Virus record (IMG/VR): IMGVR_UViG_3300033076_001172
Location: 1-41,267 of that record
DNA: 41,267 bases
Direction: 5' to 3' (one strand)
Source: a virus
Lineage: Duplodnaviria; Caudoviricetes
Shown piece by piece: positions 1-41,267 of this stretch. The notes under the pieces were generated by a model. That model made no database searches. It was given only the letters and a program-made list of their open reading frames with translations, and was not told the origin of the DNA. The position numbers were made by a program, and so were the translations under genes. Numbering within the stretch: the stretch's first letter is position 1; each line of letters opens with the position of its first letter.

Positions 1-1788
1 GTGACTGTGCTGCGGGATTACCAGCGCGCGGCGATCGACGACACGTTCGCGCGCTGGAGTGCCGGCGCGACACGCGTCCCGATCGTGATGGCTACCGGCC
101 TCGGGAAGACCCGGACGTTCTGCGGATTGATCAGTGAGTGGCTGGATGCCAATCCGGGTAAGCGCGCGCTGATCATCGCCCACACGAACGAGCTGATCGA
201 ACAGGGCGCGGCGGCGGCCAGGGCGGTGATGCCGGGGCGGCGCGTTGGGATCGTTCAGGGTCCGCGCAACAACACCACGGCGGACGTCGTCATGTCGTCG
301 CGCCAGACCCTCGCGAGCGCGAAGCGCCGCAACCAGCTGCGCAACGTCGGCTTGATCGTGATCGACGAATGCCATCACGCGCACGACGCGAACACATACG
401 GCGCGATCCTGCGTCACTTCGGCGCGCTGGACTGCGACGTCACCCCGCGCGATCCGGCCGTGAAGGTGCTCGGCGTGACGGCGACACTGGCACGCAGCGA
501 CAAGAAGAAACTCTCCACGGTGTGGGAGGACTGTACGTTCACCCGTGACATCCTGTTCGGCATCCGCCACGGATACCTGCTGGACGTGACAGGCGCGCGT
601 GTCGTCGTTGACGAGCTCGACATGCGCAACGTCGCCGTACGGGGCGGGGACTTCTCCGAATCCGCGCTCGGCGAGGAGTTGGAACGCAGCTTCGCCGTCG
701 AGCGGATCGCTGAGAAGTATGTCGAGGTGGCGAAAGACCGTAAGGGGATCGCGTTCTGGCCGCTGGTGGCCACAGCTCAGCATGCCGCCGATGTCTTCAA
801 CGAGGCCGGCATCCCGTCCGCCGTCGTGCATGGGGCGATGGACAAGGCTGAGCGCCGTCGCGTCATCGCCGATCTGCGTTCCGGGGCGATCCAGGTCGTG
901 CACAACGCCATGGTGCTGACGGAGGGTTTCGACGATCCCACCGTGGAATGCGTCGTGATCGGCAGGCCGACGAAGAGTGCTCCCCTGTATCAGCAGATGG
1001 TGGGCCGTGCGCTGCGCCCCGATCTCACGCTGCCTGTGAGTGAGCGCCGCCCGGCGCTGATCATCGACGTGACCGGCGCGAGTGAGGGCAACGATCTACG
1101 CTCGCTGATCGATCTCTCCCCGGAGCGCAGGCTTGACGACGCGTACGAGGCCGATCCGGACGCGTCGCTGGGTGAACTGTCGGACATCGCCGAAGAGATC
1201 GAGGCCGAGCTTGCCGAGCAACGCGCGGGAGCGACGTGGGACTTCGAGTCCGACGACTACGACGGGGCGGTCACGACGCAGGCGTTCGATCCGCTTGCGC
1301 GCGACAAGGCATGGTCACTGACCGACGGGGGGCATTGGTTCGTGCGATCGTCGCGCATCGCCAAGGGTGACTCGTTCGTGTTCCTGCTCCCTTCACTGTC
1401 CGGCCCGGAGGGTACGTGGGACGTGGCAGGGTGTTCGCGCAACATCGGCTATGACCCGATGCGCGACGCCGCCCCGGAATGGGCGACGGGCACGGCATGG
1501 GTAGGGCTGACGCTGGAACAGGCGATGCTGCATAGCGAGGGGATCGCCGGCGACGCGTACAACACGCGCCGGAATTCGTGGACGAATCGCCCCCCGGGCA
1601 AGCATCTGAAGATCGCGGCGTGGCGCGCGGGCGTCGAGGTCGGCTCGCGCACGCACGGGGAGCTTCAGGAGGCGGTGGATCAGGCCGTCGCGTCGGCGCG
1701 TATAGATCCCCTGGTTGCGCGCGTTCGATCCGGCATGCAACAATCAGACGGGCAAGAATCCAGTGACAGGGAGAGTGCAGCATCATGA
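1..1788 (+). CDS. Superfamily 2 DNA helicase (ResIII/DEAH type with helicase C-terminal domain)
   Basis: LRDYQ Q-motif, ATGLGKT Walker A, IVIDECHH Walker B, GVTAT motif III, LTEGFDDP motif V and QMVGRALR motif VI. Confidence 0.93.
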   Translation: MTVLRDYQRAAIDDTFARWSAGATRVPIVMATGLGKTRTFCGLISEWLDANPGKRALIIAHTNELIEQGAAAARAVMPGRRVGIVQGPRNNTTADVVMSSRQTLASAKRRNQLRNVGLIVIDECHHAHDANTYGAILRHFGALDCDVTPRDPAVKVLGVTATLARSDKKKLSTVWEDCTFTRDILFGIRHGYLLDVTGARVVVDELDMRNVAVRGGDFSESALGEELERSFAVERIAEKYVEVAKDRKGIAFWPLVATAQHAADVFNEAGIPSAVVHGAMDKAERRRVIADLRSGAIQVVHNAMVLTEGFDDPTVECVVIGRPTKSAPLYQQMVGRALRPDLTLPVSERRPALIIDVTGASEGNDLRSLIDLSPERRLDDAYEADPDASLGELSDIAEEIEAELAEQRAGATWDFESDDYDGAVTTQAFDPLARDKAWSLTDGGHWFVRSSRIAKGDSFVFLLPSLSGPEGTWDVAGCSRNIGYDPMRDAAPEWATGTAWVGLTLEQAMLHSEGIAGDAYNTRRNSWTNRPPGKHLKIAAWRAGVEVGSRTHGELQEAVDQAVASARIDPLVARVRSGMQQSDGQESSDRESAAS

Positions 1789-2159
1789 CCGTCGAGACCG
1801 TCATCACCGATCCGGTGCCCGTGAAGCAGGCCCCACGCAAGGGCGCCGGCCGTCGCCCGGACCCGAACCCGTTCATTGCCGACGTGCGCGTCATCGCGGG
1901 CGTGCTGAACGAGCGCACCCAGCAGGCCATGACCGTGCGCGAGACGTTCACCCTGGACGCCGAGCGCGGGGAGACGCTGAAGCAGCGTTCCGCGCGCGTC
2001 CGCCGTCAGCTCACCGCCGCCGGGAAGATCGTCGCTGCCGAGCGCGGCGAGGCGTCCCCGTACCTGATCGGCATGCACATCGCCGAGAGCTACGACGCCA
2101 CCCCGGAGTGCGGCACGCTCTACGTGCTCAGGTTCTGGGACCGCGAGGTGCGCGCGTGA
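1785..2159 (+). CDS. Hypothetical protein
   Basis: ATGA overlap with the helicase stop, GGGAGAG RBS and GC3-rich codons. Confidence 0.75.
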   Translation: MTVETVITDPVPVKQAPRKGAGRRPDPNPFIADVRVIAGVLNERTQQAMTVRETFTLDAERGETLKQRSARVRRQLTAAGKIVAAERGEASPYLIGMHIAESYDATPECGTLYVLRFWDREVRA

Positions 2160-2353
2160 AGCTGTCTGAATCGATGGAGCGCTTGTTGCTGGCCAGCGCT
2201 GCGTTCGGAACCGTCACCCCTGGACCGACGCGCGCCGCGTTGATGCGCCGCGGGTTGGTCCACAACATGGAGGCGCCTCCGGGCTACGCGGCCAGGCTCA
2301 CGGCACTGGGCCGTCAGGTGCGCGCGGACCTGATCGCGCGGAGTGAGTCATGA
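2156..2353 (+). CDS. Small hypothetical protein, possibly winged helix
   Basis: GTGA overlap with the upstream stop and GAGG RBS. The sequence ALMRRGLV...LTALGRQV resembles a wHTH C-terminus. Confidence 0.65.
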   Translation: MKLSESMERLLLASAAFGTVTPGPTRAALMRRGLVHNMEAPPGYAARLTALGRQVRADLIARSES

Positions 2354-2598
2354 GCGAGATCGAGGACCGGCGCCAGCGCGCGCGCGAGGCTGCATACGAC
2401 GCAGTCTCGCGCGCGCCGGAATACTACGGGACGCGCGCGGGGGTCGATGCCGCCATCGAGACGGCGACTCAGGTGAAGATCACCGATGAGGCGATCGAAG
2501 CGTTCGACGTCGAGCGCAACGGCTCGACGGACGCGGGGGACATCCCCGCCGGACTCGCCGCCGCCCTGGCCGCGCTCGGTTTCGAGGTGATCGAGTGA
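2350..2598 (+). CDS. Hypothetical protein
   Basis: 4-bp overlaps at both ends and a GGAG RBS. Confidence 0.7.
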   Translation: MSEIEDRRQRAREAAYDAVSRAPEYYGTRAGVDAAIETATQVKITDEAIEAFDVERNGSTDAGDIPAGLAAALAALGFEVIE

Positions 2599-3569
2599 CC
2601 TCCATGCTGTTCGCGTCGCCGTCCGAATTGGGCGGCGACGCGCCGGAGGGCAAGCAATTCGGCCAGAGGTATCGCGGGCGGTACCACATGCCGCTACTCC
2701 CCGGCGAATCCGGCACGAAAGCCGGGGGGAACTACGTCCCGCACGGGCTAATGTCGGCGACGAACCTCGCAGGCTCGATCGTCGACTCGCGCGCGCTCAG
2801 CGTATGGGAGCGCGAGCGCGGGCAGCTCGGGATGGCGCTGCGCCCGGAGCTGTTCGAACGGCTGGTGTTCGCGGTGAATTCAGCGCGCATCGAGGGGGTC
2901 GGGCTGGAGAAACTGTCGGCCAGTGAGGGCGGCAAGGCTCTGGCATCAGTGCTGGCCGAGATCCACGACGATGCGAAGACGGCGGCCGGGGGCAACTCGG
3001 GCGGGATCATGGGCACGAACAGGCATGACGCATGGGAGGCGCGCGCGAAGACCGGCCTGCTTCTCGGCACCCCGCAGATCAACCGGGAGATCGAGGCCCT
3101 CGAGGCGTTGCTCGAAGCCCACGGGCTGGAGCGCGTGCCGGGGCTGCAAGAGCGCGTCGTGCGCAACGTTGAGCTTGGTGCGGCAGGGCGGCTCGACGAT
3201 GTGCTCCTGTCGCGTAGGACGGGGCGCTTGTATCTGGCCGACCTGAAGACGAAGCGCACGCCGTTCTACTCCTGGTTGGAGGCATGGATCCAGCAGGCCG
3301 TGTACGCCGGCGCCGAATGGATGCTCGCTGAAGACCGCGCGCGGGACGATGGATCGTACACGTACGTTCCCGGCCCGAAGCATCACGTTGATCAGGAGTC
3401 GGCGATCCTGTTGCGCATGCCGAGCGACGGGGCGGCTCCGTTCCTGCAACGCGTCGATCTGACCATGGGCCGACGCTGGGCGTTGCTCGCGCACGACGTC
3501 GCCGCCGCCCGTAGCGAGGCGTCGAGCGTCGCCACGAACGCGCTTGCTGAATGGCGCGAGGATGCTTGA
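2595..3569 (+). CDS. PD-(D/E)xK exonuclease (RecE/Cas4-like phage recombination nuclease)
   Basis: GTNRH, E, AGRLDDVL, ADLKT and QQAVYA motifs. Lies between the helicase and the SSB-like gene. Confidence 0.85.
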   Translation: MTSMLFASPSELGGDAPEGKQFGQRYRGRYHMPLLPGESGTKAGGNYVPHGLMSATNLAGSIVDSRALSVWERERGQLGMALRPELFERLVFAVNSARIEGVGLEKLSASEGGKALASVLAEIHDDAKTAAGGNSGGIMGTNRHDAWEARAKTGLLLGTPQINREIEALEALLEAHGLERVPGLQERVVRNVELGAAGRLDDVLLSRRTGRLYLADLKTKRTPFYSWLEAWIQQAVYAGAEWMLAEDRARDDGSYTYVPGPKHHVDQESAILLRMPSDGAAPFLQRVDLTMGRRWALLAHDVAAARSEASSVATNALAEWREDA

Positions 3570-3594
3570 CAGCGAATCCGGAAGCGACTAATCT
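3566..3594 (+). promoter_or_regulatory. Near-consensus housekeeping-sigma promoter of the structured RNA cluster
   Basis: TTGACA (3566-3571), 17 bp, TAATCT (3589-3594). The predicted start at ~3601 sits at the base of the first long hairpin. Confidence 0.85.
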
Positions 3595-3653
3595 AAGACA
3601 CAGATTCGCCGGTCGGGGATCCACGGGAAGGGTACTCCGGCCGGCGAATTCAA

Positions 3654-3741
3654 GCCCCGAAAGCTGCCTAGCGCACTTTCACCCGGCAAACGCTAACGGC
3701 CCCCAGGGGCACGCGGACGTGGTTCGAATCCACACGGGGCA
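3654..3741 (+). ncRNA. tRNA-like element 1 (acceptor stem and T-arm only)
   Basis: GCCCCG/CGGGGC acceptor stem and GTGG-TTCGAAT-CCAC T-arm. The interior does not fold as D and anticodon arms. Confidence 0.6.
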
Positions 3742-3863
3742 CGAGCGAGGTCGAGTGGGATACCCGACGCAGGTCCCCCAGTCTGACCACCTCAGAAGGA
3801 TCAGCTTCTTCGCTCGGCTAGGACGGAAGCATCTGCCGTGACAGTCCGGAGAGACGGACACCT

Positions 3864-3936
3864 GATCCGGTAGCTCATTGGGAGAGCGCGGCCTAGAAAG
3901 CGCCGTGGTATGTCGGTTCGAATCCGGCCCGGTTCA
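3864..3936 (+). tRNA. Atypical tRNA (nominal anticodon GAA, Phe) or pseudo-tRNA
   Basis: GATCCGG/CCGGTTC acceptor, TA, GCTC-ATTGGGA-GAGC D-arm, CGGC/GCCG anticodon stem and GTCGG-TTCGAAT-CCGGC T-arm. It has A33, a C31:C39 mismatch and no encoded CCA. Confidence 0.7.
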
Positions 3937-4056
3937 CGAGGGAGTGGGGTTTCCGGGTTTTACCTCCCACCAAAAATGTATGAACCCGGGTTTGCACCAA
4001 CTGAATCATCAGGCGCACAGCGCATAGATCGCATCAACGCAGAGAGCAGGCACAGC

Positions 4057-4737
4057 ATGACTCAGCCCGTCAATGACCCGTGGGCCGCGGCCTCCGTCAC
4101 CCCCGCCCCCGTCGCCCCGGCCCCCGTTCAGCCGACCTACACGCCGCCGGCCGGAGCTTCCCTGCTGGCCGACGCGTACGAAGCCCCCGAGGGAGAGTCG
4201 ATCCTGTTCGGCGGAACGGCCGGTGCGCCGTCCCTGTTCAACAAGACCCACTTCGTCGGCACCGAGCGGACCGGCATCATCACCGGGCTGACCGACAAGC
4301 AGGACATGGACTTCAACACCCGGTCCCCGAAGTTCTGGTCGGCCAGCAAGATCGGCGGCGAGAAAGGCAACTCGCCCGTCACCACCGACCCCATCGACAA
4401 GATCACCGGTGAGCGGAACAAGCCGGTGATGTCGGCACACCTCGCGCTCGACACCGATTACCGGCTCACCGTTCAGGAGGCGGCGGCGGTCAACCCGGCC
4501 CGCGACGCGAACGAGGCGGTAGCCAGCGACGACGGTTCGCGCGTCCTGGTGATCAAGGGTGGTGCCGACCTCAAAGCATTCAAGAAGGCGATGGGCGAGG
4601 CCGCGCGCAACGGCATCCGCATCACCGGCCCCGCCGATCTGACCGGCCTGCGGATCACCGCGAAGCGTGCCGGTCAGGTTCCCAACCAGACCGGTAACCC
4701 GTCGTGGGTGATGGAGTACCGGATCGAGAAGGCGTAA
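4057..4737 (+). CDS. Putative ssDNA-binding/recombination accessory protein
   Basis: Pro/Ala-rich N-terminus followed by a beta-rich domain (GIITG...QDMDF...LDTD). Strongly biased codons and position after the exonuclease. Start moved from 3910 to ATG 4057. Confidence 0.6.
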   Translation: MTQPVNDPWAAASVTPAPVAPAPVQPTYTPPAGASLLADAYEAPEGESILFGGTAGAPSLFNKTHFVGTERTGIITGLTDKQDMDFNTRSPKFWSASKIGGEKGNSPVTTDPIDKITGERNKPVMSAHLALDTDYRLTVQEAAAVNPARDANEAVASDDGSRVLVIKGGADLKAFKKAMGEAARNGIRITGPADLTGLRITAKRAGQVPNQTGNPSWVMEYRIEKA

Positions 4738-4748
4738 CTTCGCAGGAT

Positions 4749-4784
4749 GAAAGGCGCGCGAGCCGACCGGCCCGCGCGCCTTTC
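4749..4784 (+). terminator. Intrinsic terminator hairpin
   Basis: GAAAGGCGCGCG...CGCGCGCCTTTC just after the stop at 4737. Confidence 0.75.
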
Positions 4785-4807
4785 GCGTATCGAGGGAGGG
4801 GCGAAAG

Positions 4808-5041
4808 ATGAGGCTAGTCGTAGGACTGACCCTGTTCTGCTACGCGGTCGGGGCGGTGTTCGGAGCGCTCGCTGCGGTACACGGGCTGCATGTTCGAGGT
4901 GAGGGCACGGTGTACGGGTGGTGGGCGTTCTGGCCGGTCGCGCTGGTGTCGGCATACATCCCCGTCGTGTTCGCGTGCCTGGTGTTCGCGTGCGCGTACA
5001 TGTTCGAGGGGCCGGCCGCGCACCGCAGGGGGCGCAGATGA
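4808..5041 (+). CDS. Small membrane protein
   Basis: Two hydrophobic segments. Preceded by GAGGGAGGGGCGAA. Confidence 0.75.
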   Translation: MRLVVGLTLFCYAVGAVFGALAAVHGLHVRGEGTVYGWWAFWPVALVSAYIPVVFACLVFACAYMFEGPAAHRRGRR

Positions 5042-5238
5042 GCGCGTGGCGTGCGTGGCGCATGGCACCGGGCGCCGATGTCGACGGCGGGCCGCAGGTC
5101 TACACGTCCGTGCTCGACGGGGCGGTGGTGGTGCGAGACTCGAAGCACGCGCCGATCGGCGCGTGCCTCACGTTCACGCGTGAGCAGTGGGCGGCGTTCC
5201 TGGCCGCGGTCAAGAGGGGTGAATTCGATGACGAGTGA
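5038..5238 (+). CDS. DUF397 (BldB-like) family protein
   Basis: GAVVVRDSK...LTFTREQWAAFLAAVKRGEFD is the DUF397 signature. ATGA overlap with the upstream gene. Confidence 0.88.
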   Translation: MSAWRAWRMAPGADVDGGPQVYTSVLDGAVVVRDSKHAPIGACLTFTREQWAAFLAAVKRGEFDDE

Positions 5239-5893
5239 GTCGACGGGCAGCGAGCTGCGATCGGGTGACCTGCTGTTCTGCGGGATCGGCGGGTTCGTGC
5301 CGGGATTCGTGCCGGTGGGGGTCGGGCAGGCTGCCCTGTTCGTGACGCGCCGCTGGTGGCGCATGGTGTGGAGCGTGCGTCAGTGGTTCCACCTGCGGCA
5401 TGTCGCCGTGGTGGACACGGATCAGGCGGGGTTCTCGCTGATCCAGGCCATGCCGCGCGGGGCGGAGCGCGTCGCGCTGGATCCGGCGCGGCACCTCACT
5501 GCGGGGTGTGTGTACGTGCGCCCGGACTACGCGCGCGAGGGGCAGCATGTAGAGGTGGCCGACGCGGCGATCGATTACGTCGGGGTACCGTACGGGTTCC
5601 TCACGTACCTGAAGCTCGCTGCCGGCGCGTTCCGGTTCCGGCTGACGGAGGCATGGTTGCGCCGGCTGATCTCGACGCGCCGGGACATGATCTGCTCTCA
5701 GTTGGCCGATCAGGCACTCAGCGACGCCGGGCACAACGTGTTCACCGACGATCGACTCCCGCAGGACGTGGTCCCGGCCGAGCTGTTCGATGCCGTGATG
5801 AGTCAGCCGGGATGGTTCATGATCCCTGGCCACCCTGTCGTCGGCCAGTGGACGCGCACCGATCGCGCCACGTCCGTCTTCGCCCGCAAGTAA
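5228..5893 (+). CDS. Permuted papain-like (NlpC/P60, YiiX/YebB-like) protein
   Basis: LRSGDLLF, HVAVV, YVGVPY and MICSQL motifs, with His before Cys as in the permuted fold. Confidence 0.8.
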   Translation: MTSESTGSELRSGDLLFCGIGGFVPGFVPVGVGQAALFVTRRWWRMVWSVRQWFHLRHVAVVDTDQAGFSLIQAMPRGAERVALDPARHLTAGCVYVRPDYAREGQHVEVADAAIDYVGVPYGFLTYLKLAAGAFRFRLTEAWLRRLISTRRDMICSQLADQALSDAGHNVFTDDRLPQDVVPAELFDAVMSQPGWFMIPGHPVVGQWTRTDRATSVFARK

Positions 5894-5896
5894 TTG

Positions 5897-5925
5897 TTGC
5901 GCGCCGGATTGGTGCGTGCTAGATT
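5897..5925 (+). promoter_or_regulatory. Cassette-family promoter
   Basis: TTGCGC-N17-TAGATT, followed by the leader AACAGAAAGCGAGGGGCGAAC. Confidence 0.75.
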
Positions 5926-5952
5926 AGGTGTAACAGAAAGCGAGGGGCGAAC

Positions 5953-6069
5953 ATGGGTTTGCAGACGAAGCGGTTCACCACCATTGCGGGGATCGCGCTC
6001 GCGGCGGTGCTCGGGAGCATCGCGTACGGCGCGGTTCTCTTCGCGATCCTCTGGATGGTGACCTCGTGA
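5953..6069 (+). CDS. 38-aa single-TM protein (not in the ORF track)
   Basis: MGLQTKRFTTIAGIALAAVLGSIAYGAVLFAILWMVTS, directly after the GAGGGGCGAA element, with a GTGA overlap to the next gene. Confidence 0.75.
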   Translation: MGLQTKRFTTIAGIALAAVLGSIAYGAVLFAILWMVTS

Positions 6070-6251
6070 GCGGACGACACTCGCGCGAGATCGCGGGCAG
6101 CGACGTCCCGCCGCGCGGCCAGGGAGTCAAGCGCGAGGTCCTGAAGCCGGAGGATCTCTCGGCCAAGCCGCCGACGGCGAGGGGTAAGGCCACCCCACCG
6201 GAACCGAAGCGGCCGAGCGGATACCGCGGGAAGCACGAGGGCCGAGGATGA
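6066..6251 (+). CDS. Small basic low-complexity protein
   Basis: Translationally coupled at both ends and rich in K/R/P/G. Confidence 0.65.
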   Translation: MSGRHSREIAGSDVPPRGQGVKREVLKPEDLSAKPPTARGKATPPEPKRPSGYRGKHEGRG

Positions 6252-6589
6252 GCATCGAACCGGAGAGCGCGGCGTGGTTCCGGCAGGATAGCGTGTGGCG
6301 CGCCCAGATGGCGAAGCGCGCCGCCGAGTACGAGCGCATGCAGGAGAAGCAGCGAGCATCGCGCGCAGCTGAGCGCTCCGAGGCGACGCCCATTCCGCTC
6401 ACGCTCGAAGCGCTGGTGGACGTGATCGCGGAGCGGATGGCGCCTGATCTCAGTCTCGGCCCGGATCGCCGGCGCGAGTACGCCGAGCACCTGGTACAGA
6501 GCTACTGCGAGTGCGAGTTCGATCCAGGGTGGCGCGACGACCCTGGAGGATGGGTGCTCTGCGCTCACGCGATCGACGAGAGGTTCTGA
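6248..6589 (+). CDS. Hypothetical protein (CxC...CxH, possible metal binding)
   Basis: ATGA overlap, with YCECE and LCAHA motifs. Confidence 0.7.
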   Translation: MSIEPESAAWFRQDSVWRAQMAKRAAEYERMQEKQRASRAAERSEATPIPLTLEALVDVIAERMAPDLSLGPDRRREYAEHLVQSYCECEFDPGWRDDPGGWVLCAHAIDERF

Positions 6590-6590
6590 C

Positions 6591-6818
6591 GTGATCAAGA
6601 GGATTTCGATCGGTGTGGTGGCACTGCTCCTGCTGGCCGGATGCGCCGATCCGACCGAAACGGTTCAGCCGAAGGGCGACACGGTAGAGCTGCAAGGCGG
6701 GCAGCAAATCTTCGTCCAGAAAATCGAGGTCAACGGGTGACTCGTCTCGTGCGTCGTGTTCATCGGCACGAGCAAGGGTGGCGTCTCCTGCGACTTCACG
6801 CGAGAGGCGAAGCCCTGA
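6591..6818 (+). pseudogene. Lipoprotein gene interrupted by an in-frame TGA at 6738-6740
   Basis: GTG start, signal peptide with an LAGC lipobox. The frame continues past the TGA as LVSCVVFIGTSKGGVSCDFTREAKP. Confidence 0.65.
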
Positions 6819-6864
6819 ACGACGGGGATTCTGGCGCTTGCTAATCTGGCGTCGATGAATTAGG

Positions 6865-6908
6865 GTATGGGTGTGAGCGCGACACGGGCTCACACCCATA
6901 CTTCGTTT
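6865..6908 (+). terminator. Perfect 14-bp hairpin, terminator or attenuator
   Basis: GTATGGGTGTGAGC-N9-GCTCACACCCATAC followed by TTCGTTT. Confidence 0.65.
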
Positions 6909-6921
6909 GAGGGGCGAACCG

Positions 6922-7788
6922 ATGATCGAGAACGCGAAGCGCGCCGGCCGGGCGTCCGGCGCCGCGCTGCTGATGACGCTGCTGTTGGTGAACACTGCTG
7001 CCATCTGGGGGCAGGCTGGTTGGGCGCTGTCGCGCATCTCCGAGAAGATCATCCCGCAGGAGTGGGCGTACGCCGTCGGATTCGGGATCGCGCTCGCGAT
7101 CGGGTTCGCCATGGCGATCGAGGGTGTCGGAGTGTTCCTGGCGCTCAGCGCCGACGAGGCGGACGAGGCTGGCCTTCCCGCCGGCGGGGTGCGGCTCGCG
7201 TCGTACGCGTGGGGTTTCTTCGTGTCGGGTGGGCTGAACCTGTCGCACTGGAGTTTCGGCGCCGCGGGCATCGCGTTCGCCGCCCTGTCGGCGATCTCGC
7301 CGCTGCTATGGGGGGTGCGCGCCCGGATCCGGCGCGGACGTTCGATCGCTCCGTCTCGCCGGTTCTGGCACCCGATCCGCTCGATCGCGCTGATCCGGGC
7401 GATGGCATGGGAGGGTATCGCGACGGAGGAAGAGGGCATCGCCCACCTGAACAGCCGGACCCCCGCCCCCGCCGAGCCGATCGTTGTCGAAGCGGAGATC
7501 GAGCCGGAGGCTGTCGAGCTCGCCCCGGAGATCGAGCCTCCCGCGCCTCGCGTCGAGCGCGCTCCCCGCAAGTCCGGCCAGCAGGGCGCCGGGAATGTGG
7601 CCGCCAGCGAGTTGCTGGCCGGAGCGACGACGGCGGAGGCCAGCGAGCGCTCCGGGCTGAGCATTCAGAATGTGCGCAAGTACGCGAAAGCCATCCAGAT
7701 GTTGCGTGTTGACCCGAACGCTCCGATCGCGCTCAGCCCCGGCGTGGCTGCCATGCTGCGCGACGAGATCCGCCGGTCCGCCGTCTGA
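6922..7788 (+). CDS. Membrane protein, DUF2637/SpdA-SpdB-like, with a C-terminal HTH-like segment
   Basis: About 4 TM helices, LNLSH and RRFWHPIRS motifs, a Pro/Glu linker and AEASERSGLSIQNVRKY. Confidence 0.6.
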   Translation: MIENAKRAGRASGAALLMTLLLVNTAAIWGQAGWALSRISEKIIPQEWAYAVGFGIALAIGFAMAIEGVGVFLALSADEADEAGLPAGGVRLASYAWGFFVSGGLNLSHWSFGAAGIAFAALSAISPLLWGVRARIRRGRSIAPSRRFWHPIRSIALIRAMAWEGIATEEEGIAHLNSRTPAPAEPIVVEAEIEPEAVELAPEIEPPAPRVERAPRKSGQQGAGNVAASELLAGATTAEASERSGLSIQNVRKYAKAIQMLRVDPNAPIALSPGVAAMLRDEIRRSAV

Positions 7789-8141
7789 TGCGCCCGAGGC
7801 CCTGCGGGGCGTGCCGTGCACTCGTCGTCGCGTGTGAGCACTGGGATCCCCAGCGTCGCGCGGCGGCGAGTCGCCCGTTGCCCCCACCCTCGCGCCTCCC
7901 GATCTCCCTCGCCATGCTGTGGCAATCGGCCACCCCCCGCGCCGTGCTGGCCGAAGCGTGCGCCTCCCCCGCCGGCGTGGTGGACGTGCGCCGGAGCCGA
8001 GTCCGGCGCGAGGCGGCGGCCAGGATGGCGCGCCGGGGGATCCTGCTCCAGCACGCCCCGCGCTCCACGTTCTACCGCGTCACCGATGAGGGGCGCCTGG
8101 TGCACGCGAAGTTGCTCGACATGGATGCCGGCCGTTTCTGA
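7788..8141 (+). CDS. Hypothetical protein (CxxC...CxH N-terminus, wHTH-like C-terminus)
   Basis: TGATG coupling, with RPCGAC...CEHW and RRGIL...YRVTDEGR motifs. Confidence 0.6.
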   Translation: MRPRPCGACRALVVACEHWDPQRRAAASRPLPPPSRLPISLAMLWQSATPRAVLAEACASPAGVVDVRRSRVRREAAARMARRGILLQHAPRSTFYRVTDEGRLVHAKLLDMDAGRF

Positions 8142-8144
8142 ATG

Positions 8145-8173
8145 TTGCGCGCTGGATTCTCGCGTGCTAGATT
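8145..8173 (+). promoter_or_regulatory. Cassette-family promoter giving a leaderless mRNA
   Basis: TTGCGC-N17-TAGATT-N6-ATG(8180). Confidence 0.75.
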
Positions 8174-8179
8174 TATGGC

Positions 8180-8374
8180 ATGACGACAGCATGGATCGAG
8201 ATCCCTCCCCCGCCGGACGTGAACGAGGTGGAGGACGAGAGCGGTCGGCGCTATGCGCGCCTGAGTGATACCGGGGAGCACTGGATCAGCACCACACTCG
8301 GCCCCGGTCGTGGTACGTATGCCTGGCATGACCTGCTTCACCAGCGCGGCCCGGTCCGGCTGGTGACCGAATGA
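8180..8374 (+). CDS. Hypothetical protein
   Basis: Leaderless start and ATGA overlap with the methyltransferase. Confidence 0.7.
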   Translation: MTTAWIEIPPPPDVNEVEDESGRRYARLSDTGEHWISTTLGPGRGTYAWHDLLHQRGPVRLVTE

Positions 8375-9570
8375 GGCACGGATCGCTCTGCACGGGATAT
8401 GACGGTATCGGGATGGGGCTCCGGCTCGCTGGCCTGCCGATCGAGGACGCGTGGTGCGCTGAGGTGGAGCCGGCCGTCGCAGCCTTGCTGACGACGCCGA
8501 ATCTCGGAGACGTCAAAGCTGTCGACTGGACTCGTGTCGCCCCGGTGGAGGTGCTGAGCAGCGGGGATCCGTGTCAGTCCATCAGCGTCGCCGGGCGACA
8601 GTTGGGCAAGGAAGACCCCCGGTTCCTCTGGCCATGGGTGCGTGACGCGATCGAGGCGCTCCGCCCGCGTGTCGTCTTTCTGGAGAACGTTCAGGGGATG
8701 GTGTCGCACGATCAGGGGCGCACGATGGCCGAGCGTTTCACCGACCTGCAAGCGCTCGGCTACCGGGTCCGGTGGACGGTGATCGGCGCGTGCGCGATCG
8801 GAGCTCCGCATCACCGGCACCGGTGGTACGCGTACGCCGAGCGCTCCACGGCCAGCACCCCCGCCGTCGAGAGGGTCGGTACGAAGGCGCATTGTGGCGC
8901 CCCGCGCTCCGGCGGTCGCCACTTACTCCCGTCTCCGAGTGCGGCTGACGGGTCGGGCGGTCCCGGGCGCAGCGACAAGCGCAAGGGTGGCGACAATCTC
9001 CGCACCGCCGTGACCCTACTGCCCACCCCGTGCGCGCGGGACAGGGAAGGGCGTAACGAGGGGTCGCCGGAGTTCTGGGCGCGCAAGATCGAGCGCATGC
9101 CGGAGCGCGCACACATGGGCGCGGCTGTCAACCTGCTCCCCACTCCTCGCGCCACCGACGGGACGAACGGAGGGCCGAATCAGCGCAACTCACGAGGTGG
9201 ATACGACGCACTTCCCGGCGCGGCCGTCAACCTACTGCCCACCCCGACAGTGACCAATCGGTACGGCAACGGCTACAACAATCGCGGGGAACTGCTGCTC
9301 CCCGGCGTAGCGTCCAACCCTGAAGCGTGGGGGAAGTTCGCCGATGCGGTGGCACTGTGGGAGGAGATCACGGGAGTGGTCGCGCCGGCGCCCACGGTTC
9401 CCGGACCGAACGGCGGGGTGCGGCTGAACCCGGAGCTGCCCGAATGGATGATGGGTCTGCCGATCGGCCACCTCTCGGCGCGCATGTCCCGCAACGACGC
9501 GCTCAAAGCCGCAGGGAACGGCGTCGTCCCGCTTCAGGCGGCGGCGGCATGGCGCATGCTGGCCGACTGA
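8371..9570 (+). CDS. DNA (cytosine-5) methyltransferase
   Basis: SLCTGYDG (motif I), GDPCQSISVAG (IV), FLENV (VI), HHRHRWY (VIII) and AAGNGVVP (X). Confidence 0.93.
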   Translation: MRHGSLCTGYDGIGMGLRLAGLPIEDAWCAEVEPAVAALLTTPNLGDVKAVDWTRVAPVEVLSSGDPCQSISVAGRQLGKEDPRFLWPWVRDAIEALRPRVVFLENVQGMVSHDQGRTMAERFTDLQALGYRVRWTVIGACAIGAPHHRHRWYAYAERSTASTPAVERVGTKAHCGAPRSGGRHLLPSPSAADGSGGPGRSDKRKGGDNLRTAVTLLPTPCARDREGRNEGSPEFWARKIERMPERAHMGAAVNLLPTPRATDGTNGGPNQRNSRGGYDALPGAAVNLLPTPTVTNRYGNGYNNRGELLLPGVASNPEAWGKFADAVALWEEITGVVAPAPTVPGPNGGVRLNPELPEWMMGLPIGHLSARMSRNDALKAAGNGVVPLQAAAAWRMLAD

Positions 9571-9587
9571 CCAGGTTCTAAATACAG

Positions 9588-9625
9588 CTCAGCCCCGGCG
9601 CCAGGGAGACCACGCCGGGGCTGAG
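9588..9625. terminator. Bidirectional terminator where the two arms converge
   Basis: CTCAGCCCCGGCG-N12-CGCCGGGGCTGAG between convergent stop codons. Confidence 0.8.
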
Positions 9626-9641
9626 TGCTGTGCTGGGAGGG

Positions 9642-9977
9642 TTACTTCGTCACTCCCAGGTAGGACAGTAGCGCGATGAACGCTGTCGCCACGGTGCAGA
9701 TCAGGACGATCACGGATTTCGGCATCTTGTCGCGTTCCAGCATCCTGATTCGCGCCTCGAAGTCCGCGCGCACCTGAGCGATCTCCGCCTTCAGGTGCGC
9801 GACCTCCGCTGGGACCGCCGACAGCGCGCGGATCTCGCGCTTGTGTTCGGTCACGTCCTCTTTGATATAGGCCATATCGGACAAGACGGTGCCAACCTTT
9901 GCCGAGAGGTCACCCAGGATGCGGTGAATCTCGGCCAGCATGGCACCTGTGCCCTCGGGCTGGTAGGGGGTTGTCAC
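9642..9977 (-). CDS. Lysis-cassette membrane protein (coiled coil plus C-terminal TM)
   Basis: Directly downstream of the lysin, with a heptad-like body and a hydrophobic C-terminus. GTG start inferred. Confidence 0.65.
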   Translation of the reverse strand: MTTPYQPEGTGAMLAEIHRILGDLSAKVGTVLSDMAYIKEDVTEHKREIRALSAVPAEVAHLKAEIAQVRADFEARIRMLERDKMPKSVIVLICTVATAFIALLSYLGVTK

Positions 9978-9984
9978 GATTTGC

Positions 9985-10749
9985 CTACTTGTCGAGCGCG
10001 GCTCGCAGCTCACGCACCGCGGCGGCGATCTCGGCCAGCACGGCATCCTGAGCGTCCTGCCGGCGGGCCACCTCCTCGGCGCGCGCGTTCTCGCGGGACT
10101 CCATCATGCGGATCCAGCCACCGACGCGGCCCTCCCCCCTCGGGGTGGTGGTGGACAGCGGGTTCTCTTCGCTCCAGCCTTTCAGGGCTTCGGTGACGGC
10201 CGCGATCAGCTGAGCCTCGGTCATGTCGTCCTCCGGGGTGTCGATGGCGCCGATGGCCTGGAACCAGCGGCGGAACAGGGCGGTCTTGTCGCGGTTCTCG
10301 CTGTCGCGATGCCACGAGATGTGCGTGTGCGTGAGGTGCGAGTCGTCGCCGGAGCTGCGGATCCCGAGCCGGTCCCAGCGTTTGACGATCTCCCCGTCCG
10401 GCGAATAGATGATCTCGCGAATGTCGCCGGTGTCTGGCGCGCCCGTGCGGCACTGGCCGACGAGCCACGACGAGAACGTCCGCAGGTTATGGTTCCGGCC
10501 CTTGACGGTGATCTTGAACCAGCCGACGTCGAGCGCGCTCGCCGCGTCGCTCAGTCCGTTACGGTCGCGCGGCGACTCCACGATCGAGTAGGACGTCGAT
10601 CGGAGCGCGTCTTTGCCGAGGTGATAGGACGTGCCACTGTTGGCGTGCGCATCGTCGCCGACGATCCCCAACTCCACGGCGGACAGTTGCGGGATGTGCG
10701 TCTGGATCAGCCGGCGCACGTCGAGAATGCTTTTGGGTGCGAATGACAT
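9985..10749 (-). CDS. Endolysin, probably an M15-like zinc peptidase
   Basis: GIVGDDAH, SYH, ASALDV and SHLTHTHIS motifs. Position after the tail genes, with a strong AGGAGG RBS. Confidence 0.7.
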   Translation of the reverse strand: MSFAPKSILDVRRLIQTHIPQLSAVELGIVGDDAHANSGTSYHLGKDALRSTSYSIVESPRDRNGLSDAASALDVGWFKITVKGRNHNLRTFSSWLVGQCRTGAPDTGDIREIIYSPDGEIVKRWDRLGIRSSGDDSHLTHTHISWHRDSENRDKTALFRRWFQAIGAIDTPEDDMTEAQLIAAVTEALKGWSEENPLSTTTPRGEGRVGGWIRMMESRENARAEEVARRQDAQDAVLAEIAAAVRELRAALDK

Positions 10750-10823
10750 CAGGCCTCCCCTCCTGTGTCGACACTATCACCGTCGCGGATATTCATCACG
10801 CTCAGTGACGGTCACGGGTTCGC

Positions 10824-11324
10824 TCAGAAAAGCGGGATGACGACGACGTCCCGCTGAAACACGGTCCCGTTGCCCGCGCTCAGCACCTTTTTCTGGACGA
10901 CGACGTTGTACGTCGATCCGGCCGTCAGGCCGGTCACGCGCCGGAACATCGAGGCTTGGATGCGCGTCTCTGCGTTCGTCGTCCCTGCCGTGGAACTCTG
11001 CGACGTCTCGATCGAGCTGTCGTCACTGGCCGCAGACACCACGGTTCCGCTTCCGAGAGTACTTCCGGTGGCCACGGACACGGAGACGGCGGCGCGAGTG
11101 CTGTTCGAGTTGCACTGGAAACGCGCACTCCACAGCACCAGGACGTTGCCAGACTCCGGCGCGACGAACGTCGTCCCGCACACCGTGGAACCCGAATCGA
11201 AAGACGTGTTCGTGAACGCCGTCTCGTCGGCCGTCTCGCTGTCGGCGACGTCGTCCGGGGCGACGAGGTTCGTGTTCAGCAGGTCCGCCGTCAGCCTCTG
11301 GCCGGTGGCGAATTCGATAGCCAT
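10824..11324 (-). CDS. Minor tail protein
   Basis: FATGQRLTADLLN N-terminus typical of actinophage tail-fibre-associated proteins. Ser/Thr-rich beta protein. Confidence 0.75.
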   Translation of the reverse strand: MAIEFATGQRLTADLLNTNLVAPDDVADSETADETAFTNTSFDSGSTVCGTTFVAPESGNVLVLWSARFQCNSNSTRAAVSVSVATGSTLGSGTVVSAASDDSSIETSQSSTAGTTNAETRIQASMFRRVTGLTAGSTYNVVVQKKVLSAGNGTVFQRDVVVIPLF

Positions 11325-11340
11325 GATGCACTCCCCCTGG

Positions 11341-14160
11341 TCAGCTTGCGATGTAGAACGGATGGGCGAGCCGGACCGCGGCGCCGGCGTCGTGCGCCTT
11401 GACCACCCCGTTCACCGACCGGACCACCGTACCCGTCTGCGGCGATGACGTGCCGGTCACCGCGGTCAGCGACATCTCCTCCCCGCCGACCACGATCGGA
11501 ATCGGGAAGTCGGCGGGGAGCGCGGCACTGGTGACCCACACGGCGGATCCGGCCGGTGTGACCAGCGAGATCGAAGTGGCCGTGGTGGTGATCCCGGACC
11601 CGATCGTGTGGCCGGTGGCGTCCAGCCGCGGCGTGGGGATGTCGTTGTCGAGGATCACCACGGACCCGTACGGGCCACCCGGTGAACAGTTGTATTCGAT
11701 CTCCCACAGGAAGTGGCTGAGTTGCTCACTGTAGCCCTGGACGATCTGCGGGACGTCGTCCGGCGGCATCCATGCCGGCAGGCCGGTCAACGTCGCCGTG
11801 TCGCCGAGATTCAGCCCGGCGACGGCGCCGAACAGATCGTCATCGGCCAGCAGGCGCGCGCGATGCAGCGCCACCACCAGGTCAGGATACCGGTCCTGAT
11901 CCCACGACGATGTCAGCGCGAGCCACCCCGCCACCGAGGGAAGTCGATCGTCCGATGCCAGGTTGAGCGTGGTCTCCGTCGCGTACCGGCCGACACCTGC
12001 GGGCGGATCCGAGATCGACGTCAAGCCCTCGGTCACGATCGCGCGGAACGACGATCCTCCAGTGCGAACGACGGTCACGTCGTTGGTGAACCCGATGTCG
12101 TCATCTGTCGGGGATGGGGGGTCGGCCAGGTCGGACAGCGTGTGCGAGAGCGTCGCGTCGGTGCGCACCTCGAGGTCTGCGCGGGTGCGGTATTCGAGCG
12201 TCATCGCATCGCGAGCCTCCCCGCCGATCCCCCCGTCAGTCTCCCAGCACTCGGCGATCAGGTCGGGCAGCGTCTTCGTCGTCTGATAGCCCATGGGTTC
12301 CGAGTCCGAGTAGCGCCCGGTGATCTCCATCGGCACGCCCTCTTCAGCGGCCAGCCTCGCGAGTCTGGCCGCCGCCGTCTCGTTCCGGTAGGCGTTCGCC
12401 ACGTCCCGGTAGGGCATGGCCGCCACGTCCACAAGGCCGGTAGCGGCGTACACCTGAGAGATGCGCATGTCGTTGAACGCGGCGTCGTTGCCGGACAGGA
12501 ACCATATCTGCCGCGGCTCGACGAACCCGGCGCCACCCGTGATCGTGTTCGGCCCGACCGTTCCGCCGAACGTGCCGATCGTGTCCCATCGCTGGGTGTA
12601 CTTCAGGTCGGCGCCGACCTCTTCGAGGTTCAGGCTGTAGCCGACCCACGCGCCGTTCGGGTTGACGTTGGTGATGCTGGTGGAGACCGTCGAGACGAGA
12701 GCGTCGGTGATGTCATACCAGTTGATCACCCATGTCGTCGGGCCGAGTCCGATCTCCACGCGCCAGAACGTGAAATAGATGATCGCGAATATTTTCTGGG
12801 TGGCAGGCAACGCTGTCGTCTTGATGTAGAAGATGTAGCTGTACTCCTGCGCAAGATCAAACAATTTCATGTTCGCGATCGCGCGCGAGCTCGAGTTGCT
12901 GAACGCGAGCGACGACGTGGCGCCGGGCGGCGCATCTCCGTCGCCGAGCCGAGCCTCCCGCAGGCTCATCGCGTAGACGATCGCGCGAGGGTCGGTCCCG
13001 CCGGCTAGGTTCGCGCCGCGCACCGCGTCGCTGTCGTCCTCCAGCGGCCACCATGCGAACGTCGTCGTGAGCGCCTTGAAGTTGCGCGTCATCGGCGAGT
13101 CGAGAGGCTTCACGCCCTGACTCAGGCGTTGCAGCATCCCCGCGGCCCCGGCCGGGATCGTGACGTCGTTGCCCGAAGAGTCCCAGCGTTTCGGCAGCGA
13201 CGACAGCTCGCCCCAGAACCGGACGCGATCCGAGGTCACCCGCGCCCCGTCACCCGAGATCGTCCACGTGTTCGGCGACGCTAGGCCGTCACTCCATGAC
13301 GTCGCACCGAGAGCCTGCGCGCCGGGGTTGAAGTCGGCGACGAGCGTCCCGTTGATCCCGTTGCGCACCTGGAACCGGAACACCTTCCCGCCGTAGGGGA
13401 TGGTGTTGGCGAACGGGTTCGAGCGCGCGACGTTCAGCTCGGCCGTGCCGGAGAAGATCGACGTCGTTCCGGCCTGGACGACCGGCGAGCCGAGCGTCGT
13501 CCACGGGCCGGTGATCGACTCGCCGGTGTAGAACGTGATCGTCCGGTTCCCTCCGCCCGAGTCCACGTCCAGCGTGACGCGCACGCTGATCCGGCCAGAA
13601 GCCGGAGGGGTGATCGGATCGGACGAGACGGCGATGGCGGAGGCGAACGTCCCGAGGGTGGACCAATTCAGGATCAGCTTTCCTTGGCCGGTGAATCGCA
13701 GGATCCAGGAGCGCTGATCTCCGATGGTCAGCCACTTCCCGGCGAGGGTCGAGTCAGTGGTGGCGCGCCACGCGTGCGGCCAGATGTCCGCCCTGATGTC
13801 GATGTCGCCGGTGATGTCGAGCGACGACTTGTCGCTAGTCACCGCCCCGGCGATGGCGTTCGTGTCGTTCCACAGGGTCTTCAGGTGGTTGTCACCCCGG
13901 CCAGCAGACACGCGGATCTGCGTGTTCTTCCCGATCTTCCCGTAGTTGACCGAGGAGGGGAGGCGCGTCGAGAAGAACCCGTCGGCGTTGTCGAAGGTGA
14001 GCGAGGCGCGCTGACTGGCCGCGCGGCCCTGTGCGTTGCCGCGCCCGCGCTGGATGTCGATCCTCTGCCCGTTGCGCACCCGTGAGGAGACGTCCGTCCA
14101 GATGCCGTCGATCAGCACCTCGATGATCGGGTGTTCGTCATCGCCGTACAGTGTCGCCAT
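11341..14160 (-). CDS. Large minor tail/baseplate protein with LamG-like segments
   Basis: WTDVSSRVR...IQRGR, LDITGDIDIRAD and WWPLEDD motifs. Follows the tape measure gene. Confidence 0.85.
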   Translation of the reverse strand: MATLYGDDEHPIIEVLIDGIWTDVSSRVRNGQRIDIQRGRGNAQGRAASQRASLTFDNADGFFSTRLPSSVNYGKIGKNTQIRVSAGRGDNHLKTLWNDTNAIAGAVTSDKSSLDITGDIDIRADIWPHAWRATTDSTLAGKWLTIGDQRSWILRFTGQGKLILNWSTLGTFASAIAVSSDPITPPASGRISVRVTLDVDSGGGNRTITFYTGESITGPWTTLGSPVVQAGTTSIFSGTAELNVARSNPFANTIPYGGKVFRFQVRNGINGTLVADFNPGAQALGATSWSDGLASPNTWTISGDGARVTSDRVRFWGELSSLPKRWDSSGNDVTIPAGAAGMLQRLSQGVKPLDSPMTRNFKALTTTFAWWPLEDDSDAVRGANLAGGTDPRAIVYAMSLREARLGDGDAPPGATSSLAFSNSSSRAIANMKLFDLAQEYSYIFYIKTTALPATQKIFAIIYFTFWRVEIGLGPTTWVINWYDITDALVSTVSTSITNVNPNGAWVGYSLNLEEVGADLKYTQRWDTIGTFGGTVGPNTITGGAGFVEPRQIWFLSGNDAAFNDMRISQVYAATGLVDVAAMPYRDVANAYRNETAAARLARLAAEEGVPMEITGRYSDSEPMGYQTTKTLPDLIAECWETDGGIGGEARDAMTLEYRTRADLEVRTDATLSHTLSDLADPPSPTDDDIGFTNDVTVVRTGGSSFRAIVTEGLTSISDPPAGVGRYATETTLNLASDDRLPSVAGWLALTSSWDQDRYPDLVVALHRARLLADDDLFGAVAGLNLGDTATLTGLPAWMPPDDVPQIVQGYSEQLSHFLWEIEYNCSPGGPYGSVVILDNDIPTPRLDATGHTIGSGITTTATSISLVTPAGSAVWVTSAALPADFPIPIVVGGEEMSLTAVTGTSSPQTGTVVRSVNGVVKAHDAGAAVRLAHPFYIAS

Positions 14161-14174
14161 GCGCTCCCCCTGGA

Positions 14175-16187
14175 TCAGCCGACTCGGGACACACCGAGCA
14201 CCGTCTGTACGTTACCGCCCTGTTGGCTGATCTCTAGCCGGAGCATGGCCAGCAGTTCGCGGATCAGGCGGTTACTGCCGGACGGGTCGATCTTGAAAGT
14301 CATCGGCGGGGGGGTCGGATGGATGTTGCCGAACCCGTTCGAGGCGATCCGTCGCGAGTCCGGGTTGGAGTGGACCTGCGTCCCGGCCGGCAACTTCACC
14401 AACTCCGGCCCGGCCTCACCCACCATCGTCAGCCCGGACGACATGGAGCCGTTCGCCGCGCCCGTGATGCCGCCGTGCGCGTATCCGCCGATACCCGAGT
14501 CGGTTCCCGCGGCGTTGCCGACAACGCGACGCCGGGTGATGAACGTCTGCGTGAACGTCCCCTCCCACGCAGTCGCCGCGCCTTTCGCCGCCTGGAGTGC
14601 GCGCTCCAGGTCCCTGATCTGCGACTCGCTCAAGCCGGCCTCGCGCCACACTGCCCGCAGTGCGGGGGTGACCTCGCCGAGTCCATCCTTGGCCGCCGCA
14701 GCTGCCGCACCGGACATGCCCGTCGCCGCCTTGCCGAGACGCACCAGCGCCTCGCGCGCCTCGGCCGATTTCGGCCCGTGCTTGTCGAGTGCCTTGTTGT
14801 ACTCGTTCTGCGCCTTGCTGACGTCCTGCTGGGCGCTGATCAGGTTGAACAGGGGGTCGGTCTGCTTCTTCATCTCATCGGCGAGCACCCCCATCCACTC
14901 GACCTGTGCCTGCACCGCCGCGGTGGTGCCGTCCACCTTGTCGGCGAGATCGGCCTGCGCGCTCCCGGTGTCGTCACTGGCCGAGGCGCCGATGCCGAGT
15001 TTCTCGGCCATCTGATCCAGCCACCCGACGGCTCCGCCGATCACCTCGCCCATCGGCCGCAGACCCTCGATCACCGCGGCCGACGCCTCGAGGAAGATCG
15101 AGAGCATGTCGACGGCGACGACGAGCGCCGCGCTCAGGAAATCGATCGCTGCCGCCCACGAGTGCGTGTCGTCGGACGTCCGGGTGATCAGGTCTCCGAG
15201 CGCCTCCCCGACCTCAGCGAACAGGTCGGCGAACGACTGCACGACAGGCCCGGCGTTGCCGAGCGCGTCGTCGATCCCCTCGACGATCGACTCGATGCCG
15301 TCCACGATCCCGTTGAGCAGGGGATCGATCAGCCCTCCGCTCTGGGAGAAGATGGAGCGGATCTCCGGGAGGAGACCTTTCCAGCGCGCGGCCACGGTGT
15401 TGATCGCCCCGACAGCCGAGGGAACGAACGCCGTCGACGCATCTTTCAGATCGTCTTTCAGTATGGTCCCGAGCGCCTTGCCCGCGCCCTTGACCTGCGG
15501 GTGCTGTACTGCGGCAGCGAATCCGCCGGCGATACCGACACCCGCAGCGCCGCCCACGACGGCCGCGCCGAGCACCCCGCCGATCAGCGGAGCTGCGGTG
15601 GCGGCGACGAGCGCGAGCGCGCCCAGCACCTTCGGGTTGTCGGCCGTGTTCGCCAGCATCTCGCCGAACGACTCGACGAACCCCTTAGCTGCCTTCGCCC
15701 CGGCGCGGGCGCCACCCCTCGCCGCGCCGGGGATCAACCCCTCCCCGTCGTCACCACCCTTGGCGCCGGACTTCAGGCCGTCGCTGATCCCCTTGCCCAG
15801 TTTTCCGCCGGCGTCCCGCCCGGCGTTCTCCATCTCGTCGGCGACGTCCTGTCCGAGTGTCGTCGCCCCGGACAGGACGTCCGGGGCCGCCTCGTCGAAT
15901 CCGTCGAGCACGCCCTGACCTAGCCCGCTTCCGGCCTCATGCCCGGCGTCGCCGAGAATGCCGGACACGCCGGATCCGAGGTCGGACGCGCTCCCCAGGA
16001 TCGAGCCGTGACCGGACTCGAATCCCTGGCCGATCCCGTCAGCGAGACCCTTGCCCGCTTTGGTGCCGGATTGCTTGAGATCGCGTTCGATCTCCTCGCC
16101 GGCCTTCTTCGCCGACTGTCGAGCCTTGGCGAATCCCGCGGCGGTATCGTCCTCCGCGCGCACATGGATGACGACCTCATTCTCCAT
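14175..16187 (-). CDS. Tape measure protein
   Basis: Long Ala/Gly-rich helical protein with C-terminal YAHGG...VGEAGPELV. Follows the tail chaperone. Confidence 0.9.
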   Translation of the reverse strand: MENEVVIHVRAEDDTAAGFAKARQSAKKAGEEIERDLKQSGTKAGKGLADGIGQGFESGHGSILGSASDLGSGVSGILGDAGHEAGSGLGQGVLDGFDEAAPDVLSGATTLGQDVADEMENAGRDAGGKLGKGISDGLKSGAKGGDDGEGLIPGAARGGARAGAKAAKGFVESFGEMLANTADNPKVLGALALVAATAAPLIGGVLGAAVVGGAAGVGIAGGFAAAVQHPQVKGAGKALGTILKDDLKDASTAFVPSAVGAINTVAARWKGLLPEIRSIFSQSGGLIDPLLNGIVDGIESIVEGIDDALGNAGPVVQSFADLFAEVGEALGDLITRTSDDTHSWAAAIDFLSAALVVAVDMLSIFLEASAAVIEGLRPMGEVIGGAVGWLDQMAEKLGIGASASDDTGSAQADLADKVDGTTAAVQAQVEWMGVLADEMKKQTDPLFNLISAQQDVSKAQNEYNKALDKHGPKSAEAREALVRLGKAATGMSGAAAAAAKDGLGEVTPALRAVWREAGLSESQIRDLERALQAAKGAATAWEGTFTQTFITRRRVVGNAAGTDSGIGGYAHGGITGAANGSMSSGLTMVGEAGPELVKLPAGTQVHSNPDSRRIASNGFGNIHPTPPPMTFKIDPSGSNRLIRELLAMLRLEISQQGGNVQTVLGVSRVG

Positions 16188-16392
16188 CGCCGCGATACCG
16201 CCTCTCGATCAGGATCATTTGCAGGAGGGACGCATCCTCGGCCAGTACTTGCGAGGGGAGCGCTTTGAAGCGGTCGCAGAGGTAGAGCAGATCGAGGGCT
16301 TCGGACAGTTCAGGCGGTGCGGTTACAGGGTTTCCATCGGAATCGACTCCTCCGCCGACGTGGCGGAAGAGGTCGATTCCAGCGCCAAAGGG
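16177..16392 (-). CDS. Tail assembly chaperone, -1 frameshift extension (gpT-like)
   Basis: Open -1 frame (…PPELSEALDLLYLCDRFKALPSQV…) that overlaps the tape measure start. Slippery C CCT TTG at 16392-16386. Confidence 0.7.
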   Translation of the reverse strand, partial: PFGAGIDLFRHVGGGVDSDGNPVTAPPELSEALDLLYLCDRFKALPSQVLAEDASLLQMILIERRYRGDGE

Positions 16393-16694
16393 GTGCTGAC
16401 ACCTGCGGCGGCGAGATACCACTGTTTGGCGATCTCGGCCAGCACCGGCGCCTCCTGCTCGTACAGGCTCTCCGCCGAGATCGGGAGGGTCTGTCCGTCC
16501 TCACCTTCGAGGTTCCAGCGCTTGACGTGCTCGGCCAGCAGGGCGCCAAGGCGCTCCTCGTCCTGGCCGACGCGCAGCGCCTTGATCTCGTTGAGGGTGG
16601 CGACGCTGGTGGAGCGCATGTCGATCTCCAGCCCCGCTAGGTCGGTGCTTTCGTCCCACCGGAGCTTGTACGTTCGGTTCAGCCTGAAGCCCAT
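16323..16694 (-). CDS. Tail assembly chaperone (gpG-like)
   Basis: WNLEGEDG motif, located between the major tail and tape measure genes. Confidence 0.8.
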   Translation of the reverse strand: MGFRLNRTYKLRWDESTDLAGLEIDMRSTSVATLNEIKALRVGQDEERLGALLAEHVKRWNLEGEDGQTLPISAESLYEQEAPVLAEIAKQWYLAAAGVSTPLALESTSSATSAEESIPMETL

Positions 16695-16721
16695 TCTCGC
16701 TCTCCCTGTTTGATGATGCGG

Positions 16722-17129
16722 TTAAGACCAGGTGGGGACGGTCCCATCGGCCAGCACGCCGGGCGCCGTCCATGTCAGCTCGCCACTCTGCGCGCGGGTG
16801 AGTGCATAGTCGGTGTAGAGCAACTCTCCGGCGAGGGTCTGGCCGGACACGGTGAGCGTGGTGGTCCGGGCGACGCTCGTGCTCGGCACCGTCTTGAACA
16901 CCGCGTGGCACTGGCCGGTGGCGTCGTTGAACACCCCGTTGAGCGTGATGGTGAAATCGGCCAGCAGGTGCAGACGCTCAAAGGCCGATTTGTCGACGCC
17001 GGTCACGTCCTGAACGCCGCGCGGGGTGGCGAACTGAAAGTTCGTGACATCGTTCCTGATGTCGCGAGCCGTCCCGCCGCTGTCATCGACGGAGAGGGTG
17101 CTCCAGCCGAGTCCGGTTTCCTTCGCCAT
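16722..17129 (-). CDS. Major tail (tube) protein
   Basis: DVTGVDKSAFERL...DFTITLNGVFND motifs, strong RBS and gene position. Confidence 0.75.
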   Translation of the reverse strand: MAKETGLGWSTLSVDDSGGTARDIRNDVTNFQFATPRGVQDVTGVDKSAFERLHLLADFTITLNGVFNDATGQCHAVFKTVPSTSVARTTTLTVSGQTLAGELLYTDYALTRAQSGELTWTAPGVLADGTVPTWS

Positions 17130-17140
17130 GAGTTACTCCT

Positions 17141-17551
17141 CTATCCCCGTCGCCGAGCGTCGGCGATCGTCTGCTGGTGAGTGGCGAAATCGTCCACCCA
17201 ATCGGCGCTGCGGCGCGAGATCGGCGCGCTCAGTCCGTCACGCACCCGGTAGAACGGCTCGCGTTGCAGCGACTTACGGTGCTGCGATCGCCGAAAACAC
17301 GGCTGACCAGCCTCGAAGACGAACGTGTTCGTCCCGTCCTCGTTGCACACCGGGCCGGCGAACCGGTACTTCCCGCGGAGCGCGAGCACCTGAGCGTGCT
17401 CCGGCGTTCCCGGCAGGACGGTGGTTTTCCACCCGTTCGCCCACGCTGCGCACTCCACTTCCTCGCACGTCGCCGGCCGGAAGTGCGTCGGGATCGGCGC
17501 GATGATCTGATAGGTGCGCGTCGCGTCAGGAGTCAGCTTCGGCACGATCAT
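17141..17551 (-). CDS. Conserved virion-region hypothetical protein
   Basis: ATCEEVEC...GW and FEAGQPCF motifs, within the tail module. Confidence 0.7.
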   Translation of the reverse strand: MIVPKLTPDATRTYQIIAPIPTHFRPATCEEVECAAWANGWKTTVLPGTPEHAQVLALRGKYRFAGPVCNEDGTNTFVFEAGQPCFRRSQHRKSLQREPFYRVRDGLSAPISRRSADWVDDFATHQQTIADARRRG

Positions 17552-17759
17552 CGCGCTGCACCTCCCGGATCACCTGGATGTCCCCGTCGAGCGCCTTGAT
17601 CACGCCGACTCCGCTCTCGTCGGCGTAGCCCTGTACGTGCACCGTGACCGGCTTGCCGTATTCGATCTCGATGATGAGCTTGCGCACTATGTTCGGATCG
17701 ATGCCGAGAGCGCGCACCGCGTCGAGTAGTGCTGAGTGGTGACCTGCCATCTTCGCCAT
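17526..17759 (-). CDS. Small inserted hypothetical protein
   Basis: Preceded by GGAGGGGCGAA. Confidence 0.7.
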   Translation of the reverse strand: MAKMAGHHSALLDAVRALGIDPNIVRKLIIEIEYGKPVTVHVQGYADESGVGVIKALDGDIQVIREVQRDDRAEADS

Positions 17760-17769
17760 TTCGCCCCTC

Positions 17770-18498
17770 CTAGAAACTGACTGTCGTCTCGTTGCGTACG
17801 GCGTTCACGACGAACGAGGCGCTGGTGAACGTGCCCGTCGTCACCACCCGCAGATACCGGCGCACCGTGGCGTTGTTCGCGGTCGCGATCCGCTCGAACG
17901 TGGCGCCCGTGGCGCTGGTGAACGCTCCGCCCGTCAAGTCGGCGAACGTCACGTTGTCCGCCGAATCCTGGACCTTCACCACCACGGACGTGCCGGTGAA
18001 GGCGGTGAGGTGGAGGTAGAACTGTGCGCCGAACGCGCTCGACGCCGCCCCGTCAAGGCTCGCGCCGTTCGTCGCCGTGGTGTCGGTGCGCAGACCGGCG
18101 GTAAGCTGCTGACCCCACTCGATCCCGTAGCCGTCGGACTGCAACGACACCCCGAAGCTGAAGCTGCCATCCTGGCCGCGCGCGCCGTCGTAGTTGACCT
18201 GGACCGCGCGGCAGGAAGCCGCCGGCGCGCCGATCGCAGCACCCCGCCCGTACGTCCCGATCACGTCGGTGCGCGGGAGGGCGCGTAGGGTGAGGTGCGC
18301 TCTGGCCGGGTTGAACCACGACGTGAACTCGATCGCTCCGGTCCGCAGCCCGCCGTCACGATCGTAGCCACCTTGCGTGATGTCGGTCAGATCGAGCGGG
18401 TTCGGCCCCCCGCCGATCCGCTGCAAGCTGCCGATGTCGCCGGACAGATCGACACCGTTCAACCAGAACCGGTCACCGAGGCCGGTTTGCTTCGCCAT
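17770..18498 (-). CDS. Tail-tube-like structural protein with a C-terminal beta-sandwich
   Basis: MAKQTGLG N-terminus similar to 16722..17129, plus VQDSADNVTFADL and RRYLRV motifs. Confidence 0.7.
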   Translation of the reverse strand: MAKQTGLGDRFWLNGVDLSGDIGSLQRIGGGPNPLDLTDITQGGYDRDGGLRTGAIEFTSWFNPARAHLTLRALPRTDVIGTYGRGAAIGAPAASCRAVQVNYDGARGQDGSFSFGVSLQSDGYGIEWGQQLTAGLRTDTTATNGASLDGAASSAFGAQFYLHLTAFTGTSVVVKVQDSADNVTFADLTGGAFTSATGATFERIATANNATVRRYLRVVTTGTFTSASFVVNAVRNETTVSF

Positions 18499-18512
18499 GT
18501 GTCAGCCTCTCG

Positions 18513-18971
18513 TCACGGACTCTGGGTGAACGCGTCGTTCACGATCACGGGGATCGTGACGTCGATGGTGCGGTACGTCTGCTTGTCGATGGTGGCGTAC
18601 CCGAACCGCGCGCTGAGCGCGTTGCCCTGCGCGCCGAGCACATCCACGTTGCGCACGTTCCCGCCCAACTCGAAATCGCCGGAGTACGCAGAGAATAGGA
18701 CGTCGAGCGCGTCCACCAGCGTCGGATCGATGTCGTCTTCGGGTTGCGACACGAACGGCTTGTAGATCCGTCCGGCCAACTCAAGGCGCGCGGTGGTCGC
18801 GGCCAGACCGGAGCCGGTACGCGCCGGGCCGATCGTGCTCATGAACACGGCGTAGTGCAGCCCCATCCCCGGCATCGACTTAGGCTCGTGCGCGTGCACC
18901 GTATCGAACACGCCGAGCGCGCGCGCATGCGACACCAGCGCGTTGATCACGGCGTTGATCCCGAGCGCCAT
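18513..18971 (-). CDS. Tail terminator/completion protein
   Basis: HEPKS and YSGDFELGGNV motifs, neck-module position. Start set at ATG 18971. Confidence 0.65.
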   Translation of the reverse strand: MALGINAVINALVSHARALGVFDTVHAHEPKSMPGMGLHYAVFMSTIGPARTGSGLAATTARLELAGRIYKPFVSQPEDDIDPTLVDALDVLFSAYSGDFELGGNVRNVDVLGAQGNALSARFGYATIDKQTYRTIDVTIPVIVNDAFTQSP

Positions 18972-19345
18972 CACGCACCGCCCAGTTTCGGCAGGTGCGC
19001 GCGCACGACGGGTTCGGCGACGGACTCTGCGCGCGCATCGAGCGCGCGCGTCGTGATCTCGAAGCTGCGGTAGCCCTTGAAGCGCGTGACGGGGAAGTTG
19101 CGCGACCCCACGCCTTCCAGCCACCAGTGATAGATCACGCTTTCGCCGGTCACCTCGATACCACCGCGCCGATGGATCTGCTCGATCTGCGTCCAGTAGT
19201 ACGGGGTGGGTTTGCGGATCACCTGGATCAGCCGGCCGAGCACCATGTTCTGACCCTGATCCGCGAGCGCCTGCTCGACGTCGCGCACCATGTCACGCAC
19301 GACGTTGGCAGCAACGCCGTTGAACAAGGGTCCGGACAGTTCCAC
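18971..19345 (-). CDS. Neck protein (HK97 gp10-like)
   Basis: IYHWWLEGVGSRN...FKGY motif and position. The start is uncertain (GTG 19345 or CTG 19363). Confidence 0.6.
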   Translation of the reverse strand: MELSGPLFNGVAANVVRDMVRDVEQALADQGQNMVLGRLIQVIRKPTPYYWTQIEQIHRRGGIEVTGESVIYHWWLEGVGSRNFPVTRFKGYRSFEITTRALDARAESVAEPVVRAHLPKLGGA

Positions 19346-19359
19346 GCTCTGATCGTATC

Positions 19360-20439
19360 TCAGATGGACCTGAGCCGGATCCGGCCGTACGCGCTGATCA
19401 CGCGCTCTTCTAACGCACGGATGCCGATCGCGCCGACATCCCCACCCGCGCGCTTCGCGCTCAGCCCCCCGCGATCCATGATGTGCGCGAGCGAGCGCGC
19501 GTAGCCGACATCCTCCTGCGCGCGCCGGTCGATGGCGTAGGCGATCGCCAGCTGCTCGGCCAGTGGGGGAGGCTGGTAGATCGCGAGCGCGCTCGCGCTC
19601 GCATGCGCGCTCGCGCTCGTTCCGAGCTGCGCGCGCTCGACGGTGCACGCGCGCTCCCACAGCACCGGCGCGCCGAGCGTGTGGCCCGCGAGCGTCGAGC
19701 CGTCAGCTGCGCGCGTCACCGTCAGCACGTTCCCGACGATCGCCCGGACGATCATGCGCTCGCTGTCGATCGCGATCGTCTCCCCGGCCAGGAACGCGCT
19801 ACCGGTGGCGACGGTGACGGACTGATCGGCCATGCTGGCGGTGAGCGCGCTCGCTGTCTGGCCGGAGTCGGCGAACGCGCGCGCGCTCACGATGACGCGC
19901 TCACTCCCGGCCAGCACGATCGAGCCGATCCCGACAGGCGCATTGATGATCCACTCGTCGGCGCTCGCGCTCACGCTCGCGCCGAGCGTCCACGACGCGC
20001 GCGCGCGATCCTCCCCGAGCGTGCCCCACACCCCGGCGATGGACAGCGAGCGCTGTCCCGTCCCGTCGCCGATCTCCAGTGCGAGCGCGCTCGCCGTGTC
20101 GATCTCCAGCGCGTGGTACGGCGGGCCGGACGCCGGCCACCCGAGCGCGCTCGCGAGCACGTCCACTCCGCCGGAGGTGATCGCGCTGAACGAGTGGAGG
20201 CGGAATTCGTCGAGCCACGCGCGGTACGCCGACCTGCTGTCGTGGGTCGGCCAATCGAACGCGATCGTCCCGGACCACGGGGCGAACGCTGGGCGGCGTT
20301 CGTCGCCGAGCGAGACGAGCGCGTCCACGTCCCTGCTGGCCGACTGGAGCGCGTCGAGAATCTGTTCGGCTTGGTAGGCGGTCGCGCTCACGTCGGTGGC
20401 GCGCGCCACTTTCTCAACGGTGGAGTAGACGGCGCGCAT
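19360..20439 (-). CDS. Head-to-tail adaptor-like protein with beta-rich insertions
   Basis: YSTVEKV...ASRDVD N-terminus, two ER.IV...VTRA..G repeats and a C-terminal YGR. Confidence 0.7.
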   Translation of the reverse strand: MRAVYSTVEKVARATDVSATAYQAEQILDALQSASRDVDALVSLGDERRPAFAPWSGTIAFDWPTHDSRSAYRAWLDEFRLHSFSAITSGGVDVLASALGWPASGPPYHALEIDTASALALEIGDGTGQRSLSIAGVWGTLGEDRARASWTLGASVSASADEWIINAPVGIGSIVLAGSERVIVSARAFADSGQTASALTASMADQSVTVATGSAFLAGETIAIDSERMIVRAIVGNVLTVTRAADGSTLAGHTLGAPVLWERACTVERAQLGTSASAHASASALAIYQPPPLAEQLAIAYAIDRRAQEDVGYARSLAHIMDRGGLSAKRAGGDVGAIGIRALEERVISAYGRIRLRSI

Positions 20440-21422
20440 CAGGATCCCCTCACGATGTGTCCACCGAAACCGCAGTGCAGCCCGCGCTCGGTGCGGTCCA
20501 GTGGCCACCCGTGGAACGGGCAGTCGAGCGGGTGCTCGATCCGGTGCTGATTGATCTGATGATCGGCGCGCGCGGACTGGAGCACGGTCAACAGTCCATC
20601 CCATGATCCGCCCACTTCGGGCGCCGGTCCGGGCGGTGCGTCGATGATCGGTTCGCCGAGCGCGACCGGTGCGCTGATCCCGGCGGGGAAGATGGTCGGC
20701 CGGATGGTGGGCGAACCGAGCGTGACCGGTGCGCTGATCCCCGCAGGAGTCGCGCTCACGCTGAACGCCGCCGACGGCGCGCCCAGCGTGACGGGTGCCT
20801 CCACGCCACCCGGTGCGGCACTGGCCGTGAACGCCAGCGTCGGTGCGCCGAGCGCGATCGGCACCTCGATGCCGTTCGGAACGAGAGGCGCGGCACCCGC
20901 GGTGAACTCGACGTCAACGAAGTAGCTCGTGCCGTTGCCCGCGCCGGACGGGTAGCCGGCGGCGGCATTGATCAGGAACGTGCCCTGTCGCAGGCTGCCC
21001 AGCAGGACCGGATCGTCGCCGTTCGCGTCGGCGGTGATATCGCCGTTGACCACGTCGGACGTGAAAAAGGACGTAGTGGCGACGTAGCGGCCAGCACCGG
21101 AGAACAGGCACGTGCGGTAGAGCGTGTTCGTCGCCACCGATACCGGGGTGTCGAACGTGATCGTGTTCCACGTCCCCGCCGTCGGGGCGCTCCCCAGTGT
21201 CTTGCTGGCCAGCAGCGTCCCGGCAGGGCTGACGTCGTCCGCCGCGTCCACTCGGTAGAGCAGACCGGTGTACGTCCCGCTCACCGTCGCCGTGGCGTAG
21301 AACCTGACCCCCGTGACCGTGCCCTCTTGCGCGAACCGGACCGTCGTAGCCGTGGTGATACCCGGCGCGCCGTCGGACGCGTCGGTGACGGTGGGGGTCT
21401 GGGAGGTGAACAGGTTCGCCAT
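20439..21422 (-). CDS. DUF4082-domain virion protein with Pro-rich repeats and a Cys/His C-terminal domain
   Basis: GTVTGVRFY, WNTITFDTPV and YFVDVEF motifs, four P.G...PV.LG.P repeats and CPFHGWPL...LHCGFGG. Confidence 0.75.
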   Translation of the reverse strand: MANLFTSQTPTVTDASDGAPGITTATTVRFAQEGTVTGVRFYATATVSGTYTGLLYRVDAADDVSPAGTLLASKTLGSAPTAGTWNTITFDTPVSVATNTLYRTCLFSGAGRYVATTSFFTSDVVNGDITADANGDDPVLLGSLRQGTFLINAAAGYPSGAGNGTSYFVDVEFTAGAAPLVPNGIEVPIALGAPTLAFTASAAPGGVEAPVTLGAPSAAFSVSATPAGISAPVTLGSPTIRPTIFPAGISAPVALGEPIIDAPPGPAPEVGGSWDGLLTVLQSARADHQINQHRIEHPLDCPFHGWPLDRTERGLHCGFGGHIVRGS

Positions 21423-21441
21423 GGGCGCGCGGCCTACCCGA

Positions 21442-21870
21442 TCAGCTCAACCGGAAGATCTTATCCGTGCCACTCGACCACGTGACCGCGGTGGTGCCGG
21501 TGCCCGGCTGAACCGGCAGGCCGGTCCCGGTGTCGAAGTAGGCGATGACGCGCTGCGAGCCTGCGGCGACGTCGCTGCCACCGGTGACGGCGCTCGACTG
21601 GAACAGCAGCAACCCGTGGTTGCTGGCCGAGGCGGTGGTGTCGATCGTGGTGTCGTCGGCATCGAACACGCCGCTGGTGATCGTCTTGTTCGCGAGCGCG
21701 GTACTCGTGCCGTTCAGCGTGCCGCCGGCGCCGGTCACGTCAGCCACCGTCGAGTGCGAGGTGGAGAACGTGTAGCCGCGCACCAGCGCGCACTTGATCA
21801 CGGCGGTATCGAGATCGATCGCGCCGCCGAGCAATCCCTCGCGCGCGGTGTTGTACAGGGCGTTCGCCAT
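21442..21870 (-). CDS. Virion structural protein
   Basis: IDLDTAVIKCALV, GVFDADD and IAYFDT...GLPVQP motifs. Leaderless start 7 nt after TACCAT. Confidence 0.75.
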   Translation of the reverse strand: MANALYNTAREGLLGGAIDLDTAVIKCALVRGYTFSTSHSTVADVTGAGGTLNGTSTALANKTITSGVFDADDTTIDTTASASNHGLLLFQSSAVTGGSDVAAGSQRVIAYFDTGTGLPVQPGTGTTAVTWSSGTDKIFRLS

Positions 21871-21889
21871 GGCTGCCATGGTACGCGAA

Positions 21890-21919
21890 AACGCCGCACC
21901 CTGATCAGGGTGCGGCGTT
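21890..21919. repeat. Perfect palindrome centred on CCTGATCAGG
   Basis: AACGCCGCACCCTGATCAGGGTGCGGCGTT. Confidence 0.85.
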
Positions 21920-21934
21920 CCGGGTTGCGCGGGA

Positions 21935-22399
21935 TCAGGCGGCGGCGATGGATGCGCCGTCGTCGAGCGGAAGGTACGTGACGTCCCACTTGATCGAGCC
22001 GGTGTTGCTGGCCGAGGTCAGGATGTCCAGGGTGCCGGGGTTCAGGACGAAACCAGTGCCGAGCGGAGTGCCCGCGCCGCCGGCGTTCTGGACCTGAAGC
22101 GCCGAGCCGAACGTCACCGGGAGGGTGAACGTCGATCCGATCTCCTTGCTGGCCGAGGCGACGACGGACGCGAGCACGACGTCGGTCCCGGTGGTCGGGT
22201 TGCCGATGACGGAGAGGTTCGTCGCGGTCGCGCCGGTCGCGGTGGTGACGGTACCCACCAGCGAGGTGACGATCACGCGGCCAGTGGACACGGTGAAGAT
22301 CGCGGCCTGCGCGGTCTGCGGCAGGGTGGCTGTGGCGCGCGAGACCTTGAGGCCGAGTGCGGCCTTGAGGAATGCCGCGCCGTCGTTGAGGACGCTCAC
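21935..22399 (-). CDS. Virion structural (head decoration-like) protein
   Basis: Thr/Ala/Gly-rich beta protein ending YLPLDDGA, with a GTGA overlap. Confidence 0.7.
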   Translation of the reverse strand: MSVLNDGAAFLKAALGLKVSRATATLPQTAQAAIFTVSTGRVIVTSLVGTVTTATGATATNLSVIGNPTTGTDVVLASVVASASKEIGSTFTLPVTFGSALQVQNAGGAGTPLGTGFVLNPGTLDILTSASNTGSIKWDVTYLPLDDGASIAAA

Positions 22400-22842
22400 G
22401 CGGTCACGCTCCGCAGGTTCGCGGGGGTGCGCTGGTAGGCGAGATCGTGGAGCACCGCGAACGCGATGCCCGATCCGTCGACCGTGCACTTGACGTACTC
22501 GTACCGCACTCCGTTGACGACGGGACACATCGGAGCGAGCACCTCGATCGCGATCAGGTCCTCGGTGCCGTCGGCGGCGTTGACGGTGGCGCTGAGCGAC
22601 TGCGTGGTCTTGTGCCACACTCCCGAGCTGACATCGAACGACTTGCCGTAGAAGTGATCGATCACGGCGGGCTGCGAGGTGGCCGTGCCCGCGGCGTCGG
22701 TGGCGAACGTCAGAACGGCCTGCGTCGCGCCGTCCACTTCGTGGACGAAGAACGTCACCCCCGCGGCATCCGCGAGGCTGATGTAGACGTCGTCGGCGGG
22801 GTAGTGGGCATTGATCAGGCGCCCGAGTGCTTCACTGAGCAT
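22396..22842 (-). CDS. Capsid-associated (decoration) protein
   Basis: First same-strand gene after the capsid, with an AAGGA RBS and EALGRL...HDLAYQRTPANL motifs. Confidence 0.7.
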   Translation of the reverse strand: MLSEALGRLINAHYPADDVYISLADAAGVTFFVHEVDGATQAVLTFATDAAGTATSQPAVIDHFYGKSFDVSSGVWHKTTQSLSATVNAADGTEDLIAIEVLAPMCPVVNGVRYEYVKCTVDGSGIAFAVLHDLAYQRTPANLRSVTA

Positions 22843-22857
22843 GATGGTTCCTTCGCT

Positions 22858-22912
22858 GCCGGGGTTTCAATGCCGGCTAGACGAGCCCTGTACCGGGGGG
22901 TTGATTGCCCGG
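22858..22912 (-). promoter_or_regulatory. Twin leader hairpins with related 10-nt loops
   Basis: CCGGG-CAATCAACCC-CCCGG and GCCGG-CATTGAAACC-CCGGC on the minus strand. Confidence 0.55.
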
Positions 22913-22930
22913 CCAGGGTGGACGCTCCCA

Positions 22931-23003
22931 TCGTACAGGTTTGCCTGGAACCGCTGGTTTGACCGGATCAGGCAAACCAGCGGTTCCCGGCAAGCCTGTA
23001 CGA
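22931..23003. repeat. Long imperfect inverted repeat (~31-bp arms)
   Basis: TCGTACAGGTTTGCCTGGAACCGCTGGTTTG-ACCGGATCAGG-CAAACCAGCGGTTCCCGGCAAGCCTGTACGA. Confidence 0.85.
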
Positions 23004-23015
23004 GCGACAGCTATC

Positions 23016-23044
23016 TAGCGCGCAGAAATCTGACGTGCTAGAAT
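23016..23044 (+). promoter_or_regulatory. Cassette-family promoter
   Basis: TAGCGC-N17-TAGAAT, with GAGGGGCGAA at 23066-23075. Confidence 0.65.
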
Positions 23045-23076
23045 CGTGTAGACAGTGAAGAACGAGAGGGGCGAAT

Positions 23077-23262
23077 ATGGGCAAAGGGTTGGACTTCCTG
23101 CGGATCATCGTGATCGGGTTTGCGCTCGGCTCCGGCGCGAACCTGGTGGCAGCGAATCCGCCGAGCGCGATGGAGGACTGGGCGCTCTGGACTCTCGGCC
23201 ATGCCGTGATCGTCCTGGCGGTCGTGATGCTCGTCAAGCTGGCACGAGGGGGGCGCAAGTGA
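23077..23262 (+). CDS. Small two-TM membrane protein (counter-oriented cassette)
   Basis: Two hydrophobic helices, preceded by the GAGGGGCGAA element. Confidence 0.75.
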   Translation: MGKGLDFLRIIVIGFALGSGANLVAANPPSAMEDWALWTLGHAVIVLAVVMLVKLARGGRK

Positions 23263-23459
23263 GCAGGCGCAATCACGACAAGCGGGGCGGCGGGGAATTC
23301 CCTGACGATCCCTACCTGAACAAGGTCGCGAGGCGCGAGGCGAAAGAGATCGACGCCAAGACGACGCGCGACCACCAGGGCCGGGACGTCTACCCGCGCG
23401 GCAAGGTGAACCCGTCGCACCGCACGGACAGTCGGGACCAACAGGGACGGAGAGGCTGA
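23259..23459 (+). CDS. Small highly charged protein
   Basis: GTGA overlap with the upstream gene. Rich in R/D/K. Confidence 0.65.
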   Translation: MSRRNHDKRGGGEFPDDPYLNKVARREAKEIDAKTTRDHQGRDVYPRGKVNPSHRTDSRDQQGRRG

Positions 23460-23461
23460 TC

Positions 23462-23884
23462 ATGGCAATGATCGATATGGATGAGGAGGATCTGCGTCGC
23501 CTGTACGATCTGGCGACGGACTCTCCGCTCATGTGCTCCGGCAGCTTCGAGACCGATGATGTGCGCGTGCTCCGGCGCCTCGGCCGGAAGATCGGCGCTG
23601 ACTTGAGCGCAGCGACGCCGGACGAATTCGCGCGCGACTACCCGCACGAATTCAAGCCGACACACTACCAGTCCGAACGGCGATGGATCGGCACCGATCG
23701 GACATTCGGTCGATCAGTATGGGAGACCGAAGCCGAAGCGCTCGCGCGCCTCGGCGGGTCGTATCCGGACGAGTGCATCGCAGGCACGCACGAGCGGCGA
23801 TGCATGCGTCCGGCCGATCACCCGATCCACCAGCCGGACGCGCCGGAACCGACATCCGACCCGGACGACATGATCGACGAATAG
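23462..23884 (+). CDS. Hypothetical protein
   Basis: GGAGAGG RBS and a H...C...C...HPIH pattern. Confidence 0.7.
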   Translation: MAMIDMDEEDLRRLYDLATDSPLMCSGSFETDDVRVLRRLGRKIGADLSAATPDEFARDYPHEFKPTHYQSERRWIGTDRTFGRSVWETEAEALARLGGSYPDECIAGTHERRCMRPADHPIHQPDAPEPTSDPDDMIDE

Positions 23885-23895
23885 GACGAGACAGC

Positions 23896-23927
23896 AAAAC
23901 ACCCCCCGTTGGCGCGGGGGGTGTTTT
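23896..23927. terminator. Bidirectional terminator between the cassette and the capsid gene
   Basis: AAAACACCCCCCG...CGGGGGGTGTTTT. Confidence 0.85.
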
Positions 23928-23956
23928 CGCGTTGGTGCTCTACCGCGTCGAGCCTA

Positions 23957-25315
23957 TCAGGCGCGCGCGGCCAGGGTCACGAACGGAGAGAGGGTCGGGC
24001 CGCCGTTCTGCGGGGTGATCGGCGACGCGAGCCACGGCCGGCCGTCGTTGCGCTGGATCACCCGGATCGCGGTCTGATCCCGAGTGAACCGGACGTGCTC
24101 CGAGGTGTCCATCGACATCGCGTCCCGCTGGCCGACGAGGTAGAACGAGAAGTCGATCAGCGACAGGTCACCCTGCTGGCCGAGGTAGCCCGGCGTCTTC
24201 TCCGTCCGGATCACCGGCAAGCCCAGCAGCGTCAGGACCGGGCGCTGGCGGCCGTCCATCAGCCACACCGCCGAACCGCCCGTGCCGACGGACAGCGCCA
24301 TGGTCGCGAGCTCGGAGAACGTGTCCGGCGACGCGAGCCACACGGCGTTGTCGATGCTGTTCGGGAGCAGTCGGGAGTACATCGCGATGACGTTCTCCCA
24401 CACGATCGTCGCGGCACCCTGGCCGGTGGCCTTCGCCTGAACGATCAGGCCCTGGTTCTGGTTGCTCAGCACGCCCTGCGGTTCGCCGGCGCCGGTGCCC
24501 TTCATGTAGTCCGTGTCCTCGAACCACGCCATGGCCTGCGGCATGCGCTGGTTCATGAACGCGCCGAGCGCCCCGCCTGCGTCACGGATGATCTCGTTGT
24601 TCACGTAGGCGAGCGCCGTCTGCTTGGTTGGTTCCAGCTTGACCCGGCCGAACTTCGCCTGCGACTCGACGAACTCCTCGCCCTCCGCCTTGCGGTAGAC
24701 GACGATCCCGCCGAACACGCTGGACTGGTTGCTGGTGGCGTCGACGGTCGGGAACGTCAGCGACGCTGACGACATCGGGATGACCGTCGCGCGAGGCTTG
24801 ACGATCGACGTCTCCAGCTCCAGCGCCAGCAGCTGCTGACGGAACTCTTCCGGCACGAGGAAGCCACCCGAGTCCGGGACCCTGACCGAGTACTCGTTCA
24901 GCAGGCCGAGCTTCGCGTCGAGGTCGGCGTTCAGGCCGGCGGGGCGCGCGTGCCAGATGGTGTTCACGAACTCGCCGACGTTGCGGAACTTCCCGTTGAG
25001 CGCGGCACCGGGAGCCGTCTCCGGATCCCCGACGGGCTTCGCCTTGGCTCCGGCCAGCAGGGCGGCGTTGACGGCCGGAGCCTTGCCGACGTCGCGGCCC
25101 TGCTCGTTGAAGAAGTCGACGAGCGCGGACTGCGTGTACTGCTCGACCTGCTTCGCCATGTCGGCGCGCTCGGCAGTCTGCGCGTCGACGTAGGCGCTCA
25201 GGTTCTCTTTGAACGTTCCGTCCGCCATGGCCGCGCCGAGCTTGGCCGGTTCGTCGATGGTCTCCAGATAGCTCGTCCACTCGGCGGTGGTCTTCGGGAG
25301 TGCGCGACTGGTCAC
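23957..25315 (-). CDS. Major capsid protein (HK97 fold)
   Basis: DSGGFLVPEEF, EGEE...FGRVKLEPTK, GTGAGEPQG, LLGLPVI and FTRDQTAIR motifs. GAAAGAGG RBS before GTG 25315. Confidence 0.93.
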   Translation of the reverse strand: MTSRALPKTTAEWTSYLETIDEPAKLGAAMADGTFKENLSAYVDAQTAERADMAKQVEQYTQSALVDFFNEQGRDVGKAPAVNAALLAGAKAKPVGDPETAPGAALNGKFRNVGEFVNTIWHARPAGLNADLDAKLGLLNEYSVRVPDSGGFLVPEEFRQQLLALELETSIVKPRATVIPMSSASLTFPTVDATSNQSSVFGGIVVYRKAEGEEFVESQAKFGRVKLEPTKQTALAYVNNEIIRDAGGALGAFMNQRMPQAMAWFEDTDYMKGTGAGEPQGVLSNQNQGLIVQAKATGQGAATIVWENVIAMYSRLLPNSIDNAVWLASPDTFSELATMALSVGTGGSAVWLMDGRQRPVLTLLGLPVIRTEKTPGYLGQQGDLSLIDFSFYLVGQRDAMSMDTSEHVRFTRDQTAIRVIQRNDGRPWLASPITPQNGGPTLSPFVTLAARA

Positions 25316-26166
25316 GCTAGAACCTCTTTCATCAGGTTGGCGAACGCCGCGCGATCCCATTGGGCGGCGGTGACTTCAGGCGGTGCGGGGGTGATGCTGC
25401 TCTCGACGCGCGCGGCGACAGCCTCGGGGAGGACGGCGGTCCATCCGGCCAGGAACCGCGCCGTGCGCGCGTCCATCGGCGCATGCGGATCCTCGTCCGG
25501 ATCGTCGTCCTCTTCGTCGCCGCCGACGATCTCGTCCACCAAGCCGGCGTCGAGCGCTTCGGTGCCGGTGTACCAGACTCCGTCCTCGCCGTTCTCGGTC
25601 ATGCGGCTACGCCAGTACTCCGGATCCTCTCCGGCGCGCTCGGCGTACATGTCGGCGATGTTGTCGCTGACTTTCGCCAGCAGATCGATCGCGCGCTGAT
25701 GAGTGCTGGCCGATCCGAACGTCATGGTCATGGCGTCATGGATCATGATCATGGCATTGCGGGAGGCGCGCACCCGATCCCCGGCAAGCATGATGAACGA
25801 GGCGGCGGACGCGGCCAGCCCATCGACGTAGACAGTCACGACGCCGGGATGCCGGGCGAGTAGCGAGTGGATCGCCACCCCATCGAACACGTCACCGCCA
25901 CCGGAGTTGATCCGCACGTCGATCGGGCCGGGGCCGAGCTCGCGCAGTGCGGCGGCGACGTCGGCCGCGCCGATCCCGTCAGCGAGCCACCCCCCGCCAC
26001 CGATCCGCCCGTAGATCATCAGCTCGCCCGGCGCCTCAGCTTCCGGCCGCGCGCGCATCGACAGTCCGACAACCTCGCCGAGCGGGCGCTCTCCGCCGGG
26101 CCGCGCCATGGCGAAGTCGACAGCAGGGGTGAGCGCGTCGAGGATCGCGCGCCGCCGCTTGTTCAT
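25312..26166 (-). CDS. Capsid maturation protease, ClpP-like
   Basis: RINSGGGDVFDG, DGLAASAAS, MIHDA and EALDAGLVD motifs. Confidence 0.93.
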   Translation of the reverse strand: MNKRRRAILDALTPAVDFAMARPGGERPLGEVVGLSMRARPEAEAPGELMIYGRIGGGGWLADGIGAADVAAALRELGPGPIDVRINSGGGDVFDGVAIHSLLARHPGVVTVYVDGLAASAASFIMLAGDRVRASRNAMIMIHDAMTMTFGSASTHQRAIDLLAKVSDNIADMYAERAGEDPEYWRSRMTENGEDGVWYTGTEALDAGLVDEIVGGDEEDDDPDEDPHAPMDARTARFLAGWTAVLPEAVAARVESSITPAPPEVTAAQWDRAAFANLMKEVLA

Positions 26167-26405
26167 GAGCCACCCCTACGTTTCGTCACGGTGCACCTGC
26201 ACCGATTTCCGTACTCCGCACCGACGCACTTGATGTAGCCGCGTCCACCAGGATAATCCGCGTACGCCGAGGCCCGGTTGCGATACAGCCTACCGTCATT
26301 GCTCTTGCACGGTTTGCACACGTTGCCGTCGCTCTTCGCCGCAACTTTCCAGCGCATCGCGTTCTCGATCGCGGCCAGGGCGCGCGCGAACCCGGAGGCG
26401 AACAT
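26163..26405 (-). CDS. Stand-alone MuF-like (minor head) C-terminal domain
   Basis: DGNVCKPCKSNDG...NRCRC cysteine pattern, between portal and protease. Confidence 0.6.
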   Translation of the reverse strand: MFASGFARALAAIENAMRWKVAAKSDGNVCKPCKSNDGRLYRNRASAYADYPGGRGYIKCVGAEYGNRCRCTVTKRRGGS

Positions 26406-26407
26406 CG

Positions 26408-26686
26408 CTACTCCACGCACCACGTGAAGTAACGGCGCCGATCGCGCTCGCTGCGGTCGCGACAGTCCTGCTCAGTGTCGAGACGCAGCGCCGACAGCTG
26501 CATGCGCTCCGGCAGGTCCGGATCGACGATGATCGTCATCCACGTCCCGCCGAGCGCTTCGTCATCCTGGTCCACGGACCGGATGATCCCGGCGTGATCC
26601 CACGTCCCACCGTCTTTGATCACCCGGACCGGCAGGCCCGGAACGGGTGCGACGTAGGCGGGGCGCGCGGTCTTCTTACTCGCCAT
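26408..26686 (-). CDS. Hypothetical protein
   Basis: AGGAGG RBS, overlapping the end of the portal gene. Confidence 0.7.
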   Translation of the reverse strand: MASKKTARPAYVAPVPGLPVRVIKDGGTWDHAGIIRSVDQDDEALGGTWMTIIVDPDLPERMQLSALRLDTEQDCRDRSERDRRRYFTWCVE

Positions 26687-27974
26687 CGGGCGGAACCTCC
26701 TGAGGCTGCGTACCCTGCTGGCCGGGCATCGGTGGCGGGGCGATCGGTTCGGGTTTGGTGACGGTCATCGGCGGGAGGCCGCACACTTCGGCAGCCTGCG
26801 CCGGATCAACGCCCTCGCGCACGAGCACGGCGAACGCCTCGGTCTGAAACTTCAGGTCAGCACGATCGGATTCGGCATCGGCCGGCACCGGGTTGCGGTA
26901 GTGGAATTCGTAGCCCTGCCACGCCTTGCCGAACATCGGCAGGAACTGCGTGTTGAGCAGGGCTTTCCAGTCTTCGAGGCGCGGGATGGTCAGCGTCTCC
27001 GCCATGAACGCCTTGAGCGCGGTGGCGGAGGCGCGGTTCACGTCGTCAACATCGCCGAGCCCGAATTTCGGGAAGCCGTACGCGTCGAAGATCGCATCGC
27101 GCGTGAGTTGCTTCGACTCCACGAATTGCATGTCGCGCTGGCTGTAAGACAGCGGCGTGAACTCGCCCTCCTCGAGGACGGCCACGCGCCCGGCGTTCGC
27201 GATCCCCTGATGATTGGCGCGCCATCGCTCCATCAGCGAATCGAATTCGGTGTCGCCGAGACGCCGCCCGACCGTGATGATCCCGCCGGGCTGGGCGGCG
27301 TTGCGGTAGTTCGCTGCCTGCCAAGCGGCCTGAGCGTCGCTCTGCGCGAGATCACGAGATAGTGCGCCGAGCGGACCCATCCCCCGCGTCCAGTCCATCG
27401 AGTCCGGCGAGAACGACGTGATCACGTCGCCGGTCTCCAGCGGAACCTCTTCCCCGTCCGGCCCGCGATACAGGTACCCGGCGATCATCTTCTTGTCGCT
27501 CGGGACCGGGAACATCCGATCAGGGCGCACCGGCCAGAGCTGCACGGGGATGCCGGCGAACCTGGTGACGACGAACCACAGTTCCCCGCACAGGTCTTTA
27601 TGCTGCTGGAGCCCGGCCACCATGAACGGCCGGGTCATGTACGGGACGGCTCCGCCGGTCGGGTTGTTCCAGACTTTCAGCGGGGCGGCGTTCGCGGCCT
27701 GCTGACCGGTGAGGGGTTCGGGATCGGCGTCGGGATCGTCGCTCTTGCGGCACAGGTCCCACTCGACGAGCGACACCATGCGCCCGAGCTTCGTCACCAC
27801 CCCGTGAAGCGTGGCCGTGGTGTCGTTGAGCGCAGCGAGATCGGAGCGCCGATCGCGCCGGAACCATTCCCCGGAGCCCATGCCCGCGGCTAGCCGGTTG
27901 CCACTGGCCCAGCGGGGGGCAAGCGGGACGGGCGAATCCGCCACGATCCCGCCGAACAGTGACCTGATGCTCAT
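26676..27974 (-). CDS. Portal protein (HK97 family)
   Basis: LWPVRPDRM, RGMGPL, NAAQPGGII, NAGRVAVLEEG and RDMQFVE motifs. Start set at ATG 27974. Confidence 0.93.
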   Translation of the reverse strand: MSIRSLFGGIVADSPVPLAPRWASGNRLAAGMGSGEWFRRDRRSDLAALNDTTATLHGVVTKLGRMVSLVEWDLCRKSDDPDADPEPLTGQQAANAAPLKVWNNPTGGAVPYMTRPFMVAGLQQHKDLCGELWFVVTRFAGIPVQLWPVRPDRMFPVPSDKKMIAGYLYRGPDGEEVPLETGDVITSFSPDSMDWTRGMGPLGALSRDLAQSDAQAAWQAANYRNAAQPGGIITVGRRLGDTEFDSLMERWRANHQGIANAGRVAVLEEGEFTPLSYSQRDMQFVESKQLTRDAIFDAYGFPKFGLGDVDDVNRASATALKAFMAETLTIPRLEDWKALLNTQFLPMFGKAWQGYEFHYRNPVPADAESDRADLKFQTEAFAVLVREGVDPAQAAEVCGLPPMTVTKPEPIAPPPMPGQQGTQPQEVPPDGE

Positions 27975-27991
27975 GCCGCGAGGATACCGCA

Positions 27992-28025
27992 GAAACGCCC
28001 CGACCTGATCAGGTCGGGGCGTTTC
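27992..28025. repeat. Perfect 34-bp palindrome/terminator centred on CCTGATCAGG
   Basis: GAAACGCCCCGACCTGATCAGGTCGGGGCGTTTC. Confidence 0.85.
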
Positions 28026-28038
28026 GCGGTGCGCTCGA

Positions 28039-28698
28039 TCAGCGCTCGGATTTGGCGATGACCAGTCCGAGGTCGATTTCGCGCCGTTCATCTTCGGTGA
28101 GCTCCGGCGGGGCGACGTTCTTGTTGCGCTCGATCCACTTGTCCAGCAGGACGCGCCCGGACACCCCGAACTGCTCACGGTGCCACGCGCGGTGCGCTTC
28201 AGCGAACTCGTACGGGGTGGTGTTCTCGATGCGCTTCGCCCCCTCGCAGTACGGCGGGACCTTGTCGTACGTCGATCCCGGTTTGGCGATCACGAACCAC
28301 AGCGCCTTCCCGCCCTCGTGGCGCGGCGAGTAGCAGCGCACGACGCCGGACACTGCGGCGCCGTCGGGAGCCACCCCGAAGCGCTGCACCTGGCCGACAC
28401 TCACGCGCTCCTCCCCGTCGAGCGGGACGAACGACTCACGCGCGTACTTGACGCGCTTCGGCTCGCTCTTGCGTAGCGGACCGGACGCGCGCGCAACGTC
28501 GTCCAGGAAGGTGACGACGCGTTCCGGGAAGTCGGTCGGTTCGCTCGGCTTGCCGGCCTGCACCCATGCGTCCGCCTCCTGGCCGCCCAGCGAGAGTGTG
28601 GCCTGGAATGCTCCGGCCCGAATCGCCCAGTCTCCGCGCTCGCTGTGCGTGACGTTCGCACGGAAGGTCTTGCGCCCGGCTCGCTTCGCGTACTCCAC
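28039..28698 (-). CDS. Cassette hypothetical protein
   Basis: GTG start after GAGAGGGGCGAAC, with its own promoter and terminator. Confidence 0.75.
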   Translation of the reverse strand: MEYAKRAGRKTFRANVTHSERGDWAIRAGAFQATLSLGGQEADAWVQAGKPSEPTDFPERVVTFLDDVARASGPLRKSEPKRVKYARESFVPLDGEERVSVGQVQRFGVAPDGAAVSGVVRCYSPRHEGGKALWFVIAKPGSTYDKVPPYCEGAKRIENTTPYEFAEAHRAWHREQFGVSGRVLLDKWIERNKNVAPPELTEDERREIDLGLVIAKSER

Positions 28699-28726
28699 TG
28701 TTCGCCCCTCTCGATCGCGTACCACC

Positions 28727-28755
28727 AATCTAGCACGCAAGAATCAGGGGCGCAA
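28727..28755 (-). promoter_or_regulatory. Cassette-family promoter
   Basis: TTGCGC-CCCTGATTCTTGCGTGC-TAGATT. Confidence 0.78.
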
Positions 28756-28758
28756 GAA

Positions 28759-28788
28759 AACGCCCCGGCCTGATCAGGTCGGGGCGTT
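28759..28788. terminator. Palindrome/terminator nearly identical to 27994-28023
   Basis: AACGCCCCGGCCTGATCAGGTCGGGGCGTT. Confidence 0.8.
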
Positions 28789-28804
28789 CGAGTGGTGCGA
28801 GGTG

Positions 28805-28984
28805 TCAGGGGAGGTCGATCCACACGCCGAGAAAGTCAGAGTAGATCTCGCGCTCGCTGGCTTCCGCCGCCTTGACGACGAGGGCGATAGCGTCCTTGAC
28901 GCCATCCTGGGTCATGTCGAACTGCTCTCCGATCGCGCTCTCGATAGCGGAGATGCCGCTCGGCCTGATGATCTCGCCGTCCAT
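28805..28984 (-). CDS. 59-aa acidic cassette protein (not in the ORF track)
   Basis: MDGEIIRPSGISAIESAIGEQFDMTQDGVKDAIALVVKAAEASEREIYSDFLGVWIDLP, preceded by GAGGGGCGAA. Confidence 0.75.
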   Translation of the reverse strand: MDGEIIRPSGISAIESAIGEQFDMTQDGVKDAIALVVKAAEASEREIYSDFLGVWIDLP

Positions 28985-29023
28985 GTTTCGCCCCTCACTT
29001 CGCTGATCCCTACTGACACACCA

Positions 29024-29052
29024 AATCTAGCACGCAGAAATCCGAGACGCAA
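29024..29052 (-). promoter_or_regulatory. Cassette-family promoter
   Basis: TTGCGT-N17-TAGATT. Confidence 0.75.
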
Positions 29053-29055
29053 GAA

Positions 29056-29382
29056 TCAGTGGCGGCGGAGTTCCAGGAAGAACAGGGAGAGGCCGAGCGC
29101 GATCAGGCCGGCAGTCACCCCGTGGCGCCACGCCGCGTACGTGAACGCGGCCAGACCCCCGGCCACCAGCCCGTGGCGCTGCATGAGTGTGGCCAGCAAC
29201 GCGAGCACGAACAGGGCGGTGCGCGCGCTCGCGTTGCCGACTGACCGGAGCGCCCGCTTTGCTCGCAACCCTGCGAGAGCGATTGCCCGAGGTCTGGCCG
29301 CGAGCGAAGCGTCACGCTCGGCCAGCAGGGGGGCGAGTGTGACTCGGGGGCGCGGGGGAGCGCTCGCTCCGATCGTGACCAT
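29056..29382 (-). CDS. Small membrane protein of the kind often found between terminase and portal
   Basis: Hydrophobic C-terminus (GLAAFTYAAW...GLIALGLSLFFLE). Leaderless start 7 nt after TATGGT. Confidence 0.7.
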   Translation of the reverse strand: MVTIGASAPPRPRVTLAPLLAERDASLAARPRAIALAGLRAKRALRSVGNASARTALFVLALLATLMQRHGLVAGGLAAFTYAAWRHGVTAGLIALGLSLFFLELRRH

Positions 29383-29399
29383 GCCGTCCACCATACAGT

Positions 29400-29430
29400 G
29401 AAGCGCGCCCCCGCGATGGGAGCGCGCTTC
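29400..29430. terminator. Hairpin
   Basis: GAAGCGCGC...GCGCGCTTC. Confidence 0.65.
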
Positions 29431-29443
29431 GTGTCGCTGGGTT

Positions 29444-29635
29444 TCACCAGCCGGGGAAGCCGGCCTCTCGCTGGCTAGCTGCGTGCCGGTCCATCGCGCT
29501 CTCGACTCGATCCGCGAAGCCCAGCGTCTCGGCCTGCGCCATCAGCTCCCGGTACGATCCGTTCTCGATGGCCGCGCCCATCAGTAGCGTGATCAGAGCG
29601 TCTTCGGTGGCTTGCGGCAACTCTTCGTTCGGCAT
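29444..29635 (-). CDS. Cassette hypothetical protein
   Basis: Leaderless ATG 6 nt after TAGATT. Confidence 0.72.
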   Translation of the reverse strand: MPNEELPQATEDALITLLMGAAIENGSYRELMAQAETLGFADRVESAMDRHAASQREAGFPGW

Positions 29636-29641
29636 GCAACT

Positions 29642-29688
29642 AATCTAGCACGCACGAATCAGGGGCGCAAGAATCTGCGCCCCTGATT
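29642..29688 (-). promoter_or_regulatory. Cassette-family promoter overlapped by a hairpin
   Basis: TTGCGC-N17-TAGATT, with the inverted repeat AATCAGGGGCGCA-AGAATC-TGCGCCCCTGATT. Confidence 0.75.
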
Positions 29689-29698
29689 TTTCGCCGGC

Positions 29699-29953
29699 TC
29701 ACTCCGGCGCGTGCAACTCGGGATTGTGATAGCGCGCCGTGCGCGCCCACCCGGTGCGCACGATCCTGCCCGTGTCGACGAGCGTGCCGAGCGTCTGCCG
29801 GAACTGTTCGCGCGACCACCACGTTCCGCGCGCGCGAATCTCAGCCTGGATCTGACAGCCCGGCAGCGAGCGCGCGCCGAGCACGTCGAGAAAGATGCGC
29901 TCGCGATCGGCGTAGATCGCGCTCCAGCGCGCGTTCAGTTCCGCGCGCTTCAC
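29699..29953 (-). CDS. Putative winged-helix protein
   Basis: LGTLVDTGRIVRTG...RY motif and GTGA overlap. Confidence 0.6.
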   Translation of the reverse strand: MKRAELNARWSAIYADRERIFLDVLGARSLPGCQIQAEIRARGTWWSREQFRQTLGTLVDTGRIVRTGWARTARYHNPELHAPE

Positions 29954-30141
29954 CAGAGATCCCGATCGTAGCTCTCGCTCTTCTTGAAGATCTCGGTGAT
30001 GCGCGCGCGCGCCTTCCCGCGCCCGGCGCGCGCGTCCTCTTTGGCGCGAGCGCGCGCGAGCCGATCCTCGTACGTACTCTCGGCGGCCCACGACGAGCCC
30101 TCGCTGTCGGGGGTCCAGTCCTCCCGCGGCTCGGCCATCAC
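29950..30141 (-). CDS. Small charged protein
   Basis: Coupled overlaps on both sides. Confidence 0.6.
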   Translation of the reverse strand: MMAEPREDWTPDSEGSSWAAESTYEDRLARARAKEDARAGRGKARARITEIFKKSESYDRDLW

Positions 30142-30509
30142 GCACCGGCCAGCGGGATCAGGTTGGTCAGCTGAACGCCGCCGACGCCAAACTTGATGCG
30201 CGCCTCCGCGTAGAGCTTGTCCAGTCCGGCGAAACTGAGTCCGTCATCGTCGACCGTGATGGGCAGGCTGCCCCATCCCACGGTGTTGTTCGGGCTGATC
30301 GCGCTGAAAATCGCGAGGTGCGTCGGACCGGCCGGCTTCTCCGGGGCGAGATGCTGGATCAGCGCATCCCGCAGGTGTTCCAGGTCGGCGCGAGTTTCGC
30401 GCGCGGAGATGAACTGCATCTCTTCGCCGTAGATCGGGATGTTCTCGTCGCCGTCTTCCGGGCCGATCGTCCACGGGCCGACGACGGTAGTGCGTTCGCT
30501 ATTCGTCAT
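30138..30509 (-). CDS. Hypothetical protein
   Basis: Leaderless ATG 6 nt after TAGAAT. Confidence 0.72.
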   Translation of the reverse strand: MTNSERTTVVGPWTIGPEDGDENIPIYGEEMQFISARETRADLEHLRDALIQHLAPEKPAGPTHLAIFSAISPNNTVGWGSLPITVDDDGLSFAGLDKLYAEARIKFGVGGVQLTNLIPLAGA

Positions 30510-30515
30510 GCTCTG

Positions 30516-30570
30516 ATTCTACGGTGCTGGATTCATGAACACAAGAGGCGCACCCCGGAGGATGCGCCTC
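30516..30570 (-). promoter_or_regulatory. Terminator hairpin (30545-30570) abutting a cassette-family promoter
   Basis: GAGGCGCATCC-TCCG-GGGTGCGCCTC, then TTGTGT-N17-TAGAAT. Confidence 0.7.
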
Positions 30571-30594
30571 GATCGTGCCCTGCTGGCCGGCGAA

Positions 30595-30903
30595 TCAGGG
30601 GAGCGCCTGCCGTGGAGTCATGTCGCACCCCTGACCGCACGTGCATGGCTTGCACGAGCGCCACGAACCATGATCCACAACCCCTCCCCCACAGTTCTCC
30701 GGCTCTGCCCCTCTCGCGTCCGTGAGCTGCAAAAACTCCTCTTCTCCCTCGATCCAGTCGTCGTCGGGGGAGGGGTTGTCGATCTTGCGATACGGCCCGT
30801 ACCGCTCCATGATCATGTAGAACGCGGTGGCCAGGATCGCGAAGATCAGCAACGCGACCGGGCCACCCCATCCGCGATCGAACTCTTCAGCGGCCAGCAC
30901 CAT
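30595..30903 (-). CDS. Single-TM protein with a Cys-rich C-terminus
   Basis: TGATG coupling, an N-terminal TM and CKPCTCGQGC. Confidence 0.65.
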   Translation of the reverse strand: MVLAAEEFDRGWGGPVALLIFAILATAFYMIMERYGPYRKIDNPSPDDDWIEGEEEFLQLTDARGAEPENCGGGVVDHGSWRSCKPCTCGQGCDMTPRQALP

Positions 30904-31424
30904 CACACACTCCCGAACAGCATGATCGGGATCGGGGCGACGAAGAATGTCAGCGCCACCACAGCTCCCTCGGTCAGTTCCCCTACCAGCCCGCGACCCA
31001 AATCGGCCAGCACGCCCAGCAGGAACGCGATCAGCCACAGTTTCCAATTGATCCGGCCTGCGCTCGACTTGGGAAAGTTGAGCGTCGCCCACCGGCCCAC
31101 CTTGGCCGATGCCCTGTTCGGTAGGAGGCAGCCCACGGCGTAGATCGCGAGCACTCCGACGCCTGCGCCGATCGCGATGTTGATCGACGTGCCTGCGATG
31201 TACGCGCCGTCCGTCTGATCTAGCAGCCACCCGATCCCATCGCCGAGCTTACCGACGGTCCACTTGTCGGCCGGCGAACCGTCGAATCCATCCCGGAATC
31301 CCGCGATCGCCAGCAGGAACGCGAGCCGATCGCGCAGCGAGTCCTTCCCGATCGACATGTAGTCGATCACGAACGCGAGCATGAGCACGATGAACACGCT
31401 CGTTGGTGTCATGGCGCGATCCAT
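30903..31424 (-). CDS. Multi-pass membrane protein
   Basis: Several hydrophobic helices and TGATG coupling. Confidence 0.72.
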   Translation of the reverse strand: MDRAMTPTSVFIVLMLAFVIDYMSIGKDSLRDRLAFLLAIAGFRDGFDGSPADKWTVGKLGDGIGWLLDQTDGAYIAGTSINIAIGAGVGVLAIYAVGCLLPNRASAKVGRWATLNFPKSSAGRINWKLWLIAFLLGVLADLGRGLVGELTEGAVVALTFFVAPIPIMLFGSV

Positions 31425-31606
31425 CACCACACCGCCCACGAGTTGAAGGCGAGCGCGAGCGTGATCCCGAGCGCGCTCGCGATCCCGAGCGTGAGCGTCA
31501 AGCGCGCGCGCGCGATCTGCGAGTGTCGCCCGTCCAGCTCGTGCGCGCACATTCCGATGAGCGCGCCGCCGGCGAACGCGAGCAACACCGCCCCCGCCGC
31601 GCTCAT
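31424..31606 (-). CDS. Small two-TM protein
   Basis: Two hydrophobic segments, coupled at both ends. Confidence 0.65.
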   Translation of the reverse strand: MSAAGAVLLAFAGGALIGMCAHELDGRHSQIARARLTLTLGIASALGITLALAFNSWAVW

Positions 31607-31848
31607 GCGAGCGCGTCCAGGACGTACTCGCCCTCCGGGTGCGTGTAGACGCTCACGCGCGCGCGCTCGGTTGCGCGCGCGTCGAGTCCGCGGCGGCGCG
31701 CGAACGTCAGGCGCGCGCGCTGAAGCTCGGACTCGGCGATCGCGAGCGCGCGCGCGCCGTCCAGGTCGAGCGCGATCAGGTAGATGCGATCGGTCTCCAC
31801 TTCGTAGTTGTCGTCTTCGTAGAACCTGAGCCGGTATTGCTTCAGCAT
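31603..31848 (-). CDS. Cassette hypothetical protein
   Basis: GAGGGGCGAA at 31851-31860 and a TACAAT -10 at 31880-31885. Confidence 0.72.
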   Translation of the reverse strand: MLKQYRLRFYEDDNYEVETDRIYLIALDLDGARALAIAESELQRARLTFARRRGLDARATERARVSVYTHPEGEYVLDALA

Positions 31849-31891
31849 GATTCGCCCCTCACTGATTGATCGTTGCCAGATTGTAGCACGA

Positions 31892-31925
31892 ATCAGGGGC
31901 GCACCCCGGAGAGTGCGCCCCTGAT
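31892..31925 (-). terminator. Terminator hairpin with a C(UCCG)G loop
   Basis: ATCAGGGGCGCACTC-TCCG-GGGTGCGCCCCTGAT. Confidence 0.75.
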
Positions 31926-31935
31926 GATCAGCCGG

Positions 31936-32163
31936 CTAGATCAGGTTCCGCTTGATCTTCCCCCACGTAGAGGTGTCCTGCTTCTTCATGGGGATGTGTT
32001 TCTCCTGCGACTTCCGCTGATCCCTGGTCAGCTTGCCCGTCCCGTACGCGCCCTCGTAGGCAGCCTCACCCTGCTTGGCGTGCTGGCCGCCGATCGCTTC
32101 AAGGCGCTTCCGCACCCCCTGCTCCGCCTCGCGCTCGCGCCGGTAGTTGCCCCTGATGCCCAT
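31936..32163 (-). CDS. Small basic protein (75 aa)
   Basis: MGIRGNYRRERE..., TGATG-coupled to the upstream 38-aa ORF. Confidence 0.65.
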   Translation of the reverse strand: MGIRGNYRREREAEQGVRKRLEAIGGQHAKQGEAAYEGAYGTGKLTRDQRKSQEKHIPMKKQDTSTWGKIKRNLI

Positions 32164-32279
32164 CAGTCGCGCCTCGCTTCCTGGCGGTTCACCCCGCGGA
32201 GGTCGGGATCGCGGGCGACCCTCTCGTCCCTCCGCGCCTCCGCCTCTGCCGACTTTGCCTTGCCCTTGTCGTCTGCCAT
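32163..32279 (-). CDS. 38-aa charged peptide (not in the ORF track)
   Basis: MADDKGKAKSAEAEARRDERVARDPDLRGVNRQEARRD, with a leaderless ATG 6 nt after TAGATT. Confidence 0.6.
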   Translation of the reverse strand: MADDKGKAKSAEAEARRDERVARDPDLRGVNRQEARRD

Positions 32280-32285
32280 GCATCT

Positions 32286-32314
32286 AATCTAGCGCGCACG
32301 ATTCATGATCGCAA
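32286..32314 (-). promoter_or_regulatory. Cassette-family promoter directly after the terminase stop
   Basis: TTGCGA-N17-TAGATT. Confidence 0.72.
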
Positions 32315-32317
32315 CAA

Positions 32318-33697
32318 TCAGGGGTTGAAGAATCGGACGCGCATACGCGGAGCGAGATCCTGATCCGCCACCACGTAGCGCAGCGAGTCCACCCCATGGT
32401 CATCCAACTTCAGCGGGCGATCCTTGTCGATCTTCCCGTCCGCCGCCGGCTCCCACACGTAACCCTCGATCTCGTCCGCCGTGCGCACCGGGCGGCCACG
32501 CTCCCGCAGCGACTCGTCCAGTGACACCAGCGCGTCACGGCAGATGAACAGGCGAGGCAACCCGTCAGGCTGCACCCGCAGGCGCGCCTGAACCGCCTGG
32601 ATCCCCTCGCTCACATTCTTGTTGGCCGCGCGCGTGCCGATGCCCATGTGGCGTTCGAACGTCGCCCGATCCTCCGCGTCGTGATCGACGACGACGGCCA
32701 GAGGCCGCGGGTATTTCCAGCGCCCGTCCGGGGTGCACACCACGGCCTTGATCGCGGCGACGTGATCCTCCACCAGTGTCTGCGTCCGGTAGATCTCGCG
32801 CTCCAGATATAGCCGACCGTCCGGATCGACCGCCCACTGTTGCCACACGAACGGGTTCGTGTACCCGAAATCGATACCCCAGAGGCGCGGCCAATCAGCG
32901 GGCAACCGCTTCCGGTCGATCAGGTGGATATCCGGGCGCCAATCCTCGTAGATCATCCCCTCCGCCGCCGCCCACCGGCCCCATCGCAAGCGCTCCTTCC
33001 GCACCCCCGTCAGATTGTCGAGGCGCGCGATATAGGACGCTCCGTACGGCGTGACCTGCCCCCCCTCACCGAACAGCCGCGGGTTGTCCTCGTGACGCGA
33101 GAACAGCATCTGCGTGCGCCCGTCATCGCACCGCTTCTTCAGCCAGTGCGATGGCTGCTGCGGGTTGCAGTCGGCCAGCAGCTGCTGGAACGACACGCGC
33201 CCGTTACGCACACGCGTCGCGCACTTCTCCCAATCGTCGAGCGTGAGGTCGGTCGCCTCCTGGATGAAGATCACATCGTACTCAGCACTCATGATCTTGT
33301 CGGGATTGTCCATCCCCCCGACGACGATCACGCTCCCGTTCGCATAGATGTACTGGGCCGGCTTCTCGCCCGATCCGCCGTACCAGCGCAGCAACCCTTG
33401 CGCGATCGCGTCCGCGGCAACCTGCTCCCGGAACGTCACCAGCCCCGTGCTCGTCAGCGACTTGTGCGTCTTGCGCACCATGAGCGCACGCATCCCGCGC
33501 GTCTCGTGCTCGTGCTCGCGCTCGCAGTCCTCCGGGCACGCCCCGTTCGCCAGGCACATCAGGTGAATCTTGTAGAGCGCCCCGAACGACTTCCCCGTAC
33601 CTGCCGCCCCGACGGTCAGCACTTCCGGCGCGCGCGAGTGCATCACCTCGCGCGCCGCCCCGCGCAGCTCCAGCCGCTTCGTGACGACGTCCGTCAC
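32318..33697 (-). CDS. terL: Terminase large subunit
   Basis: GAAGTGKS Walker A, IFIQEA Walker B, DCNP, GIDFGYTNP and DDHGVDSLRY nuclease motifs. Confidence 0.95.
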   Translation of the reverse strand: MTDVVTKRLELRGAAREVMHSRAPEVLTVGAAGTGKSFGALYKIHLMCLANGACPEDCEREHEHETRGMRALMVRKTHKSLTSTGLVTFREQVAADAIAQGLLRWYGGSGEKPAQYIYANGSVIVVGGMDNPDKIMSAEYDVIFIQEATDLTLDDWEKCATRVRNGRVSFQQLLADCNPQQPSHWLKKRCDDGRTQMLFSRHEDNPRLFGEGGQVTPYGASYIARLDNLTGVRKERLRWGRWAAAEGMIYEDWRPDIHLIDRKRLPADWPRLWGIDFGYTNPFVWQQWAVDPDGRLYLEREIYRTQTLVEDHVAAIKAVVCTPDGRWKYPRPLAVVVDHDAEDRATFERHMGIGTRAANKNVSEGIQAVQARLRVQPDGLPRLFICRDALVSLDESLRERGRPVRTADEIEGYVWEPAADGKIDKDRPLKLDDHGVDSLRYVVADQDLAPRMRVRFFNP

Positions 33698-33879
33698 GAT
33701 CCGCCCCCGGCCAGTGAGCGCGCGCGCTTGTCGGCACGCCACCTCGCTTGACTCGCTTCCCGGCGCGCGCGCCGCTGCTCCGGGGTGACGCTACGGCGCG
33801 TCACTCGCCAGTGATCGCACCCTGAATCAGCCGGCACGAGCGCGCCGCACGCTCCGCACGGCCGGAACGCGAGCGTCAC
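33694..33879 (-). CDS. Small Cys/His basic protein between the terminase subunits
   Basis: RPCGACGALV...CDHW motif, with GTGA overlaps on both sides. Confidence 0.65.
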   Translation of the reverse strand: MTLAFRPCGACGALVPADSGCDHWRVTRRSVTPEQRRARREASQARWRADKRARSLAGGGS

Positions 33880-34343
33880 GTCAGCGCCTCCGGATCCACA
33901 CCGACGATCTCGTACCGGACGCTGCCGCTCGTCTTCACCTCGCTCGGCGCGTCGAGGCCGAGCATCTTGTTCTTACTCAGGATCAGGCGGTGCGCCTCCT
34001 GCAACGCCTTGATGCGCAGCGAGTAGTCACGCACGATTCCCCCGGTGTCCGGATCGATCAGCACGTCCCCGTGCTGGCCCGCCGTCACCGGCGCCCCGGC
34101 CTTACTCACGAGCTTGAAAACCTCATCGCGCAGAAATTCGAGCTGTTCGTGATTGATCTTCACCAGCTCCTCGCGCGATCGGTCCGGCAGCGATCGCCGC
34201 ACCTCGGTGCAGATGCGCGAGATACTCGAAACGTCGAGCCCGTACTCCTCGGCCAGCGCTGCAAGTGATGCACCTCGCATGCGCTTTTCGTAAATGTCGA
34301 GGTTGCGCAAGGAGTGCGGCGAGACCCGATCCTCACTCGCCAT
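33876..34343 (-). CDS. terS: Terminase small subunit (N-terminal HTH)
   Basis: GASLAALAEEYGLDVSSISR HTH and KMLGLDAP motif, upstream of terL. Confidence 0.8.
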   Translation of the reverse strand: MASEDRVSPHSLRNLDIYEKRMRGASLAALAEEYGLDVSSISRICTEVRRSLPDRSREELVKINHEQLEFLRDEVFKLVSKAGAPVTAGQHGDVLIDPDTGGIVRDYSLRIKALQEAHRLILSKNKMLGLDAPSEVKTSGSVRYEIVGVDPEALT

Positions 34344-34533
34344 TCCGAACCCCCGTCACCGCATCGCAGAAACGCGCCCCGTTCTCCCCGTACAGTGCGC
34401 CGTGTTTGCTGCTCAGCGCCCATGCCGTCTCGCGCCGTGCGTAGGTTGCCGTGCCGATCTGAAGCAGCGGATTGAGGTATTTCACCTCACGCACCTCTCC
34501 GCATTCCGGCCCGCCGACCAATTCGATTTTCAC
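34333..34533 (-). CDS. Hypothetical protein
   Basis: ELVGGPECGE motif and GTGA overlap. Confidence 0.65.
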   Translation of the reverse strand: MKIELVGGPECGEVREVKYLNPLLQIGTATYARRETAWALSSKHGALYGENGARFCDAVTGVRNGE

Positions 34534-35261
34534 CGTGCCCCCTCTTTCTTTCCGGTTACCACTCTGCGCCACGGCTCACCGTCGGTGCGCCATTCGTTGC
34601 CGCATACCGCACAGTGTGCGACGTCACCATCGATCGACACCTCCGAGTGTTTCCCGACGTTGCACGCGGCGCGAGCTTTCGCCCTGGCTGTCTGCCCCGA
34701 TACTCGCTCGCGGATCGCGCTGAACCACCGATCGTCCATCTTCCCGCCGGCCTCGACGTACTCCCCGAGATCGGTGATCGACGCGTACGGAAACCACGGG
34801 CGAGCCGTGCTCCACAGCATCACCGACACCCATCCCGATCCGTCGTGAACGGCGTACGCCGCAGCATCATCCTTCCGAAGCACGATCGCATACCGCCATT
34901 TAAGGGCCCCAGGGGCGCCGTGGGACGCATGGGGAGCGTTCCCCCTACTCCTCTGTACCCTCACGCTCCACGACGCGGCACGGGCGCTCTCAGCCTGTTT
35001 TGCGACAGCCGACGGCATGCCCGCCCCGTCCCACGGATCCCGCGACGTCACGCGGGGCGCCGGATAACCGGCCTCAGTGGCTCGCTGCGTGACGATCGGC
35101 GTGCACCCGTCCTCTCGGTGCACGATCGCGTCCCCGAGCCTCACGCGGCCACACAGGCACCTCCGCGGCCCCTCCCCGGCACCGGCCAGCACGGGCACTG
35201 CGGACTCGGCCTCCTCGATCTCGGCCAGGCCGTACGCCGGGATCCCCTCCGGCTCACTCAC
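34530..35261 (-). CDS. Hypothetical protein with Cys/His clusters
   Basis: Coupled overlaps, with CLCG...H...C and HCAVCG motifs. Confidence 0.7.
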   Translation of the reverse strand: MSEPEGIPAYGLAEIEEAESAVPVLAGAGEGPRRCLCGRVRLGDAIVHREDGCTPIVTQRATEAGYPAPRVTSRDPWDGAGMPSAVAKQAESARAASWSVRVQRSRGNAPHASHGAPGALKWRYAIVLRKDDAAAYAVHDGSGWVSVMLWSTARPWFPYASITDLGEYVEAGGKMDDRWFSAIRERVSGQTARAKARAACNVGKHSEVSIDGDVAHCAVCGNEWRTDGEPWRRVVTGKKEGAR

Positions 35262-35743
35262 GCCCGCTCCATCGCGAGGATCGCCTCGAGGTCCGCGGGT
35301 ACGGCCGGACGCGCCTTGATCAGCACTCCGGGGATCTCGCCCGGACGCACGAAACGCTTGTAGGACGGCCCACCGATCACCAGGCAGTCATCGCGGATCA
35401 GGCCGGACTGCGTGAGCGCGTCCCCCACGTTGCGCGTCAGCTTGTCCCAGTCACCCTGTGACGCCGGCCCCGGAGGCTGGATCGGCCAGAGGTCCCCGCG
35501 CCGCACCTCGGAGGCGAGGCGCTCGAAGCGGAAGTAGGTCTCGACGATCACCGCCCCGTCCCACCGGGTCATCGGGTACGCCACGCGCAGCGCCCGGATC
35601 ATGTGCTCTTTCCAGGGCTTGGAGTACTCCCCGTCCTCGGTGAGCGACACTCGGCACCTCCCCGGCCCGACCTTGATGTGCACCGGCCGCAGCGAGCCTT
35701 TCGTGCGTGGCCTGCCGTGAACGTCGATCCGCACCTGCTCCAT
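35258..35743 (-). CDS. rusA: RusA-like Holliday junction resolvase
   Basis: GRPRTKGS and GDWDKLTRNVGDALT...IRDD motifs. Confidence 0.88.
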   Translation of the reverse strand: MEQVRIDVHGRPRTKGSLRPVHIKVGPGRCRVSLTEDGEYSKPWKEHMIRALRVAYPMTRWDGAVIVETYFRFERLASEVRRGDLWPIQPPGPASQGDWDKLTRNVGDALTQSGLIRDDCLVIGGPSYKRFVRPGEIPGVLIKARPAVPADLEAILAMERA

Positions 35744-35793
35744 GGTTTCGCCCCTCGTCATGCAATTCGTCTACGCCAGATTCTAGCACGAAA

Positions 35794-35825
35794 CAGGGGG
35801 CGCACCCCGAAGGATGCGCCCCCTG
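35794..35825 (-). terminator. Terminator hairpin with a C(UUCG)G loop
   Basis: CAGGGGGCGCATCC-TTCG-GGGTGCGCCCCCTG-TTT, followed by a TAGAAT -10 at 35780-35785. Confidence 0.8.
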
Positions 35826-35837
35826 AACCGCCCGGCG

Positions 35838-36068
35838 TCAGAACGCCGCGGCCTCGTACTCGTGGATCAGCTTCCCGGCCAGCAGGGCGCCGATCCTCGT
35901 CAACCCGTCACGCTCACCGACGACGCCCACCTTGCGGAACTCGGTCATCACGGCGGGCGTGACGACGTGACCGGTCGGGACGTAGCCCTGGCTGTCACTC
36001 CCGGCCAGGGAGAGCGCCTTGATCGCCGTCTCGCTGAGCGCCGCCCGCATCGCCTCGATCTTGTTCAT
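35838..36068 (-). CDS. Cassette hypothetical protein
   Basis: ATG after GAGAGGGGCGAAC. The GLTRIG motif is wHTH-like. Confidence 0.72.
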   Translation of the reverse strand: MNKIEAMRAALSETAIKALSLAGSDSQGYVPTGHVVTPAVMTEFRKVGVVGERDGLTRIGALLAGKLIHEYEAAAF

Positions 36069-36109
36069 CCCGTTCGCCCCTCTCGCCCTGCCGCCTTCTT
36101 CTACGTCAG

Positions 36110-36138
36110 ATTCTACGCTACTGGATTCTTCAACGCAA
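36110..36138 (-). promoter_or_regulatory. Cassette-family promoter
   Basis: TTGCGT-N17-TAGAAT. Confidence 0.75.
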
Positions 36139-36143
36139 CCCAC

Positions 36144-36492
36144 ATCGGCCACGTTCAGGCACATCGGCCACGCCTCCCGGTGTCTAAAGACACACCGGGG
36201 GGTGGCCGATCTCATTTGCCCCTGGTCAAGTGACTAGGTGGCCGATCGTGGCCGATCGTGGCCGATGTACCCTTGACCTGCGAAAACACTAGGTGGCCGA
36301 TCGTGGCCGATCGTGGCCGATGGAGATCAACTATCGGCCATTTTTGGGGTGGCCGATCCCAAGATCATTTCTCCGAAAGTGGCCGATGTACCCCTGACCT
36401 GCGAAAACGCAAAACGGGTGCGTGGCCGATGTACCCCTGACCTGCGAAAACGCAAAGTGGCCGATCGTGGCCGATCCCCCTCGATCGGCCAC
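36144..36492. repeat. Iteron array, putative replication origin
   Basis: 12 direct GTGGCCGAT copies, 4 inverted ATCGGCCA copies and 3 TGACCTGCGAAAAC copies. Non-coding, directly downstream of the primase-polymerase. Confidence 0.8.
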
Positions 36493-36504
36493 GATCGAGC
36501 ACCC

Positions 36505-38685
36505 CTATTCAGCCCCGGCAGCCACGCCGACGCCCGGAATCGAGGTGCGATCCACAGTCCACCGCGCCCCACTGGCCGCCACTACGACGTGCGCCCACGG
36601 GCCACCGTCCTCGGTGACTTTCTGCCACGCCTTGCGCCACGTGGAATTTTCAGCCTTGCCGCGTTTCTCCTCCACCAACCCGCGTACTTCGGACTGAGTG
36701 AGACCCAGCGTCTCCGCCGTGTCCACCAGCGCCTGAACGATCCAGTGCTGCATGTGCGCCCGCGAGTCCACCTCGGCCACGATCCAGCCGTCCACGGATG
36801 CGCGCGCCTTGAACGGGGTCACCCTGGCCACGTCGGCCTCCGCCACGTCCTCGTGCGTCGTCTCGGCGCCGGCGTACGCGGCCAGGAACGCCGCGCTACC
36901 GGGTTCGGCCAGCACGAGCGACGACACCCGCTCCCCGTCCTCGTCGACTCCGACGTCCACCGCCTCGAACGCCAAATCGATCGGCTCGATCTCCTCGATG
37001 TCCTTCTGCTTCTCCACCGACAGCCGCGCGGCGAGCTTCCCCTTGCCGGGAATGATCTTCAACTCAGTGGTCTGCGCGCCGTCCACCGCCGACGAGCCGC
37101 GCGCATCCCCACCGGCGCGCCCGGTGTGATGGACGACGTACACGCACGCTCCGGTGGCTTGCCTGATCGCCGAGACGGCATCGATGAACACACCCATGTC
37201 GGTGGCGTCGTTCTCCTTCAGTCCGACGGTGACGCGCGCTTGAGTGTCGACGATGACGAGCATCCCCCGGTCGCGTTCCCTGGCCGACGCGGCGAGGCGG
37301 CGGCAGGCCTCGACGAGCACCGCCCATTTCTCCGGGCTCCCCGCCTGAACCGGCCGGGGAAGGATGTGGATCCCGTCGGGCATCCGCCCGTGCCTGATGC
37401 TCCACGCCTTGATCCGCTTTCCGACGCCTCCGGCGCCTTCGGCGACGATCATCACGACGTCGGCAGGGTTGACGCGGCGCCCTTGCCACGGTTGCCCGGC
37501 GGCGACGCGCGCGGCCTGATCGAGCACGACGAAGCTCTTCTTGCTGCCGGGCGGTCCGATGATCCAGCTTTCGCTATCGAATTGCAGCAACCCGTGGATC
37601 AGGTAGCGCGGCGGTTTGCGCTCGGTCACCTGCTCCGGCGTCAGCATCTCGGCCAGCAGGGCATCAACGGCATCGGCCGGCGTGGCTTCGATCGCCGCGG
37701 TGAGCTGTTCGGCGGGGGGTGGGATCTCGTGCCAGGGTTCGCGCATCCCGAATTCCAGCCCGCGCCGCGCCTGATCGGCGACGTAGCGCTCCCCGTGCAC
37801 GTCCACCATGCCGTTGTCCCTGGCCGCTTGGAGTAGCTGCTCCAGCGCCCAGTCATAGGTCCAGAACACTCCGACCCCGTGCCCGGCCAGCACCCCGAAT
37901 TCCTGGGAGAGGATGTGCGAGCGTGCGTTGCCCTCCCCGGTGAGCGCGACGAAACGGCGATGCTGCTCACTGAGCAGGGCGAGTGCCGCAGCGCGGGTCT
38001 TGTATCCGCCATCCGGCCCGAAATCGCGATCGTCGAGCTCGGACGGCGAGGCGAACAGGATGGATGTCGATCCGTGCGCCGTGGGCTCGAGAGGCACCTC
38101 CCTCGAGGGGTTCGGTTTCGGGCGCTTGCCGGCCTGCTTGGCCTCCATGCGATCGAGCACGATCGTCGGCACCGGGGGGAGGTTCGTCCAGTCCGGCTCG
38201 CCGTCCACCCATTCCCACATCCCCCCGCGCGGATCGATCGAGGGCGGGGCGAACGCGAACCCGCCCTCCCCGCGCACGTCCACCCCGTCGGCGACCGCCC
38301 CGTCGTTGTCGACGGTGACGGGCCGGGAGGGGTCGGCCCGGTAGTAGTCATGGGCTCCGCCACTTCCGGAGCGCACGCGCCATGTGGGGGGCGGGGAGAG
38401 CTTTTCCCATTCGACGAGGCCCTGCTTCCCGTCGCTGATGTCCTGATCGATCATGACGAGGCCGGACTTCCCGCAGTCGATGCACAGGGCGTTGTCGCGC
38501 CGGGTGCCGTTCGGTCCCCACCAGGAGGCGATGATCGCGGGATCGGTGGTGCTGGCCTCTTTCCAGGAGGCGATCGGGTAGACCTCCTTCTTCCCGTCGC
38601 CGCGGATGCCGATGCGGGTGGGGAACACTGCCACGCCGGCGGCGGCGTATCGCAGTGCTGCGGCCAAGATGTCGTTATCGCTCAC
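36505..38685 (-). CDS. Bifunctional primase-polymerase fused to an AAA_25/RecA-like helicase
   Basis: VFP, LVMIDQD, SGSGGAHDYY and GVDVRGEGG motifs, then GPPGSKKS, VIVDT and VVHHTG...ARGSSA. Confidence 0.92.
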   Translation of the reverse strand: MSDNDILAAALRYAAAGVAVFPTRIGIRGDGKKEVYPIASWKEASTTDPAIIASWWGPNGTRRDNALCIDCGKSGLVMIDQDISDGKQGLVEWEKLSPPPTWRVRSGSGGAHDYYRADPSRPVTVDNDGAVADGVDVRGEGGFAFAPPSIDPRGGMWEWVDGEPDWTNLPPVPTIVLDRMEAKQAGKRPKPNPSREVPLEPTAHGSTSILFASPSELDDRDFGPDGGYKTRAAALALLSEQHRRFVALTGEGNARSHILSQEFGVLAGHGVGVFWTYDWALEQLLQAARDNGMVDVHGERYVADQARRGLEFGMREPWHEIPPPAEQLTAAIEATPADAVDALLAEMLTPEQVTERKPPRYLIHGLLQFDSESWIIGPPGSKKSFVVLDQAARVAAGQPWQGRRVNPADVVMIVAEGAGGVGKRIKAWSIRHGRMPDGIHILPRPVQAGSPEKWAVLVEACRRLAASARERDRGMLVIVDTQARVTVGLKENDATDMGVFIDAVSAIRQATGACVYVVHHTGRAGGDARGSSAVDGAQTTELKIIPGKGKLAARLSVEKQKDIEEIEPIDLAFEAVDVGVDEDGERVSSLVLAEPGSAAFLAAYAGAETTHEDVAEADVARVTPFKARASVDGWIVAEVDSRAHMQHWIVQALVDTAETLGLTQSEVRGLVEEKRGKAENSTWRKAWQKVTEDGGPWAHVVVAASGARWTVDRTSIPGVGVAAGAE

Positions 38686-38730
38686 GTTTTGCTACCCTCG
38701 TCCTAGGTGTAGTGCGGAAGCGTCGTCATG

Positions 38731-38761
38731 GAACCCCCGGTGACCGATCACCGGGGGTTTC
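38731..38761. terminator. Hairpin upstream of primase-polymerase
   Basis: AACCCCCGGTGA-CCGA-TCACCGGGGGTT. Confidence 0.65.
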
Positions 38762-38969
38762 GCACTTTCCATCCCGCGCGCGTGAGGATCTCGGTGATGG
38801 CTGCCACCTCTTCCGGCGGGAAGCACATCCATCCGCGCGACTCCAGCAGGTCAGCCTTGCGGTTCTCGCTGGCCCGCATCCGTCCGGCGGTGGCGGCGGC
38901 GGTACGCTCGCGGGCGAAGTACGCCGAGCGAGCCTCTTCCTGACGCTCTCGGTCAATCGCACTATGCAT
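38748..38969 (-). CDS. Hypothetical protein, first gene of the leftward arm
   Basis: Leaderless ATG 7 nt after TACGGT. Confidence 0.65.
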   Translation of the reverse strand: MHSAIDRERQEEARSAYFARERTAAATAGRMRASENRKADLLESRGWMCFPPEEVAAITEILTRAGWKVRNPR

Positions 38970-38976
38970 GCCGATC

Positions 38977-39017
38977 ACCGTATCACGGTCAACGGTCACC
39001 GACTTCCGTGATACGCT
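38977..39017. promoter_or_regulatory. Divergent back-to-back leaderless promoters
   Basis: Inverted CGTATCACGG-N17-CCGTGATACG. Each half runs into a TACGNT -10 located 6-7 nt before an ATG. Confidence 0.65.
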
Positions 39018-39023
39018 GCTGTC

Positions 39024-39266
39024 ATGACGACGAATGGCCAGCGCCCCCCTGTCGTGATCAAGATGCACGTAGAGGGCTTCGGGGACAGCCGCGACGAAAC
39101 GCTCGTGATTGATCGCTCCGAGTGGGATTCGATGACCCCTGATCGGCGAGTCAAGGTCGCGGAGGACTGCGCGAACGAATTCGCGGCCAACTACGTCTCG
39201 TGGGGGTGGCATATAGACGATCCGCTCGACTACGCCTCAACCGAAGAGACTCCGCACACCCCGTGA
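39024..39266 (+). CDS. Hypothetical acidic protein, first gene of the rightward arm
   Basis: Leaderless ATG 6 nt after TACGCT. Confidence 0.7.
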   Translation: MTTNGQRPPVVIKMHVEGFGDSRDETLVIDRSEWDSMTPDRRVKVAEDCANEFAANYVSWGWHIDDPLDYASTEETPHTP

Positions 39267-39278
39267 TACCGTCGTGAC

Positions 39279-39334
39279 CAAGCACCCCCGCTAGATCGAG
39301 GTTCGCCCCTCCCTCTCTCCGGGGGTGCTTTTCT
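39279..39334 (+). ncRNA. Putative trans-acting small RNA with a loop antisense to the GAGGGGCGAA start-associated element
   Basis: CCGTGA-TACCGT promoter-like element (39261-39272), 11-bp stem AAGCACCCCCG/CGGGGGTGCTT, 29-nt loop containing GGTTCGCCCCTCCCTC and a U-tract. Confidence 0.55.
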
Positions 39335-39347
39335 GTGCGCCAGATTC

Positions 39348-39376
39348 TTGCGCGTTGAGGTTTTGGTTGCTATGGT
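39348..39376 (+). promoter_or_regulatory. Cassette-family promoter, leaderless
   Basis: TTGCGC-N17-TATGGT-N6-ATG. Confidence 0.75.
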
Positions 39377-39382
39377 TTCTGC

Positions 39383-39682
39383 ATGACGACGACAGCGGTC
39401 ACCGAGGTTCCGAAGTTCATCGAGCGCGACGCCCACGAGGGACGGCACTGGCGCCGCGGCGTTCCGAAAGGCTTCCGCACCGACGTCTACACCGCCGGTG
39501 AGCTGGCCGCGATCAAGCCTGAAGGGGTCATCTGGGAGGTCCAGGCGATCGACGGGCGCCCGGCCCTCTTCCGCTCCCGCTACCGGGCCGACGGCGACGG
39601 CAACCTCCACCTCTACGCCGCTGACGGGCACCGGACGATCGTCCACCCGGCGGCGCGCAGGCTCCGCATCCTCACGAAGTGA
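39383..39682 (+). CDS. Hypothetical protein
   Basis: Leaderless start and GC3-rich codons. Confidence 0.75.
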   Translation: MTTTAVTEVPKFIERDAHEGRHWRRGVPKGFRTDVYTAGELAAIKPEGVIWEVQAIDGRPALFRSRYRADGDGNLHLYAADGHRTIVHPAARRLRILTK

Positions 39683-39705
39683 GGCAGCAACGCCGATTGT
39701 GGATC

Positions 39706-39737
39706 GCCTCCCGCGCTCAAGCGCGGGAGGCTTTTCT
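39706..39737 (+). terminator. Intrinsic terminator
   Basis: GCCTCCCGCGC-TCAA-GCGCGGGAGGC-TTTTCT. Confidence 0.85.
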
Positions 39738-39750
39738 GGGCGCTGGATTC

Positions 39751-39779
39751 TTGCGCGTTGAGGTTTTGAATGCTATGAT
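39751..39779 (+). promoter_or_regulatory. Cassette-family promoter
   Basis: TTGCGC-N17-TATGAT, with 23 bp identical to 39343-39365. Confidence 0.8.
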
Positions 39780-39810
39780 GGACAGCAACAGAAAGCGAGG
39801 GGCGAACGTC

Positions 39811-40119
39811 ATGAACAAGGCTCGGAAGCTCACCTTCCCGAACGTCGGCACGATCCAGGGTTCCCGCGTGTGGCGCAACTCGGAGACCGGCGTCGAGATC
39901 GTCAAGGGCAAGAACTTCGCCGAGGTCGGCCTCTACTACGTGTGCGTTCCGGAAGTCGGCCCCGCCGTCCGGCGCGTGGTTTCCGCATTCCGCACGCTCA
40001 GCGAGGCGCGCAAGGGTGCGACCGGACTCGCCGAGGCGATGCGCGACCTGATCGGCAGGGACTACCTTGACGCGATCGACATCGAGGCGCGCGCCTCGAT
40101 GAATCCGGCGTTCGCCTGA
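39811..40119 (+). CDS. Cassette hypothetical protein
   Basis: ATG after GAGGGGCGAAC. The ORF-track start at 39679 would run through a terminator and a promoter. Confidence 0.75.
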   Translation: MNKARKLTFPNVGTIQGSRVWRNSETGVEIVKGKNFAEVGLYYVCVPEVGPAVRRVVSAFRTLSEARKGATGLAEAMRDLIGRDYLDAIDIEARASMNPAFA

Positions 40120-40457
40120 TGCGACAGCAACGCCGACTGTGGATCGCCTCCCGCGCCCGGCCGGAATCGCTCCGGCTCGGGCGCGGGTGGCAGGTCCGCA
40201 TGATGCTCCGCCCGTGGCGCAGCAAGGTTCCCGTCCCGTGGTCTGCGCCGGTCATCGGCCGGCGCGCGGCCAGTGAGACCGAGGTCCTGATCGCGCGCGC
40301 CTCCACGCCGGGTTGGCCGGACGACGTCCTCGAGGGCTTCGTCCTGGAATTCGCCGACGGCCGGGAGTGGACGGCGCCGACGGGCTACACGCTGGTCACG
40401 CAGCGTCTGCGCACCCCGCAGCGTGAGCGTGAATCGAGAGAGAGGGTGTTCCATTGA
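40119..40457 (+). CDS. Hypothetical protein
   Basis: TGATG coupling upstream and TTGA overlap downstream. Confidence 0.65.
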   Translation: MRQQRRLWIASRARPESLRLGRGWQVRMMLRPWRSKVPVPWSAPVIGRRAASETEVLIARASTPGWPDDVLEGFVLEFADGREWTAPTGYTLVTQRLRTPQRERESRERVFH

Positions 40458-40669
40458 AGATCAAGAGGGGCGACTACGAATTCAGCGAGAGGCAGTTGGA
40501 CATCCTCCCGCTGGTGGCGGAAGGGCTGATGAACGCCGAGATCGGTAAGCGCCTGTTCATCAGCACCGCGTGCGTGCGGGACCACATGACGATCCTGATG
40601 AACACGTTCGGGGCGCGCAATCGCACGCATGTCGTCGCGATCGCACTGCGTTCGGGGGTGATCGAGTGA
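40454..40669 (+). CDS. Stand-alone LuxR/GerE-family HTH transcription regulator
   Basis: FSERQLDILPLVAEGLMNAEIGKRLFISTACVRDHM...GARNRTHVVAIALRSGVI. Confidence 0.9.
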   Translation: MKIKRGDYEFSERQLDILPLVAEGLMNAEIGKRLFISTACVRDHMTILMNTFGARNRTHVVAIALRSGVIE

Positions 40670-41214
40670 ACGATCAGAAAGAGGTGAACCTCGCGCTGCG
40701 CGTCGCGATCGAGGCGGTGAAGGCGCACACCGAGTGCGATCCCCTGACGTGCGGCGGATTCGGCCTCGATCGGTGTGCGCTCGGCAGTGCACTCGATGAA
40801 CTCACCAGCTACCAACGCAGCGCCGGGTACATCGTCGCTCCGCACATCTGGGTGCTACGGACGTGGGCTGACGTGCGGCGCGGGGATGTGGTGCGGATGC
40901 CCGGCCAGGAAGCCACCGCCGCCGAGGTGATGGAGCTGACCACCCTGAGCTGGCACGTGAACGACATCCCGCCGGAGGGCATGACGCCGGAGGAGGCCGA
41001 GAGGTTCGCGCGCGACGTGCAGTACCGCCCGAACGAGCACGCCGGCGAATGGACGGCGCGCTCGGTGACGCTTCGCCCGCTGTCCGCCGACGATCCCGCC
41101 GCCCGGCATCGCATCCCGAACGTCAATCCGGCGGCGCCCGTGGAGATCCGTTTGACGCAGGCGGAGGTGGACGCGATCGAATTGCTTGGCGGATGGGCGC
41201 AACGTGTGCAATAA
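40666..41214 (+). CDS. Hypothetical protein
   Basis: GTGA overlap with the LuxR-type gene and a TWADVRRGDVVR motif. Confidence 0.7.
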   Translation: MNDQKEVNLALRVAIEAVKAHTECDPLTCGGFGLDRCALGSALDELTSYQRSAGYIVAPHIWVLRTWADVRRGDVVRMPGQEATAAEVMELTTLSWHVNDIPPEGMTPEEAERFARDVQYRPNEHAGEWTARSVTLRPLSADDPAARHRIPNVNPAAPVEIRLTQAEVDAIELLGGWAQRVQ

Positions 41215-41267
41215 TCTGAGACGCAAGAATCGAACGCACAGAATCGAGGGGCGATGAAGATCGAGCA

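Follow-up and report, generated by a model that had tools for sequence, protein, structure and literature searches.

A candidate phage antisense RNA complementary to a repeated tag at the start sites of its own genes

A hairpin beside the primase operon of a phage genome carries in its loop the exact complement of a short sequence that is repeated in front of the start codons of about a dozen genes of the same genome, which raises the question of whether the hairpin is an antisense RNA for those genes, a site for a protein or an ordinary terminator. The stretch of DNA analysed here (the window) is the whole linear record IMGVR_UViG_3300033076_001172 (Caudoviricetes; 41,267 nt, 96% complete, 67% G+C), which encodes a helicase, an exonuclease, a methylase, HK97-type head genes, a terminase, RusA, a Prim-Pol/AAA primase and a LuxR-type HTH protein. 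We infer an actinobacterial host, since among cultured phages those of Thermobifida, Streptomyces, Mycobacterium and Gordonia match it most closely. The best cultured protein matches are 55% for the terminase (to a Thermobifida phage) and about 30% for the exonuclease, and a blastn search of positions 36000-41267 against cultured phages gave no match. No integrase or repressor family was matched among the 60 ORFs scanned in the window, in line with the first-pass annotation of this DNA, which had seen no evident protein repressor.

The repeated sequence, GAGGGGCGAA, is present in 12 exact copies in the window compared with 0.14 expected, and none of 100 shuffles reached 12 (Table 1). It is an asymmetric motif, repeated at least ten times in the sense orientation a few bases 5' of start codons, and is referred to here as a tag: 11 of the 12 exact copies lie 0-4 nt 5' of an ATG or GTG that opens an ORF. 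The sole exact copy away from starts, at 39302-39311 on the minus strand, falls within the hairpin at 39280-39330. The first-pass annotation had rightly described this as the only exact copy that is not next to a start codon, but overlooked two 9-of-10 copies (at 41246 and 40465); the extents of perfect pairing that it gave (14 nt at 4792, 12 nt at 6909 and 10-11 nt elsewhere) were reproduced. Its description of the targets as cassette genes does not cover all of them: RusA in the window and the helicase in two relatives are tagged as well, as is a tail-region gene in the window, and with such genes among the targets a simple early-gene shut-off fits less neatly. Most of the 52 tagged ORFs that were scanned for families have none, and the named matches are RusA, the helicase, an RNA ligase (in G001) and one weak match of the moron class. 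A long near-perfect inverted repeat with 31-bp arms (22918-23018) was also seen in the structural region, just 5' of the antisense-oriented cassette at 23077.

Table 1. Positions of the tags, the candidate RNA and the neighbouring features in the window.
Feature	Position	Strand	Remark
Tag, 14-nt match to the RNA	4792-4805	+	Before ORF 4808-5041 (77 aa, hydrophobic)
Tag	5942-5951	+	Before ORF 5953-6069 (38 aa)
Tag, 12-nt match to the RNA	6909-6920	+	Before ORF 6922-7788 (288 aa)
Tag	17760-17769	-	Before ORF 17526-17759, directly behind major-tail-like gene
Tag	23066-23075	+	Before cassette ORF 23077-23262
Tag	28701-28710	-	Before cassette ORF 28039-28698
Tag	28987-28996	-	Before cassette ORF 28805-28984
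Tag	31851-31860	-	Before cassette ORF 31603-31848
Tag	35747-35756	-	Before RusA-like resolvase gene 35258-35743
Tag	36073-36082	-	Before conserved 76-aa gene behind primase, 35838-36068
Small basic helical protein, 73 aa, RGWxC motif, leaderless	38748-38969	-	Divergent from the RNA; first in primase operon
Divergent extended -10 promoters, inverted repeat GTATCACGG...CCGTGATAC	38977-39017		From sequence
DUF7167 gene, accessory insertion	39024-39266	+	Stop codon overlaps RNA promoter
Predicted extended -10 promoter CG-TG-a-TACCGT	39262-39272	+	Predicted start 39279-39280
Candidate RNA, about 55 nt	39280-39334	+	Outer stem 39280-39290/39320-39330; U-tract 39329-39334
Recognition tip GAGG-UUCGCC-CCUC	39298-39311	+	39302-39311 is the exact tag complement; identical in 5/5 records
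Tag	39797-39806	+	Before cassette ORF 39811-40119
9-of-10 copy	40465-40473	+	In first codons of LuxR/GerE-type HTH gene 40454-40669; possible extra target
9-of-10 tag	41246-41254	+	Runs into ATG of last, truncated ORF

At the sequence level, the hairpin has the features of a non-coding RNA gene with its own promoter and an intrinsic terminator (box, stem and U-tract, in five of five records), and a stand-alone transcript of about 55 nt, from 39279-39280 to about 39334, is predicted. Both the -10-like TACCGT and the 11-bp stem reported by the first-pass annotation were recovered, the former at 39267-39272 with a TG before it at 39264-39265, the latter followed by TTTTCT at 39329-39334. The 29-nt loop that it described exists as an insert (39291-39319) but is not predicted to stay open: the insert would fold back on itself in two short inner helices, leaving an apical loop of 6 nt, UUCGCC, which GAGG/CCUC closes. 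The predicted fold of the 56-nt RNA has an energy of -28.5 kcal/mol (z of -5.08; none of 200 shuffles folds as well), and the z values of the homologous hairpins range from -3.2 to -5.9. The extended -10 box, 7 nt 5' of the outer stem, is not accompanied by a -35 box, and the U-tract after the stem is only four U long. A search of the whole window with the Rfam models at E values up to 1 gave eight matches, none of the C4, isrK or CI type. The hairpin lies 13 nt 3' of the DUF7167 stop codon and probably also ends the DUF7167 mRNA. A pattern scan of the window found 14 promoter-like sites, 11 of which resemble TTGCGC-N17-TAGATT (eight feed tagged leaders and three a leaderless ATG); the other three share CCGTGATAC, have no -35 box and belong to the leftward small-gene/primase operon, the DUF7167 gene and the RNA.

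Four relatives carry the RNA, two found by the stem-loop pattern (G001 and G002), one by primase alone (G003) and one by the loop (G004). The unit of promoter, stem-loop and U-tract is present in all five tag-rich records that cover the interval, and in all four relatives it adjoins the small gene and the primase; records L004, L005/L315, L293 and L294 carry tags on stretches that miss the RNA interval and stand outside this count. A TGnTAnnnT box lies 5-11 nt 5' of the outer helix in each of the five, and in G001-G004 the promoter-like box is retained with or without a gene inserted upstream (the DUF7167 gene is missing from G001, G002 and G004, and another ORF takes its place in G003). The 14-nt tip is invariant in the five records while stems and lengths vary, the RNA of G004 being about twice as long. 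Three of ten outer-stem pairs are altered on both sides in G003, all of the two-sided changes in this comparison coming from that one sequence, and five of nine in G004, by register. Copies of GAGGGGCG number 14-21 per RNA-bearing genome, compared with 3-6 for a reversed control. When IMG/VR was scanned with the loop and promoter pattern, four places were matched, exactly those in G001-G004. None of the 21 runs listed for the sequence was an RNA run. Contigs from four runs, which represent close relatives only, show five differences from the window and none in 39298-39311; contig joints that skip the DUF7167 gene had 80% likeness and were set aside. A scan with 16 bases of the loop gave 15 matches, of which three were relatives; the other 12, unrelated and with one or two tags each, were dropped as chance. 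The five RNA-bearing records form one clade, so that the comparisons reduce to a single origin and a single loss, with one alternative version that is doubtful. Separately, G001 and G004 have a conserved startless tag copy, GAGGGGCGAGAAATCAACTCCCCT, behind the exonuclease (L001:1480-1506, minus strand; L027:10966-10990), which may be a separate structured element.

The fit between loop and tag extends beyond the ten letters of the window. Among the AT-rich GAGG leaders of the five genomes, 36 of 74 continue with GGCG, the next commonest continuation occurring three times. After GAGGGGCG, the start-associated copies have an A in 45 of 56 cases, then a second A in 38 of 56, and the next position has no preference, so that conservation of the target ends where the loop does; the top start-associated 8-mer is AGGGGCGA. 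The ten bases of the target that are conserved across the five genomes are the complement of the 6-nt loop and of one 4-nt strand of the inner stem, and since that strand is hidden within the stem, pairing that starts at the loop and proceeds by strand exchange is suggested. The tag overlaps the Shine-Dalgarno position and appears to be conserved beyond what pairing with rRNA would explain. Binding of the RNA to tagged starts is predicted to stay favourable after the costs of unfolding: in an RNAup-like calculation of net pairing energy, all 12 tagged starts were within the top 13 of 59 (-10.7 to -20.4 kcal/mol), a ranking that is partly circular, with the 59 starts picked by hand. The remaining start in the top 13 is that of the LuxR-type gene, with its 9-of-10 copy in the first codons. 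A YUNR loop is a feature of loop-initiated plasmid antisense RNAs, and we take the UUCG at the tip of the window RNA to fit this pattern.

The record G005 (85% complete) provides a natural loss. It is nested within the clade on the trees of the primase (100/99) and the exonuclease (96/98) and has neither the hairpin nor the small gene at the syntenic site, the covariance model detecting only plain terminators. It has four copies of GAGGGGCG compared with the 14-21 of the other clade members, and three of its genes, orthologous to the 31848 gene, the post-primase gene and the helicase, no longer have the full tag (start picking for the RusA orthologue was unreliable, and this gene was left uncounted). 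Three or four start-associated tags are retained, one of them a perfect 9-mer before the exonuclease. Relatives that keep the element and lack the loop had been named by the first-pass annotation as evidence against such an RNA; no tag-rich record covering the interval is of this kind, and the lone nested record without the RNA is tag-poor. Several of the remaining tags or variants in G005 are part of self-complementary hairpins, which might mask the ribosome-binding site in cis (L028:1100-1125, 11236-11253, 11523-11540 and 14759-14776).

The complete outgroup records G006-G008 have 2-5 copies of GAGGGGCG, which is about the control level, and use inverted-repeat promoters instead. The TTGCGC-N17-TAGATT element upstream of tags has no evident inverted repeat of the kind that forms the ESAS of cluster K mycobacteriophages; ESAS-like repeats occur in the distant relatives G006-G008, and TAGTTGACA...TGTCAACTA inverted repeats that resemble ESAS lie over short-gene promoters of distant relatives (L298:8290-9830; L307:8400-9510; L311:3530-3580). 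Beside the primase in distant relatives there are also units of an extended -10 box followed by a short hairpin-terminator (L298:2500-2591, L307:2050-2139 and L311:3930-4021, all on the minus strand), which are possible small RNAs. The primase-side promoter-hairpin units of G006-G008 were considered as altered versions of the RNA and rejected, as they have no repeated complementary start tag (there is one 11-nt match, at one G006 start).

A partial record, L122, is the one new relative among at least 240 loci listed by helicase scans of three collections. It has no GAGGGGCGAA-type tags and contains GCGAGCGAG six times compared with 1.0 expected: four copies lie before starts, one is not clearly at a start and one is reversed within a unit beside the primase (L122:2521-2625) that consists of a promoter-like box, a seed with CUCGCUCG and a strong hairpin, and is complementary to the start motif of its own genome. 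Each of the two RNAs is predicted to pair more strongly with the tags of its own genome: the predicted pairing of the L122 RNA is -14.1 on its own tags and -8.7 to -11.5 on the clade tags, and that of the window RNA is -14.6 to -15.8 on the clade tags and -6.8 on the L122 tags. The L122 unit has a different fold, with a 5' part that is not stably folded (z of 0.28), so that it is a hint, not proof, of covariation. Among the relatives, no homologue of the hairpin was found in which the loop had changed together with a matching change in the tag; the comparison of loop and element yields one co-loss (G005) and one non-homologous alternative pair (L122).

From these sequence comparisons, we consider it likely that the hairpin acts in trans as an antisense RNA and blocks the Shine-Dalgarno sites of its targets, a private regulon of accessory genes and RusA. 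A stand-alone RNA of about 55 nt would pair with GAGGGGCGAA on the ribosome-binding sites of about a dozen genes of its own phage. Its loop, UUCGCC, would pair first with GGCGAA in the target, and the GAGG of the target would then displace the RNA's own GAGG from CCUC. This strand exchange would seal the Shine-Dalgarno core against the 30S subunit and shut off translation of the tagged genes together, while leaderless cassette genes would escape the RNA. Because the RNA shares the promoter class of the primase operon, while eight tagged genes have strong consensus promoters, it might build up later and perhaps time the shut-off, in a phage in which no repressor was detected.

The RNA could also work as a guide complex with the 73-aa basic protein, or act via mRNA decay or premature termination in the way that P4 CI is reported to act via termination (PMC4825925). 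The gene for this protein is present in five of five RNA-bearing records and was undetected in five of five examined records without the RNA (no match below an E value of 0.07 in G005-G008 or L122), and it shares the promoter class of the RNA, but the co-loss is a single event that involves neighbouring genes, and the predicted pairing is already favourable without a helper. The protein has 52 homologues and a two-helix model (pLDDT 82), yet no match to a family or structure was found for it in Pfam, PHROG, the Atlas or the PDB; a tblastn search against cultured phages likewise gave no match, and a metagenome scan with it gave no new relative. A DNA-binding autoregulator would account equally well for the ACGGT repeats that lie between the divergent promoters. 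We therefore regard action through the protein or through decay or termination as unlikely, and the protein itself may either work together with the RNA or regulate the two divergent promoters. The repeats, conserved as ACGGT(C/G)A (window 38980-39012; L006:7545-7580; L015:7510-7550), are candidate binding sites for the protein.

A tag that is the site of a phage protein, either a translational repressor bound to mRNA or a stoperator-like DNA-binding protein, with the reversed copy as an operator or minus-strand decoy, seems distinctly improbable. Such a protein would suit the three cluster K phages that retain tags without the loop, the LuxR/GerE HTH protein that the phage encodes and the inverted-repeat, operator-like promoters used by G006-G008. 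However, the promoter-like box and U-tract are on the plus strand in five of five records, so that the likely RNA carries the complement and not the tag, and no minus-strand promoter was found between 39300 and 39400. The model score is 75 bits on the plus strand and 29.6 bits on the minus strand, a difference that is in part by construction, and a DNA operator needs no stem that is kept by two-sided changes.

Within an antisense reading, the GAGG Shine-Dalgarno core is part of the paired stretch, which favours occlusion over activation. The pairing of an sRNA over a GAGG core near the start codon blocks initiation, and here the duplex covers this core 4-12 nt before the start codon. We thus see very little room for an RNA that pairs with the tags but promotes or stabilizes expression, for example by 5'-end protection or tethering, although the tagged replication functions (RusA, the helicase and, in G001, an RNA ligase) would be needed while the primase operon is on. 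It is highly improbable that the hairpin is no more than a terminator and the tag a strong Shine-Dalgarno variant that cassette shuffling has spread, with the match left over from an inverted cassette. In favour of this reading, the hairpin follows the DUF7167 stop codon in the window and another gene in G003, and there are terminator-like hairpins whose arms contain the tag (G003 21769-21798). However, there is no preceding gene in G001, G002 and G004 and yet the promoter-like box is kept, the tip stays invariant while stems and lengths change, and the GGCGAA half of the tag is conserved beyond an rRNA-pairing explanation.

Antisense blocking of the tagged starts has partial precedents. The C4 RNA of P1 and P7 is a small structured phage RNA that controls genes of its own phage by loop pairing. 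The CI RNA of P4 resembles the window candidate in being a small structured RNA, encoded by the phage, that pairs with its own phage genes via exposed loops; it is described as processed from the transcript that it controls, pairing with seqA and seqC nearby and bringing about termination in the lysogen (PMC4825925). In contrast, the window RNA is predicted to have a promoter of its own, its targets (about 12) are dispersed, and there are no signs of lysogeny. With these targets, and with no integrase or repressor family, it departs from the C4/CI/IsrK pattern of processing from, and pairing with, the leader of its own operon in a temperate phage. Trans-encoded bacterial and phage sRNAs are described in a review as using seed pairing over the Shine-Dalgarno region of several targets (PMC12197685), and the predicted accessible seed of the window RNA also covers this region of several targets; unlike the short imperfect sites of those RNAs, the sites here are near-identical, perfect 10-nt tags on dispersed genes of the same phage.

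The closest parallel on the target side is the start-associated sequence (SAS), described in cluster K mycobacteriophages as an asymmetric, over-conserved motif at the ribosome-binding-site position of 10-19 genes, most of them non-structural, and often with a conserved promoter upstream of it (PMC3203893, PMC11373665, PMC12699233), and also in cluster EF Microbacterium phages (PMC7302621). The function of SAS is described as unknown in these papers, and the 2011 paper noted one opposite-orientation copy in four phages and left open an RNA or a protein ligand (Pope et al., PMC3203893). The tag of the window is likewise an asymmetric, over-conserved motif at the ribosome-binding-site position of mostly non-structural genes, but its sequence differs (GAGGGGCGAA compared with GGGATAGGAGCCC) and the phages are unrelated; by inspection, the 13-nt SAS consensus, GGGATAGGAGCCC or GGGAAAGGACCCC, is not the tag of the window.

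In Adephagia and Anaya, the reverse SAS is the apical loop of a long hairpin (L023:38660-38720, which is Adephagia 58,659-58,719; L022:39848-39908 in Anaya). This hairpin, located between genes 92 and 93, where late transcription reportedly begins (PMC11373665), is part of a structured leader of about 270 nt that follows a promoter-like site (TTGGCG/TAGACT), whereas the complement in the window forms part of a predicted stand-alone 55-nt gene with a U-tract. The loop is identical in six of ten aligned cluster K phages, all six labelled Anayavirus, and two of 18 pairs are changed on both sides. In Pixie, Keshu and Yuna (the last also an Anayavirus) there are 17-19 tags and the reverse copy is absent, and the ZoeJ reverse copy is the tag of a leftward gene. 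The variant loop of Ekdilam was rejected as a case of covariation, having one mismatch to the 16 tags of that phage and no matching variant tags. Tags can therefore persist without a perfect antisense loop, and the mechanism for SAS that the first-pass annotation proposed agrees with the complementary loop in six of ten cluster K phages but not with the three that keep their tags without one. No published description of an RNA antisense to a phage start tag was found in the literature searched, from which subscription journals were mostly absent.

A broader possibility, which we put forward tentatively, is that the system works as a barcode-and-guide switch: the 55-nt RNA, possibly with its 73-aa partner, would read a private 10-nt tag, new cassette genes would join the regulon by acquiring the tag, and lineages would exchange the tag/RNA pair for another one (L122) or for protein operators (G006-G008); the reverse SAS of Anayavirus might then be the same device placed in a late leader, which would explain SAS. 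SAS have been described without a mechanism since 2011, and the window phage supplies an unusually clean candidate for their ligand. This is a small RNA gene, separate from others, that has a conserved promoter-like box and terminator and a natural loss, and its RNA/tag design could be rebuilt with two plasmids. A direct test would also be possible in cultured phages, since the single reverse SAS of Adephagia and its relatives sits in a conserved hairpin loop. If the antisense reading is true, a single RNA takes the place of a protein repressor in timing a dispersed regulon in some lytic phages, and the RNA/tag pair would be a compact orthogonal switch for actinobacteria.

Other features of the window and its relatives were recorded alongside the hairpin. 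A tRNA-like gene (3864-3936; Rfam RF00005, 43 bits) lies between the exonuclease and the next ORF of the window. Direct and inverted iteron-like repeats of GTGGCCGATC (36233-36490) lie directly behind the primase gene and are a probable replication origin. The terminase genes of G003 and L005 are interrupted and G004 has a 935-aa helicase (L006:13752-16025; L005:4597-6912; L015:9920-12724), suggesting introns or inteins.
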